A stretch of DNA of 64,000 nucleotides from Candidatus Roizmanbacteria bacterium (GCA_016214055.1 JACRPE010000011.1:793-64792); one strand, 5' to 3'; positions 1 through 64,000 are shown, counted from the first letter of the stretch. Notes: generated from the letters alone by a model not told the origin. Translations and numbers: made by a program.

Positions 1-1285
1 ACTTATTGGGGACACGTTCAAGGGTGGATATCTTCTCCTCAATAGTTTTCTTCTGCCCCATAAGCTGGTTCTTCTTGGTAAGGTAATCTTCACGGCTCAC
101 TACATTGTCAAGGTAGGAGTCTAGGAGGTTATTCAACTTATCCTTCCTATTGAGGAGATCTACTTTAAACCCTTGAACGTGTTCCCCCGTATCTGACCTT
201 TGAATGTGCTCATCCTTTGCCATTCTTTTGATGAGCCATTCATGGTCGGATGCGGACAAAGAAACTTTTTGGATATGGTGGTTTAACTGTGCAGTTAAAA
301 TCTCTTGACGGATGAACGGTTGGGAACAGGAGGCAAACCTCCTTTTCTTGGTACAGCGGTAGTAGATAAAGTCTTGACTATGGCCGACTGTTTCATAGCG
401 CCTAAAGTGGTGCTCAGCCGTTATCATCATCCCGCATTCCCCACAGCGTAAAAGGCCGGTAAAGGGAAAGTCAAGAGATTTTAAGGGGAAAACATGAGTC
501 CTTCTTTTGATAACCGCCTGTACCTCATCATATAGTTTCTTTGTGATAAGTGGCTCGTGGATTCCTTGATATATCTCCTTGTTAAAGCGAAAATACCCGA
601 AGTAGAAGGGGTTTGAGAGAATAAAGGTAACTCGACTGTTATGAATATATTTACCACCGCGGGAAACAATACCTTTACTTTTCAACATATTACTCAGACT
701 CTCAAAGGTCGAGTTACCTTTTGCATAAGTTTCAAATAATTCCTTCACAATAGGGGCGACTTTGGGATCCAGAAGAATCTTTTTGTTTAATCTATCATTT
801 ACATATCCCAAAGGAGCCTGACCAGGACACTCCCCCTTCCTTACCTTTTGTCTCAAACCCCTTTTGGTATTTTCGCTCAAGGAATCCACATAGTATTTGC
901 TTTGCCCAAAGGCAATTGACAACATGAAAAGTCCCTGAGGGGTGTTTTCAAACCAGAAAGTCGGAAACTTGAGGTCAACCAGGATATTGCGGTCAAGAAG
1001 ATACACAATACGACCGGCATCAACTGCGTTACGGGCAAGCCTATCCGGGTGCCAGGCCAAAATACCTTGAGCTTCGCCCTTCTCAACTTTACCCATCATC
1101 TGGTTAAAGATATCACGACCTGGAACCTTGGCAGTTTTGGACTCGATAAAGATGTCAGCTATATTTAACCCTTCCTTTTGGGCAAAGGTGCGAAGCTCAT
1201 CTATTTGGGCCGGGATGGAGAGAAGCTGGCGCTCCTCATCATCGGTCGACTTTCTGGCATAGAGAAAATAGGAGGGACTTTTCAT
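1..1285 (-). CDS. Large serine recombinase (resolvase N-domain + recombinase domain + Cys-rich ribbon); C-terminus runs off the left edge of the window
   Basis: Absent from the ORF track because it is open to the edge. My reverse-strand translation from the ATG (complement of 1283-1285) reads MKSPSYFLYARKSTDDEERQLLSIPAQIDELRTFAQKEGL..ILAWHPDRLARN..GLRQKVRKGECPGQAPLGY..LRCGECGMMITAEHH..YYRCTKKRRFASC with no stop to position 1. The YxRxS catalytic-serine motif, the DRLxR motif and the Cys ribbon are typical of large serine recombinases. Confidence 0.85.
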   Translation of the reverse strand, partial: MKSPSYFLYARKSTDDEERQLLSIPAQIDELRTFAQKEGLNIADIFIESKTAKVPGRDIFNQMMGKVEKGEAQGILAWHPDRLARNAVDAGRIVYLLDRNILVDLKFPTFWFENTPQGLFMLSIAFGQSKYYVDSLSENTKRGLRQKVRKGECPGQAPLGYVNDRLNKKILLDPKVAPIVKELFETYAKGNSTFESLSNMLKSKGIVSRGGKYIHNSRVTFILSNPFYFGYFRFNKEIYQGIHEPLITKKLYDEVQAVIKRRTHVFPLKSLDFPFTGLLRCGECGMMITAEHHFRRYETVGHSQDFIYYRCTKKRRFASCSQPFIRQEILTAQLNHHIQKVSLSASDHEWLIKRMAKDEHIQRSDTGEHVQGFKVDLLNRKDKLNNLLDSYLDNVVSREDYLTKKNQLMGQKKTIEEKISTLERVPNK

Positions 1286-1814
1286 GTGAGCATATTAAAA
1301 AAATGTCTATTTATACAAAATAATACTACTCCTCCAACTACGATTTTCAATACCAAAACTGAATTGGTTATTGGAGTAGTACGTACTAAGTACAGATGGG
1401 ATAACGGAGGAGTCATAATCTGACATTTTTTTAATGGAAATACGGAGTATTTCATTGCCTTTGGGCAAAGACTCCCCCTTTGGGGGGAGAAAAGGATAAA
1501 ATCGCGTTATTTTACTTAAAATAGAGGTAATTATGAAGCTCTAAAAGGGGGGACAATGAAAATCTTTTGAAAAAAAACCCTAAAGATGAGGTTTGAGAAT
1601 AGTTGATTGTGACCTTCCGGAGCAATGGGCGGCACTTCGTGCCGCCCCGACAACTCGCAATCGGGAGCGATTATACCAAATCGTTCGAACCTATTTTGTC
1701 AAAAACATTTAATATCACAATTATACCTATGTTTTTGACCGATTGCGACAATTCGCTTTGATTTTTGCGACATGGCGAACTTCAGATGACGGGAACTGAA
1801 GACATTTCCTGTTT

Positions 1815-1860
1815 GGGGGGCGGGGGCATTTGGGGGCGGGGGCATTGGGGGCGGCATTTT
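1815..1860 (+). repeat. G-rich tandem repeat, about 3 units of GGGGGCGGGGGCATT(T)
   Basis: Read directly: ggggggcgggggcattt gggggcgggggcatt gggggcggcatttt. The last 13 nt (gggggcggcattt, 1847-1859) recur as an exact reverse complement inside 11769-11791. Confidence 0.8.
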
Positions 1861-1886
1861 CTCTTGATAATTAACTACTACTCGTT

Positions 1887-2936
1887 TTATCTTTTATGAT
1901 TTATACCATTCTGTCTCAAAAAAGTAGGAATATTAAGATCAGTTAATTGGTTTGAATAGGTTTTATCTTTTAATGAATCTATACTATCCATATCGGTCGC
2001 AATTACCGTGACTTTTATTTTTCCTTTCATTTCTTCATCAATCGTAAGACCAAACTTAATATTGGCATTCTTATTGGCAGATTGTGTAATAATGCTGGCA
2101 ATCTCATTTGTTTCTGCCATTCCTAAGTTTTTGTCACTGGTGACATTAAATATGATGTTTCTTGCTCCAGTGATTGAATTGTTAGTTAGAGGGAAGGAAA
2201 ATGCCTGTTCTATAGCTTGTTTTGATCTCTCTTCTATAGTCCCGCTCCCAACTCCTTCCCCAATGAAACCGAAAGATTTATTATCCATCATTGATTTAAG
2301 ATCCGCTAAATCTATGTTTATATGCTCGGCTACTTGGATGATCTCGGCAATAATATTAATACTTTGGTGAAGAGCTATTTTAATTTGTCCAAAAGCTTTA
2401 GTTACAAGCGTTCCTTTTTTGATATTCTCGAATATTCTTTGTTTATTTACTACAATCGTTGTTCCAGCGCTTTGTTTAATAAGCTTTAATCCTTTTTCAG
2501 CTGCAAGCATTCTTTTCTTACCTTCAAGTTTAAAAGGCATTGTTACAACGGCAATAACTAAAGCACCACATTCACGTGCAATATCAGCTACGACAGGAGT
2601 AATACCCATACTAAATCCTTTCCCCACATTACAAGTAATGAAGAGAATATCAGTATCAATCAAGTTTTTTTTAATTACCTCTTTATTATCTAGAGCGATT
2701 TCTCTCCATTTTTGAGAGCTATCTTCTGTTGTTGTGCTATTATCAATTTTATCTGCCAAATCAATACTAGTTATATTGACATTATGCTCTAAACTGTTCT
2801 TTTTGGGAGCAATAGTTGGGAAGTTAATATCACTAAACTTGTTTGACAACGCCATTTCCTGCACGGTTTGTTGACCAAAACCTCCAATGCCAATCACTGT
2901 AATTGTTGGTATTTTATTACCTAGTTTAACTAACAT
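1887..2936 (-). CDS. FtsZ/tubulin-family paralogue with a degenerate GTP-binding signature
   Basis: Collinear with the FtsZ core as I recall the E. coli sequence. TDILFITCNVGKGFSMGITPVVADIARECGALVIAVVTMPFKLEGKKRM aligns with [49 protein letters not shown]. The T7-like NIDLAD and the C-terminal LNIPTFLRQ (compare DIPAFLRKQ) are kept, but GGGTGTG has become GKGFSMG and GGGGGN has become GGFGQQ. Confidence 0.8.
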   Translation of the reverse strand: MLVKLGNKIPTITVIGIGGFGQQTVQEMALSNKFSDINFPTIAPKKNSLEHNVNITSIDLADKIDNSTTTEDSSQKWREIALDNKEVIKKNLIDTDILFITCNVGKGFSMGITPVVADIARECGALVIAVVTMPFKLEGKKRMLAAEKGLKLIKQSAGTTIVVNKQRIFENIKKGTLVTKAFGQIKIALHQSINIIAEIIQVAEHINIDLADLKSMMDNKSFGFIGEGVGSGTIEERSKQAIEQAFSFPLTNNSITGARNIIFNVTSDKNLGMAETNEIASIITQSANKNANIKFGLTIDEEMKGKIKVTVIATDMDSIDSLKDKTYSNQLTDLNIPTFLRQNGINHKR

Positions 2937-2964
2937 ATTTTTTCTTGCTGTACGAATAGGTTAT

Positions 2965-3357
2965 TTATATCATTTCCTCAACAACTTTTACTACTTTTTT
3001 AGCAAATTCATCATAATTACGGATATCTTTTTGTACAATTTTGGTAACTCCTCTTTTTTGAGCAGCTTCATTATGTTGGGGAACCGCAGAAATACTAATG
3101 ACCTTATCAGAGCCAAACCTTTCAAAATTAAGGTTGTGAAATGAATCGTTTAACTTACAATCCCTATCAAGAATGATAATGTCAAAGTTGGCTTTAGGAT
3201 TATTGTTTATATAATCTTCAACTTGGGTATAATCGGTCAAAATAACTAAGGATAGCGCATATGGTTGTTCTTGTTCAAGAAGCTCAAAATTAGCTAATAA
3301 TTTGGATAAAACAAGGAGGTTATCTTCGAGAATGAGGATTCTTTTTAGGAGGATCAT
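2965..3357 (-). CDS. Stand-alone CheY-like receiver domain protein
   Basis: 130 aa. ILILEDN (acidic pair), DIIILDRD (phospho-acceptor Asp position), VISISAV (Ser/Thr position) and IVQKD (Lys position) occur in receiver order. It lies 28 nt upstream of the FtsZ-like gene on the same strand. Confidence 0.65.
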   Translation of the reverse strand: MILLKRILILEDNLLVLSKLLANFELLEQEQPYALSLVILTDYTQVEDYINNNPKANFDIIILDRDCKLNDSFHNLNFERFGSDKVISISAVPQHNEAAQKRGVTKIVQKDIRNYDEFAKKVVKVVEEMI

Positions 3358-3502
3358 GTAAATATGATAGCAATTTGTAGGGATGAAAAAGTGATAAAAT
3401 GTATTTATGCCACTTTTTAGATTACAGAATAAGTCAATTCAAACAATAAAAGAGTCTTCATTTGATTTGAAAGAAGAGTTTCAAAATTTATATAAATAAA
3501 GT

Positions 3503-5272
3503 ATGGCGCTAACAAAAAAATATAACAACTACTCAAGAGAGGAATTAATAAACGAGTTAGAAAGTTTAAAAAGGAAGAAATATGGACTTGTGTGGGATAA
3601 AAAAAACTCACAAGAAAATCTTGATGTCTTTGTGAATTGGGAAAATATGCCTGAAAAATTTGTCCCAAAGCAATTTCCTGTTTTGAAAGAAATAACAGAT
3701 AAGGAAATTAAAACAGAATCAGACAAACCAACCAATATCTTGATAGAGGGGGATAATTATCATTCTCTCGCTGTTTTGAATTTTACCCACCAAAAGAAAA
3801 TTGATGTTATCTATATTGATCCACCTTATAATACCGGAAACCAAGATTTTATTTATAACGATAAATTTATTGATAAGGAAGATCCGTTTAGACACTCAAA
3901 ATGGCTTTCTTTTATGGAAAAACGGTTGAGATTGTCTTTTAAACTTTTAAAAAATACCGGAGTTATTTTTATTTCAATCGATGATAATGAACAAGCGCAA
4001 CTAAAACTTTTATGTGATGAAATTTTTGGAGAGGATAATTTCATTGCAAATATTTCCAGACGAACAAAATCAGCTGGTAAAACTACTGAAACAATCGCAT
4101 CAAATCATGACTATGTTGTAATTTATTCTAAAGATAGGCAAAAAGTTAAATTTAGCTCTATTTTTATTGATGACAGCGCTTACAAGCATAAAGATGAATA
4201 TTATTCTGAGAGAGGGCCATACGCATTATCACAAACCTTAGATTATGACAGTTTGTCTTACAGCGATTCACTAGATTATGAACTAAAGCTCAATAATCAG
4301 CTTCATTACCCTGGCGGAGACAAAAAAGTTTTTTTAGAAAGAAAAGGCGGAAAACATAGAGCATCAGATTGGACGTGGCGATGGGGAAAAGAACTTGTTG
4401 AATTTGGCAACAAACAGGGTTTTGTTGTTGTAAAAAAAGGAAAGAACGGCAAACCAAGAATATATACAAAGACATATTTCAAGGTTGTTATTGAAAAGGT
4501 TAATGGAAAATACACGATTGTCCCAATAGTCAGAACTAAAAACTTATCTACATTAGATTTAATGGAGTCTTCATATTCAAATGATGTTTCAAAAAAAGAT
4601 ATTCGATCAATTTTTGGTAATTATGCTGAATTTGCTTATCCAAAACCATTGTCATTGTTGAAGTACTTAATAAATACTATACCTAATCAAAATAATTCAA
4701 TTATTTTAGACTTTTTTACTGGCTCTGGTACAACAGGACAAGCAGTTTTGGAGCTTAACAAAGAAGATAAAGGAAATCGTAAATTTATCCTCTGCACGAA
4801 TAACGAAAATAACATTTGCACCGATGTTTGTTATCCTCGCATTGAAAAAGTAATAAATGGCTACAAAAATTCAAAAGGTGAAAAAGTTGCCGGCCTGGGT
4901 GGGAGTTTAAAATATTTCAAAACAGATTTTGTTGGTTCTGATTCAACCGATAAAAACAAACGGGGTTTGGTGAATAAGTCGGCTGAAATGATTTGTATTA
5001 AAGAAGATATTTTTGATTTAGTGGTTGACAATGGGCAAGATTTCAAAATCTTTCAAAAGGGTAAAAAGTTTTTGGGCGTAATTTACAACCTTGACGCTAT
5101 AACAGATTTCAAAAAAGAAGCAGAAAAATTCAAAGGTAATTTTGTGATTTATTGTTTCTCCTACACAGAAACAACTCCTGAAAAAGAATTTAAGGGCCTC
5201 AAAAATAAATATATATTGAAGCCGATTCCTGCGGTTATTTTACGCATTTATTTGGAAATTTTCAAAAAATAG
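3503..5272 (+). CDS. mod: Type III R-M DNA methyltransferase (Mod, beta-class N6/N4 MTase)
   Basis: IDVIYIDPPYNTGNQDF (motif IV) comes before FFTGSGTTGQAV (motif I), which is the beta-class order. The next gene, Res, starts 3 nt downstream. Confidence 0.85.
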   Translation: MALTKKYNNYSREELINELESLKRKKYGLVWDKKNSQENLDVFVNWENMPEKFVPKQFPVLKEITDKEIKTESDKPTNILIEGDNYHSLAVLNFTHQKKIDVIYIDPPYNTGNQDFIYNDKFIDKEDPFRHSKWLSFMEKRLRLSFKLLKNTGVIFISIDDNEQAQLKLLCDEIFGEDNFIANISRRTKSAGKTTETIASNHDYVVIYSKDRQKVKFSSIFIDDSAYKHKDEYYSERGPYALSQTLDYDSLSYSDSLDYELKLNNQLHYPGGDKKVFLERKGGKHRASDWTWRWGKELVEFGNKQGFVVVKKGKNGKPRIYTKTYFKVVIEKVNGKYTIVPIVRTKNLSTLDLMESSYSNDVSKKDIRSIFGNYAEFAYPKPLSLLKYLINTIPNQNNSIILDFFTGSGTTGQAVLELNKEDKGNRKFILCTNNENNICTDVCYPRIEKVINGYKNSKGEKVAGLGGSLKYFKTDFVGSDSTDKNKRGLVNKSAEMICIKEDIFDLVVDNGQDFKIFQKGKKFLGVIYNLDAITDFKKEAEKFKGNFVIYCFSYTETTPEKEFKGLKNKYILKPIPAVILRIYLEIFKK

Positions 5273-5274
5273 CT

Positions 5275-7527
5275 ATGTTGATGAATTTGCAATTAAAACA
5301 GTACCAAGACGAAAAAGTCGAGGAGTTAAAAAATAAAATTAATGAGCTTCTAGAATTGGACGGAAGTAAACTTTGTATTTTTGAAGCACCGACCGGCTCT
5401 GGAAAAACAATTATGGTTGGTGAGTTTTTAAAACGACTTGTCAATCCTCTCGACCGTGAGGACGAAAAACAATTTTCTGTTATTTGGATTTCTGTTCGAG
5501 ATTTACATAACCAAAGTAAAAAATCTTTAGAAAAGAATTTTGAAAATGTTTTTTGTTATTCACATTTTGAGGATTTACAGAATAATATTATTGGTAAAAA
5601 TGAAATTTTATTTTTAAACTGGGAAAAGATTTATAATCAGGATCGAATTTATATCCGTGATAACGAAAAAGGTAAAAATCTTTCTCATATTATTGAAAAC
5701 ACCAAGCAAACAGGACGAGAAATTATATTAATCGTTGATGAAAGTCATCATACAAATTTAGGCCCAAATGCCACAAAAGTGCGGGCAGATATTTCTGCTA
5801 AGATTACTCTAGAGGTTTCTGCAACACCCATATTCCATGACCCTGACGGCCATATAAAAGTACATTTTGAGAAAGTTGTTGCAGAAGGAATGATAAAAAA
5901 AGAAGTTGCTATCAATCCTGAATTTGAAAAATTAAAAGTAGACGGAAAAAGTAGTCGCGAAATGGTAATTGAAGCGACAATTGAAAAGCAAAAAAAACTC
6001 CTAAAGTACTACAAGGACGAAGGAAGTGATGTAAACCCACTTGTACTAATCCAATTACCCAATTTACAGAAAGGTATTAATGATTTAGACAAAGATGTTT
6101 TAACTGATGTTCAAAAAATACTCAAAAGAAAATATGATATTACCGAAGATAATGAACGCCTCGCAATCTGGCTTGCGGACAATAAAACACCCAACTTGGT
6201 AAATATTGAAAAATCTACAAATGATGTTGAAGTCCTCATTTTTAAACAAGCAATTGCACTTGGTTGGGATTGCCCCCGTGCCCAAATTTTGGTAATTTTT
6301 AGAGAAACCGAAAGTAAAGTTTTTTTACTACAAACAGTTGGACGAATTATGAGAATGCCCGAATATCATCATTATCAAGGCCACCCTGAATTGAATAAGG
6401 CTTATGTTTTTACAAATATTGGAGTAAATGAAATAAAACTCGGTGATGAAATTGCAAAAGAATACTTTACTATTCAAGAGGCAAAAAGAAATGACAAAGT
6501 TTATAAAGATTTAAGTTTGCCGTCAATTCATTTTATACGTCAACGCGAAAAAACAAGACTGTCAGGTGAATTTTCAAAAATCTTTATGGATATTGCAGAG
6601 AAGTTAAATTTAAAAAATAAATTGAATATAAAGAAAAATGAAATCTCTAAGGAAATAATTGTTAACGGTAAGATAATCAACATTGATAAAGCACGAACAA
6701 TTGAGCATTCAATAATGAATTATCACTCGCCTGATGTAGAAATACAGATGTATTATGATTTATTTTGCAAAGCCAGCACGGGCGAGTTTGCACCATTTGA
6801 TTCAATGGATCGTATAAAAAGTGCTCTTAACAAATTCTTTACGAGGGTAATGGGATTTGAAAATGACGACCCCGCTTTTTATAAAGTTATTCTAAACCCA
6901 GATAATATTGGGAAAGTTAACGAAGCTTTGACAACGGCAAGGGAAGAATATAAAAGAACTGTTGTAGCACAAGATGAAGAAAGAGAAATGGAAAGTTTAG
7001 TTTGGAATCTACCTAAAATTATTAGCTACAACAGTAATTATAAAGCGAGAAGTTGTAAAAAATCAATAATGGTTCCCTATTATTCAAGATATACGAACAA
7101 TAATCAGACTACTTTATTTGGTGGTTATGGGGAGGACAGTAAAGTTGAAACTGATTTTATAAATTATCTTGATAATGCTAATAAGGTTGAATGGTGGTTT
7201 AAGAATGGGAGAGGTGAGGCTAATTATTTTGCCGTTCCATATGTTGATAAATATGGAAAGAGCTCGGCTTTTTATGTTGATTTTGTTGTGTATTTAAAGA
7301 ATGGCGAAGTTTGGCTTTTGGATACTAAGAAAGGCCAAACCGCTGAAAGTGCTAAAGAACGAGCAGAAGGATTGGCAAAATATATCAAAGATCAGAAAAA
7401 GAAAGGCAAAAAACTTTTTGGGGGAATCGTGATACCTGTTGACGGCCGGTGGAGATATAATGATGATGAAAAGTATGAATATAATTCAAATGAGTTGAAG
7501 GATTGGAAATTTTTGGATTTGAATTGA
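5275..7527 (+). CDS. res: Type III restriction endonuclease subunit (Res; helicase + C-terminal PD-(D/E)xK)
   Basis: FEAPTGSGKT (helicase motif I), IVDESHH (motif II) and a C-terminal FYVDFVVYLKNGEVWLLDTKKG nuclease-like motif. Coupled to mod. Confidence 0.8.
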   Translation: MLMNLQLKQYQDEKVEELKNKINELLELDGSKLCIFEAPTGSGKTIMVGEFLKRLVNPLDREDEKQFSVIWISVRDLHNQSKKSLEKNFENVFCYSHFEDLQNNIIGKNEILFLNWEKIYNQDRIYIRDNEKGKNLSHIIENTKQTGREIILIVDESHHTNLGPNATKVRADISAKITLEVSATPIFHDPDGHIKVHFEKVVAEGMIKKEVAINPEFEKLKVDGKSSREMVIEATIEKQKKLLKYYKDEGSDVNPLVLIQLPNLQKGINDLDKDVLTDVQKILKRKYDITEDNERLAIWLADNKTPNLVNIEKSTNDVEVLIFKQAIALGWDCPRAQILVIFRETESKVFLLQTVGRIMRMPEYHHYQGHPELNKAYVFTNIGVNEIKLGDEIAKEYFTIQEAKRNDKVYKDLSLPSIHFIRQREKTRLSGEFSKIFMDIAEKLNLKNKLNIKKNEISKEIIVNGKIINIDKARTIEHSIMNYHSPDVEIQMYYDLFCKASTGEFAPFDSMDRIKSALNKFFTRVMGFENDDPAFYKVILNPDNIGKVNEALTTAREEYKRTVVAQDEEREMESLVWNLPKIISYNSNYKARSCKKSIMVPYYSRYTNNNQTTLFGGYGEDSKVETDFINYLDNANKVEWWFKNGRGEANYFAVPYVDKYGKSSAFYVDFVVYLKNGEVWLLDTKKGQTAESAKERAEGLAKYIKDQKKKGKKLFGGIVIPVDGRWRYNDDEKYEYNSNELKDWKFLDLN

Positions 7528-7550
7528 TATTTTAATTTCGCCAAAAGCGT

Positions 7551-8144
7551 TCAAGAATTAGATTTTACGATTTCTTCTTTTTGTAATCTTCGGAGCATTA
7601 GGCCAGTAGATACATGAAATACTTCTGATAGATCCTCTAAAAGTAGAAGAATGGATTCTAAAGATGCTTGATTGGGAATATTTCCGACCAGACGTTTTAT
7701 TTCTGAAAAAAGTAATTTTTTTGGTACTAAAACTTGATTGGCAAAACTGTAGGCTTGATATTCTAGCCAACCATATTCATCTTCATCTACGTTGTTTAGA
7801 AAATCACCTAATTTAACAGTTGAACTTATTTGTAATTTACTTAATATTTTACCATGCAAAATTAGATGACCTATTTCGTGGGCAATAGAACACCTTGCCC
7901 TATTTTCAAACTTGTTGTAAATATCAAAATCAATAAAAATAGTTGACAAATCAGAAGTTAAGAAACTTTCTACGTCAAAATCCTTTTTTAAGTTAAATTC
8001 TTCATAAATTTTTAAATTGAGTTTTGATTCTGCAATTTGTTCTATAGGAATAGGTAATTTTAATTGAGGATAATTTAAGGTTAGGAATTGATCGGCTATA
8101 TTACCGATCTGTTGATATGTAAGACGTGGCAGATTAAGTTTCAT
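7551..8144 (-). CDS. ImmA/IrrE-family Zn metallopeptidase
   Basis: HEIGHLILH (HExxH) sits in a 197-aa protein. Its start overlaps the stop of the upstream XRE gene by 1 nt (TGATG). Confidence 0.8.
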   Translation of the reverse strand: MKLNLPRLTYQQIGNIADQFLTLNYPQLKLPIPIEQIAESKLNLKIYEEFNLKKDFDVESFLTSDLSTIFIDFDIYNKFENRARCSIAHEIGHLILHGKILSKLQISSTVKLGDFLNNVDEDEYGWLEYQAYSFANQVLVPKKLLFSEIKRLVGNIPNQASLESILLLLEDLSEVFHVSTGLMLRRLQKEEIVKSNS

Positions 8145-8533
8145 CAGCTATTTATCAGTTTAATTAAATCTTGAAGTTTCTTTTTCGTTAGCTTTTTACC
8201 ACGGGCAGTACGAAATACTAAAGGTAAATATTTCATCGCTTCTTCGTGATTTAAAATGTCCGATGGAATTCTCCCTTTTGCTGTATTAGCCAGATCGAAA
8301 AAAGTTACCCAGTCAGATGAGCCTCTTGTTATTTTTAGTGCTGTCGCATAACCGGATAATTTTTCTTCATCTAAGGTTGGAGGTAAAATATTTCGCTCTA
8401 ACCGACTAACATTACCAGGGTCGAGCTGGTATTGTTTACAAAACGATCTTAAAGTAAACCCCAAGGCAATTCTTTTTTGTCGAAAAAACTCTCCAAATGC
8501 AATTAATTGTGATTCCCCTTGATTTTTTTTCAT
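8144..8533 (-). CDS. XRE-family helix-turn-helix regulator (ImmR-like partner of ImmA)
   Basis: FGEFFRQKRIALGFTLRSFCKQYQLDPGNVSRLERN is HTH_3-like. Translationally coupled to the ImmA-like gene. Confidence 0.7.
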   Translation of the reverse strand: MKKNQGESQLIAFGEFFRQKRIALGFTLRSFCKQYQLDPGNVSRLERNILPPTLDEEKLSGYATALKITRGSSDWVTFFDLANTAKGRIPSDILNHEEAMKYLPLVFRTARGKKLTKKKLQDLIKLINS

Positions 8534-8622
8534 AGTGTTGTATATTTATTACAACACTTGGCAATTAATTTGTCAAGAGGTATTTACAAATTCAGAAATT
8601 ACAGGAAGAAGGTGAGTGATAT

Positions 8623-8853
8623 ATGGCTAATTATAGCGTTGTTAAAAATCCAGATGGGGGTTGGGATTCAAAACGGGACAAAGCTTCTCGAATAAGTTCA
8701 CATAGCGATACCCAAAAAGAGGCCGAGGCATATGCAAAAAAATTTTCAGCAAATTCTGGGGGCGGAGAAGTACGGATTCACGGGCTTGACGGTAAAATTC
8801 GAGACAGTGATACAGTTCCACCCGGAAATGATCCTTTTCCACCGAGAGGATAA
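8623..8853 (+). CDS. DUF2188-like small protein
   Basis: 76 aa: VVKNPDGGWDSKRDKASRISSHSDTQKEAEAYAKKFSANSGGGEVRIHGLDGKIRDS matches my memory of the DUF2188 pattern. A GAAGGTGAG SD-like sequence lies upstream. Confidence 0.55.
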   Translation: MANYSVVKNPDGGWDSKRDKASRISSHSDTQKEAEAYAKKFSANSGGGEVRIHGLDGKIRDSDTVPPGNDPFPPRG

Positions 8854-8897
8854 AAAAATGAATTGTAATAAAAGTTTCAAATTCTAATATTAAGGAT

Positions 8898-9155
8898 ATG
8901 GAAATTTTAAAAAATTGGGCGAATCAAAATCAGGGCTTTTTGGCTATTATTTTGTTTTTGCTTTCTTTATTTATTGCCTGGATTTCTGGATTTTTCAAAT
9001 GGCTCTTTGGAAAATTTGATAAGAAAACTCCCTATATAAGTGCGGGTCGAGATATTAAAGCGGGAGGCAATATCTCTGTTGGCAATAAAACATTTATTCA
9101 AAAGAGTGGCAAAAATAGCACAAATGTTCAAGGTGAAAATATTATGTTTAAATAA
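8898..9155 (+). CDS. Small membrane-anchored protein (one N-terminal TM helix)
   Basis: FLAIILFLLSLFIAWISGFF hydrophobic helix. The C-terminal AGGNISVGNKTFIQKSGKNSTNVQGENI motif is repeated at the N-terminus of the next ORF. Confidence 0.4.
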   Translation: MEILKNWANQNQGFLAIILFLLSLFIAWISGFFKWLFGKFDKKTPYISAGRDIKAGGNISVGNKTFIQKSGKNSTNVQGENIMFK

Positions 9156-9157
9156 AT

Positions 9158-16494: not shown

Positions 16495-16803
16495 TCAAAC
16501 AAAGTGACTCACGACATACATATACTTCAAATCTTCATCGGCTTCATTTTTTACATTATGTCGTTTTTGAGGGGGAATATAGATCATGGAACCGGCTTCG
16601 ACGTATTCCTTCTCACCTTCCATCTCAATAAGTGCCTCGCCTTCGATGATATAAAGTACTTCTTCGCGCTTTTCGGTCACCTGTTCTCCCGCTTCTTCAC
16701 CTTTGTGTAATAGAACAAATCCTGAACCTGTTTGTACGGATGCTGGTTGTTTTAATAACGATTCATTCTTGGTTTTTTTGTGAATATGTTTATGAATATG
16801 CAT
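16495..16803 (-). CDS. Cupin-domain protein
   Basis: GEALIEMEGEKEYVEAGSMIYIPPQKRHNVKN is cupin_2-like. The start is moved to the Met at 16803 because the track's longer N-terminus would run through the NUDIX promoter. Confidence 0.6.
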   Translation of the reverse strand: MHIHKHIHKKTKNESLLKQPASVQTGSGFVLLHKGEEAGEQVTEKREEVLYIIEGEALIEMEGEKEYVEAGSMIYIPPQKRHNVKNEADEDLKYMYVVSHFV

Positions 16804-16856
16804 AAGATTTATTATCGGGAATCTATATAAATGATAATGTTTTATAATTGTACTGT

Positions 16857-17312
16857 ATGGATACAAAAAAAGAGACGTCGGCGGGAGGGATTGTCTTTAA
16901 AAAAATTAATAATGAAGTTTTGTGGCTGATTACTCAACACTCATTAAACAAAAGCTGGGGATTTCCTAAGGGCCTAATTGGAGATAAGGAAAAAGATGAG
17001 CCCATGGAGTCGGCCGCGTTGCGGGAGGTGAATGAAGAGGGTGGAGTGATGGCAAAAATAGTTCATGCAAAGCCCATAGCGGTAAAGTTTGACTATCAGT
17101 GGAGCGGCTCGCCTCATGGGAAAACAAGTAAGGAAAAAATACTCGTCCATAAAACGGTGTATTACTATCTCATGGAATATATTTCGGGCGACCCAAAAGA
17201 TCATGACTGGGAGATGATGGATGCCAAATTTGTATCTGAAGAGGAAGTTAAAAAAACACTCACCTATCCGTCAGATAAACAGGCATTTGATGAGACGCTT
17301 AAATTGATATAA
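16857..17312 (+). CDS. NUDIX hydrolase
   Basis: The Nudix box GFPKGLIGDKEKDEPMESAALREVNEEGGV fits GX5EX7REUXEEXGU. The ATG at 16857 lies 8 nt after TATAAT (16843-16848). Confidence 0.8.
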   Translation: MDTKKETSAGGIVFKKINNEVLWLITQHSLNKSWGFPKGLIGDKEKDEPMESAALREVNEEGGVMAKIVHAKPIAVKFDYQWSGSPHGKTSKEKILVHKTVYYYLMEYISGDPKDHDWEMMDAKFVSEEEVKKTLTYPSDKQAFDETLKLI

Positions 17313-17328
17313 TAGCCCTGTGGGACAA

Positions 17329-17405
17329 GCCCTTGTAGCTCAATTGGATAGAGTAGTGGCTTCCGAAGCCATTGGTTGGGGGTTCAAGTCCCTCCGGGGG
17401 CACCA
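17329..17405 (+). tRNA. tRNA-Arg (anticodon CCG), CCA encoded
   Basis: Hand-folded cloverleaf: gcccttg/cgggggc acceptor, gctc/gagt D stem, gtggc-ttccgaa-gccat, ggggg-ttcaagt-ccctc, then A-CCA. Confidence 0.85.
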
Positions 17406-17426
17406 TAAACACCAGGGTTTACCCTG

Positions 17427-17462
17427 AAAATGTTTGCTAAAAAGCAAGTTAGCAAACATTTT
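17427..17462. repeat. Palindromic hairpin AAAATGTTTGCTAA-N8-TTAGCAAACATTTT (terminator-like)
   Basis: Perfect 14-bp arms. The same arms recur at 18355-18414. Confidence 0.75.
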
Positions 17463-17464
17463 TA

Positions 17465-17535
17465 GGGCCTATAGTTAAGTGGTATACCGCGTCATTCGCA
17501 TTGACGAGTCGCCGGTTCAATTCCGGCTAGGTCCA
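17465..17535 (+). tRNA. tRNA-Ala (anticodon CGC)
   Basis: gggccta/taggtcc acceptor with G3:U70, cgtca-ttcgcat-tgacg anticodon arm, gccgg-ttcaatt-ccggc T arm. The D stem is weak and the variable loop is 4 nt. Confidence 0.75.
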
Positions 17536-17622
17536 CCGTAAAAGTTGCCTCCTTTTACGGTGTAAACACCACACTGGAAATATAAATCGGCTAGATTTTG
17601 TATAATGATGAGCGTTAAAGTC

Positions 17623-17694
17623 GCGTCTGTAGCTCAGTGGTAGAGCGCTACTCTTATAAAGTAGATGTCCTTGGTCCGACCCCAAGCAGACGCA
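17623..17694 (+). tRNA. tRNA-Ile (anticodon UAU)
   Basis: gcgtctg/cagacgc acceptor, gctc-agtggta-gagc, ctact-cttataa-agtag, cttgg-tccgacc-ccaag. The T loop reads TCC rather than TTC. Confidence 0.7.
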
Positions 17695-17715
17695 CATACG
17701 GTATAATAGTCAAAT

Positions 17716-17774
17716 GCTGAGGTAGGGCTCCGAGTCGGAGCCTGGTCCCGCCGTCCGAATCGGACGGCACGGCG
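17716..17774 (+). repeat. Copy A of a tRNA-derived repeat (5' portion only)
   Basis: gctgaggta-gggctccgagtcggagcc-tggtc-ccgccgtccgaatcggacggcacggcg is nearly identical to the first ~58 nt of the element at 18247-18351, then diverges into the GIY-YIG gene leader. Confidence 0.75.
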
Positions 17775-17803
17775 AAAGGTTGTTAAGATTGTTAAAATAG
17801 AGT

Positions 17804-18058
17804 ATGTTTTTTACATATATTTTACAATCAGAAAAAGATAAGAAGCTGTATATTGGCTTTACTGATAATGTTGAAAAGAGATTGGAAGAGCATAATGAAG
17901 GTATAAATATTTCAACAAAATCACGAGCACCTTTTAAATTATTGTATTACGAAGCACTGCCAACCAAAGAAGAGGCTTTGCGAAGAGAAAACTTTTATAA
18001 GTCAGGAAGAGGACACGAAGTCATTTATAAAATTTTATTTAAATCACTACTGAGGTAG
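17804..18058 (+). CDS. Small GIY-YIG (URI-domain) nuclease family protein
   Basis: FFTYILQSEKDKKLYIGFTDNVEKRLEEHNEG..ALRRENFYKS has the GIY/YIG, R and E core motifs. Its stop codon TAG lies inside repeat copy B. Confidence 0.8.
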   Translation: MFFTYILQSEKDKKLYIGFTDNVEKRLEEHNEGINISTKSRAPFKLLYYEALPTKEEALRRENFYKSGRGHEVIYKILFKSLLR

Positions 18059-18082
18059 GGCTCCGAGTCGGAGCCTGGTCAC
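18050..18082 (+). repeat. Copy B of the tRNA-derived repeat (33 nt)
   Basis: ctgaggtagggctccgagtcggagcctggtcac is identical except 1 nt to 17717-17749 and to 18248-18280. Confidence 0.8.
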
Positions 18083-18106
18083 GGTAGTGATCACTGTAAT
18101 GTTATT

Positions 18107-18179
18107 GCTGAGGTAGCCAAGGTGGTCACGGCGGAGGTCTGAAAAACCCCAGATGTCAGTTCGACTCTGACCCTCAGCA
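18107..18179 (+). tRNA. tRNA-Phe-like (anticodon GAA), 73 nt
   Basis: gctgagg/cctcagc acceptor, gcc-aaggtggtcac-ggc D arm (3 bp), gaggt-ctgaaaa-acccc (one A-C mismatch), gtcag-ttcgact-ctgac T arm, discriminator A. Confidence 0.6.
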
Positions 18180-18246
18180 CAGCTTATATAAAACGTTCAA
18201 GAGTTATATAGGATAGAGTATAACCAAGGATTTTCGCATTATTTAG

Positions 18247-18351
18247 TCTGAGGTAGGGCTCCGAGTCGGAGCCTGGTCACGCCGTCCGAGTCGGACGGCA
18301 GGGCGGGGGTCTGAAACCCTCCGAATCGGAGGGCGACTCTGACCCTCAGCA
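18247..18351 (+). ncRNA. tRNA-like element / tRNA pseudogene whose arms are three GC-rich GANTC-centred hairpins
   Basis: It shares (t)ctgaggta...tggtcac and ...cgactctgaccctcagcac with the tRNA at 18107-18179. It carries ggctccg-agt-cggagcc, gccgtccg-agt-cggacggc and ccctccg-aat-cggaggg in place of normal D, anticodon and T-5' segments. Confidence 0.45.
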
Positions 18352-18354
18352 CTA

Positions 18355-18414
18355 AAAATGTTTGCTAATTTGTCTAAAGACAAATTAAAAGGCTTTGCTT
18401 TTAGCAAACATTTT
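18355..18414. repeat. Second copy of the AAAATGTTTGCTAA / TTAGCAAACATTTT palindrome (longer loop)
   Basis: The arms are identical to 17427-17462. The loop contains its own hairpin tttgtc-taaa-gacaaa. Confidence 0.75.
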
Positions 18415-18441
18415 CAGTGTAAACACTTAATTCAATTTTAT

Positions 18442-19299
18442 ATGGAAATCCGAGTTGCCGATCAACGCATACTTCTCTTTTCCGATCAGATTACTCCCGA
18501 GGATGCAAAAAAAAAGTCGTGGGATAAAAAGATGGACGCCTTTGACGCGGTCAGTAAAGTAACTGGCTTTTTTTCCCGCCCGAAAGATGAAGATTTTGAG
18601 CTTCTTTACCACGAACACCGCTATCAGCCTTTTTGGCATGTAGTTGCCAAGTCAAAATATGTGTATGACCGCACCGCAAAATATCAAGTTCCCGTCGCCG
18701 GACCCGAGGTAAAGTCAGTTACCTTGCAGGCGGACGATTATGAAGTATTAAATGGTCACGTGCATGTACCCGTGATGGAACACTGCAGTCAGGAGGAATC
18801 GGATGAAGTATTGGTCGACGGAGTAACCGGTAAAAATGCACCCCAACTTGCAACTTATTTATCCTTATCCCCTCAAGTCGTCGAAGGAAAACTTGAAAAA
18901 AGCGTACCACCTCAGTCTATTTTGATTCCTCCCCAAGCCCGGGTTTCCGCTATTATGAGAGAAACTCTTGCCCGGATGATAAAAGGTATTCAGGCGGATA
19001 AAATCATTGAGGAACATGTAGAGGTAACCTGTATCGATCTCTACTATCATCCTGTCTATGCTTATCAATACCGATGGATCTCAAAAAATAAAGAGGCAAT
19101 CGTGGAGATAGACGGATTGACCGGTGAGATTAGATCAGGGGCACGAGTATTTAGCGAGTATCTGGGGAAGGTCCTCGATCAAAACTTCCTTTTTGATTTA
19201 GGCGCTGATGCGGCAGGTATGCTTATACCCGGCGGCAGTATCGCGGTCAAAGTTGCAAAGCGCTATATTGAATCAAAAAGAAAAGATTCAAAAAAGTAA
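18442..19299 (+). CDS. Hypothetical protein
   Basis: Long ORF. I start it at the in-frame ATG at 18442 because the track's first 28 codons are the palindromic repeat. Confidence 0.5.
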   Translation: MEIRVADQRILLFSDQITPEDAKKKSWDKKMDAFDAVSKVTGFFSRPKDEDFELLYHEHRYQPFWHVVAKSKYVYDRTAKYQVPVAGPEVKSVTLQADDYEVLNGHVHVPVMEHCSQEESDEVLVDGVTGKNAPQLATYLSLSPQVVEGKLEKSVPPQSILIPPQARVSAIMRETLARMIKGIQADKIIEEHVEVTCIDLYYHPVYAYQYRWISKNKEAIVEIDGLTGEIRSGARVFSEYLGKVLDQNFLFDLGADAAGMLIPGGSIAVKVAKRYIESKRKDSKK

Positions 19300-19315
19300 T
19301 GTTCTATCTTCTCAT

Positions 19316-19921
19316 TTAATTTTGTAATGCATTTTTTCCATCACTTATCTTCACAATAATTGAAGAAAGTATAATCGCACCAATTAATACCGAAGCCGCA
19401 TATCCAATCACTCCTTGATAACCGATCACGGTTGGATTTAAGAATTCATAGGGATACCAAGAAGTTATGGCTCCTCGTATCAAAGAGTAGATCAAATAAA
19501 TTACCAAAAATAATATCCATATCAATGATTGTTTGAAATGAATTTTTACTGATGGAGTGAGTATCCAATCTGCAGACATCACAATCGGGGCAAAATAATG
19601 TAGTGTTATATTTACCCAAAAAATAAACTCGTCATTCTTTCCGCCGAGTAGAATTATGAACCCCAATCCTGTTATCAAGATGTATAAAGTTGCCGCTCCC
19701 CTGATTATATCGGCACGTCTTTGACCGGTTATTTTGAAAGTCGAATTGATGAGTGCGAAAGCCACAAAAAGATTACTCAAAATCGTAAAATAACTGAAGT
19801 AATCTACTGCTTTTTGCTTGAAAGTCAAGAACTGAACTACAATTGCGGCTAAAATAAGCATTCCCACACTCAATCGATAAATCTTAATGAAGATGTCCTT
19901 GCTCATAAATTGATTATACAT
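19316..19921 (-). CDS. Polytopic membrane protein (possibly Pr6Pr/FAR-17a-like)
   Basis: Six hydrophobic segments. FSYFTILSNLFVAFALI resembles that family from memory only. Confidence 0.4.
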   Translation of the reverse strand: MYNQFMSKDIFIKIYRLSVGMLILAAIVVQFLTFKQKAVDYFSYFTILSNLFVAFALINSTFKITGQRRADIIRGAATLYILITGLGFIILLGGKNDEFIFWVNITLHYFAPIVMSADWILTPSVKIHFKQSLIWILFLVIYLIYSLIRGAITSWYPYEFLNPTVIGYQGVIGYAASVLIGAIILSSIIVKISDGKNALQN

Positions 19922-19983
19922 CCACTTCCTCCTTGCATTGCGACTAATTCATCTATAATGAATATTATCAATTCATAAATATT

Positions 19984-20166
19984 ATGAACGCAAAAAATAT
20001 ATCAGTGGTACTATTAGTACTTGTAGGAGTTTATTTTTTACTATTTCACACCGCCCCTTTTCCCTTCAGTCATGAAGCCATCGGCCTCCCCCCTTTTCAC
20101 GTGGTACATTCCATCTTTGGAATAGTGCTCTTGATAGTTGCAGGGTATGTGTGGAAGAAAAAATAA
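19984..20166 (+). CDS. Small two-TM membrane protein
   Basis: 60-aa ORF made of two hydrophobic helices. Confidence 0.35.
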   Translation: MNAKNISVVLLVLVGVYFLLFHTAPFPFSHEAIGLPPFHVVHSIFGIVLLIVAGYVWKKK

Positions 20167-20276
20167 TACCCAGACATTCTAGTTTTGAGGGGTGAGTTCC
20201 CTTATGATAAACCGCTTTCATCTTTGATGTGCGATTATTAATCAATCCTTTAGCGTAAGTACATAAATACGAAATA

Positions 20277-20849
20277 CTAAGAAGTTTTTATTGGTTGATT
20301 GTTTGGTGCTTTGATATAGGAAAGACTTTTAACCAATTTACCAGGTTTACTTTCGCTATTTCCAATACCGCTCACATCAAAACTACGGTGATAACCTACA
20401 GCCGGTTTCCAAACATCACCTTTTCCATCTTTTATCACTCTGCTTTTAGTTGGCACAGCTTGACGAACACCCTGAATGCTTCCAGGGACATCTCTATAAA
20501 TTGCCTCTAATGACGAATCATACCCTTCTCTTGCACCATGTTGTTTTTCCAGCACATTAATAACACAAGCATCAATCTTGCCCGGAAATAATAAACCATT
20601 ATCATAAAATATGCCAATATTCTCCCTACTCTTTCCTGCCCTAATATCTGTCTCTGCTTGATTTACCTTCTGCACTAACCTAGATAGTCTAGTCCTTACT
20701 TTTTCTTCCGTTTCACCGCTCTCTTTTGCAATTGCGACTGGATCAAGCATTGAAATTTGGTCGGCAAGTAGTGGAGGGGTCAATTCGACCTCCTCAGTTT
20801 GTTTTATTTCATTATCAGCAGGTGCTACCATACTTGCATGATATAACAC
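20277..20849 (-). CDS. Hypothetical protein
   Basis: 190-aa ORF with no recognised motif. Confidence 0.4.
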   Translation of the reverse strand: MLYHASMVAPADNEIKQTEEVELTPPLLADQISMLDPVAIAKESGETEEKVRTRLSRLVQKVNQAETDIRAGKSRENIGIFYDNGLLFPGKIDACVINVLEKQHGAREGYDSSLEAIYRDVPGSIQGVRQAVPTKSRVIKDGKGDVWKPAVGYHRSFDVSGIGNSESKPGKLVKSLSYIKAPNNQPIKTS

Positions 20850-21031
20850 ACAAAGCTAACAGTCAATACTATTAGTTAATTGAAGAGCGTCGGTTGTTTA
20901 CTGCCAATAAAGTATTCCCATTTCTTTAACGCGATCACAAGTTTGTTCATCGGTTGAGGCGCAAATGCTCCTGTGATATACTTGGATGACGCGTGCGTTT
21001 ACGCAGAAAATTTTCTTGAGAAAATTATTCT

Positions 21032-21103
21032 GCGGTGGTAGTTCAACGGTAGAACGTCTCCTTGCCAAGGAGAAGGTTGAGGGTTCAAATCCCTTCCGCC
21101 GCT
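21032..21103 (+). tRNA. tRNA-Gly (anticodon GCC)
   Basis: gcggtgg/ccgccgc acceptor, gttc-aacggta-gaac, tctcc-ttgccaa-ggaga, gaggg-ttcaaat-ccctt. Confidence 0.85.
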
Positions 21104-21221
21104 CAAAATGGAGATCAGAGCTTTCCTGGGCCCCTTTTTTTACGGGAAGGAAGGCCAAAATTAAAATATGAGAAACTCAAGAATAGCTCTGGTAGGATAG
21201 AAGGCTATGGATTGAAAATAT

Positions 21222-21283
21222 TCCCCTAAACGCAAAAAGTCCCTTGCGGGACTTTCTACCGACCGGGGACACCCCGATCCAAT
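21222..21283 (-). ncRNA. Candidate small RNA S3 (promoter + hairpins + T-run on the minus strand)
   Basis: The minus strand reads TTGACA-N13-TATAAT-GGAGTCATTGGATCGGGGTGTCCCCGGTCGGTAGAAAGTCCCGCAAGGGACTTTTTGCGTTT. The hairpin aaagtccc-gcaa-gggacttt is followed by T's. Confidence 0.3.
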
Positions 21284-21392
21284 GACTCCATTATACTATG
21301 TATATCATTGTCAAATGAAGAATTTTTTTAAACCTAAAAAATGATTCATAATTATTGCTTGTTATGAGGTGATAGAATAGAAAGAACAACTT

Positions 21393-22244
21393 ATGAATAT
21401 TACTCTCCCCCTTCTCCTCTCCGTCGGCGCGATGTTGTGTTGGGGTGTTTTGTATATTTTCACAACCAAACTTAGCCGGAAAGTTGACCCTTTCGTAACG
21501 CTATTTTTATTCCAATTTACCAGCATCCTCATGCTTTTACCACTGTCCCCTTTTATCCATCAGCCCATTGATGCGAAAGGAGTTAGTTCAATTGTATTTT
21601 TAGGTGGAGTTGGTGGCCTTATATGGATTTTGTTTTTATATGCTACAAAAATTGGAAGCGTTCCGGTTGTCATACCGGTTACAAATATATCAATCCCTCT
21701 TGCAGCCCTTCTTGGCATAATTTTTCTGCATGAGTCTTTTTCCATTTATAAAGGAATAAGTATTATTCTTGTCTTACTCGGAGTCATCCTTATCTCATTT
21801 GATTTCAAAGCACTACGTGTCTTGCAAAAAAAATTTGTATTCAGGGGGGTTACTCCCGCTTTTTTTGCTGGTTTGGGTATGGGGACTTATTCATTATTCA
21901 GTACTTTTCTGACGCGGCAGTATGGTTGGTATAACTCTTCGATACTTATACGTGTGGGAATAATTGCACTGGCCCTAGCGGTAATATTTGTAAGACGCAT
22001 CCCAATCAAGGAAATCCCTTGGAGGTATGTGATATTCGCCGCCCTGGTTGACACCGTTGGATTTGCTTTTTATAACATCGCCATAACCTTGGGTGAGCTG
22101 TCATACGTTTCCGTTATCACAAGTTCCTGTACCGTCGTAACCGTCTTCTTATCTTACGTCTTTCTCAAAGAAAAACTCAATCGCATACAGCTCTTCGGTT
22201 TCCTTTTTTCCCTCGCGGGGATTATTTTACTTCAGTTGAAATAA
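21393..22244 (+). CDS. EamA/DMT-family transporter
   Basis: 10-TM profile with a duplicated EamA-like architecture, 283 aa. Confidence 0.65.
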   Translation: MNITLPLLLSVGAMLCWGVLYIFTTKLSRKVDPFVTLFLFQFTSILMLLPLSPFIHQPIDAKGVSSIVFLGGVGGLIWILFLYATKIGSVPVVIPVTNISIPLAALLGIIFLHESFSIYKGISIILVLLGVILISFDFKALRVLQKKFVFRGVTPAFFAGLGMGTYSLFSTFLTRQYGWYNSSILIRVGIIALALAVIFVRRIPIKEIPWRYVIFAALVDTVGFAFYNIAITLGELSYVSVITSSCTVVTVFLSYVFLKEKLNRIQLFGFLFSLAGIILLQLK

Positions 22245-22256
22245 AGACTCGTATTT

Positions 22257-23033
22257 TTAAAAAACAAATAAAAGTATTATTGCCAATGCAATTCTATAAA
22301 TACCAAAAGCAAATAGGGAGTTTTGTTTCAAATATCCAATAAACCACTTCATAACCACGTAGGCAACGATAAATGATGTGATGAATCCTACCAGTAATAA
22401 TGGCAAATATTGGACTGATGATCCGATCAGACTTCTCATCTTGAAAAGGTCATATGCAGATGCCGCAAGGATGGTGGGGACCGCAAGAAGAAACGAATAA
22501 GTGGCCGCCTCGTCGCGTTTGTACCCCTGACCCATGAGATAAAACATCACAATTCCCGACCTTGAGACTCCAGGAATGACCGCAAGAGCCTGCATCAATC
22601 CGGTTAGAACAGCCTGTAACGGAGTCAATGATGATAGTGAATGTTTTAAAATAATTTTTTTCTTTGAAATGAAGTATTCAAGAATAATAAAAAGCAAACC
22701 TACGACAAAAATTGCGTCGATGATAAGCATGTTTGAAGAAAAGAAAATATTTTTTATCATTTTATAGAGAAAAAGGCCGATGACCGCGGTCGGAATGAAT
22801 GAAAAAATAATTTGTTTAATGAGAGCCTTGTGTTTCAATAGATACTGAGAATAAAGAAGAACGACCGCCAAAATAGCCCCCGATTGTATAAACACTTCAA
22901 AGAATTTCATGAAATCAGTTTGTGATAAATGAAGAAGTTTTGCGGTTATGATGAGGTGTGCCGTCGATGAGATGGGGAGAAACTCGGTCAACCCTTCAAT
23001 GAGGCCTAAAACAATTGAATGAAATATATTCAC
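22257..23033 (-). CDS. uppP: Undecaprenyl-diphosphate phosphatase
   Basis: IVLGLIEGLTEFLPISSTAHLII and PGVSRSG motifs of BacA/UppP. Confidence 0.85.
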   Translation of the reverse strand: MNIFHSIVLGLIEGLTEFLPISSTAHLIITAKLLHLSQTDFMKFFEVFIQSGAILAVVLLYSQYLLKHKALIKQIIFSFIPTAVIGLFLYKMIKNIFFSSNMLIIDAIFVVGLLFIILEYFISKKKIILKHSLSSLTPLQAVLTGLMQALAVIPGVSRSGIVMFYLMGQGYKRDEAATYSFLLAVPTILAASAYDLFKMRSLIGSSVQYLPLLLVGFITSFIVAYVVMKWFIGYLKQNSLFAFGIYRIALAIILLFVF

Positions 23034-23045
23034 GACGTATATCTT

Positions 23046-23127
23046 GTCATGCTGAATTTATTTCAGCATCTTTAACTTCTCTCAATATGCCTATTGACCA
23101 TAGATCCTGAAACAAGTTCAGGATGAC
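23046..23127. mobile_element. Double-hairpin MITE-like element M1
   Basis: GTCAT-gctgaa..ttcagc-ATC ... GAT-cctgaac..gttcagg-ATGAC. Near-identical to M6 at 48510-48566. Confidence 0.7.
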
Positions 23128-23152
23128 AGATTACAATAGTATAATATAACAT

Positions 23153-24313
23153 ATGAAAATAGCTATAGTTCATGACCAGCTCCGCGAATTCGGTGGGGCT
23201 GAACGGGTACTCGTTGTCTTGAAGGAAATATATCCTCAGGCTGATGTATTCACTTCGACATTTGATCTTAATTCACTCGGTGAACATAAAGAAATAGTTA
23301 AACACTGGAATGTCCATGTATCCTGGTTTGGGAAAATTCCTTTGTTAAATAGACTTTACTCACCTCTTCGTTTTTTGACCCCTCTCATCTGGGAATCGTT
23401 TGATTTTTCAAAATATGACCTGGTGATTTCTTCAACCGGGTCCTGGATGTGTAAGGGGATCGTAACAAAGAAACCAACTATTCACATAAGCTACATCCAC
23501 CATCCCCCACGCTATCTTTACGGATATGAGACGGCGGTCGAGTGGCAGAAACATTTGATTATAAAAATATACGGCGTTTTTATAAATCATTTTTTACGCC
23601 TCTGGGATTATGAAGCATCCCAAAAACCTGACCATCTTATCGCAAACTCAATTGAGACGCAAAAGAGAATTACGAAGTTTTATCGACGTGACTCAACTGT
23701 CATCTACCCTCCAGTAAATGTCCCTTCTCAATCTGTCATTTCGAACGTAGAGAGAAATCTAGCGAAGCGTGATTATTTTATTACTGTTTCAAGATTAGCA
23801 AGAGCAAAACACGTAGACCTTTTGATAAAAGCCGCCAATAAATATCATTTCAATCTGAAGGTTGTTGGAGTAGGTCGCGATATGAAATACTTGCAATCCA
23901 TCGCAGGACTAACAATAGAGTTTTTAGGTAACGTATCTGATAAAAAATTGAAAGACCTCTATCAAAATGCAAAAGCTTTTCTGTTTGCTTCCATTGACGA
24001 GGAGTTTGGTATAGCTCCGGTTGAGGCGATGGGCTTCGGACTGCCCGTCATTGCTTATGCCTCGGGAGGTTTGAAAGAAACTGTTCACGAAGACGTGAAT
24101 GGATATCTTTTTCAGGAACAATCTGAAAAATCACTAGAGGTGGCAATGAAAAAGCTGCAATCCTTGTCAGATGAAAAATATTTGGATATGAGAAAGTATG
24201 CTCGTAAAGAATCCGAAAAATACTCTGAAGAAGTTTTTAAAAAGAAGATTATTCAACTCGTTAACTCAAAACTTCTTATTGGTCATTCCCGTGAAGACGG
24301 GAATCCATGCTAA
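23153..24313 (+). CDS. GT4-family glycosyltransferase
   Basis: EEFGIAPVEAMGFGLPVIAYASGGLKETV (E-x7-E region). The last ~10 codons (GHSREDGNPC-stop) are encoded by MITE M2. Confidence 0.8.
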   Translation: MKIAIVHDQLREFGGAERVLVVLKEIYPQADVFTSTFDLNSLGEHKEIVKHWNVHVSWFGKIPLLNRLYSPLRFLTPLIWESFDFSKYDLVISSTGSWMCKGIVTKKPTIHISYIHHPPRYLYGYETAVEWQKHLIIKIYGVFINHFLRLWDYEASQKPDHLIANSIETQKRITKFYRRDSTVIYPPVNVPSQSVISNVERNLAKRDYFITVSRLARAKHVDLLIKAANKYHFNLKVVGVGRDMKYLQSIAGLTIEFLGNVSDKKLKDLYQNAKAFLFASIDEEFGIAPVEAMGFGLPVIAYASGGLKETVHEDVNGYLFQEQSEKSLEVAMKKLQSLSDEKYLDMRKYARKESEKYSEEVFKKKIIQLVNSKLLIGHSREDGNPC

Positions 24314-24363
24314 AATCACAAATTTGTATTTATAGACTGGGTCCCCGCCTACGCGGGGATGAC
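24282..24363. mobile_element. Double-hairpin MITE-like element M2
   Basis: GTCAT-tcccg-tgaaga-cggga-ATCC ... GG-tccccgc-ctac-gcgggga-TGAC. Confidence 0.65.
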
Positions 24364-24370
24364 GGTGAGG

Positions 24371-25576
24371 CTATTCATACCTGATCGCATCAATAGGCGA
24401 AAGATCTGCCGCTTTTTTTGCCGGAAATACACCGAATATAATTCCGATTACTGAGGAAACACCGAGCGCAAGTATCACCGAATTCACATCAATGTAGGCG
24501 GGGAAAAAATTATGAATGAAGTATACGATGATGTAAGCCAAGCCCAACCCCATCAATCCCCCAAGGAGTGAGAGCGCTACTGACTCAACAAGAAACTGCA
24601 TCAATATATCCTCTTTCCGTGCTCCAAGTGCACGACGAATGCCAATTTCTTTTATCCGCTCCGTAACCGTGACGTACATAATGTTCATGATTCCTATTCC
24701 TCCCACCACAAGCGAAACAGCGGCGATTGCCACAAGTACCGTATTCAACATCCCAAATATTGACTCGATTGCGCCCAGCAGTTCAGCTTGGTCAATAACC
24801 GAAAAATCATCCTCTTTATAACGCTTGAGGAGTGCATTTTTTAATTCCAATTTTGCATCAGCTATTGCGATGTCACTTTTAGATTGCACGATGATTGCAT
24901 AAAATTTTTTATCCGGGTTGAATACTTGGGCGGTAGTATGTGGCATGTAAATAAATGAGTCAAGATCGGGACCCCCAAATCCCCCGCCCCCTTTTGCGTC
25001 CAGTACTCCCATCACCCGAAATGATTGACCTTCTACTTTTATGTTTCGCCCTAGTGCCTGATCTTCAGTAGTAAAAAGCTTTGCCGCAATTTTGGGACCA
25101 ATGACTACAATCTTGCTCCTTTTTTCCACATCGTTTTTGGTAAAAAGTTCTCCATATTTTGCCTTCAGATTGAGCGCAATAAATACATCAGCAGTACTCG
25201 CATACAAATTTGCCCCCTCAGTTCCCTTACCGATTGAGACTGTGATTGATTTGGAAATAACCGGAATCACATTCTTGGCGCTTCTCACTCTTTGGAGACG
25301 GGCCACATCTTTTGCATCAAATCGGATGGTGCTGAGACTGCCCGTTGAGCTGAAGCTCCCCCCCTTGAGTATCTGGCCGGGCACCACCCGTATCAGATTA
25401 GAACCGAGGCTTTGGAATTGGTCGTTGATATATTTTTTTAAACCGAGTCCAAACGCAATGAGGATGACAACCGATAATACTCCGATGAGGATTCCCAGCG
25501 AAGTCAGGAATGTCCTCCCCTTATTCCGGGAAAAATCCTGAAAGGCCGAATTTATGACAAAAATAAAATGGTTCAT
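24371..25576 (-). CDS. ABC transporter permease, MacB/FtsX family
   Basis: N-terminal TM, large periplasmic domain, then a C-terminal FtsX-like 3-TM bundle with RIKEIGIRRALGARKEDI. Confidence 0.8.
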   Translation of the reverse strand: MNHFIFVINSAFQDFSRNKGRTFLTSLGILIGVLSVVILIAFGLGLKKYINDQFQSLGSNLIRVVPGQILKGGSFSSTGSLSTIRFDAKDVARLQRVRSAKNVIPVISKSITVSIGKGTEGANLYASTADVFIALNLKAKYGELFTKNDVEKRSKIVVIGPKIAAKLFTTEDQALGRNIKVEGQSFRVMGVLDAKGGGGFGGPDLDSFIYMPHTTAQVFNPDKKFYAIIVQSKSDIAIADAKLELKNALLKRYKEDDFSVIDQAELLGAIESIFGMLNTVLVAIAAVSLVVGGIGIMNIMYVTVTERIKEIGIRRALGARKEDILMQFLVESVALSLLGGLMGLGLAYIIVYFIHNFFPAYIDVNSVILALGVSSVIGIIFGVFPAKKAADLSPIDAIRYE

Positions 25577-26241
25577 TGTATTTCTCCATCCCTAATTTCT
25601 ATTTTTCTTTTCGTCTGCGCGGCTATATTGGGATCATGAGTGACGATGATGACAGTAATCTTTTCATGTTCATGCAATTCATGCAGAAGTTTCAAAATTT
25701 CGGTACCCGTCTTCGTATCCAGATTTCCCGTGGGTTCATCGGCCAAGATAAGTTTCGGGTTCATGATGAGAGCCCGCGCAATTGCCACTCTCTGTTGTTG
25801 ACCCCCTGATATTCTGTTCGGAAAAGAATTTTCTTTTCCCTCAAGTCCGAATCTTTTGATAAGATAACGGGCTTTTTCAAGAGGATCATGCGAGAGTTTA
25901 GAACGGGTGTATATGGTCGGAATCAAAATATTTTCCATCACTGACAATTTATTGATGAGATTAAACTGTTGAAAAACAAACCCGACGAATTCATTTCGAA
26001 GAGAAGATAATTGATCATCATTGAGTTTTGACACGTCTTTATTATTGATGCGTATCTGACCGCTCGTCGGTTGATCGAGAAGCCCAATGATATGCATGAG
26101 GGTTGATTTACCGGATCCGGACGGCCCTATGATGGAGGTGAACTCCCCCTGTTCTATAGTGACATTGATATCTTTAAGAGCACTAAAAATGACATCATCA
26201 TCAAGTACATATTTTTTATTTACGTGAGAAAGAGAGATCAT
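25573..26241 (-). CDS. ABC transporter ATP-binding protein (MacB/LolD type)
   Basis: GPSGSGKSTL (Walker A), LSGGQQQRVAIARAL-type signature ISGGQQQRVAIARAL, ILADEPTGNLD (Walker B). Confidence 0.9.
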   Translation of the reverse strand: MISLSHVNKKYVLDDDVIFSALKDINVTIEQGEFTSIIGPSGSGKSTLMHIIGLLDQPTSGQIRINNKDVSKLNDDQLSSLRNEFVGFVFQQFNLINKLSVMENILIPTIYTRSKLSHDPLEKARYLIKRFGLEGKENSFPNRISGGQQQRVAIARALIMNPKLILADEPTGNLDTKTGTEILKLLHELHEHEKITVIIVTHDPNIAAQTKRKIEIRDGEIQ

Positions 26242-26258
26242 ACATGTATTAAAGACTT

Positions 26259-27335
26259 TTATTTCACCGAATTGGTAAGAACATCGCCTTCGTCTATTCC
26301 TGACAATATCTCGCTATTGCCATCAACTTCAAGCCCCGTTTTAATATATTTTTTTTCTTCTTTTCCTTTATTTGCTCTCCATACATATTTTTTGCTTCCG
26401 TCTGTTTTTATATAAGTGCTTGGAATAGCTATTACATTATTCTTTTCCTGTAGGGTAAAGGTTGCATCCCCAGTCATGCCGAGCCGGAATGCGTTTTGTT
26501 CATTGACATTATCGTTTAATGCCATTTTTATCTCATATACCGTGCCTGTCTCGCCTGTTTTGGGAATAAAGGAAATAAAATAAATAGTCCCATCCATTTT
26601 TTTCTCAGGATATGAGTCAAGTTGGACCGTGGCTTTCATATCTTTTTGCAGTTTGACTACGTCGGTCTGGTCGGCAAGAGCTGAGAAGAAAATAGTCTTT
26701 GGATTTACAACTTCATACGTTGAAGTGATGCCGATGTTGACTCCCGGATACTTGGCATCTGCCCGTATCACAATTCCGTCAATGGGGGTAGTCAAATAGG
26801 AATATTGTTTTGCAAGATCCTGCAGTTCTACTGTAAGGACAGAGCTGGTCAAATCATACTGGGCATTCTCAAGAAGCCGTTTCATCTTATCTCCCTGTTC
26901 ATGCGTCGGCTGATCTCCGACCCGGCTGTTATCATCCTTGGATTGCTCATAGGTATTTCTTGATTTTGCGTAATCATTTAAATTCTTCTGGAGATTTTTA
27001 GTGACACTCCGTTGATCCAATGCCGCTATCCCCTGATATTTTTTTACATAATCACCCTCTTTAACTCCCACCCAGGAGAGAAGGCCTGCGGTCTGAAACT
27101 GCAATATCACATGTTCCTCGGCGTTTATGGTACCGGATAAAGACAGGTCTTCTTTCATCGTCATCCTGCCTACGGTATAAGTTGAGCTTTTTTTTGCCTG
27201 GGCTGTTGCCTGCATCTGCTTATTTACAAAAAATCCTCCCACAAGAAAGAGAACTATCAGGATATACCACCTTTTTTTTGCAAAACCCAAAACTTTTTTT
27301 GTAATTTTCATATTAAAGAAACGGAAGCCATTCAT
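26259..27335 (-). CDS. HlyD/MacA-type periplasmic adaptor
   Basis: N-terminal TM, coiled-coil middle, beta-barrel-like C-terminus. Operonic with the ABC pair. The start could be the internal Met at 27311. Confidence 0.6.
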   Translation of the reverse strand: MNGFRFFNMKITKKVLGFAKKRWYILIVLFLVGGFFVNKQMQATAQAKKSSTYTVGRMTMKEDLSLSGTINAEEHVILQFQTAGLLSWVGVKEGDYVKKYQGIAALDQRSVTKNLQKNLNDYAKSRNTYEQSKDDNSRVGDQPTHEQGDKMKRLLENAQYDLTSSVLTVELQDLAKQYSYLTTPIDGIVIRADAKYPGVNIGITSTYEVVNPKTIFFSALADQTDVVKLQKDMKATVQLDSYPEKKMDGTIYFISFIPKTGETGTVYEIKMALNDNVNEQNAFRLGMTGDATFTLQEKNNVIAIPSTYIKTDGSKKYVWRANKGKEEKKYIKTGLEVDGNSEILSGIDEGDVLTNSVK

Positions 27336-28416
27336 TGATGGGCATCACATTATACGCGAGAAAATTCCATGTGTACATATATATTCCGATAATCATGATG
27401 AGAAAAATAATGATAAACTTTTTTGAAGAGAAAAAACTTTCAAAGGCAATGCATGCAAGGGGCCAAAGAGGAAGGCTGTACCGGCTGATATCCCGGTGTT
27501 GCACAAAAAGGGTTGCGGTCCAAAAAAGAAGACTGAAATAAAAAAAACTACGATACTTACTGTCCTTCAATTGATATACAGTCAGTCCATATAGGAAGAA
27601 ATAAAATAATACATCCTCAAGCCACGCGGTACCAATCCATGATTTCCCGAAATCAAACACCGAAAAAGGGGCTACAAGATGGATATTATCACCCGAGTGA
27701 AAGTAGGCAAGAAAATCTCCCGTTTGATTCGCATAGAATAAACAAACAAGGAGAAAACCAGCGGGAATAAGGAATATCCATATCCATGACAGCTTTAATT
27801 TTTTTGTTTTTATAAACCGTTCAACAAATACAAATCCATAGGCCGCAAAAAGGATAAGTCCCGGAGTTTTGGTCATAACCGACAGCCCTCCCAGTAATCC
27901 CGCGAGTAAGTATTTTTCCTTTTCGAAGAAATAAAGTGAGGTTAGGATGAGAAACAGAAATAATGACTCGGGAGCTCCGACTGACCGGACCACCAAAAAC
28001 CGGGGAAGGAAGAGAAAAAGTGAGACGATGAGGAGTGGGTACTTGGTGAGATTGAATTTCTTGAGAAAAAAATAAAAAAGCATGGCAAGTAGGCCGGTAA
28101 AGAAAACATTCACCGCAAGCATAGATTTCAAATATCCAAATACAGGCGCCGTAAGCCGGATAAGAAACGGATAAAGAGGGAGATGTGCGGTAAAGTAGAG
28201 TGGGTTTTGTGAGAGACTGCTGTCACGGTTTATAGCTTCAATATCCTTCGGAACATACATCGATTTAGCCGCAATGATATAGTTTGGACCGTCAAAATTC
28301 TTGTAAACGGTGAGGAAGTTTGATGTTTTCAAAATAAACGGCATCCATACAAGTAACGTGCTTGTTAAAACAACGAGAAGTAAGGTAAAATAGGGTATGA
28401 AACGCTTAAAATCCAT
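27313..28416 (-). CDS. Polytopic GT-C-like membrane protein
   Basis: About 11 hydrophobic helices. The start is placed at MDFKRF (28416), although the track ORF extends to 28506. Confidence 0.45.
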   Translation of the reverse strand: MDFKRFIPYFTLLLVVLTSTLLVWMPFILKTSNFLTVYKNFDGPNYIIAAKSMYVPKDIEAINRDSSLSQNPLYFTAHLPLYPFLIRLTAPVFGYLKSMLAVNVFFTGLLAMLFYFFLKKFNLTKYPLLIVSLFLFLPRFLVVRSVGAPESLFLFLILTSLYFFEKEKYLLAGLLGGLSVMTKTPGLILFAAYGFVFVERFIKTKKLKLSWIWIFLIPAGFLLVCLFYANQTGDFLAYFHSGDNIHLVAPFSVFDFGKSWIGTAWLEDVLFYFFLYGLTVYQLKDSKYRSFFYFSLLFWTATLFVQHRDISRYSLPLWPLACIAFESFFSSKKFIIIFLIMIIGIYMYTWNFLAYNVMPINEWLPFL

Positions 28417-29869
28417 AGGCGCGTGGCTCAAAAAAAATAAGTTTGTTGCTCTTATTATACTATGCGCGGTCTTCATGCGCATGTGGCGTTTGGGCGATTT
28501 TGCCATGTTTTTGGCTGATCAAGGGCGGGATGCTATCATCATCAAACGCATTGTCATGCTTGAGCACTTTCCCCTCATTGGGCCCCCAAGCTCCATTGGA
28601 CAAGTTTATCTTGGACCATTTTTTTATTATTTGGTTGCGCCTTTTCTTTTCCTGTTTGCGTTAAACCCTGCTGGCTTAGCCTTTGGAGTATCATTTCTTT
28701 CAATTGTTGGTATAGTATTGGGATATTATATCGTCAGAAAAGTCTTAAAAGAAAAGGTTGCATTGGTCTTCTTGGTCCTTTGCACCTTTTCCTATCAGCT
28801 TATCTGGGCCGCCCGCTTTTCCTGGAATCCTAACCTGCTTCCTGTCTTTGCGTTTTTTACACTCTATTTTTTTTACAAGGCGCTTGAAACAAAAAAGATA
28901 GTGTATTCCTTTCTCTACGGTGCATTCTTCGCGCTCTCCTTCCAGCTTCACCATCTCGCCGCATTCTTAGGAGCACCTATTGTTCTCACATTTATATATC
29001 AATTCATAACCGAAAAGAAAAAAATCCCATTATTATTATCTCCTTTCATTGCGGTTGCTTCTTTTCTCCTGATTTCCTCTCCCCTTATCATCTTTGATTT
29101 AAAACACGATTTCTTAAACACCAAAAATCTCATCTCTCTTTTTACCCAGCAAAATGTGGTGGCGGGGGGATCTCCACTTGCAAGACTGCTTGAAACAAAT
29201 CATGCGTTTTGGTCCACCATACTTCAACGGTCGTACTCCCAAATGTTTTCAACTGCATTGGGAGTCATGTTTTTCGCGGCGCTCATTTTCTTGTGGATGA
29301 GGAAGAAGGATTTATTTGTATTAATACATACCATAAATTTCTTTTCTTTTATTTATCTCTTCAGTATCCTCAGCAGTGCAAGATATCCTCATTATTACGG
29401 CACGGCCTATTTGAGTTTTTTTGTTTTGTGTGCATATCTTCTCGCCTCTGTTCCTAAAAAAGCATACACAACGGCAGTGTTGGGATTTGTGATAAGTGCG
29501 TATATCGCGCTCAATGCCAAACAATACTCATTCATAACCGGTCAAACGAGTAATCAGATTGTATTTGCCCAACGTATAGCCGAGTCCCTTGCTCCCCGCA
29601 TCGATAATAAACCCTTTAATTTTGCCACCTACCCCATTGAGTTCACCAGCGAAGATACGTTTCTCTATTTTCTGGAAAAACAGGGGTTGAAGACAGCAAA
29701 TCGGGAAGCAAAAGAAGTGACCGACCAGATGTATGTCCTTTGCGACCGAGAACCCTGCCGGATACTTGATTCACATTCATGGAATATCGAAATATTTGGG
29801 AAAGCAAAAATTGATACAATGTGGGAAGTTTCCGGAGTCAAAATTTACCGATTGGTCCATGAAAAATAA
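28397..29869 (+). CDS. GT-C (ArnT/PMT-like) membrane glycosyltransferase candidate
   Basis: 490-aa polytopic protein, RMWRLGDFAMFLADQGRDAI after TM1. Confidence 0.55.
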   Translation: MKRLKSIGAWLKKNKFVALIILCAVFMRMWRLGDFAMFLADQGRDAIIIKRIVMLEHFPLIGPPSSIGQVYLGPFFYYLVAPFLFLFALNPAGLAFGVSFLSIVGIVLGYYIVRKVLKEKVALVFLVLCTFSYQLIWAARFSWNPNLLPVFAFFTLYFFYKALETKKIVYSFLYGAFFALSFQLHHLAAFLGAPIVLTFIYQFITEKKKIPLLLSPFIAVASFLLISSPLIIFDLKHDFLNTKNLISLFTQQNVVAGGSPLARLLETNHAFWSTILQRSYSQMFSTALGVMFFAALIFLWMRKKDLFVLIHTINFFSFIYLFSILSSARYPHYYGTAYLSFFVLCAYLLASVPKKAYTTAVLGFVISAYIALNAKQYSFITGQTSNQIVFAQRIAESLAPRIDNKPFNFATYPIEFTSEDTFLYFLEKQGLKTANREAKEVTDQMYVLCDREPCRILDSHSWNIEIFGKAKIDTMWEVSGVKIYRLVHEK

Positions 29870-30617
29870 TATGACGGTTTCCCTTATTATCCCCGCGTAC
29901 AACGAAGAGGTAAATATCCAAAAAGGGGTATTGGATAAAATCAGTAACTTTACCAAAGAACATCCTGAGTTTTCGGAAGTTATCATCGTGGATGACGGAT
30001 CAACAGATGATACGAAAAACCTAATTAAGAGGGAATACACGCAGAGGTTTTCTCATTTCCGGCTTATTGAAAATAATCATGCCGGAAAAGCACAAGCAAT
30101 CATAACCGGTATAAAAGAGGCAAAATCAGACATTGTGATGTTTACTGATATTGATTTGGCGACCCCGATTGAAGAAGGTGAGAAGTTACTCAATGCGCTG
30201 AAGGATACCTATGACATAGCAATCGGATCCCGCAATACCCATCGTGAAGGAGCGCCTCTGCTCCGAAAAATTATGGCGGTTGGTTTTATTTTTATCCGCA
30301 ACTCTCTCATCGGGTTAAATAATATCAAAGATACTCAATGTGGCTTTAAGGCTTTTGAAAGAAAAGCCGCCTTAAAGATCATTGATAAACTTCAGGTTTT
30401 TAATAAACAGTCCTCAATCACCGGCTCATCGGTGAAGGCGGGATTTGATTTGGAGTTTTTATTTGTGGCCATTAAGTTAGGCTATAAGATTAAAGAAATT
30501 CCCGTCACCTGGAAACACGTTGAAACGAAAAATGTAAACTTTTTCCGTGACTTTATCGATACGATGAAGGATATCCTTGCCATCAAGTACTATGACCTTA
30601 CCAAAAAGTACGATTAA
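29859..30617 (+). CDS. GT2 polyprenol-phosphate glycosyltransferase (DPM1/GtrB-like)
   Basis: VSLIIPAYNEE, VIIVDDGSTDDT, FTDIDLATP, QCGFKAF. The start is taken at MKNNM. Confidence 0.8.
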   Translation: MKNNMTVSLIIPAYNEEVNIQKGVLDKISNFTKEHPEFSEVIIVDDGSTDDTKNLIKREYTQRFSHFRLIENNHAGKAQAIITGIKEAKSDIVMFTDIDLATPIEEGEKLLNALKDTYDIAIGSRNTHREGAPLLRKIMAVGFIFIRNSLIGLNNIKDTQCGFKAFERKAALKIIDKLQVFNKQSSITGSSVKAGFDLEFLFVAIKLGYKIKEIPVTWKHVETKNVNFFRDFIDTMKDILAIKYYDLTKKYD

Positions 30618-31998
30618 AAAAATAGCCCCTCTTTTGTTCCTTTTATTGGCGGGATGCCTTGTTGTTTTCTACCAATACTTATCAATACCGAAAAATACCA
30701 CCTTCGATGAAATCGAGTTTGCAAAACTCGCCCTTCAACTGGGGAAGCAGCCTTATGCCCCCTATAGTCAGCTTGCAACCGGCCATGCGACTCTTTATTT
30801 TTATATCATTCTTTTATCTTTTAAATTATTTGGGGTGAGTCTCTTTGCTCTTCGCCTCCCTGCGGCAGTGTTCGGAATTCTGAATCCGCTTATTTTCTAT
30901 TTAATAATGAAAAAAATATTTAATCCTTCTTGTCATCCCGAACTTGTTTTGGGATCTTCAATTAATACTAAGATGCTGAAGCCAGTTCAGCATGACAACT
31001 TTTTTTTGAAATATCAACCTTTTATCCTTTCTCTTATTTTCATCACTCTTCGCTGGTACTTTAATTTTGCCCGCTTTGGATTCGAGGTAACTTTTCTACT
31101 TTTTCTTGAACTGATGTCTTTGTATTTTATGTTTAAATATACCGATGTCATCCTGAACTTGGTTCAGGATCTTAAAAAGATGCCGAAACAAGTTCGGCAT
31201 GACAAAATTTGGTTAGTTTTCTCAGGAATATTCGCCGGTCTTGCGTATAATTCCTACCAACCCGGGAGAATATTTGTTCTGATTCCATTATTTTTATTAT
31301 TAGTCAAGGGCTTCGTCATTCCCGCCCTCCGAATCGGAGGGGGAATCCAGGCTAAAATAACATCTTTAATGTATTTTTTAATTCCCTTTTTTATTCTTAT
31401 TCTTCCCCTCATCATCTATCTCAATATTCACAAGGACACCCGCTTTTACCAGCAGTTTTATCCTGATAACCACGAGATGACACTGGACGAAAAGGGTCAA
31501 TTTTTTATGCGGAATCTTTCATCTACGGCGGGTATTTTCCTTGTGAATGGAGATGTAAATGGCCGCCATAACTATCCTAATAAAGCGGCGCTTAACCCCA
31601 TGCTCGGCGTTTTATTTCTTGCAGGGTTGCTTATTGCAATAAAAAAAATTAAAGAACGGAATAATCAGTTGTTCCTCCTCTGGTTTTTTCTTTCCCTTGC
31701 CCCGACACTCGTGACTTATCCATGGGAGAATCCAAATATGCTGAGAACATTTACAGTAATTCCATCGGTTGTCTATTTTGTTGGTCTTGCGATTAAAAAA
31801 TTGAGTGATGTTTCCATACTGCAAAAACCTGCACTTAAAAATGTCTTTATAATAATGATCTTCATGCTTATCAGTGTTTCATCACTCTATGAATTACGTA
31901 CCTATTTTGTCCATCAAGCCCAAGTGTTTAAAGAAGCGTTTGAAACAGAGCGGGATCTTATCTATTATTTAAATCCTTCCGATGTACCAAAAAAATAA
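30577..31998 (+). CDS. GT-C-like membrane protein carrying three in-ORF palindromic-element insertions
   Basis: Polytopic, with TFDEIEFAKLA after TM1. The ORF stays open across M3, M4 and M5. Confidence 0.55.
   Translation: MPSSTMTLPKSTIKKIAPLLFLLLAGCLVVFYQYLSIPKNTTFDEIEFAKLALQLGKQPYAPYSQLATGHATLYFYIILLSFKLFGVSLFALRLPAAVFGILNPLIFYLIMKKIFNPSCHPELVLGSSINTKMLKPVQHDNFFLKYQPFILSLIFITLRWYFNFARFGFEVTFLLFLELMSLYFMFKYTDVILNLVQDLKKMPKQVRHDKIWLVFSGIFAGLAYNSYQPGRIFVLIPLFLLLVKGFVIPALRIGGGIQAKITSLMYFLIPFFILILPLIIYLNIHKDTRFYQQFYPDNHEMTLDEKGQFFMRNLSSTAGIFLVNGDVNGRHNYPNKAALNPMLGVLFLAGLLIAIKKIKERNNQLFLLWFFLSLAPTLVTYPWENPNMLRTFTVIPSVVYFVGLAIKKLSDVSILQKPALKNVFIIMIFMLISVSSLYELRTYFVHQAQVFKEAFETERDLIYYLNPSDVPKK
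30932..30996. mobile_element. MITE-like element M3 (inside CDS)
   Basis: GTCAT-cccgaac..ttttggg-ATC ... GAT-gctgaa..ttcagc-ATGAC, translated as CHPELVLGSSINTKMLKPVQHD. Confidence 0.65.
31147..31203. mobile_element. MITE-like element M4 (inside CDS)
   Basis: GTCAT-cctgaac-ttg-gttcagg-ATC ttaaaaa GAT-gccgaaac-aa-gttcggc-ATGAC, translated as VILNLVQDLKKMPKQVRHD. Confidence 0.7.
31315..31348. mobile_element. Half MITE-like element M5 (inside CDS) containing a GANTC hairpin
   Basis: GTCATTCCCG-ccctccgaatcggaggg-GGAATCC, translated as VIPALRIGGGIQ. Confidence 0.6.
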
Positions 31999-33145
31999 AC
32001 TATTTAATCTTATTGGAATTTTGCTTTTGTTAGTCTCTACCATTTACACATCCTTTGTTATCTATCAAAATAAGCAGCTATATTTAACTAAATTTGATTT
32101 AAGCAAATTCAAACGCGCTTTTGAGCAATCTCAGTGGAGAGTTCCAAATTCGACCCGTCCCATATCTGATGAAACACTGTATACCTATGCGGGTTATCTA
32201 TATATACAAGGTGAAAACCCCATATTGATAAATCCTGAGGCGCCTCCTTTAGGAAAATATCTCATTGGTCTTTCGATTCAACTATTTGATAATGCAAAGA
32301 TATTGAATGTTATTTTTGGTTATACGTGCCTCATGTTGATATTTTTCATGATATATTATCTTACGCGCTCTCTTCTTTCGTCCAGCTTGGCTGTTTTTCT
32401 CACTTCAATTAACACTCTTTTTATCGATCAATTGATTCACAACCCGCAATTGGAAATAATCCAGTTATTTTTTTTGCTGGTGTTCACTTGTTTCTTCATT
32501 CTTTATGAAAAAAAAGGGGACATTGTGTATGTTTTGTTATCAGGATTAACTTTAGGATTTTTCCTCTCAGTAAAAGCATTTACTTACCATGTCTTACTTG
32601 TCTTTTTCACCTTATCTCTTTATATTTTGAAGGATGCCCTCTTAATAAGAAAAAAAATTGAAATAAAGAGATATTTCTTTATATTTATCCTTTTTTTTGT
32701 GTCTTGCGTTACATACATGATTACTTACTTTGGATATTTTTTACATAGTGGCACACTGCGGGGGTTTTTTGGGGTCCAAAAATGGATATTTCTTTTCTAT
32801 AAATCATCGGGAATTGATATGTTCAGGACTATTGGTTCATATCTGTCGCTCATATTTATAAACCGATGGCGCTTCTGGACCAAAAACTACCCCCTCATCC
32901 CTTACCAAGATTGGAGTGTGCTTTGGCCTTTTGTATTTTTACTTGCTTGTTTTGCTTCATTAAAACTATTGAAGAATAATACGTACACCATTCTTATCAG
33001 TTTTTTTGTTATCTACAATATCTTTTTGCTATTTACTCCTCTTTATCCACGCTATTTATTATTACTTTTTACAATAGGAAATATTATTATTACTCTCTAT
33101 TTTGATGAAGTTATCAACGTCAAACATGAAAAAAAGAAGAAGTAA
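31982..33145 (+). CDS. GT-C-like membrane protein
   Basis: Polytopic. RPISDETLYTYAGYLYIQGENP..EAPPLGKYLIG is PMT_2-like. Confidence 0.5.
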   Translation: MYQKNKLFNLIGILLLLVSTIYTSFVIYQNKQLYLTKFDLSKFKRAFEQSQWRVPNSTRPISDETLYTYAGYLYIQGENPILINPEAPPLGKYLIGLSIQLFDNAKILNVIFGYTCLMLIFFMIYYLTRSLLSSSLAVFLTSINTLFIDQLIHNPQLEIIQLFFLLVFTCFFILYEKKGDIVYVLLSGLTLGFFLSVKAFTYHVLLVFFTLSLYILKDALLIRKKIEIKRYFFIFILFFVSCVTYMITYFGYFLHSGTLRGFFGVQKWIFLFYKSSGIDMFRTIGSYLSLIFINRWRFWTKNYPLIPYQDWSVLWPFVFLLACFASLKLLKNNTYTILISFFVIYNIFLLFTPLYPRYLLLLFTIGNIIITLYFDEVINVKHEKKKK

Positions 33146-34589
33146 CGTATTCCTTAACCATCTCCCATTTATAATCTTTTTAGCAGGATTCTTTTTCCTT
33201 GTAACCTATCTGATAGTTAAAAGAAACGTGCCTTTTTACGACTGGGATGAATCAATATATGCCCAAGTTGGACGTGAAATGATGCGAAGTAAATCATTCT
33301 TCGTCCCGATGTGGCAAGGACGGCCCTGGCTGGATAAACCACCTGTCCCTTCATTATTTTATGGGATAGTAGAACTCCTTCCGTTTGCACAGGAAATTAC
33401 GACCCGTATAGCCACCTTAATTCTCAGCTCTATAACTCTTATCTTTCTTTATATTCTTGGACTCAAGGTAACCAAATCAAAAACAATTTCGCTTCTTTCC
33501 GTCATCATCACCGCTTTTCTGCCCATATATTTTCAACGCTCCCAGGCTTTGAATGTCGATGTATTTCTCCTTATGGGGTGGTTGGGTTATGTGATATGGT
33601 ATAAAAATCTCTTTGCGTCCGTTTGTTTTTTACTCCTTGCAACACTCAGCAAATCGCTTTTAGGGTTTTTTCCACCCGTTATGTTTTTGGGTTATCACCT
33701 TTTTGAATATGCAACAAAAGAGATAGGTAAAAAGCAATTTATCTCCCATTTGAAACGATTGGGCATACAGGTTGGCATATCAAGTATCTGGTTTATCGGA
33801 ATGCTTTTAGTCTACCGGTATGATTTTATCCAGTACCACTTTATTGACAGCCATTTCAAACGGGTTACAGCATCGATAGAACAGCACTTCGGACAACGGA
33901 CATTCTATGTCACGGTGCTTATCGACCAGTTTAAACTACTCCTTGTCCCGGCATTTCTTTCCCTTGGATACCTCACTTATTCTTTTTTTAAGGAGAAATC
34001 AAAAAGATATCTGACTCTCCTTGCCGTATTTTTTGTCCCCTGGTTTGTATTTCTCAACCTTACTAAAACGAAAATAGAGTGGTATATTTACCCCGTTCTT
34101 CCCCAGTTTGCGCTCCTTGCATCCTATCCTCTTATATTTCTCAAAAAGAAAACAAACTTACTCATTGTTGCGGGAATACTAATAGGAATATTTTATTTTC
34201 GTACCATCACCCCAATCAATTCTCTTCTGACTCAATCTTTCTCAAGTTTGGAGGACCACCAACTTATCGCGGTTGATGCCAAGAAAAATAGGTGTTCCCG
34301 GTTATTTGTCTTAGTTGGGCAGGATACCAGAACATCTTATAAAACACTCAAATCAATGGATCTTGTCATCTCGACAACTACCTGGTGGGGAAATCATCCT
34401 TCGATAGCCTATTATGCTGACGTAAATACCACTTATCTGTATTCAACAAATGAGGCATTGTTCCGACTAAAAACGCTCAGTAAATATGAATGCATGATTT
34501 GGGAAAAAAATGATGAAAAATTCATCAATGAAAAGACCGCGTATCAAATATCGGAAAATAAAACCTACCTGCTTTTACAGGCACGATAA
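33126..34589 (+). CDS. ArnT/PMT-family (GT39/GT83-like) glycosyltransferase
   Basis: YDWDESIYAQVGREMMRS..WLDKPPV is the classic first-loop motif. The start is taken at MKKRRSN. Confidence 0.7.
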   Translation: MKKRRSNVFLNHLPFIIFLAGFFFLVTYLIVKRNVPFYDWDESIYAQVGREMMRSKSFFVPMWQGRPWLDKPPVPSLFYGIVELLPFAQEITTRIATLILSSITLIFLYILGLKVTKSKTISLLSVIITAFLPIYFQRSQALNVDVFLLMGWLGYVIWYKNLFASVCFLLLATLSKSLLGFFPPVMFLGYHLFEYATKEIGKKQFISHLKRLGIQVGISSIWFIGMLLVYRYDFIQYHFIDSHFKRVTASIEQHFGQRTFYVTVLIDQFKLLLVPAFLSLGYLTYSFFKEKSKRYLTLLAVFFVPWFVFLNLTKTKIEWYIYPVLPQFALLASYPLIFLKKKTNLLIVAGILIGIFYFRTITPINSLLTQSFSSLEDHQLIAVDAKKNRCSRLFVLVGQDTRTSYKTLKSMDLVISTTTWWGNHPSIAYYADVNTTYLYSTNEALFRLKTLSKYECMIWEKNDEKFINEKTAYQISENKTYLLLQAR

Positions 34590-34615
34590 TGGTATTAATG
34601 GTATAATAAGGACAT

Positions 34616-36130
34616 ATGTTTGACATCGGACATGTTTTTGCGTTTTTCAGGAAACATTTCACGAAAAAAGACCTTATTTTTATCTCGGGACTTATCATTC
34701 TCTACTTCCTGACACGTCTCATCAACCTTGAACAACTCCCCATATTCAATGATGAAGGAATTTATATCCACTGGGCAAAGATTGCATGGCATGATGCCTC
34801 ATGGAGATTTATATCCCTGACTGACGGCAAGCAACCTCTCCAGACCTGGGGCACGATACCTTTTCTTAAACTGTTCCCGAATAATGCGCTCGTTGGGGGA
34901 AGGTTATTTTCGGTTGCAACCGGGTTTTTGGGGTTAATTGGAATGATCACACTCCTCTTTTATTTTTTCGGAAAAAGAGCCGCTAAAATCGGAGGACTTT
35001 TGTATATTTTTATCCCCTATTTTCTCTTTTATGACCGCATGGCCATGGTGGATTCGGGCGTAAACGCTTTTTTTATATGGATACTATTTTTTTCCGTACT
35101 GCTTGTTAATACAATGCGGTTGGATGTTGCGGTTATATTCGGATTGGTTGCGGGTATGGGCCTCCTCGCCAAATCTTCGGTACGGGTCTTTTTAGGAATG
35201 TCTCTGTTTGCACCTCTCCTCATGAAAGATCTTTTCAGAAAAATGAAAGTTTCAAAAGTTATTTCCTTTCTTTTTCTCTTTGGTGTAACGGGAACTCTTG
35301 CAATTGCAATATACAACATCCAAAGACTGTCCCCCTTTCTTCATTTTGTGGAGGAAAAGAACAAAACATTTGTCATGACGTTTGGGGAATGGTTGAAGGA
35401 TCCGTTCGCCGTTTTATTTCATAATCTGGTCACGGTCCCTTATTATGTCTTCTCCGAACTCGGATGGGTTATCGTTCCCGTCGGATTTTTGGGACTGGTG
35501 GGGTTGTTTCAAAAAGACAAAAGAATGTTTCTTTACCTTTGCGCATGGATATTAATTCCTTATTTGGGAGTATCATTTCTGACGCGGGTACTCTTCCCCC
35601 GTTATATCATCTTTTTTGGAAGCCTCATCGTAATCTGTGCGGCATATTTTTTAAGTACTATCAGGAATAGAAAAATACTTCTTGCTTCGCTGCTGATTAT
35701 ATTGGGAAGCGCCTTTTATTTCGATTATTCCATGTGGTTTAACTATAAAGGGATTATATTCCCCGACACCGACCGGGGACAGTATATTGAAGGAATAACG
35801 GTAGGATATGGTGCAAAAGAAATAATTCAATACGCGCGGGAAAAAACAAAAGAAAAACCGGTGGTTATTTTAGCGGATGGAAACTTCGGGATGTCAGGAG
35901 ACATCCTTGATACATTTTTAAAACCCACCGATACGATTTCAATCGTGGGGTACTGGCCATTGGGTGATACGGAATTGCGGGCTCATCAATGGGAACTGAA
36001 AAATAAATATGTTTTTGTGGTCCTCGCACATCAACTCACCTATCCCTCGGAGTGGCCGGTCAAGTTAGTCCAATCCTACTATAAACCCAAACGCGACTCG
36101 GTCATCCATTTGCTTGAATTGACCAAATAG
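34616..36130 (+). CDS. ArnT/PMT-family glycosyltransferase
   Basis: IFNDEGIYIHWAKIA after TM1, 504-aa polytopic protein. TGGTATAAT lies 8 nt upstream of the ATG. Confidence 0.65.
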   Translation: MFDIGHVFAFFRKHFTKKDLIFISGLIILYFLTRLINLEQLPIFNDEGIYIHWAKIAWHDASWRFISLTDGKQPLQTWGTIPFLKLFPNNALVGGRLFSVATGFLGLIGMITLLFYFFGKRAAKIGGLLYIFIPYFLFYDRMAMVDSGVNAFFIWILFFSVLLVNTMRLDVAVIFGLVAGMGLLAKSSVRVFLGMSLFAPLLMKDLFRKMKVSKVISFLFLFGVTGTLAIAIYNIQRLSPFLHFVEEKNKTFVMTFGEWLKDPFAVLFHNLVTVPYYVFSELGWVIVPVGFLGLVGLFQKDKRMFLYLCAWILIPYLGVSFLTRVLFPRYIIFFGSLIVICAAYFLSTIRNRKILLASLLIILGSAFYFDYSMWFNYKGIIFPDTDRGQYIEGITVGYGAKEIIQYAREKTKEKPVVILADGNFGMSGDILDTFLKPTDTISIVGYWPLGDTELRAHQWELKNKYVFVVLAHQLTYPSEWPVKLVQSYYKPKRDSVIHLLELTK

Positions 36131-36131
36131 A

Positions 36132-37865
36132 ATGAATAAAAAAATCCGCATCATTGTCTTTTTCATTGCCTTTCTTTCAATCGCTTTCACCCTGGCAAAA
36201 ATACTCAATCCTTTAGATCCTCGGATGTTCAATTTTCATGATGACACTCAGGCGGCGCGCATCCAGCAGATGACGGTCAATCTCAAATCGGGACACATTC
36301 CGCCACGACTTGCCCCCACCCTCTCATACGGTCTGGGTTTTCCTGTTTTTAATTTTTATGCTCCGTTTTCATATCAAATTACCACAGGGTTTCATCTTTT
36401 GGGCATGTCAATTCCCATGGCTCTCAAGTTTTCTTTTTTCCTCAGTGTAGTTTTGTCTTTCGTGACGATGTTTTTATTACTTCAAACTTTTTTCGGGTTT
36501 TTGCCGAGTATATTGGGAGGGGTAGCCTATTCCTCATCCTTATGGTTTGCGGTTGAGATATTTGTGCGGGGCAACCTTGCGGAATGCTGGTTCTTGGTCC
36601 TGTTTCCTCTTGCGCTTTATGTGTTGATAATGAATTCCCGGAAACAATCAAAGTATCTGATGGCATTTTCTGTTTTTATAGTTGCGTTTACGCTGACCGT
36701 ACACAATGTGTTTTCACTGCTTGCACTCGTCATCCTCACTGCCTTTATACTTCTTTTTAAAAATAAAAAAAGAAACTTTTTAATCCTTGCGCTCGGACTT
36801 CTCCTATCATCCTATTTCCTCGTCCCTGCCATCTCAGAATTGAGTCTCACCTATGCCGCTCAGAATGCACAGCGGACTCATTACGAAGATCATTTTCTTT
36901 GTGCCAACCAGATTTGGAGTTCGCCTAAATGGGAGTTTTCGGGATCAACTGCTGGGTGTGAAAATGACGGAATGCCTTTTACTTTGGGTAAAATTCATAT
37001 TATCTTAGGAGCGCTTGGTATTGCCGTCTTTTTATTTGATGTGTTTAAAAATAAAACGAAAAAGTTTTCCTCAGAACAAACTTCCCTTTATGTTCTGGTA
37101 CTAACAATTGTCTCCTTATTTCTTACCACCTATCAATCCTCATTTATCTGGACCGTATTAAGCCCCGTCCTGTCTTTGTTCCAATTTCCCTGGCGCTTTC
37201 TGCTCTTTGGAGCGTTTGGCTTAGCTTATTTTATCGCCTATCTATTTAATAGAATCGAATTAAAAAACTATCGTGTTGCGGGAGTATTAACCATAATTAC
37301 AATATGTCTATTGATTTTCACATCAGTCAAATTTTTCTCAAAGCCTTGGCTTATGAGCTACGACGAATATGCGAGTGCTTATATGTCAGAAAATTATATT
37401 TCCCGAACGGTTGCTTATAACATGGCCGAGTATCTGCCTAAAACGGCAAACTATGATTATTGGAGAAGCTTTGACTCACAGATTCATCCGGGAAAAGACC
37501 TGTTGGTTGGGGTGACTCAAAATGCCCCCATTGAAACTCAAGACGTTTCATCATTGAAAATAATAAAAAATGATCCATTTTCAAAAACAGTTTCAATAAA
37601 TAAGTCTTCAACGATAAAAATAAACATTCACTACTTCCCGTTTTGGGAAATTAAAATAAACGGGGACAAAATGATACCGGACAAGTTTGATTCTTTAGGG
37701 AGACCGATAATAATATTATCTCAATCATCAACGATTACAGTTATATATAAAGAAACCCTCTTGGAAACAATAAGTAATATTATCTCTTTAATAGTATTGA
37801 TAATGACTGGAGCGCTCATATTTTATAAACCCTTATGGAACAAACTGAAACCTTTGCTCAAATAA
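36132..37865 (+). CDS. Large polytopic membrane protein (YfhO/GT-C-like)
   Basis: 577 aa. FHDDTQAARIQQM..GHIPPRLAPTLSYGLGFPVFNFYAP, with a C-terminal extracytoplasmic domain. Confidence 0.45.
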   Translation: MNKKIRIIVFFIAFLSIAFTLAKILNPLDPRMFNFHDDTQAARIQQMTVNLKSGHIPPRLAPTLSYGLGFPVFNFYAPFSYQITTGFHLLGMSIPMALKFSFFLSVVLSFVTMFLLLQTFFGFLPSILGGVAYSSSLWFAVEIFVRGNLAECWFLVLFPLALYVLIMNSRKQSKYLMAFSVFIVAFTLTVHNVFSLLALVILTAFILLFKNKKRNFLILALGLLLSSYFLVPAISELSLTYAAQNAQRTHYEDHFLCANQIWSSPKWEFSGSTAGCENDGMPFTLGKIHIILGALGIAVFLFDVFKNKTKKFSSEQTSLYVLVLTIVSLFLTTYQSSFIWTVLSPVLSLFQFPWRFLLFGAFGLAYFIAYLFNRIELKNYRVAGVLTIITICLLIFTSVKFFSKPWLMSYDEYASAYMSENYISRTVAYNMAEYLPKTANYDYWRSFDSQIHPGKDLLVGVTQNAPIETQDVSSLKIIKNDPFSKTVSINKSSTIKINIHYFPFWEIKINGDKMIPDKFDSLGRPIIILSQSSTITVIYKETLLETISNIISLIVLIMTGALIFYKPLWNKLKPLLK

Positions 37866-39280
37866 AACGGAAGACTCTGATAAGTACCCTGAGCCTCTTT
37901 TTTCAAAGCGGTTACTCTGCTTTTTTGGGTTTGGCGGCTAATCTGGTTGTCACCATACTTCTCACTCCCAAAATCTTTGGCATGTATATAACTACTCTTT
38001 CTCTCATCTCCGTTCTCAATTATTTTTCGGATATCGGACTTGCCGCCTCCTTAGTTCAAAAAAAGGAAGTATCTGATGATGACGTAAAGACTACATTCAC
38101 CGTCCAGCAATGTATGATAATCGTCGCAGTTTCCGTGGGTTTTCTTGTCACCAGTTTCGTAAAGGGATTTTATAAATTACCAACCGAAGGAGTTTATCTC
38201 TATTGGGCTCTCCTCATATCATTTTTTATTTCATCGCTCAAAACCATTCCCTCAATATTTTTGGAACGCAAAATAAAGTTTCAAAGAATAGTTCTGGTGC
38301 AGGTGATTGAAAATACGGTATTTTATCTCTCGGTTATTATCTTCGCCGTTTTAAAGTTTGAACTTTGGAGCTTTACCATCGCCGTTTTACTCCGGGCAGT
38401 CACCGGTCTTATCCTTATCTATATCTTATCACCATGGAGCCCAACCATAGGTATCTCAAAAAAAAGTCTGAAGCAACTTCTCTCCTTTGGGCTTCCGTTT
38501 CAGGCTTCGTCATTCCTTGCCCTTTTTAAGGACGACCTCATCATTCTCTTCTTGGGAAAAATACTCGGATTTGAAGCCCTTGGATACATCGGGTGGGCTA
38601 AAAAATGGGCCGAGGCACCCATACGGATCATTATGGACAATATCAGTCGTGTTCTTTTCCCTGTTATCTCCCGCATTCAACATGATAAAGTACAGATTGG
38701 TAAAGTCATCGACCGGATTCTCTACTATCAGACACTTATCCTTGCCCCAACCCTCATAACTATGGCTATATTTATGCAAAAGATGGTATTTATCATACCC
38801 AAATACGGCAAGTGGGCACCTGCTCTTCCATTATTTTATGTATTCTGTCTCGCCTCACTCTTCTCATCCTACTCTTCACCTTTTATGAATCTGTTTAATG
38901 CGCTCGGAAAAGTAAAGATCTCATTCACACTTATGTTTGTGTGGACCGTCACCACATGGATCCTTACCCCCCTGTTTACCCTATGGTTTGGTTTCTTCGG
39001 CTTTCCTTATGTACTACTTATCATCGCCTCATCTTCTTTGGGGGTGTCTTTTATCGCAAAGCGTTATATCTCATTTCATTTTTTCAAATCAATATATAAA
39101 TCATTGATGGCAACACTCTGCATGGGAGCCGTGTTACTCTTTATTATGCAGGCAGTACCCCATGTATATGCGGGCCTTGCCTTATCAGCCATCTTTGGAG
39201 CTCTGACTTATTATCTCGTGCTTTTATTATTATTTAGAATTAATTTAGTGAAGGAGTTACAATCATTGTTTGTAAAATAA
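37835..39280 (+). CDS. Oligosaccharide/polysaccharide flippase (Wzx, MOP superfamily)
   Basis: About 12-14 TM helices. The N-terminal LSLFFQSGYSAFLGLAANLVVTILLTP..GLAASLVQKKE pattern is typical of flippases. Confidence 0.7.
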   Translation: MEQTETFAQIKRKTLISTLSLFFQSGYSAFLGLAANLVVTILLTPKIFGMYITTLSLISVLNYFSDIGLAASLVQKKEVSDDDVKTTFTVQQCMIIVAVSVGFLVTSFVKGFYKLPTEGVYLYWALLISFFISSLKTIPSIFLERKIKFQRIVLVQVIENTVFYLSVIIFAVLKFELWSFTIAVLLRAVTGLILIYILSPWSPTIGISKKSLKQLLSFGLPFQASSFLALFKDDLIILFLGKILGFEALGYIGWAKKWAEAPIRIIMDNISRVLFPVISRIQHDKVQIGKVIDRILYYQTLILAPTLITMAIFMQKMVFIIPKYGKWAPALPLFYVFCLASLFSSYSSPFMNLFNALGKVKISFTLMFVWTVTTWILTPLFTLWFGFFGFPYVLLIIASSSLGVSFIAKRYISFHFFKSIYKSLMATLCMGAVLLFIMQAVPHVYAGLALSAIFGALTYYLVLLLLFRINLVKELQSLFVK

Positions 39281-39389
39281 AGTATACCCATCTTACTCCA
39301 GTTTGAACCCTAGAAAATTCCTATTTTCCAGGGAAAAAGTGGATTAGATGGGTGGATACTGAAAAAATTATAAATCTTTTTTTTAGTAT

Positions 39390-40286
39390 ATGAACCCCAT
39401 ATCCGCAATCATCGTGGCAAAAGAGAACCCACCTCATATTATTGAAACCATTGAATCAATAAGGGATTTTGTCAGTGAAATAATAATCGCTGACATTGGT
39501 ATAGATTCGGCTTTAAAGATGAAATTGTCATCATACTCATCAGTTCGATTCCTCAACATTCAAAAACAAATTCCCTACGTCGAACTTATCCGTGAAGACC
39601 TGAAACTGCAGGCAAAAGAGAAGTGGGTACTGTTTCTTGATCCTGATGAGGTACTGACTAAAGAACTCAAGCAAGAATTATCTGAAAACATACAAAGTTG
39701 TGATTACTTTTCCATACCCCGGAAAAATATCATCTTCGGCAGATGGATCCAACACTCCCGATGGTGGCCGGATGTGCAGGTGAGGCTTTTCAAAAAAGAT
39801 GCAGTGGTTTGGCCGACTGAAATTCACAAACAGCCAAAAGTATCGGGAAAAGAATACAAAATCGAACCGAAAGTAGAGTTTGCCATCACCCACTATAACT
39901 ATGAATCCATCGATGAGTATATTACAAAGGCCATGCGGTATGCCAAATCAGAGGCGTATGGATACGTGCAGAAAAAACAGACGATGACTTTATCAAAGAC
40001 AGTTACCGCGGCAGTATCAGAGTTTATAAGCCGATTCTTTGCGGGGGAAGGATACAAAGATGGGGTTCATGGCTTTATCCTAGCTATCTTTCAAATGTTT
40101 TATTCACTTCTTGTTTATTTCTACTTTCTTGAGCACTCCAAATTTAAAGGAGAAATGACTGAGAAAGAGCTTCTTCAAACTCCGGCAGAACTTTTTGGCA
40201 CATTGTATAAAGAATCGCTCTTTTGGAAAAAGAAGAAAGATTCTTTATCGTTGAAAGAAAAAATAATCGAAAAGTTTATCAGATGA
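39390..40286 (+). CDS. GT2-family glycosyltransferase
   Basis: ISAIIVAKENPPHIIETIESI, FLDPDE, PRKNIIFGRWIQHSRWWPD. Paralogue of 48581-49351. Confidence 0.75.
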   Translation: MNPISAIIVAKENPPHIIETIESIRDFVSEIIIADIGIDSALKMKLSSYSSVRFLNIQKQIPYVELIREDLKLQAKEKWVLFLDPDEVLTKELKQELSENIQSCDYFSIPRKNIIFGRWIQHSRWWPDVQVRLFKKDAVVWPTEIHKQPKVSGKEYKIEPKVEFAITHYNYESIDEYITKAMRYAKSEAYGYVQKKQTMTLSKTVTAAVSEFISRFFAGEGYKDGVHGFILAIFQMFYSLLVYFYFLEHSKFKGEMTEKELLQTPAELFGTLYKESLFWKKKKDSLSLKEKIIEKFIR

Positions 40287-41899
40287 TTATGAAACGTATT
40301 CTTCTTGTTCTCCTTTTTATTTCCCTCCTTACCAGATCCGCCTATTTAATCTGGGGAATGCCCTCACTTACCAACGACGAGGCCGATCTTTATACCACTT
40401 CATACGTCACGGCAAAGACAGGAAGTGATCAATATAATAATTCTGTTTTTCTTACCTCCGGTTTTTTAACCGCAAAACCAAGTATCCCGATCTATTTCGG
40501 GACTCTCCCCTGGTTTTTTACCTCGGAGAAAAGTATCTTTCTTGCACGCATTCCCTTTGCCCTGCTCAACAGTATCACTCCCCTTCTTTATTTTCTGATT
40601 GTCTATATATTGACCAAGAATCGTGTGCTTGCCCTTATTTCATTCAGCATCTTTAACTTCTCGCCGTGGTTCAGTTATTTGTCGGCAACCGGTTATGAGG
40701 CTTATATGGGTCTCTTTTTTCTCCTCCTTTCTCAACTCATTCTTTTGACAAAACTTTCTCAAATTAAAAAATATTTCCTGTACACCGTCACAACTTTTCT
40801 CGCCTTTAATTCTTATATGGGTTTAAAACCCATTTTTCCCCTCGTTTCATTTATTTTTTTATTAGTTGGGATGTTTCACTTTGATAAAAAGATACGATAT
40901 CTGGATGCGGGTAAAGCATTATTGATATCAATCATACTCTTTATTGTTTTTCTTACTTTCAATTATGTCATTCCCAACACTGAGCTTATTAAAAAAGAAT
41001 ATGCGAGTATGTCCTCCTATTTCAGTAAACAGGAAACAGAAGGAAGAGTATGGTTTGACAGGCTAACAACTAAAGGACCTTCACTGTTGAAGAGCGCTAT
41101 TTCAAACAAAGTTACTATCCGCTTGAAAGATCAGCTTGCCAAATATATGACCACGTTTAACCTTGCCATATTTTTTCAAAAGGGGGATCCGTCAGCCCTC
41201 TATGGTACCGCAGATCTTTCAGGCTTATTCTTTCTGAGTGATCTTCTTTTTTTCATCATCGGGGTAACTCAGCTCTACCGGATAAAAGAACGTTCCATCG
41301 GTCTTCTATTAACCCTTTTCTTTATCGGCGGTATTCCGGTTGCCCTCGCCGTCACCACTCCTACTTTTATATTAAGGTCAATTATTCTCATCATCCCCAT
41401 CACTTTGTTGATCTCCTACGGTTCTTATTTTTTGATAATGAGAATCAAGAAAAATAGGGGGATTCCTTTATTTATTTTATTATTGGTATGTAATTTTCTT
41501 ATTTTTTATACCTTGTATCAAACAAGGATTAAGGTGTTAAACTCGGAGCAGTGGCACTATAGTGACCGGATAGTTTCTGAAAAGTTAGCCAAATTAAACC
41601 CGGATGATAAGGTCTCAGTCTTTGTCTCCGAACCCAAACCCTTATTTCTTCAGTACGCATTTTATACGATGACTGACGCAAACCTCATAAAGAAGATAGC
41701 AATGCATGATGACTATAATTTTTCAGTAGGTAACTTGACAATCCAAAAAGAGTGTCCGTTGACTCTTCCCAAGGCGAATGAGGCGTATGTGTATAAATAT
41801 CTATATTGCACTCTACCAACATCTTCTAAAATTACCGTGGACGATAAGTTTGCGGTCGCCGGAGATAAAAGCGGATTGAATTATATGTTATTTAAGTAA
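40283..41899 (+). CDS. GT-C-like membrane glycosyltransferase
   Basis: LTNDEADLYTTSYVTAKTGSDQY after TM1. ATGA overlap with the upstream GT2. Confidence 0.6.
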   Translation: MIMKRILLVLLFISLLTRSAYLIWGMPSLTNDEADLYTTSYVTAKTGSDQYNNSVFLTSGFLTAKPSIPIYFGTLPWFFTSEKSIFLARIPFALLNSITPLLYFLIVYILTKNRVLALISFSIFNFSPWFSYLSATGYEAYMGLFFLLLSQLILLTKLSQIKKYFLYTVTTFLAFNSYMGLKPIFPLVSFIFLLVGMFHFDKKIRYLDAGKALLISIILFIVFLTFNYVIPNTELIKKEYASMSSYFSKQETEGRVWFDRLTTKGPSLLKSAISNKVTIRLKDQLAKYMTTFNLAIFFQKGDPSALYGTADLSGLFFLSDLLFFIIGVTQLYRIKERSIGLLLTLFFIGGIPVALAVTTPTFILRSIILIIPITLLISYGSYFLIMRIKKNRGIPLFILLLVCNFLIFYTLYQTRIKVLNSEQWHYSDRIVSEKLAKLNPDDKVSVFVSEPKPLFLQYAFYTMTDANLIKKIAMHDDYNFSVGNLTIQKECPLTLPKANEAYVYKYLYCTLPTSSKITVDDKFAVAGDKSGLNYMLFK

Positions 41900-43561
41900 G
41901 ATATAGCCTTTGTCTTTCAGTCTTTTTAAGATGTCTTCTTTCTGGCTGTTCAGGATATAGAGATCAGTCCTGAAATTGAATGATGAAGGACTCTTCACCA
42001 GTTCAATTCCTTTCATATTTTCAATTGAAGTATATTTCCCCTTCATCCAGTCAACGAAAAATGCTCCAAACTCCATAGCGGGAGTCATGAAGATGGAGGC
42101 TTCATGTTTGTAAATAATGATTTGAGGTGAGTGTTTTTTAAACTGTTCGAGAAATCCATATTTAAAATAATCATCTTCACGGAACTGAGGTAAGAGCGTG
42201 GGGAACTTCCCCGGAAGGGAAGCTTTCCTCACAAAAAACTCTTCATTTGGTTCATAAGGACCGATCCAGAAGTACTCTCCCTTTTCAAGAATATCGTCAA
42301 TAAATGAAGCTGAATAAGAGACGTCATAAATCCCCGGCATCTTCTGCGTATAACGGAGATAGAACTTGTCATAGGTATTCTTCAAGAGAAATAATACCGC
42401 AAATCCAAAGAAAAATACCAGAAAAACCACCAGTACTTTTTTAACCAGTGAGAAATACTCTTCCTTAAATTCGATGAATTTATATCTCCAGAATACCATG
42501 AGAGTCGAAATCATCCCCAAGGCAATAAACATACCCGACTGGTAATCGGTCTCCCCTATTTTCATAAGGTTACTGCGGGGGGCTGAAAAAGAAAGAATAA
42601 TAAAGAAAAGAAGGAATAAAAATTTATTTTCAAAGAAAAAGAATAAGAGAAGGACAAAGCTTCCGAGGGCAATGGTTAAGTCCACCGGGAAAAACAGATT
42701 AAACTCCTTTATACGGACCAGGAGGGGAATATAAGTTTCATAGAAGTTAAATATGATGGTGAGGGCAAATTTCAGCGGATTGAAATGCGGCCCTTTTGTG
42801 TAGTTGGGGATGCTTATGTATAACTTGGTGTTATAGACAAAATTAGCAATATAAAACTCCTTCCATGAGTTGCTTATGAGGAGGTACAGACCGTATAGAA
42901 CATAGGGCAGTATGGATAAACCCACCAGTTTAAACAACTTTTTCCATTCAAATTTATTTCTTAATAGAAGATAGAGCATCCACAGATAGAATGGTCCAGC
43001 TACATAGATGAAGGTGAGCGAAGAAAAAACAAACAGGAAGTTGATGAAAGACAGGATGTAAATAAATTTTTCAGTTGTCTCTTTTTGAAAAGTCTCAACG
43101 ACCAGTAGCCAAAATATTACGGAGAAAAAAAGAAATGCAAGGCTGTCTGCGATAAATAAGTGGGTCCAGTAATATACCGTGATGAGCGGATAGATGAAAA
43201 AATATGCCATGAAGTAGGGAAATGCATCGCTCTTTCTTTTTTTTATGTACATTCCGACTCCCAGCAGACAGGCAAACGTAAATATCCCCCACCAGATACG
43301 GAATAACACATAGGACCCGAACGAAAACCATTGGAGGACTGCTGATAAATACCACCCTCCCGGCAGATGATGATCAAAAAAATCCCGGTACGGCACCTTA
43401 CCCATATTGATGAACTTCCCGCCCAATATATTTACAAATTCATCGGGATACATCACATACATGGTGTTGGTAAGGAAGATTAAAAAAATTCCAACGAAGA
43501 GTAATACCGTCCAGTTAGGTTTACGAAGAAAAGACTTGATATAATTAAATATATGCTTCAT
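41888..43561 (-). CDS. GT-C-like polytopic membrane protein
   Basis: 557 aa, MYPDEFVNILGGKFINMGKVPYRDFFDHH after TM1. Confidence 0.5.
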   Translation of the reverse strand: MKHIFNYIKSFLRKPNWTVLLFVGIFLIFLTNTMYVMYPDEFVNILGGKFINMGKVPYRDFFDHHLPGGWYLSAVLQWFSFGSYVLFRIWWGIFTFACLLGVGMYIKKRKSDAFPYFMAYFFIYPLITVYYWTHLFIADSLAFLFFSVIFWLLVVETFQKETTEKFIYILSFINFLFVFSSLTFIYVAGPFYLWMLYLLLRNKFEWKKLFKLVGLSILPYVLYGLYLLISNSWKEFYIANFVYNTKLYISIPNYTKGPHFNPLKFALTIIFNFYETYIPLLVRIKEFNLFFPVDLTIALGSFVLLLFFFFENKFLFLLFFIILSFSAPRSNLMKIGETDYQSGMFIALGMISTLMVFWRYKFIEFKEEYFSLVKKVLVVFLVFFFGFAVLFLLKNTYDKFYLRYTQKMPGIYDVSYSASFIDDILEKGEYFWIGPYEPNEEFFVRKASLPGKFPTLLPQFREDDYFKYGFLEQFKKHSPQIIIYKHEASIFMTPAMEFGAFFVDWMKGKYTSIENMKGIELVKSPSSFNFRTDLYILNSQKEDILKRLKDKGYILLK

Positions 43562-44395
43562 AGATTAGCAATTATAACCGTTCTCTACAGGAATTATACC
43601 ATTCTTGACGACTTTTTTGCCTCTTTAGACAAACAGACGGATATTGACTTTCGGGTATACGTGGCTGATCTTACGGAAGAAAAAAAAGGATACGATTATC
43701 CCAATTATGTGACCTATATCCCCGAGAGAAACTGCGGATATGCCTACGGAGTGAATAAGGCAATCCAACAGGCAATTGAGGAGGGATATGACATGTTTTG
43801 CGTGATGAATTCCGACGTTTTCGTAAAAGGCGATTTTGCGGCGAAGGTTAAACGGAATCTGGAACACCATCCCGGATCCCTGCTGGGCGGGAAAATTTAT
43901 TATGCGCAGGGTTATGAGTTTCATAAAGAGCGCTATCCCGATGCGGCCCTTGGAAAAGTGCTGTGGTATGCGGGGGGAGAAAACGACTGGAAGAATTGCA
44001 CCACCAATCACCGTGGTGTGGATGAGGTAGATCACGGCCAGTATGACACATTTGCAAAGACTGATTTTATAACGGGCTGTCTTTTGTGTTATGACAAACA
44101 GGTATTTGACAGGGTTGGGAAATGGGATGAGTCATATTTTTTATATTACGAAGATGCAGACTTTTGTGAACGGGCAAAAAAGGAGAACATTCCCCTTTAT
44201 TATGATCCGGCTGTAGTGATATGGCATAAAAACGCCGCCTCAACCGGTGGTTCCGGCTCACCCATACATCAGGAATTTCAGAAAAGAAATCAACTCATAT
44301 TCGGTCTTAAGTATGCCCCCTTAAGAACAAAACTTCATCTGTTAAAGAACTACCTGTCTGATTTTTTAAATTCCATCTGCAAATGCAACGAGTAA
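43553..44395 (+). CDS. GT2-family glycosyltransferase (rhamnosyltransferase-like)
   Basis: AIITVLYRN, MNSDVFV, FITGCLLCYDKQVFDRVGKWDESYFLYYEDADFCERA. Confidence 0.75.
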   Translation: MLHRLAIITVLYRNYTILDDFFASLDKQTDIDFRVYVADLTEEKKGYDYPNYVTYIPERNCGYAYGVNKAIQQAIEEGYDMFCVMNSDVFVKGDFAAKVKRNLEHHPGSLLGGKIYYAQGYEFHKERYPDAALGKVLWYAGGENDWKNCTTNHRGVDEVDHGQYDTFAKTDFITGCLLCYDKQVFDRVGKWDESYFLYYEDADFCERAKKENIPLYYDPAVVIWHKNAASTGGSGSPIHQEFQKRNQLIFGLKYAPLRTKLHLLKNYLSDFLNSICKCNE

Positions 44396-45801
44396 AAAAA
44401 ATTGTTTTGGTGCTTTTTTTCTTAACTTTTTTCATTTTATTTTCGTGTATATCACTTTGGCGTTTTAACACGGGGCAGGTTTTCTATTATGATTTCGGCC
44501 ATTATGCCCGCATCATGTGGCTCATATCAAGGTTCCTGCCTCCCATCATCAATCATAAGGTCTTAGGGGAGATACATTTTTTCGGGGATCATTTTATCCC
44601 CGGCTTATATCTTATTGCCCCCTTGTTCTGGGCTACCGCAAAACTTCAGGTACTTCTCATCCAGCAGGTATTGGCAACGGTGTTTGCAGGCTTTCTCGTA
44701 TATAAGATTGTCGGAAAAGAAAAACTCCCCTTCATAACCTCACTCATTATTTCCTTTATATTCCTGCTGTTTGCCGGAGTTGAAAACCCCCTCGTCACCG
44801 ACTGGCACACGGAGTCAACTGCCGTTGCCTTCTTACTCTTATTTATCTATTTATTTTTTTACAGGAAAAAGGGCTTGCCCGCGCTTGTATGTGCGGTTAT
44901 CTTTATGAGCCTCAAAGACAGCAATCCTCTCTCATTTCTTTTTATGCTGATTCCTTATTTTTTTATTCAAAAAGAGAAGAGAAAAGAAATTATTTTTTAC
45001 GTGATATTCGCACTTTTATGGTTTGTGATAGGGGGTTATATCCTCACTCCCGCAATTTCCAAACAGCCCTACCTTTACTCCCCGGTGTTGCCGAGTAAAC
45101 CTTGGGAATTCGTTACAAACTTTGTTAACCTGCCCATTAAAAGAAAACTCATATTTGATTCGCTTGCATCATTCGGGTTTCTGCCCGTCTTTTCAGGAGT
45201 ATTTCTTTTACCCATCATCGCTGAGTTGAGTATCAGACTTGTTCCGACCTATATCCATTCGCAAAGCTTTACTCTGGGCATGCATTACAATGTATTTTTA
45301 GGAGCATTTCTCACTATTGCAACGATACAGGTTTTTTCAACGATTCATTTGAAGACGAAAAGATTTCAAATGGGACTCATTATATTATTATTACTTGTTT
45401 CGCTTTTCGTAGCAAAAAAGATTACCCGCCCACCTTTATTACTTGCAACAAATTCCGTCTTTTGGAAGGAGTGGAATGTCAAGGCTGAACTATTTAACGA
45501 AATAAAATTGGTGCCCGTATCGGGTTCAGTCATGAGTCAAAATAATATATTACCCCATCTGGTACAAAGAAAAGAAAAAGTATATCTTTTATCTCTTGAT
45601 TATAAAAAGTATCAACCGCAAACAATTATGTTTGACCTTGCCCCGGGACAGAATATCAACAATTACTATTCAGGCGAAATCCGCGATATTGAGCAGGTTC
45701 TGGAATTAAAAAGAAGATTGTTGAATGATAAAGATTATTTGCGCGTCACTACATTGTATAAAGATTTATATCTTTTTAAAAGGAATGTCAGTCCGAAGTA
45801 A
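44383..45801 (+). CDS. Polytopic membrane protein (DUF2079-like)
   Basis: 472 aa with YYDFGHYARIMW near TM1. The family name is from memory only. Confidence 0.4.
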   Translation: MQRVKKIVLVLFFLTFFILFSCISLWRFNTGQVFYYDFGHYARIMWLISRFLPPIINHKVLGEIHFFGDHFIPGLYLIAPLFWATAKLQVLLIQQVLATVFAGFLVYKIVGKEKLPFITSLIISFIFLLFAGVENPLVTDWHTESTAVAFLLLFIYLFFYRKKGLPALVCAVIFMSLKDSNPLSFLFMLIPYFFIQKEKRKEIIFYVIFALLWFVIGGYILTPAISKQPYLYSPVLPSKPWEFVTNFVNLPIKRKLIFDSLASFGFLPVFSGVFLLPIIAELSIRLVPTYIHSQSFTLGMHYNVFLGAFLTIATIQVFSTIHLKTKRFQMGLIILLLLVSLFVAKKITRPPLLLATNSVFWKEWNVKAELFNEIKLVPVSGSVMSQNNILPHLVQRKEKVYLLSLDYKKYQPQTIMFDLAPGQNINNYYSGEIRDIEQVLELKRRLLNDKDYLRVTTLYKDLYLFKRNVSPK

Positions 45802-46832
45802 AAAAGATTGATGAGGAAGAAAACAAGAATAATCTGGTGTTTGATGTTTACCTTCTCTGCCGTGTCCCACCCTCCCAGACGAATATAGGGATAGTATGAC
45901 ATCAAAAGTCCGAAGAAGAAAATATTCATACTTGATATCACCTCATCATAAAAAGGAAGAAAGGCAAAAAGAGCTAAGAAATACCAAGGTTGCACTTCCA
46001 TCTTGAAGGATAGGTAGGCAAGAATAAAAAGCTGGAACAGAAATGCGATGATGTATCCTCTTTTATGGAAAAGAAAAATAAGAGGGACTGTTATGTATTT
46101 GATGCCTGCTGAGAATAGAAAAAATAATATTCCACCAACCCGTTTCTTTTTAAAGACAAAATAAATGCCGATTATTCCGAGTGCTAATGCAACTATGTCA
46201 TTGTGTGACGATACTAACCCTTCGATGATGATAAGCGGGTGAGTGGCAAACATAATCGCCCACTTTTTATTCAACTTATTCAGAAGATACACAGAGGTGC
46301 CGTAACAGAGAATAAAAAATGCCTTAAACAGGAGAAATGACAGGGTGAACTTGCCAAAACCTAGGAATGAAGGAATGAGACTCAATAATAAAAATACCGG
46401 TCCGTAGGGATAGGTCCTATGGGTCCAGTGCATGAAACGGGTCCATTGGTCCGCCGGATAATCAAGCGCCCTCTGTAGATAGGGGTTTTGATGATAGTAC
46501 GTAAGTATCTTTGCGTCAAACATATAATTGAAAAAATCATGAGATAAAAAGGGGTAGGAAATAAGGAGGATAGCGCCAAGAATGAAAGCGATTTTTTTTA
46601 CCGAAATTTCCCTGTATTTTTTTACAAAGTAAAGGTGAAAGGCAAAAAGTAATACGACGAGTGACAGAAAAATATACCATGAGGTTTCCCGTTGATAGTA
46701 ACCGATTTGGACCGCTATGTCACGGAATGAAACCCAAAGTCTGTTTTGTACGAAAGTAATGTTCGGATCCACCAAAACAAAGGAGTACAGGCCTAAGACA
46801 ATGATGATGATGGAATAAATCAAATAAAGCAT
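45735..46832 (-). CDS. Polytopic membrane protein (DUF2029/MptB-like GT-C)
   Basis: LSHDFFNYMFDAKILTYYHQNPY..YPYGPVFLL. Its 3' end overlaps the convergent ORF by 67 nt. Confidence 0.45.
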   Translation of the reverse strand: MLYLIYSIIIIVLGLYSFVLVDPNITFVQNRLWVSFRDIAVQIGYYQRETSWYIFLSLVVLLFAFHLYFVKKYREISVKKIAFILGAILLISYPFLSHDFFNYMFDAKILTYYHQNPYLQRALDYPADQWTRFMHWTHRTYPYGPVFLLLSLIPSFLGFGKFTLSFLLFKAFFILCYGTSVYLLNKLNKKWAIMFATHPLIIIEGLVSSHNDIVALALGIIGIYFVFKKKRVGGILFFLFSAGIKYITVPLIFLFHKRGYIIAFLFQLFILAYLSFKMEVQPWYFLALFAFLPFYDEVISSMNIFFFGLLMSYYPYIRLGGWDTAEKVNIKHQIILVFFLINLFYFGLTFLLKRYKSLYNVVTRK

Positions 46833-46858
46833 GGCAATAGTCTATTGTATAATATACT

Positions 46859-48490
46859 ATGAGGAAAATCGTGTTTGTTCTCGTTTTTTTGTTCTTTCTT
46901 ATCCGACTTCCTTTTTTGGATAAAACATTCCTCCTTTATGATGAACGGGATACCGTCTTGACCCAATATTCACTCGCCAAAACGGGTAAAGATCTATATG
47001 GAAATAAGACTCCTTTGACATTCAGCCGCATATCTCCCCAAGCCCCTATTTTAGCTATGTATTATGGGGTTCCTTTTTGGTCTTGGGGACTTCCCAAAAC
47101 TGTCTCCATTTCCCGGTTGATTTACATGCTCCCCGCAACTCTTATTCCCTTCCTTGTATATGAACTTCTCTATGCAATTTTGAAAAGAAAAAAAATAAGT
47201 CTCCTTACCGCCGCCATTTTTTCATTCAGTCCGTGGGTCTTTCATATCAGCCGCCTTGCCCTTGAAATCAATCTGGCGTTTCCCTTATTTTTGGTAGCAC
47301 TGCTTTTCCAAGTCAAGAGAAAGCTACCCCTCTCTTATCTTTTTTACACCCTAACCTTTTTCTCCTACCAAGGCATCCGACCTCTTATCTTGGTGATGAT
47401 GATTGCGATTGAATTATTTGCGTATCTTCAAAAAAAAGAATTGAAACCTTCTGCGATACGGATCGCATCTCATATTGTGATATTTATTTTTCTTCTCCTC
47501 GCAAGCTTTGCAATCGAAGGAAATTTTCAAAAACGCGGCTCCTCTGAAATAGTTTTTTTCAGTCAGGAAAGATTGGCACAGGAAATAAATCATAACCGCG
47601 AAATATCATTATCTCCAAATTTTTTAAAAACACTGTTTGACAATAAAATAGTTGCCATGACCGATTATCTTTCAAAAAATATACTTTCAGGAATAAATAT
47701 TACATATCTCTTCAGGGATAGTGATTATGTCCCCGTATATAGTAACGGTGTCACCGGCCAGTTTTATCCTATCCTCGCATTATTCTTACTCTTCGGATTA
47801 TTTGCCCTCGGTAAAAATAAAAGGACTGACTCCTTTTTCGTCGGTTCATTCGCATTATTTGGGCTGGTTTCATCAGTTATAAATATATATTCACTCTCAT
47901 TCTCCATCCGTTCTTTATTCTCAGGTATCGGCTTTGCGTTTATCATCTCCCTTGGAATCATTGAAATATATTCGTGGCTTAAACAAAGTAAAAAGTTGAT
48001 GTATTACGGAGTGGGAGGATTTCTCATATTGCTGGTGGTATTCCAGGCTTTTTCATTTTATTACCGGTATACATTTCAGAGGCCGGTATGGCAAGCTGAG
48101 CTCTATAATGAATCCGAAAGAAAACTCGCCCTCTATCTTCTGGGCTCAAATACAAAATACTCAATCAGCACTGTAAATCCTTTCTCACATTATTTGAGCT
48201 ATTTGTTTTTGTCATCATTGACGGTGGAAGAAGTGAACGCCTCACAACACGAATTAAATAATAAAAACGCTTCCTATCGATTAAAAAATAATACTTTTTA
48301 CTCATGCAAAATCAACTCGATAGACTTGATTAAAGCTCCCGCATTGACGATACTCGATGAAGCATGCTTAACTGAGAAGGCAATAAATATACTGGAAAAT
48401 TCAACTTCTTTTTCATACGAGACAATTCTTTACTCCGATGTCAACCCGCTCCGGTCCGGAAAGGGAGTAAAATTTTATATATTTAATTAA
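46859..48490 (+). CDS. GT-C-like membrane glycosyltransferase
   Basis: LLYDERDTVLTQYSLAKTGKDLYGNKTPL. TATAAT lies 5 nt upstream of the ATG. Confidence 0.6.
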   Translation: MRKIVFVLVFLFFLIRLPFLDKTFLLYDERDTVLTQYSLAKTGKDLYGNKTPLTFSRISPQAPILAMYYGVPFWSWGLPKTVSISRLIYMLPATLIPFLVYELLYAILKRKKISLLTAAIFSFSPWVFHISRLALEINLAFPLFLVALLFQVKRKLPLSYLFYTLTFFSYQGIRPLILVMMIAIELFAYLQKKELKPSAIRIASHIVIFIFLLLASFAIEGNFQKRGSSEIVFFSQERLAQEINHNREISLSPNFLKTLFDNKIVAMTDYLSKNILSGINITYLFRDSDYVPVYSNGVTGQFYPILALFLLFGLFALGKNKRTDSFFVGSFALFGLVSSVINIYSLSFSIRSLFSGIGFAFIISLGIIEIYSWLKQSKKLMYYGVGGFLILLVVFQAFSFYYRYTFQRPVWQAELYNESERKLALYLLGSNTKYSISTVNPFSHYLSYLFLSSLTVEEVNASQHELNNKNASYRLKNNTFYSCKINSIDLIKAPALTILDEACLTEKAINILENSTSFSYETILYSDVNPLRSGKGVKFYIFN

Positions 48491-48509
48491 CTTAAGTTAT
48501 GTAATGCTT

Positions 48510-48566
48510 GTCATGCTGAATTCATTTCAGCATCTTGATAAGATCCTGAAACAAGTTCAGGATGAC
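48510..48566. mobile_element. Double-hairpin MITE-like element M6
   Basis: GTCAT-gctgaa-ttca-ttcagc-ATC ttgataa GAT-cctgaac..gttcagg-ATGAC. Confidence 0.7.
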
Positions 48567-48580
48567 AGTACATACATAAG

Positions 48581-49351
48581 ATGAATATAAATATGAATAT
48601 AAGCATCCTGATTGAAACATACAACGAAGAAAAAAATATTGCCGATTGTATCAGGTCGGCGCAATTATTGACTCAAACTGTGGTTGTGGTGGATATGCAA
48701 AGCACCGACCGCACCGTTGAGATTGCAAAAAGTATGGGAGCAACCGTCATCCCGTTTGATTCTCATCCGTTATACGTTGAACCCGCTCGGGAGTTTGGGA
48801 TAAAGCAGATTAAATCTGACTGGGTTATGATACTGGATGCGGATGAACGGATGACAAAAGAATTGGCTCACGAAATAACAGAGACAATTAAAGAAAATAA
48901 TACCTACTACAAGATCCCCCGCAAAAATATTTTTGCCGGAAAAAAGTGGCTCCAACACGGCGGGTGGTGGCCGGATGAACAGATGAGACTTATCAAGATG
49001 TCAGCGTTTAAGGCGTGGCCCAATGACATCCACTCCACCCCTAAAATCGAAGGAAAAATGGGATATTTAAAAGAACCTTTTTTACATTACTTTCATGGTG
49101 ATTTGCAAACCATGGTTGAAAAGACTCTCATATTTGAAGACATTGAGTCTGATCTTCTCTATAAGGCCGGAAGACCGGTATCAACCCCCACATTTTTCAG
49201 AAAATTCTTTGGCGAGCTATGGAGAAGACTGTTCAGGAACAGGGGCTTTATGGACGGCAAAATTGGTATAATTGAGAGTATTTATCAGGCTTTCTCAAAG
49301 ACGATAACATATCTATTTTTATATGAAAAAAAGAACGGCCGCACTCTATGA
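48581..49351 (+). CDS. GT2-family glycosyltransferase
   Basis: ISILIETYNEEKNIADCI, ILDADE, PRKNIFAGKKWLQHGGWWPD. Confidence 0.75.
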   Translation: MNINMNISILIETYNEEKNIADCIRSAQLLTQTVVVVDMQSTDRTVEIAKSMGATVIPFDSHPLYVEPAREFGIKQIKSDWVMILDADERMTKELAHEITETIKENNTYYKIPRKNIFAGKKWLQHGGWWPDEQMRLIKMSAFKAWPNDIHSTPKIEGKMGYLKEPFLHYFHGDLQTMVEKTLIFEDIESDLLYKAGRPVSTPTFFRKFFGELWRRLFRNRGFMDGKIGIIESIYQAFSKTITYLFLYEKKNGRTL

Positions 49352-50393
49352 TCCTTACCTTGACGTGATGGGCGGAGGAGAAAAACATATTCTTTCCATC
49401 CTGCAAGTGTTGGAAAAGGATGGATATGAAGTTTCCCTGTTTTGGGATCAGAACCTTTCATCTCAAATTAAAAATAAACTGAATCTTCAGTTTTCGAATC
49501 TTTCGTTTGTTCCTGATATCTTTAAAACACAGTCTCCGATTGAAAAAGTAAAAACGTTAAAAGATTACGATGTGTTTTTTTATGTGACTGATGGAAGTTA
49601 TTTCTTTTCAGGGGCAAAAAAAAATGTCATATTCTGTATGGTCCCCAATCCTGCCCTGTATAAGATGGGCCTTATGAATAAACTAAAGACATATGGTAAC
49701 CAATTCGTCGCCAACTCATCGTATACTCAAAAATTGTTGCAGAAATGGGGTATAAAATCTGACATTATCTATCCTTATGTGACGGAAGACCTTCTTCAAA
49801 CTAAACCGGAGATAGTGAAAGAAAAGATTATTCTGTCAGTCGGCAGATTTTTCGGCCACCTGCATACCAAAAAACATGAGGATATAATCAAAACATTTTT
49901 GACCTTTCAAAAAACCCATGGGGATTTTAAATTAATATTAATTGGCGGATTGAAAGATGAAGACAAGACATATTTTGAGTCCTTAGTAAAGCTCGTTGGG
50001 GATAATAAAAACATCGTATTAAAGCCCAATGCACCCTATCAGGAACTTCTTGAATATTACCGGAAATCCATGTTCTTCTGGCACTTTGCCGGATATGGAG
50101 TGGATGAAGAAAAGCATCCTGAGATGGTGGAACATCTTGGTATGACTCCTCTTGAGGCCATGGCCGCAGGAACCGTCTCCTTTTGTTATGAAGCCGGAGG
50201 GCCCAAGGAGATAATAACTGATGGGGAAAACGGATATTTGTTTAAAAATAGTGAAGAATTATTATCAAAAACTGAAAAAATATTGAAGGATAATAGTGAA
50301 TATAAGGAAGTTCAACAACGAGGACAGGAATACGTAAAAAAATATTTTTCATTCGCCGTGTTTCAAAAAAAAGTTAAAGAAGTACTCTTATGA
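49323..50393 (+). CDS. GT4-family glycosyltransferase
   Basis: EHLGMTPLEAMAAGTVSFCYEAGGPKEIITDGENGYLF. Confidence 0.75.
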   Translation: MKKRTAALYDPYLDVMGGGEKHILSILQVLEKDGYEVSLFWDQNLSSQIKNKLNLQFSNLSFVPDIFKTQSPIEKVKTLKDYDVFFYVTDGSYFFSGAKKNVIFCMVPNPALYKMGLMNKLKTYGNQFVANSSYTQKLLQKWGIKSDIIYPYVTEDLLQTKPEIVKEKIILSVGRFFGHLHTKKHEDIIKTFLTFQKTHGDFKLILIGGLKDEDKTYFESLVKLVGDNKNIVLKPNAPYQELLEYYRKSMFFWHFAGYGVDEEKHPEMVEHLGMTPLEAMAAGTVSFCYEAGGPKEIITDGENGYLFKNSEELLSKTEKILKDNSEYKEVQQRGQEYVKKYFSFAVFQKKVKEVLL

Positions 50394-51271
50394 TTTCAGT
50401 AATTATTCCAACATTCAGGAACGAAGAGGAGTTGATAAAAAACTTGAAACTCAACCTGCCTTTTTTAAGGGGGTGCGAGGTCATTGTGGTGAATGACAAT
50501 CCGGAAAGAAGCATAAAGAATGATCTTAAATCATTTCCTCAAATAATGTTAATAGAGAACGAAATAAACCTCGGCTTTGCGGGAGCAGTCCATAAGGGAA
50601 TCATCCATGCAAGAAAAGACTATATTTTACTTCTCAACAGCGACGTAGTATTAACGGACTCCTCATATATAAAGGCATTGGACACGATGAAGACAGATCC
50701 TCACGTCTTTGCGGTAAGTTTTGCCCAAAAGGAAAATGACGGATCAACGGTTGGGAAAAATAATATTTATTGGAGAGATGGATTTTTCCAACATAAAAAA
50801 GCTCATGATATAAAATCGGGAATAAACGGATGGGCTGAAGGGGGTTCATGTATGATGAATAAAAAAATATATAAGGAGATCGGAGGATTCGACTCCATCT
50901 TTGCCCCCTTTTATTGGGAAGATATCGACCTTTCCTACCGCGCGTGGAAGGCAGGATACGAAGTATTGTTTAATCCTGAAATAATCGTGCAACACCATCA
51001 TGAGTCAACAATAGGAAAGTATTTTTCAAAGGACACAATAAGATCGATCGCATACCGGAACCAGTTTATATTTATATGGAAGAATATTGAAGATAGTGCA
51101 TTATTATTTTTCCATATTGTTCGACTGTTATTTTTATTGCCTATTATGATTTTTAAAGATAAAACATATATAAAAGGATTTTGCGGAGCATTATTATTGC
51201 TACCAAAAATTATTGCAAAAAGAAAACATAGTAAAATAAGTGATAAAGAAATATTAAATATGTTTATATGA
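50390..51271 (+). CDS. GT2-family glycosyltransferase
   Basis: ISVIIPTFRNEE, VVNDNP, LLNSDV, GGSCMMNKKIYKEIGGFD..YWEDIDLSYRA. Confidence 0.8.
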   Translation: MISVIIPTFRNEEELIKNLKLNLPFLRGCEVIVVNDNPERSIKNDLKSFPQIMLIENEINLGFAGAVHKGIIHARKDYILLLNSDVVLTDSSYIKALDTMKTDPHVFAVSFAQKENDGSTVGKNNIYWRDGFFQHKKAHDIKSGINGWAEGGSCMMNKKIYKEIGGFDSIFAPFYWEDIDLSYRAWKAGYEVLFNPEIIVQHHHESTIGKYFSKDTIRSIAYRNQFIFIWKNIEDSALLFFHIVRLLFLLPIMIFKDKTYIKGFCGALLLLPKIIAKRKHSKISDKEILNMFI

Positions 51272-52878
51272 CAAAAAAAATATTCCTCATCCTGACCATA
51301 ATTGGCGCGATATCCGTTTTATTTTCAGTTGTGCAAAGGACCCCCAGTCCTCCCTGCTTCAATGCGGATGAGGCATCATTCGGTTATAACGCCTATTCAA
51401 TATTAAAAACCGGTAAGGATGAGTACGGAACCCTTCTTCCCCTTCGTCTCAAATCTTTCGGAGACTATAAACTCCCCCTTTACACCTACCTTTCGGTGCC
51501 TTTTATTGCGGTATTGGGGTTGAATGAATTCGGAACCCGTGCGCTCAACGTATTTCTTTCCTTTCTTCTTCCTTTTGCCGTTTATCTCTTGGCATTTCAG
51601 CTTTTCAAGAGTAAACGCGCGGGTATAATCGCCGCATTCTTAACGAGTGTTTCGCTTGGGTTCCATATTATCAGCCGTCACGCGCATGAGGCATACTTGG
51701 CAACTTTTTTAACCACGCTTACGTGTTATTTTCTCATTAAAACGCTTCATGGCAGGAGTCTGAGAAATATGTTGCTGCTTGCAACATCATCCGTCCTTCT
51801 TCTTTTCAGCTATCACCCGGGGCGCCTCTTCATCCTTTTCTTCCTTGGATTTGCATTTGTATACTCCTTCATTCAGAAACAAAAAAACATCGCCGTCCCT
51901 CTTCTCTTATTTGTTGCGCTCGTCCTATTCAGCTTAACGGATCTGGCCTATAATCCAACCCGTCTGAAAAATCTGGCCTTTTTCAATAATGCCGGCTTTC
52001 AGTTGAAAATACAGGAATTAAAGACGGAGGGTGGGATACGATATTTATACAACCCTCTCTTTGTAGGGTTGAAGGAAATAACCCTAGACCACCTGACCTA
52101 TTTCTCTCCCCAATTCCTCATTCAGAACGGAGATGAGAACAACCGGTTCGGCTTCCCGGGGATGTCTATTCTCACTCCCCTTGAGTATATTTTCTTTTTT
52201 GTCGGTCTGTACTTTATATTTAAAAATAATGAGAAATGGCGGTGGTTTTTTCTGCTTCTATTAATCGTGTCCCCGCTCTCAGCATCCCTTTCCTGGTCAA
52301 AGGAGTCCCTCACCCGGTCTCTCTTTCTCCTTATTCCCATTATCATTGCGGCTTCATATGGATTAAGCTCATCGTTGTATCAAGTCAAGAAACATTATCG
52401 CATATTGTATGTATTCTTCATAATTGCCATAGGCGGATTTTTCCTCATCATTTCATGGGACTATTATTTATTTCACTATCCGAAACAAAAAACAACCATC
52501 CACTCATGGCAATGCGGATATGGCGAAGTGGGAACTTATGTAGAAGAAAATTACCAAAAATACTCGCATTTTTATATATCAAAAGATATTGGTATGCCTT
52601 ATATCTTTATGCTTTTCTATCTGAAATATGACCCTGAGACGTATCAAAGACAGGCCATACTCACTGCGCCCGATGAATACGGTTTCGGACAGGTTGAGAA
52701 ATTTGATAAGTTCATATTTGAATTCAAATGGCCGAAAGATCTGCAAAAAAACTCAGTCCTCATCGGTTCGATTGACGATTTCAAGAATATTCCTGAACAG
52801 TATAAAGTTGATCCGGGCAAATTAAAGTCAATCAAGAATTACAGCGAGACGATGTTTCAGATATATGAGGGAAATTAA
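51268..52878 (+). CDS. ArnT/PMT-family glycosyltransferase
   Basis: CFNADEASFGYNAYSILKTGKDEYGTLLPL after TM1, 536-aa polytopic protein. Confidence 0.7.
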   Translation: MTKKIFLILTIIGAISVLFSVVQRTPSPPCFNADEASFGYNAYSILKTGKDEYGTLLPLRLKSFGDYKLPLYTYLSVPFIAVLGLNEFGTRALNVFLSFLLPFAVYLLAFQLFKSKRAGIIAAFLTSVSLGFHIISRHAHEAYLATFLTTLTCYFLIKTLHGRSLRNMLLLATSSVLLLFSYHPGRLFILFFLGFAFVYSFIQKQKNIAVPLLLFVALVLFSLTDLAYNPTRLKNLAFFNNAGFQLKIQELKTEGGIRYLYNPLFVGLKEITLDHLTYFSPQFLIQNGDENNRFGFPGMSILTPLEYIFFFVGLYFIFKNNEKWRWFFLLLLIVSPLSASLSWSKESLTRSLFLLIPIIIAASYGLSSSLYQVKKHYRILYVFFIIAIGGFFLIISWDYYLFHYPKQKTTIHSWQCGYGEVGTYVEENYQKYSHFYISKDIGMPYIFMLFYLKYDPETYQRQAILTAPDEYGFGQVEKFDKFIFEFKWPKDLQKNSVLIGSIDDFKNIPEQYKVDPGKLKSIKNYSETMFQIYEGN

Positions 52879-53540
52879 CTGAGGAAGAACGTGAGGCTGA
52901 ACGTATAAAACGCATGGATGATGATGGGAAGGAGGAGGCTTCTTCGTTGCAAATATAAAACAGATACAACTACGCTGAGCGCAATATCGGTCATCATAAC
53001 CTGGAGTATCACCGTCCCCGTCATGTGTTGACTGGTAAAGAGGATAGGAATATGGAGAAAGAAAAATAAAAGACTGGAAAGAGCTATCGATTTTAACGCA
53101 TTTTTTGATTCCTCAAAGAGCCGTTTCAGTACAAACCCCCTTGATAATATCTCCTCACTTACACTGGTGGCAAAGGCAACGATAAAAACAATAAGCGTCT
53201 GCGGTTGAAATAACTTGCTCAATTGTGCGAATGAGAATCCCTGTTTGAGCATGATACCGATATATCCGACGGCAAAAAAAGCAACACCCAACCCCACTCC
53301 CCATAACAAGTCTGATATGAGCGTTTTTTTATGCAGATCAACCTCATGAAAAAACGACTTCTTTTCAATCTTTTTTATATACCAGAAAACGGGCAGGATA
53401 AAGAAGATGGGCTTTATCAGGAACTCATCAAGCCATACGGGGAGGCTTGTCCCGAAATTTGCCCGGTAGATGCTCCAGAGAATCAGAATAATGGCCCACA
53501 CATTGAGAGATTTTTGAAGTGGAGAAACATTTTCTTTCAT
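52875..53540 (-). CDS. CPBP (CAAX) family intramembrane metalloprotease
   Basis: SEEILSRGF (EExxxR) and FFFLH / IIHAFYTF histidine motifs in a polytopic 221-aa protein. Confidence 0.75.
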   Translation of the reverse strand: MKENVSPLQKSLNVWAIILILWSIYRANFGTSLPVWLDEFLIKPIFFILPVFWYIKKIEKKSFFHEVDLHKKTLISDLLWGVGLGVAFFAVGYIGIMLKQGFSFAQLSKLFQPQTLIVFIVAFATSVSEEILSRGFVLKRLFEESKNALKSIALSSLLFFFLHIPILFTSQHMTGTVILQVMMTDIALSVVVSVLYLQRRSLLLPIIIHAFYTFSLTFFLS

Positions 53541-53579
53541 TACTCCTAATGTACTTTATTTGGTGGACAGATGCAAGGG

Positions 53580-53816
53580 TCAGACCCCATAGAGCAAAAA
53601 ACTCATGGTGATTTTAAGTGAGCGGGCAATTTTATGAAGCACGCGGACGGTTGGATTCACTTTTCCCTGTTCTATGCGGGCATAATAGGTCCGGTCGATG
53701 TGCGCCCGGTCCGACATATCTTCCTGGGACAGTTTCTGTCCCTTACGGATGGTAATAATTCTCAAACCGAGTCTTCGGTAAAAGAAGTCACCGTTCATAA
53801 TGAAAAAAACATACAA
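53580..53816 (-). CDS. XRE-family HTH regulator
   Basis: LGLRIITIRKGQKLSQEDMSDRAHIDRTYYARIEQGKVNPTV. Confidence 0.7.
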   Translation of the reverse strand: MYVFFIMNGDFFYRRLGLRIITIRKGQKLSQEDMSDRAHIDRTYYARIEQGKVNPTVRVLHKIARSLKITMSFLLYGV

Positions 53817-53963
53817 TATCGTGCAGATACTTGTCTAATGCTTATACACAACAAAAGTGGTATTTTAGCCTATTATAAAAAGATTTTTTTGACGATAGTA
53901 CTTTTACCTCAACGAGCCTGAAAAACTATTACTTTTGTTATTTCTTATTTTGCATGAATGAAA

Positions 53964-54036
53964 AGTACCTTCTCCTTTTTAATCCTTTCCTAACAACCTA
54001 AACCAACCATTTTGTTGTCTATATGCGACTGACAAA
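53964..54036 (+). repeat. Cassette 5' module U1
   Basis: agtaccttctcctttttaatcctttcctaacaacctaaaccaaccattttgttgtctatatgcgactgacaaa. A near-identical copy lies at 55324-55395. Confidence 0.8.
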
Positions 54037-54063
54037 TATTTTTCTTCATATTAGTATGTCTGC

Positions 54064-55035
54064 ATGAAAGAAAAAATAGTCATTTATAAAACAAATCATA
54101 ACGATATTGAACTGAAGGTTCAGTTTGAAGAAGAAACCGTTTGGCTCAGGCAAGATCAAATAGCTAAACTGTTTGGTAAGGAACGTTCAGTAATCACGAG
54201 GCATATCAGTGGTATTTTTAAAGACAAGGAGGTGGATAAAAGAAGCAATGTGCACTTTTTGCACATTGCTCATTCCGACAGACCTGTAGCTTTTTATAGT
54301 TTGGATGTAATTTTAGCTGTAGGCTATAGAACAAACTCATCTAGAGCTATCGATTTTAGAAAATGGGTAACACGCGTATTAAAAGACCATTTATTCAAGG
54401 GCTACACCATCAACGAAAAGCGCCTCCTGCAGGCAACAAATAACCTCAACGATTTACAAAGCGCCATCTCATTTTTGCAGGAAAAAGCAAAACACACCCT
54501 GCTAACCGGTCAGGAACAGCAAATTCTTTCCCTTCTTGCCGATTACTCAAAAACACTAACTCTGTTGGAACAATATGATAAAGATAAACTATCGTTGTCC
54601 CATAAAGGAAGGGGTACGTTTATATTGCAGTACAAAACTGCATATTCGGTGATTGGAGAGTTGAAAAAAGTATTATTTGTTAAAAAAGAAGCAAGCAGTA
54701 TCTTCGGGCAAGAGTATGAAGACAAATTCAAAGCAATTCTGGGAAACATCCGTCAAACCTTCGGCGGAAAGGAGCTCTATCCTTCGCTTGAGGAAAAAGC
54801 TGCGCACCTTCTGTATTTTGTCATAAAAGATCACTCCTTTGTAGACGGCAACAAACGTATAGGATCATTCCTGTTTATATATTTTCTCGACAGAAATAAT
54901 TATCTTTACAAACAAAATAGGGAAAAGAAAATAAATGACAATGCCTTAACCGCCCTCTCTCTTCTTATCGCCATAAGCAATCCGAAAGAAAAAGATACGA
55001 TGATAAAAATCATTACTAATTTGTTAAGAGAATGA
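54064..55035 (+). CDS. RhuM-family N-domain fused to a Fic/Doc domain
   Basis: The N-terminus VWLRQDQIAKLFGKERSVITRHI..YSLDVILAVGYRTNS is RhuM-like. The C-terminal HSFVDGNKRIG fits the Fic motif HxFx(D/E)GN(G/K)R. Confidence 0.8.
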   Translation: MKEKIVIYKTNHNDIELKVQFEEETVWLRQDQIAKLFGKERSVITRHISGIFKDKEVDKRSNVHFLHIAHSDRPVAFYSLDVILAVGYRTNSSRAIDFRKWVTRVLKDHLFKGYTINEKRLLQATNNLNDLQSAISFLQEKAKHTLLTGQEQQILSLLADYSKTLTLLEQYDKDKLSLSHKGRGTFILQYKTAYSVIGELKKVLFVKKEASSIFGQEYEDKFKAILGNIRQTFGGKELYPSLEEKAAHLLYFVIKDHSFVDGNKRIGSFLFIYFLDRNNYLYKQNREKKINDNALTALSLLIAISNPKEKDTMIKIITNLLRE

Positions 55036-55130
55036 CAAATGACAAAGATTCAAATCACACAAGTCAAGTTAAAGTAACAGATCCTAAAATTCTCAAAATC
55101 GAGCCCGTGACTGGAGTTTGGAATTTAATC

Positions 55131-55195
55131 CAAATAAAAATGGGAGGCGTCGCTCATAAGCGCGTAGCTTACGGGTCGTGTTCTCCCTGATGATT
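55131..55195 (-). ncRNA. Candidate small RNA S1, convergent with the Fic gene
   Basis: The minus strand reads TTGACA-N12-(TGG)TATAAT, then GGGGGTAATCATCAGGGAGAACACGACCCGTAAGCTACGCGCTTATGAGCGACGCCTCCC, then ATTTTTATTT (stem gggag../..ctccc plus T-run). Confidence 0.3.
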
Positions 55196-55260
55196 ACCCC
55201 CATTATACCACTTTCCCCCTGTCAAGGGATTTAATTATTTAATTATTTGTAATTGATTTG
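55167..55260 (+). repeat. Cassette 3' module D1
   Basis: cttacggg...ccattataccactttccccctgtcaagggattta...attatttgtaattgatttg. Second copy at 55865-55953. Confidence 0.75.
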
Positions 55261-55323
55261 CTTTGCCCCTCGTAGTCCTCCGATTCGGAGGACGAAGTGG
55301 GGTGGATTTATCATTAATGGAAG

Positions 55324-55395
55324 AGTACCTTCTCCTTTTTAATCCTTTCCTGACAGCCTAAAAACCCATTTTGTTGTCTATATGCGACTGACAAA
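55324..55395 (+). repeat. Cassette 5' module U2
   Basis: agtaccttctcctttttaatcctttcctgacagcctaaaaacccattttgttgtctatatgcgactgacaaa. Confidence 0.8.
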
Positions 55396-55404
55396 CTGAA
55401 TAGG

Positions 55405-55836
55405 TTGAAGTATTCTATATGGAATTCAAAAAATTATATGTTGCCATTCTATAAAGACTTTACAAAGTGGTTAACTCTTAAACCAAAGCTTGATCAGCTT
55501 GTATCTTATCCAAAATTCCAAGAAGGTGATATATGGTGGTGTCACATCGGCGCAAATGTTGGTCATGAAGAATGCGGAAAAGGAAATAGCTTTTTAAGAC
55601 CAATTATTATCCTCAAAAAATTCAACCACAGGATTTTCTTTGGATTACCAACCAGTTCTAAATTAAAAGAGTCAATATTTTATAGACCAATCATGATTAA
55701 GGGGAAGCAGGTATCTGTTCTCATGTCTCAAATGAGACTGTTTGACGTGAAACGACTATATTATAAACAGGGAAAAATTGGAGATGTAGAATTGCTCAAA
55801 CTCAAGAAAGATTTTGTGAAACTCCTCTTAAAATAG
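55405..55836 (+). CDS. PemK/MazF-family toxin-like protein
   Basis: FQEGDIWWCHIGANVGHEECGKGNSFLRPIIILKK..FGLPTSS. The track start is TTG, and the real start may be an ATG a few codons in. Confidence 0.65.
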   Translation: MKYSIWNSKNYMLPFYKDFTKWLTLKPKLDQLVSYPKFQEGDIWWCHIGANVGHEECGKGNSFLRPIIILKKFNHRIFFGLPTSSKLKESIFYRPIMIKGKQVSVLMSQMRLFDVKRLYYKQGKIGDVELLKLKKDFVKLLLK

Positions 55837-55879
55837 TAACCCCGCTGTCTCCAGCGGGTCGTCCCTTACGGGAATTTGT
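55832..55879 (-). ncRNA. Candidate small RNA S2, convergent with and abutting the PemK stop codon
   Basis: The minus strand reads TTGACA-N13-(TGG)TATAAT-GGAGGTACAAATTCCCGTAAGGGACGACCCGCTGGAGACAGCGGGGTTACTATTTT. It shares ACGACCCG and CCCGTAAG with S1. Confidence 0.3.
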
Positions 55880-55953
55880 ACCTCCATTATACCACCTTTC
55901 CTCCTGTCAAGGGATTTATTTTTTTATTTATTTGATTATTTGTAATTGATTTG
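55865..55953 (+). repeat. Cassette 3' module D2
   Basis: cttacggg...ccattataccacctttcctcctgtcaagggattta...attatttgtaattgatttg. Confidence 0.75.
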
Positions 55954-56147
55954 TCATTTGTGAATTTGTTTATTTGTCATTGCTTGTTTTAGAGGGTACC
56001 TTCTTCTTTTTTTCCTGTCCCTCCGCCCCAAACTCCCACAATTGTTGCATATATACTACAAAAGTACTAAACTGGACTATATTAAGGCCCTTTTTTTGAT
56101 GAATATAGTAATAATTCTCTTATTAATTCCTTTTTTATTAATACTTC

Positions 56148-57266
56148 ATGAATAAACAAAGAAAAATATATTTCGTAATGGCTGGTGGAGGCCATGAAAC
56201 CGACAAGCATTATTACGATACCATTAAAAATCGCCGGTCGGTTAATGAATTTGGTAAATACTTAAAATCTGATGAGGTTACCATATTGGAGAGTTATTCA
56301 CATGGGAGGCCATATGCAGTTTGGGGTGCGGTTCCAGGACCAAGCAATATCAGAAATTGGGAAACAATGAATGAGGGCGATTATGTATTGGTTTACCGTC
56401 AGGGAAAAATTATCCTTGCAGCTGAAATTGCAATGAAAGTGAGAAATCCTGAGTTGGCAAACTATTTTTGGCAGAAAGATACCGATGGAAAAACCTGGGA
56501 GTTTATTTATTTTATGATCAATGACACCCCATTTAATGTCGGTATAGAAAAACTTAACAGTTATCTTGGCTATGAAGTAAATTATCACCCCCAGGGCTTT
56601 ATGGCAATAAAACAGGATAAAGTCGATTATCTTTTATCAGCTTATGGCGATTTGATATCTCTCTTAAAAAAACTTAATGAAGGACAGGAAATAGAAAAAA
56701 TTGAATTTGAGAAAAAGAAAATAGTTAATGAAATACTTGATGATCGTATCGAAAATGCACCAACTGAGCACACGGAAATTCAATGGCGTCTTATTAGATT
56801 GGGTAACCGATCAAATTTTGATGTTTGGGTCCCTATAGCAGATCAATCTAAGGAGTTTAACGGTAATAAATTTAGAGATCATGTTATTCAAAGTTTCCAG
56901 GAATCAATCGACGTACCAACCTATATTAAAAATATTGATACAGTATGGAAGCTTGGATATAGTATAAAATCAGCTTTTGAAATAGAACATTCTACTAGTA
57001 TATATTCAGGAATACTCAGATTATCAGACCTTAGAGCCTTAACCCCAAATTCAACCTATCCCCTTTTTATAGTCGCGAACCGCGATAGAAAGAATAAGGT
57101 TTTTGAACAATTACGAAGACCCACCTTTTCAAATGACTATCTTGCGCTTGACCGGGCTGTAAAATACCTTTCATATGATAAAGTCCGAAGCCTGGACGAA
57201 AGTCTAAAAGAAAAACAGACAGGCTTTAATATTGATTGGCTCATTAAAGAAGCTGAATCAGTATAA
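56148..57266 (+). CDS. Two-domain protein: PUA-like (EVE/ASCH-type?) N-terminus + PD-(D/E)xK-like C-terminus; candidate modification-dependent nuclease
   Basis: The N-terminus has YAVWGAVPGPSNIRNWETMNEGDYVLVYRQGKIILAAEI. The C-terminus has EHTEIQWRLIRLGNRSNFDVWVP..IDTVWKLGYSIKSAFEIEHSTSIYSGILRLSDL (a D...D/E-x-E nuclease-like pattern). The assignment is tentative. Confidence 0.4.
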   Translation: MNKQRKIYFVMAGGGHETDKHYYDTIKNRRSVNEFGKYLKSDEVTILESYSHGRPYAVWGAVPGPSNIRNWETMNEGDYVLVYRQGKIILAAEIAMKVRNPELANYFWQKDTDGKTWEFIYFMINDTPFNVGIEKLNSYLGYEVNYHPQGFMAIKQDKVDYLLSAYGDLISLLKKLNEGQEIEKIEFEKKKIVNEILDDRIENAPTEHTEIQWRLIRLGNRSNFDVWVPIADQSKEFNGNKFRDHVIQSFQESIDVPTYIKNIDTVWKLGYSIKSAFEIEHSTSIYSGILRLSDLRALTPNSTYPLFIVANRDRKNKVFEQLRRPTFSNDYLALDRAVKYLSYDKVRSLDESLKEKQTGFNIDWLIKEAESV

Positions 57267-57280
57267 ATTTTCTGTATAAA

Positions 57281-57685
57281 ATGGATAGATTAACAAAAGC
57301 CGCCCGTTCTGCGAACATGGCGGCAATAAAAAGTAAGAATACAAAACCTGAAAAACTAATATTCAATTTGTTAAAAAAAAGCGGTTATAAGTTTGTAAAA
57401 CACAAAAAGAATTTAACAGGAAAACCTGATGTCGTGTTCGTAAAACAAAAACTGGCAGTATTTATTGACGGGGAGTTTTGGCACGGAAGATATTTTAAGT
57501 CATGGAAAAATGAACTCTCTGATTTCTGGTTTAAAAAAATCAATGCCAACATCAAGCGGGACAAAAAAAATACCCTCTTGTTGAAACATAATGGGTGGAA
57601 GGTAATAAGGATTTGGGATAAAAATCTGAAAGAAAAACCCGAAAAAGAACTGAATAAAATTACGAAAGAACTTAACCGGAGTTAA
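57281..57685 (+). CDS. vsr: Very-short-patch repair endonuclease
   Basis: RSANMAAIKSKNTKPEKLIFNLLKKSGYKF..LTGKPDVVF..AVFIDGEFWHG. Confidence 0.85.
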   Translation: MDRLTKAARSANMAAIKSKNTKPEKLIFNLLKKSGYKFVKHKKNLTGKPDVVFVKQKLAVFIDGEFWHGRYFKSWKNELSDFWFKKINANIKRDKKNTLLLKHNGWKVIRIWDKNLKEKPEKELNKITKELNRS

Positions 57686-58773
57686 TCAATAAATCTTATT
57701 TGAAAATTTAAATTAATTTTATATTCATTGCCTTCCTTATATATTTTACCGTATTTATTTCTGCCACTGTCCGGAGAGTCGAATTTTGTATTTGCAAACA
57801 AATAGTTCTGAAATTGATTTATGTTATAAGGAGTATATCCGACTATTTCGCCGTCTTTTTTGACCACTATTACACCACCTGTTGCAGATATTAATCCTGT
57901 CCAAAGTGATTTCGCCACCATTCCCAAGGCTGAGTAAAATAAAAATTTCTTAAAGTTATGTTTTACATAAAAAGTTATGTTTTCGGGTTGAAAATCACTG
58001 ATGTCAAGATTACTTATTCCGTTAACTACATCCATGAGTGTCCTGTTTTCAGTCTTGTAAAATATAATCAATGCTGCAGCAAGCAATTGATTAAAATATC
58101 CGTCTACCCTTATTAAGTTTTCTTTAAATATTTTATTTTGCGTACTTAAAAACTTTAATTTCCCCCCTGATTCATAAATTTTTGAAATCCTTTTTCTGCA
58201 TGAATTTTCCTGATTGGCCAGCTCAGCAGAATGTTCACTTAATCCTTCAACCAGATATATTAAATTTGTTGCCTGCGATGCATTAAATAATGTTGAAGCA
58301 CTTCCTAACTTCGATTTTATGCTGTAATTTGATTGGGTCACGCTTCTCACCCGTGGATCATATGATCTGATTATCAGATCATATTTATGTTTTGAAACCA
58401 TTGACAGTGATTTTGCTTTTAGAATTGTACCTATTTCATTTCCTGTCTGAAGAAAAAAAGCCCTTTTTCCTTTAACTCCTAAAACTATTTCATTTAAAAA
58501 TTCCGATATTTTATTCTTAATTACACTTCTGTGAATCTTTTCTTCCTTCCCTGATTGCGGATCAAAAATTATTACCTCGTCACTTTTATCGATCTTATAT
58601 GCTTGGTTTTCATTGGATTCCTGCGCTACATGAACTTCTTCAACCACATAAAATACCGACTCTTTTTTTAAAAGTTTCTCATCAGCAATGAATAATTTTC
58701 CTTCGGTTAATAATTTAGCAAGAACATATAACTCGCTCCATTCTCCTTTGTTTCCGATAAATGATTTTTTCAT
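57682..58773 (-). CDS. HpaII-family Type II restriction endonuclease (tentative)
   Basis: The N-terminal NKGEWSELYVLAKLLTEGKL matches my memory of the HpaII-family N-terminus. It starts 4 nt downstream of a C5-MTase. Confidence 0.6.
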   Translation of the reverse strand: MKKSFIGNKGEWSELYVLAKLLTEGKLFIADEKLLKKESVFYVVEEVHVAQESNENQAYKIDKSDEVIIFDPQSGKEEKIHRSVIKNKISEFLNEIVLGVKGKRAFFLQTGNEIGTILKAKSLSMVSKHKYDLIIRSYDPRVRSVTQSNYSIKSKLGSASTLFNASQATNLIYLVEGLSEHSAELANQENSCRKRISKIYESGGKLKFLSTQNKIFKENLIRVDGYFNQLLAAALIIFYKTENRTLMDVVNGISNLDISDFQPENITFYVKHNFKKFLFYSALGMVAKSLWTGLISATGGVIVVKKDGEIVGYTPYNINQFQNYLFANTKFDSPDSGRNKYGKIYKEGNEYKINLNFQIRFID

Positions 58774-58777
58774 TTGT

Positions 58778-59689
58778 TTATTTCACCTGGTTAATTACTT
58801 CAAGTAATTGTGCTGCATAAGCCTGTATAGCGCTGATGGCAACACTGTTACCCAACTGTCTCATTGCCTGCCTTTTCGAAATTTCTTTCGGAAACGTAAA
58901 ATCAGCAGGAAAACCCATCATCTCTGCCGCCTCCTGAACCGTAATCTTATGTACCGTGCCGTCTGACATGCGGTAAGCATCCCAATTTCTCCTGTCATCA
59001 ATTCCCGAACTCACTCCTCCAAGTCGTAAGGTATAACCTATTTCCCGATCAATCTTTTTAGCGAAAAGTTTTGACAGATTAAATTTTAAAGGGATTTTCG
59101 AAGGAGCTTCAAACTTTATATGATTGTCAGCATTATTTCGGAATCCTATCATGTAGGTTCGCGGTCTGTGTGTCGGTAAACCGTAATCGGACGCTCTTAC
59201 GGGATATGCATGAAATGAATAACCCAGCTTTCTTATTATTCTTTCCATCTCTTTTATGGTGCTTCCTCCACCGTGACTCATCAGACCTCTTACGTTTTCA
59301 ATAAAATATGCTTTCGGTCTCCTGGCATCAAGTATTTTTACGATATCGTAAAAAAGCGTGCCTCTTGCCTCGTCCAAAAAGCCCTTTTTTTTACCAGCCT
59401 GACTGAAAGGTTGACATGGAAAACCTCCTGTTAATATGTCAAATTTTGGGATATTAGCCTTAATTTTTTCCAACGATTCGGTTACTTTTGTAATATCTCC
59501 GCCGAAGTGAATCGGCTTTTTAAAAAGTTGCGGATGGCGAGGTTTGAAATAGTTTTCATAGGTTATTCTGCAATACTTTTCATACTCAGATACGTACACA
59601 CATACCGCTCCAAGGTTACTGAAAGCTATATGAAAGCCTCCTATACCAGCAAATAAATCAATGAATTTCCATCCACGCTTTTTTTTCAT
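58778..59689 (-). CDS. dcm: DNA (cytosine-5) methyltransferase
   Basis: FIDLFAGIGGF (motif I), GGFPCQPFSQAGKKKG (motif IV), ENVRGL (motif VI), QLGNSVA (motif X). Confidence 0.9.
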   Translation of the reverse strand: MKKKRGWKFIDLFAGIGGFHIAFSNLGAVCVYVSEYEKYCRITYENYFKPRHPQLFKKPIHFGGDITKVTESLEKIKANIPKFDILTGGFPCQPFSQAGKKKGFLDEARGTLFYDIVKILDARRPKAYFIENVRGLMSHGGGSTIKEMERIIRKLGYSFHAYPVRASDYGLPTHRPRTYMIGFRNNADNHIKFEAPSKIPLKFNLSKLFAKKIDREIGYTLRLGGVSSGIDDRRNWDAYRMSDGTVHKITVQEAAEMMGFPADFTFPKEISKRQAMRQLGNSVAISAIQAYAAQLLEVINQVK

Positions 59690-59698
59690 AAAGAATAA

Positions 59699-60448
59699 TT
59701 ACACTTTACCATCTTCCTCGACATAGTGTAACAAATCATTCTGAAATGTTTGAAGAAGTTCTTTTATTTGTTCCTTGTCCAAGGTAGTGAATAGTTTATA
59801 ACCACCTGTAAAATTCATTCTTCGCATTAATAAACGGACCTTTCCTTCTTTTTGGGTTGAAAATAAATCTGGTTTTTCCAGAATGTATTCCAAAACAGCA
59901 TGAGTAAAATTTCTGTTTCTACCCTGTACTCCCGAGATTAATGTTCTGTTGAAATCCAGCATTGAAAACAACATTTCTGTCAGCTCATAAGGATTCTGTC
60001 GTGTTTTATCTAGTGTCAAATAAACGCCCCACCATAAAGAAGAAACAGCGTTTCGAGAAAGATCAGGAGCGCTCGGATTTTTTACAAACCAGTGCTCCAA
60101 AATATACGAGCTTTTATTTACATTCGGCCATCTAGCTTTTGTATATTTCCAGAACGGTCCATGTGTGAGATATGTCCATAAACCAGGATCAGAAGCTTTA
60201 ATTAAGGGGAGATCTGCGTAGGCCTCATAAATAATCTTTGCATTTTCAAAATCGTATTTGTCTTTTTCGTTGGGAATTGATAAATTAATAGTCTCTGGCA
60301 CCGATATTCTTGCATCGATAAGACAATTTTCATCAAGAATTGTAAAAGAATCTTCAGAATAAAAATTAAGGATGGAACTATCATTATTTTCTAGTCTTTT
60401 TACCAAATGCTCAATGTATGCTTTTTTGAAAACTTTTTGATATATCAT
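59699..60448 (-). CDS. Uncharacterised protein D of the GHKL-associated module (helical, 249 aa)
   Basis: Long ORF with a 4-nt overlap with gene C and a 9-nt gap to dcm. It contains ASDPGLWTYLTHGPFWKYTKARWP..LSRNAVSSLWWGVYLT, which I cannot place in a family. Confidence 0.6.
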   Translation of the reverse strand: MIYQKVFKKAYIEHLVKRLENNDSSILNFYSEDSFTILDENCLIDARISVPETINLSIPNEKDKYDFENAKIIYEAYADLPLIKASDPGLWTYLTHGPFWKYTKARWPNVNKSSYILEHWFVKNPSAPDLSRNAVSSLWWGVYLTLDKTRQNPYELTEMLFSMLDFNRTLISGVQGRNRNFTHAVLEYILEKPDLFSTQKEGKVRLLMRRMNFTGGYKLFTTLDKEQIKELLQTFQNDLLHYVEEDGKV

Positions 60449-61320
60449 ATTGATGATGTTGTGTTTGTTTGCGTAGCGATTTTCTCCATCGATACAAACA
60501 GTCTGTTAAAGGGAAATCCGAGCATGATCTGTGCAATCTGTGGTATGTTGCTTGGATTCCATAACTCTTTTATTTCTGGTTTGTTAAGTTTTTGGGAATC
60601 AAGAACCCTATACCACTTGTAAGCGTTATAATCATCACCGCGATTTGACATCATTTCCGATAAGGCATAAATCAGACAGGATAGCACCAGAGAAGAATGA
60701 TAAATTGAAGGAAAATTCTCGTTTTCATCTTTGTAGTTTTCATGGTATTCATAATTTTTTTTAGATAGATCTATATATATTATGTCTCCTTCTAAATTAA
60801 ATACCGCTGATCCTTCCTCTTTTTCCGAGTCTTGTCTAATTTTAATTATGTTAAAGATTCTTCTCAGATCTTCCCATAGGATCTCCGCTTCAAATGTAAC
60901 CATTCCAGCGTAGGCAATTACATCTCCCGCGTCAAGAACAAAAGAAATGCCGTTATAATCCTCGTTAGCATTTTCGTTAATGTAATTTTGAATTTTTGTA
61001 TTTATGGTGATGTAAAACGATACCGACACGGTATTACGAAGTAAGTTTTTGTTTAATTCGATTTGACAGATAGGATCCGAAAATGAAAATGACTTTCTGA
61101 AAAACGTAGAACGACATTCTATCTCAATAACAAAAACCGCTTTATTGTTTTTCAGTAAATCTTCAATAGTTTTATTTTGTAAAACAAATTCAACTGATAA
61201 AACAGTATTTTCATTAAGCTGTTTCAGAACAAATCCGTCCTTCTTCACTGAGAATAAGCCGTTTATATCGTCTTTACGGCCTAATACTGGATGGGGAAAA
61301 AGTAAACTATTGACTTTCAT
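60445..61320 (-). CDS. Uncharacterised protein C of the GHKL-associated module (291 aa)
   Basis: Long ORF with a 14-nt overlap with gene B. N-terminus LLFPHPVLGRKDDINGLF..VFVIEIECRS. I cannot place it in a family. Confidence 0.6.
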   Translation of the reverse strand: MKVNSLLFPHPVLGRKDDINGLFSVKKDGFVLKQLNENTVLSVEFVLQNKTIEDLLKNNKAVFVIEIECRSTFFRKSFSFSDPICQIELNKNLLRNTVSVSFYITINTKIQNYINENANEDYNGISFVLDAGDVIAYAGMVTFEAEILWEDLRRIFNIIKIRQDSEKEEGSAVFNLEGDIIYIDLSKKNYEYHENYKDENENFPSIYHSSLVLSCLIYALSEMMSNRGDDYNAYKWYRVLDSQKLNKPEIKELWNPSNIPQIAQIMLGFPFNRLFVSMEKIATQTNTTSSI

Positions 61321-63163
61321 ATGCTCTTAAATTTAATGAATATTTACCGGGAATACCGAAAACCAACCTTAATTTTAATTTTTTATTTTCGGGTATGACA
61401 AGACCTGTAACCAGGTTATTTTTAAACTTATAATTTTCTCCATTATCACCGACAACCTTCTTCAAATCTATCTCATCGAAGGAGTCTTCCGTTCCGATCC
61501 GCACTTCCATATCAAATTTATCATTAGGATTTCCGGTGATAAAAACAACGTGTTCAAATTCGGCTCCGTTATCGGTAACGAAGGATCTTACAAATGTAAT
61601 GTTGTTGTTGATCTTTGTCCACTGCTTCCCTTCGGGATCAGGATGACCTTGTCCTTTTTTTCCTCCCCCTTCGCCTCCTCCTACACCACCGCCAAATCCT
61701 CCTCCGCCCGGTTCGGCTTTGACTTCCTGCGGTAAAGTTACCTGAATATTTATGACGGATGATTTTTTAATTGTGTCGGCTCCTCTGATTAAAGATCCTG
61801 TTTGTTCTTTTTTTATTTGACCTTCAATACTCTCAGGATTTCCCTGTTCATCTGGGTTATTATCTTCAGCTGGAGAATAGAAATATTTATCGAGATCCTT
61901 TATGTTAGATTCTGTTGAATCGACTGTTGTTATCAAGGATTTGATAGTTGATCTAATAAATTTATTCAACTCCTTTTCCGCCTTTGCATATTTCTGTATA
62001 TCCTCCAGTTTTATCCTTGAAGGAACATCTTTACTCCACTTACTATGAGTTGGATCTTCCATCTTTCTGAGGATTCCGTTTTCATCTGGCGTAAAAAATA
62101 CCCCAGCAAAACCTTTACCTATATTAAAACCTTTATTTTGAATTACCATCCCCGTATTCCTGAAAAATTCAATTCTTTTCGGATAGTTTTTTTGCATCAG
62201 AATGCGAAGCTTTACGTTGCCTATTACAGGTAAATTCTGTTCAAATAATTCTCCTTCTTTATAGGCTTTGAGATAAGAAATCGGGTTAAAAGCGTCTGAT
62301 AAATCTTCTGCGGAAAAAAAATCATAAACATAATCTTCGATATTGGTATAGTCTATAAAACTATCACCAATCCGGACTTCCAGTAAATTATCGTGTATGG
62401 CAAGCCAAAAATATCTAAGAACAGATTCAACCATTCTTTTTTGCCAATGTTGACAGTCTTCAAAGCCCAAGATATAAATACTTGTTCCTTGTTTTTCACG
62501 TCGGAATTCTTTAGGGATTAACTCGCTATCCCTAACGGCAGGAGAAGAATATACTCCGATTCCCTGCTTCATTACATCGTTTTGTTTGTGACTGACTAAT
62601 CTGAGTTTTCCCTGAAAAACATGTTGATTTTTTTCCCATATGCTTGAAACAAAAATTGTTCTGAAGAGAGATGGTCTGAAATATGCACCTTTACCCAAAC
62701 CGTGACTTCCTCCCATACCTTCAGTCTTGTTTGATGAACCAGCCATTTTCATCAGTTTGTAATAGGCTCCACCTCGATCGTTTTCATCTCCATAAAGACC
62801 GGTTGTATTGTAATCGCTTATTTTCATAACATTAAATGAGATGTTGTTGTGCATGTGATCGTATGCTTTTTTAAAGAAATCCTCTGCTTCTTCGTCTTTA
62901 TCGTCTTTTGATTGTCTCCAACAGGACGCATAAATTTCAGTTAATTTTTCAGCGTCAGGAAGGGATTTAGGAAACATCTTGAATATTTCAAATTCAGCTC
63001 TGGCAGGTCTCTTTTGGGTTAGGTCTTTTGCATCGACTATATTTTGGATTGCCTCCCTGGTGAGAGTATAATGAATATCTTCGGCAGAGAAATTATAAAT
63101 CAGAGGGTCATGGAAGCCAGTTTCTTCAGCAACTCCTATAGGATCAAATATATATGTATCCAT
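61307..63163 (-). CDS. GHKL-superfamily (Hsp90/MutL/MORC-like) ATPase with a Gly-rich linker and a C-terminal beta-rich domain
   Basis: LTREAIQNIVDA (N-box ExxxNxxDA), ISDYNTTGL (G1-like), GMGGSHGLGKGAYF (G2, GxxGxG), then EPGGGGFGGGVGGGEGGGKKG and a ~120-aa C-terminal domain. Confidence 0.55.
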   Translation of the reverse strand: MDTYIFDPIGVAEETGFHDPLIYNFSAEDIHYTLTREAIQNIVDAKDLTQKRPARAEFEIFKMFPKSLPDAEKLTEIYASCWRQSKDDKDEEAEDFFKKAYDHMHNNISFNVMKISDYNTTGLYGDENDRGGAYYKLMKMAGSSNKTEGMGGSHGLGKGAYFRPSLFRTIFVSSIWEKNQHVFQGKLRLVSHKQNDVMKQGIGVYSSPAVRDSELIPKEFRREKQGTSIYILGFEDCQHWQKRMVESVLRYFWLAIHDNLLEVRIGDSFIDYTNIEDYVYDFFSAEDLSDAFNPISYLKAYKEGELFEQNLPVIGNVKLRILMQKNYPKRIEFFRNTGMVIQNKGFNIGKGFAGVFFTPDENGILRKMEDPTHSKWSKDVPSRIKLEDIQKYAKAEKELNKFIRSTIKSLITTVDSTESNIKDLDKYFYSPAEDNNPDEQGNPESIEGQIKKEQTGSLIRGADTIKKSSVINIQVTLPQEVKAEPGGGGFGGGVGGGEGGGKKGQGHPDPEGKQWTKINNNITFVRSFVTDNGAEFEHVVFITGNPNDKFDMEVRIGTEDSFDEIDLKKVVGDNGENYKFKNNLVTGLVIPENKKLKLRLVFGIPGKYSLNLRAYESQ

Positions 63164-63193
63164 TTTTATTTACAACGTTCAGTTTGGGCAATT

Positions 63194-63406
63194 TTAAAAT
63201 TTAAAGGTCTGTTTCACAAACTTGAACTTCGTTTTTACTATTTTCAGCTGTTCCTCAAGTACCTTAAACATTTTATTCACATCTTCTTCATTATAATCGT
63301 AATAACTTTTATTGGAAAGATTGCTTAGAATTCTAATTTGATTGAGAAGATTATTAACTCTTTTGGTAGCAATTCGCTTAAAATGTGATCGTCTGTCCTC
63401 TTCCAT
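63194..63406 (-). CDS. Small helical protein A (70 aa), first gene of the cluster
   Basis: ORF directly behind a TTGACT-N17-TATCAT promoter. KRIATKRVNNLLNQIRILSNLSNKSYYDYNEEDVNKMF. Confidence 0.5.
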   Translation of the reverse strand: MEEDRRSHFKRIATKRVNNLLNQIRILSNLSNKSYYDYNEEDVNKMFKVLEEQLKIVKTKFKFVKQTFKF

Positions 63407-63412
63407 ATTTAA

Positions 63413-63441
63413 ATGATAGTATATATATACAATAAAGTCAA
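63413..63441 (-). promoter_or_regulatory. Sigma70-like promoter of the A-B-C-D-M-R cluster (leaderless)
   Basis: The minus strand reads TTGACT-N17-TATCAT-ttaaat-ATG, so the ATG is 6 nt after the -10 box. Confidence 0.45.
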
Positions 63442-63443
63442 TG

Positions 63444-63474
63444 GGTTATATAACCTATTTAATAGGTTATATAA
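63444..63474. promoter_or_regulatory. Operator-like palindrome GGTTATATAACC plus a half-site repeat
   Basis: A perfect 12-nt palindrome at 63444-63455 and GGTTATATAA again at 63465-63474, immediately upstream of the -35 box. Confidence 0.35.
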
Positions 63475-63698
63475 AATAGCCTTATTATATGGATAATATT
63501 TTACCTTCTCCGTTTATTTAACTATAAGTTGCACAGAATTTACGTTGTTTATTGAAATATTTTCCCCTTTCAATATTTCCCCGATTGACTGTTTTCCTTT
63601 GAGAAATATTGTACCCTGTTCAGGTAAAATATAAGCAACTCCCAGAATTTGTTGGGTTAATTTGACATTCCCCTCCCCATTTGTCACAATGGAGCTGT

Positions 63699-64000
63699 AT
63701 GAATAAATACAGATGGATTGCTGTGATATTATTTTTCACATTAGTTTTGACCCTTATCTATGTTTATAAAAAAGACAAAAGGAACTGCCTAAACCCTTTC
63801 GAAGTAAAGGATTTTACCTCAGGAAAAGAAAGAGTGATGATTTGCGATAAAACTTTATACAAAGGATCTGTAAAGGTAGTAGACAACAAAGAATATCCTG
63901 ACTTGTTTCAGTTTTTGCTGAATAAAGACAGTAAACCAAACGAAGTAAAACAATATGTAAGAATATTTGAAAAAGATAAAACAGAATTAGTTTCAGTGAA
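63699..64000 (+). CDS. Partial ORF (signal-anchor protein), open to the right edge
   Basis: My translation is MNKYRWIAVILFFTLVLTLIYVYKKDKRNCLNPFEVKDFTSGKERVMICDKTLYKGSVKVVDNKEYPDLF.. with no stop before the window ends. Confidence 0.4.
   Translation, partial: MNKYRWIAVILFFTLVLTLIYVYKKDKRNCLNPFEVKDFTSGKERVMICDKTLYKGSVKVVDNKEYPDLFQFLLNKDSKPNEVKQYVRIFEKDKTELVSV

Follow-up and report, generated by a model that had tools for sequence, protein, structure and literature searches.

A divergent PDC-M33 module linked to a DNA methyltransferase in Candidatus Roizmanbacteria

Four contiguous genes (A, B, C, and D) in the window, i.e., the whole 64,000-nucleotide stretch of DNA analysed here, constitute a divergent member of PDC-M33, a three-gene candidate defence system catalogued by PADLOC, in a bacterium of the candidate phyla radiation (Candidatus Roizmanbacteria). 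Membership of the locus in PDC-M33 together with its linkage to a DNA methylase is very likely. The conserved partner of the four genes is a C5 cytosine DNA methyltransferase, usually together with Vsr, and not the HpaII restriction-modification (R-M) pair that follows them in the window; this association is new. The features of the locus, with gene positions taken from the ORF list, are as follows.

54064-55035: RhuM-Fic protein
55405-55836: PemK-like toxin
56148-57266: gene previously labelled a PUA-like nuclease, C-terminal REase_II-like match (5.5e-9)
57281-57685, plus strand: Vsr very-short-patch-repair endonuclease (PF03852, 5.9e-26)
57682-58773, minus strand: gene R, 363 aa, HpaII-family restriction endonuclease (RE_HpaII, PF09561, 5.1e-85)
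58778-59689, minus strand: gene M, 303 aa, C5 cytosine DNA methyltransferase (PF00145, 2.8e-65; TIGR00675, 2.6e-66)
59699-60448, minus strand: gene D, 249 aa, DUF6339 (Pfam, 3e-49), PDC-M33C match (PADLOC, 1.6e-45)
60445-61320, minus strand: gene C, 291 aa, PDC-M33B match (PADLOC, 1.2e-55)
61307-63163, minus strand: gene B, 618 aa, GHKL ATPase, PDC-M33A match (PADLOC, 5.7e-108)
63194-63406, minus strand: gene A, 70 aa
63413-63441, minus strand: sigma-70-like promoter match, by consensus only (10 of 12 positions)
63446-63474, no strand assigned: perfect inverted repeat with 14-nt arms, TTATATAACCTATT-A-AATAGGTTATATAA, adjoining the -35 element on its upstream side

Gene order and membership in PDC-M33

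All six genes A, B, C, D, M, and R lie on the minus strand and form a single operon in the window. The spacings given in a preliminary description of this DNA proved exact, with a 30-nt gap between A and B, a 14-nt overlap of B and C, a 4-nt overlap of C and D (ATGA), and gaps of 9 nt between D and M and of 4 nt between M and R. The order A-B-C-D is identical in more than 20 unrelated genomes or loci, found in Patescibacteria, Bacteroidota, Planctomycetia, Omnitrophota, Elusimicrobia, Gammaproteobacteria, and Bacillus. The gene-neighbourhood check, together with an HMM search for A, demonstrates that the four genes are co-conserved and the module real: the arrangement recurs far beyond chance in window-independent loci of many phyla, the neighbourhood statistics being those of about 30 loci and not a genome-wide enrichment test. 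An overlap of 11–20 nt between B and C is retained in most relatives, as judged from locus coordinates, and the two proteins co-evolve (rho 0.77), which together suggest that they form a stoichiometric complex.

Profile searches with PADLOC matched B, C, and D to the three subunits of PDC-M33 over nearly their full lengths: PDC-M33A to residues 3–616 of B (profile positions 4–625 of 627), PDC-M33B to residues 1–283 of C (1–284 of 289), and PDC-M33C to residues 17–234 of D (12–237 of 247). The adjacent and collinear A/B/C profile matches by which PDC-M33 is recognised are thus provided by the contiguous, overlapping genes B, C, and D. No other profile of PADLOC-DB v2 matched B, C, or D at E<=0.1, and none matched A; among the systems covered by the database are AbiR and Mza, the latter of MutL type. 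The earlier suggestion that this arrangement is absent from known systems is therefore withdrawn. Assignment to a described system goes only halfway, because PDC-M33 is so far a catalogue candidate only: a literature search returned no paper that mentions PDC-M33 or DUF6339 and no experimental test of PDC-M33. In view of this match the module is interesting but not a new discovery.

A promoter with an adjacent operator-like palindrome had been proposed upstream of the genes. Both elements are present, but the promoter is a match to the consensus only and the palindrome is not kept in relatives. The promoter match consists of a -35 element (TTGACT, 63441-63436), a 17-nt spacer, and a -10 element (TATCAT, 63418-63413), directly upstream of the ATG of A (63406); the region contains 32 sigma-70-like matches as compared with 26.7 +/- 4.5 in shuffled sequences. 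Only 6 nt separate the end of the -10 element from the ATG, so that a transcript from this site would have almost no leader. The inverted repeat may be an operator; no comparable palindrome was found upstream of A in 19 related loci.

Properties of the four proteins

The AlphaFold2 model and Foldseek searches establish that B has a GHKL fold followed by a transducer domain. The model (pLDDT 80, mostly >90 up to about residue 415) comprises a Bergerat-fold N-domain, a second alpha/beta domain of the Hsp90/MutL/TopoVI-B transducer type, a long helix, a Gly-rich linker (aa 428–515, pLDDT <50, disordered), and a C-terminal beta-sandwich (aa ~520–618), and the poly-Gly linker and beta-rich C-terminal domain read earlier from the sequence are visible in it. 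Foldseek placed the model closest to TRAP1/Hsp90 (5e-10), in an alignment of about 440 columns that spans the N and middle domains, followed by TopoVI-B (1.4e-6) and the MutL fragment LN40 (1.4e-3). In terms of sequence, B has no match in Pfam, GHKL models included, or in the PDB. The N-box, G1-like, and G2 motifs recognised in the preliminary description are borne out by an alignment of 38 homologues and the ATP site is intact: R36, E37, Q40, N41, and D44 of the N-box, with its catalytic Glu/Asn, are invariant, as are D117, G122, G152, G155, G157, and K158. The G1 box is atypical (SDYNTTG). Invariant is also E369xxxH373, at the end of the transducer domain and before helix 386–417. The MORC-specific motif GhXhhpXXRhl was not evident in the conserved columns of two alignments of B.

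The preliminary description could place A, C, and D in no family. It remains true that none of them belongs to a functionally characterised family, but D is a DUF6339 protein and C and D match PDC-M33. C carries an LPHPVLG motif at its N-terminus and is widespread, with relatives in 2,220 cluster representatives (50% identity) at E<=1e-3, all of them standalone proteins of about 280 aa; no Pfam match was found among 23 members, no sequence match in the PDB, and no detectable relative of known function. D is mostly alpha-helical (AF2 pLDDT 90.6, pTM 0.87), and the alignment reveals invariant polar and aromatic residues (N69, D87, W91, H96, W139, W140, D147, D165, R205, and N212). A fold search with the model found no match in the PDB (best E 0.8) or BFVD, and the confidently modelled structure of D, without a known fold, is a new observation. 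In one locus (L008) D carries, as a fusion, two DNA-binding zinc ribbons of the topoisomerase type.

A is small and basic (pI 9.9), with the family consensus RFKRLAxxRVxxVLxxLxxLGNCSNRxxYxY...KF...FKL in an alignment of 20 true homologues, in which the row of L028 is an unrelated sequence. An HMM search placed A immediately ahead of B, both in the window and in 21 further loci. It has no match in Pfam, NCBIfam, or PADLOC. A is a conserved, putative fourth subunit, new relative to the three-gene PDC-M33 entry.

Methyltransferase, Vsr and other neighbours

M and R, a C5 methyltransferase and an RE_HpaII enzyme in one operon, form an HpaII-type type II R-M system, which is probably specific for CCGG as expected from family membership. 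Vsr is convergent with R and overlaps it by 4 nt. A tie of the module to this CCGG pair as such, previously considered, does not agree with the comparison of loci: the HpaII enzyme lies beside ABCD in three loci only (the window, L012, and L024), whereas a C5 methylase is found within a few kb in 26 of the 27 informative loci of this clade. The methylase is often translationally coupled to D (separated by the 9-nt gap in the window, overlapping in L005 and L011) or to A. At least six clades are represented among these methylases, and exchanges of the methylase have occurred without ABCD, which points to a dependence on methylation as such and not on one recognition site. Vsr homologues adjoin the methylase in 19 of 24 related genome loci, as well as in Bacillus atrophaeus, and were not detected at the BCD loci L024, L030, and L031. 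Beyond methylase and Vsr, no conserved neighbour of ABCD was found in the compared loci. Complete restriction endonucleases accompany ABCD in the window, L012, L024, L016, L026, and probably L011; most loci have methylase and Vsr, and no recognisable or conserved endonuclease. In L028, L032, and L033 the only methylases that accompany the BCD core are N6-adenine methylases, and distant BCD modules on plasmids of Lactococcus and Ligilactobacillus are surrounded by genes for N6-adenine methylases, by R-M genes of type I/IIS, and by AbiG.

The defence island described around the module is partly confirmed, with Vsr, RhuM-Fic, and the PemK-like toxin all recognised; the PUA label of the gene at 56148-57266 is not, as no PUA domain was detected there and the REase_II-like match was found instead. 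Genes flanking ABCD loci encode AbiJ-like, SMODS, PD-(D/E)xK, NB-ARC, and RhuM-Fic proteins.

Taken together with described systems, these observations lead us to favour, tentatively and at nearly even chances, a methylation-gated, ATP-driven, restriction-like defence system of the MORC/paraMORC type. Its core would be B, C, and D, to which this clade adds the small basic protein A and a genetic welding of the module to a DNA methyltransferase. ATP would induce dimerisation of B, as in MutL, Hsp90, and MORC, and together with A, C, and D the dimer would make up an ATP-driven DNA-clamping or scanning complex. The neighbouring methyltransferase, here of the C5 type, would mark host DNA as self, with Vsr as a backup that repairs T:G mismatches arising from 5mC deamination. 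Unmarked DNA would be restricted or silenced. C or D may supply the nuclease activity; alternatively, it may come from partner nucleases, namely HpaII in the window and enzymes of the EcoRII, FokI, or HNH type at other loci. The occurrence of BCD on plasmids with N6-adenine methylases, the flanking defence genes, and the zinc-ribbon fusion of D count in favour of methylation gating, as do, by analogy, the concept of Iyer et al. (2008) and the precedents of VcSduA and AbiR (see below). Against it counts that ABCD is constant while the specificity and even the chemistry (C5 versus N6) of the methylase changes, which puts in question how ABCD could read the mark. In addition, profile searches with A–D and the fold search with D gave no recognisable nuclease or methyl-reader domain, L028 is without a nearby C5 methylase, and at least five loci already have a complete type II R-M system, beside which further restriction would be superfluous in part.

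Some of the same observations agree with a module that defends autonomously, e.g., by abortive infection or invader sensing, reads no methylation, and lies near R-M genes only because defence genes cluster and are transferred jointly. PADLOC models PDC-M33 as a self-contained three-gene system, the neighbourhood apart from methylase and Vsr differs between loci and frequently contains further defence genes, Abi genes and R-M systems of differing types adjoin the distant members, and B and M co-evolve only weakly (rho 0.20). We nevertheless consider autonomy rather unlikely, as a methylase from at least six independent clades is adjacent at essentially every locus and often coupled in translation to D or A; this linkage is much tighter than usual co-location in an island, and no other neighbour is so constant. 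An equally doubtful but more far-reaching proposal is that ABCD represents a new class of ATP-driven restriction machinery, which would read methylation generically and independently of the recognition site through the putatively novel folds of C and/or D, e.g., the invariant Trp/Asp/His cluster of DUF6339. Any orphan methyltransferase could then be turned into a complete self/non-self system, and ABCD might be a major form of immunity in the CRISPR-poor bacteria of the candidate phyla radiation.

It is less probable still that ABCD is an accessory of the adjacent R-M system which loops or processes DNA nicked or cut by the nuclease, blocks the repair of restricted DNA, or controls the establishment of methylase and nuclease, with A as a regulator acting at the palindrome. 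The single operon with M and R, the perfect palindrome at the promoter next to a small, basic A, the loci with complete restriction endonucleases, and the DNA looping proposed for paraMORCs (Iyer et al., 2008; PMC2292703) are all compatible with such a role; the prevalence of loci with only methylase and Vsr argues against it, as does the conservation of A without the palindrome and without a detectable DNA-binding domain. Least probable, and indeed quite improbable, is a repair helper that travels with mobile Dcm-Vsr cassettes, in which a MutL-like B stimulates Vsr at T:G mismatches resulting from 5mC deamination. Vsr adjoins the methylase at about 20 loci, B shares its fold with the N-terminal fragment of MutL, E. 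coli MutL interacts functionally with Vsr (cited in PMC2292703), and the independence from methylase specificity would suit a generic repair factor. However, B is nearer in fold to Hsp90 and TopoVI-B than to MutL and no MutL C-terminal domain was detected in it, BCD occurs without detectable Vsr and, where only N6-adenine methylases are present, in settings in which T:G repair is irrelevant, and it is carried in defence islands and on conjugative plasmids beside Abi genes.

If methylation gating is correct, PDC-M33 would represent immunity of the R-M kind with a wide distribution, C alone having about 2,200 cluster representatives, and restriction would be the task of a GHKL motor together with two proteins whose folds match nothing known. 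The response of MORC-type ATPases to DNA methylation could then also be studied in a tractable prokaryote. Homologues suited to practical work are present in cultured B. atrophaeus, on Ligilactobacillus megaplasmids, and, next to AbiG, on a dairy plasmid of Lactococcus lactis that is conjugative. The present analysis extends the catalogue entry by subunit A, by a linkage to methylases that is close to obligate, and by the finding of no known fold for DUF6339.

Comparison with known systems

The occurrence of MORC/paraMORC-type GHKL ATPases in R-M operons, together with cytosine methylases and Vsr, was reported earlier by Iyer et al. (2008; PMC2292703), a paper to which the preliminary description pointed. 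B resembles them in its GHKL and S5-type transducer domains, its location beside cytosine methylases, Vsr-family endonucleases, and assorted nucleases, and its patchy, laterally mobile distribution. ExxxH at the C-terminal end of the transducer domain is a hallmark of paraMORC2 (Iyer et al., 2008; PMC2292703), and B has it as the invariant E369-H373, although the motif alone is no proof of family membership; paraMORC2 neighbourhoods contain superfamily-II helicases and a novel restriction endonuclease, and a superfamily-II helicase is not conserved near ABCD, which argues against a typical paraMORC2 context. The partners A, C, and D (DUF6339) are absent from that work.

In the paraMORC3-type GHKL-Shedu protein VcSduA of V. 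cholerae, the GHKL ATPase is needed for phage defence and thought to gate the effector (PMC12137116). VcSduA combines its ATPase in one polypeptide with a DUF4263 nuclease of the PD-(D/E)xK type at the C-terminus, whereas B ends in a beta-sandwich; a Shedu/paraMORC3 identity was rejected on this ground and because A–D have no Shedu match in Pfam or PADLOC. Lactococcal AbiR is a three-gene defence system beside a complete type II R-M system, which needs the LlaKR2I methylase and is toxic without it (PMC13064643). It resembles the methylase-dependent model proposed here and has no homology to ABCD, its proteins being similar to a sigma-70 factor, to ParB, and to a fusion of a nuclease with an SNF2 helicase (PMC13064643).

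With PDC-M33 (PADLOC-DB v2.0.0; subunits A, B, and C) the locus shares the gene order, B, C, and D corresponding to the three subunits and PDC-M33C being DUF6339. The version in the window is divergent: B matches at 5.7e-108 as compared with about 1e-150 to 1e-160 in Firmicutes members, and the homologues of B. atrophaeus and of the L. lactis plasmid pS127 are matched more strongly by the model. It differs further from the catalogue entry by the addition of A and by its position in one operon with a C5 methylase and an HpaII-type enzyme.

Gene layout and conservation of the module

The locus, from a Candidatus Roizmanbacteria bacterium of the candidate phyla radiation, consists of six contiguous genes on the minus strand, the module genes A to D followed by the restriction-modification (R-M) pair M and R. 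The ORF list gives a 30-nt gap between A and B, overlaps of 14 nt (B/C) and 4 nt (C/D), and gaps of 9 nt (D to M) and 4 nt (M to R), as claimed in a preliminary description made from the sequence only; the HpaII-like nature of the R-M pair was borne out as well.

Genes and upstream elements of the locus (window positions; the six genes from the ORF list)
63446-63474, no strand: perfect inverted repeat with 14-nt arms (29-bp palindrome), directly upstream of the promoter match
63441-63413, minus: sigma-70-like promoter (TTGACT, 17 nt, TATCAT), consensus match only
63194-63406, minus: A, 70 aa
61307-63163, minus: B, 618 aa
60445-61320, minus: C, 291 aa
59699-60448, minus: D, 249 aa
58778-59689, minus: M, C5 DNA methylase, 303 aa
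57682-58773, minus: R, HpaII-family endonuclease, 363 aa

A promoter with an adjacent operator-like palindrome had also been proposed. The palindrome is real, but in 19 related loci none of this kind precedes A; the promoter is only a match to consensus. With its -10 element ending 6 nt short of the ATG of A, the mRNA would have almost no leader. The leaderless-type promoter and the palindrome look like locus-specific regulation. A itself was rejected as a conserved operator-binding controller: relatives lack the palindrome, and no helix-turn-helix was detected in A.

When a database holding one genome per GTDB species was scanned with a 12-sequence alignment of B, 24 true loci were found, while the same scan with B as a single protein found nothing. 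Four look-ups of individual homologues and two annotated regions from a plasmid search were added. B, C, and D always occur together and in the same order. In the window and in 21 loci B is immediately preceded by A; the only exceptions are loci cut off by a contig end and divergent lineages (L011, L016, L028, L030, L032, L033). The four genes are co-conserved. Overlaps of 11-20 nt between B and C are a recurrent feature in different phyla. These two genes co-evolve (Spearman 0.77), and the correlation between B and D is 0.43. A scan of the viral contigs of IMG/VR found no relative of B, and there is thus no evidence of carriage by phages.

Some relatives carry additional or altered genes. Lineage-specific extra genes are found at two loci: upstream of B at L030:377-1711, one for a 444-aa protein weakly similar to AIPR, and downstream of D at L028:11639-12951, one for a 234-aa protein weakly resembling the endonuclease/exonuclease/phosphatase family and one for a 192-aa protein of no known family. 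In an actinomycete (L025:7917-13967), three short ORFs weakly resemble parts of B (5.5e-15 to 2.3e-5). About 2 kb upstream there is a Vsr homologue, and one ORF matches D marginally (E 9e-4); the locus may represent a decayed or highly divergent GHKL system.

Proteins of the module

B is 100% identical to the NCBI protein HZC27_02940. It matched no Pfam, NCBIfam, or PHROGs model, and its profile found nothing among PDB sequences. The AlphaFold2 model of B (mean pLDDT 80, mostly >90 to about residue 415) matches mitochondrial Hsp90 (TRAP1; E 5e-10, about 440 aligned columns), the topoisomerase VI B subunit (E 1.4e-6), and the N-terminal fragment of MutL (E 1.4e-3), and B is therefore a GHKL ATPase, its second domain being the customary transducer (middle) domain. 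The ATP site is intact. Among 38 aligned homologues the N-box residues R36, E37, Q40, N41, and D44 are invariant, as are D117, G122, G152, G155, G157, K158, R222, R335, E369, H373, and W376. The GHKL fold read from the sequence and the S5-type domain that had been sought behind it are thus found in the model. The predicted Gly-rich linker and beta-rich C-terminal domain are seen there too: a long helix leads from the transducer domain to the disordered linker of residues 428-515, and the C-terminus is a beta-sandwich. GHKL proteins have a mobile ATP lid between the G1 and G2 motifs. The model of B has a low-confidence stretch between these motifs, at residues 144-154, and we infer that this is the position of the lid.

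D belongs to Pfam DUF6339 (3e-49). Its model is mostly helical (pLDDT 90.6, pTM 0.87) and had no fold match when searched with Foldseek against the PDB (best E 0.8) or against viral predicted structures (BFVD), so that the nuclease or DNA-binding fold that had been sought in D was not found; a profile of D retrieved nothing from PDB sequences even at E<=10. The invariant residues of the alignment (N69, D87, W91, H96, W139, W140, D147, D165, R205, N212) suggest a putative binding or catalytic site. R177-x5-H183 resembles the Rx4-6H motif of HEPN RNases, but H183 varies among homologues and this identity was rejected. The sole domain fusion observed for any component of the module is a 514-aa DUF6339 protein (L008:2855-4399) whose C-terminal part holds two C4 zinc ribbons of the topoisomerase I type (1.6e-16), which points to an action of D on DNA.

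None of 23 members of the C family could be assigned to a family; C of the window matched nothing in Pfam, NCBIfam, or PHROGs, and its profile found no relative among PDB sequences even at E<=10. The family is large and consists of standalone proteins: at E<=1e-3 there are 2,220 representatives, each about 280 aa long. A is basic (pI 9.9) and, as its alignment shows, a genuine conserved family, with nothing meaningful in Pfam, NCBIfam, or PHROGs and no detected domain. No nuclease or methyl-reader could be identified in the module.

Methyltransferase linkage and the surrounding island

The module is tied to methyltransferases. Among the closer relatives of the window module, 26 of the 27 loci with enough flanking DNA have a C5 methyltransferase within a few kb, on either strand and immediately following D or preceding A; the single exception is L028. 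The methylase is sometimes translationally coupled to the module (by the 9-nt gap in the window and by overlaps in L005 and L011), and it is accompanied by a Vsr gene in 19 of 24 related genome loci and in Bacillus atrophaeus. No other neighbor is conserved. The partner methylases come from at least six clades and do not track ABCD (overall B-M correlation 0.20): the methylases of the closest ABCD relatives, L002 and L010 (B about 60% identical), are only about 32% identical to M, while the most distant relative, L024 (B 29%), has the closest methylase (50%) together with an HpaII enzyme. HpaII-type enzymes occur in the window, L012, and L024 only, and the HpaII R-M pair was therefore rejected as the specific partner of ABCD. 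Other endonucleases are EcoRII-type in L016, HNH-type in L011, and FokI/BpuJI-type in B. atrophaeus; most loci have no recognisable or conserved endonuclease.

On plasmids of lactic acid bacteria the more distant BCD modules lie beside N6-adenine methylases. On the conjugative dairy plasmid pS127 of Lactococcus lactis (L032; NZ_CP061323.1, 106588-110213), BCD is flanked by an AlwI R-M system with two N6-adenine methylases on one side and an N6 methylase fragment on the other, with AbiGI/AbiGII adjoining, and its neighbors on Ligilactobacillus megaplasmids are hsdS with an N6 methylase on one side and genes for MmeI, a methylase, and a helicase on the other. Taking these N6-linked modules with the C5-linked loci, a methyltransferase is found near every locus with flanking sequence, and its chemistry alone varies. 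In B. atrophaeus (L026) the module lies between groEL and a FokI-like R-M system with Dcm and Vsr. RefSeq labels B and C of L032 and L026 only as hypothetical proteins.

The flanks are otherwise typical defence islands. In the window, the Fic and PemK cassettes of the preliminary description were recovered; the PUA-like N-terminal domain it gave to the 372-aa protein listed below was not detected.

Other genes of the island
54064-55035, plus: RhuM-Fic/DOC fusion protein, full-length match to PADLOC PDC-S23 (3.5e-118), also matched by PDC-S05 profiles
55405-55836, plus: PemK/MazF-like toxin ORF (7.8e-7), its N-terminus extending about 35 residues beyond the Pfam domain
56148-57266, plus: 372-aa protein, same strand as Vsr and ending 15 nt ahead of it

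In work on cold seeps (PMC12881386), a representative of PDC-S05 protected against phage. For the PemK/MazF-like ORF no antitoxin partner was identified. In the 372-aa protein the C-terminal half has a match to a type II REase profile of PADLOC (5.5e-9) and a weak one to Pfam IFS; the protein could be a second endonuclease of the island, possibly a modification-dependent one. Elsewhere in the window, a 9-kb stretch (2000-11000) has a G+C content of 0.30-0.34 against about 0.38-0.42 in the rest and a mostly positive GC skew, and may be a further island gained by transfer. There is a tRNA cluster at 17.3-18.2 kb.

Catalog status, possible function, and known systems

The module had been thought to lie outside the named systems, but it is catalogued. 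Over their full length, B, C, and D match the PADLOC-DB v2 profiles PDC-M33A (5.7e-108), PDC-M33B (1.2e-55), and PDC-M33C (1.6e-45), respectively, and no other profile; A has no match at all. PDC entries are unpublished PADLOC candidates. We found no characterisation of PDC-M33, DUF6339, or GHKL-plus-methyltransferase defence in the literature searched and no mention of PDC-M33 or DUF6339, and a published test of several PDC candidates did not include PDC-M33. By profile matching, the module is a member of PDC-M33 and hence of a catalogued yet uncharacterised kind. The window holds a divergent member, since the B. atrophaeus and Lactococcus plasmid homologues score higher on PDC-M33A (about 1e-150 to 1e-160). 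To the catalog entry can be added a conserved subunit A, a near-obligate methylase linkage independent of specificity, enrichment in candidate-phyla-radiation bacteria, and a DUF6339 protein without any known fold. The homologues of L032 and L026 are in cultivable, genetically tractable hosts, which makes PDC-M33 a good experimental target.

The reading that we favor, at a little under even confidence, is that ABCD is a methylation-gated, ATP-driven, restriction-like defence. By analogy with MutL, Hsp90, TopoVI-B, and MORC, B would form an ATP-dependent dimer that clamps or scans DNA, presumably in a complex with C, D, and A as recognition and effector partners. Self DNA would bear the mark of the adjacent methylase, with Vsr keeping down the mutational burden of 5mC, and unmarked DNA would be attacked. 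Against this reading, no nuclease or methyl-reader is identifiable, a constant ABCD would need to cope with many methylase specificities, and a full R-M system is already present at some loci. It is conceivable, if rather unlikely, that ABCD is an autonomous defence system merely traveling with R-M genes. That it serves as accessory or regulator of the neighboring R-M system is improbable, since most loci have no recognisable or conserved endonuclease. Least probable by our estimate is that B is a MutL-like helper for Vsr repair; Vsr is a frequent companion, but the loci without Vsr and those linked to N6 methylases argue against this reading.

The module has the GHKL-plus-transducer architecture. 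AbiR, Shedu, and other named multi-gene systems were rejected as its identity, as none has a PADLOC match in it. B has the ExxxH motif described for paraMORC2, whereas the helicase context of paraMORC2 is absent around the module. GHKL proteins of the MORC/paraMORC type have been predicted to function alongside cytosine methylases and Vsr in R-M operons (Iyer et al., 2008; PMC2292703), the GHKL-Shedu protein VcSduA is experimentally validated (PMC12137116), and AbiR, which is non-homologous to the module, needs its neighbor's methylase and is toxic without it (PMC13064643). A methylation-gated defence by ABCD is consistent with all three.
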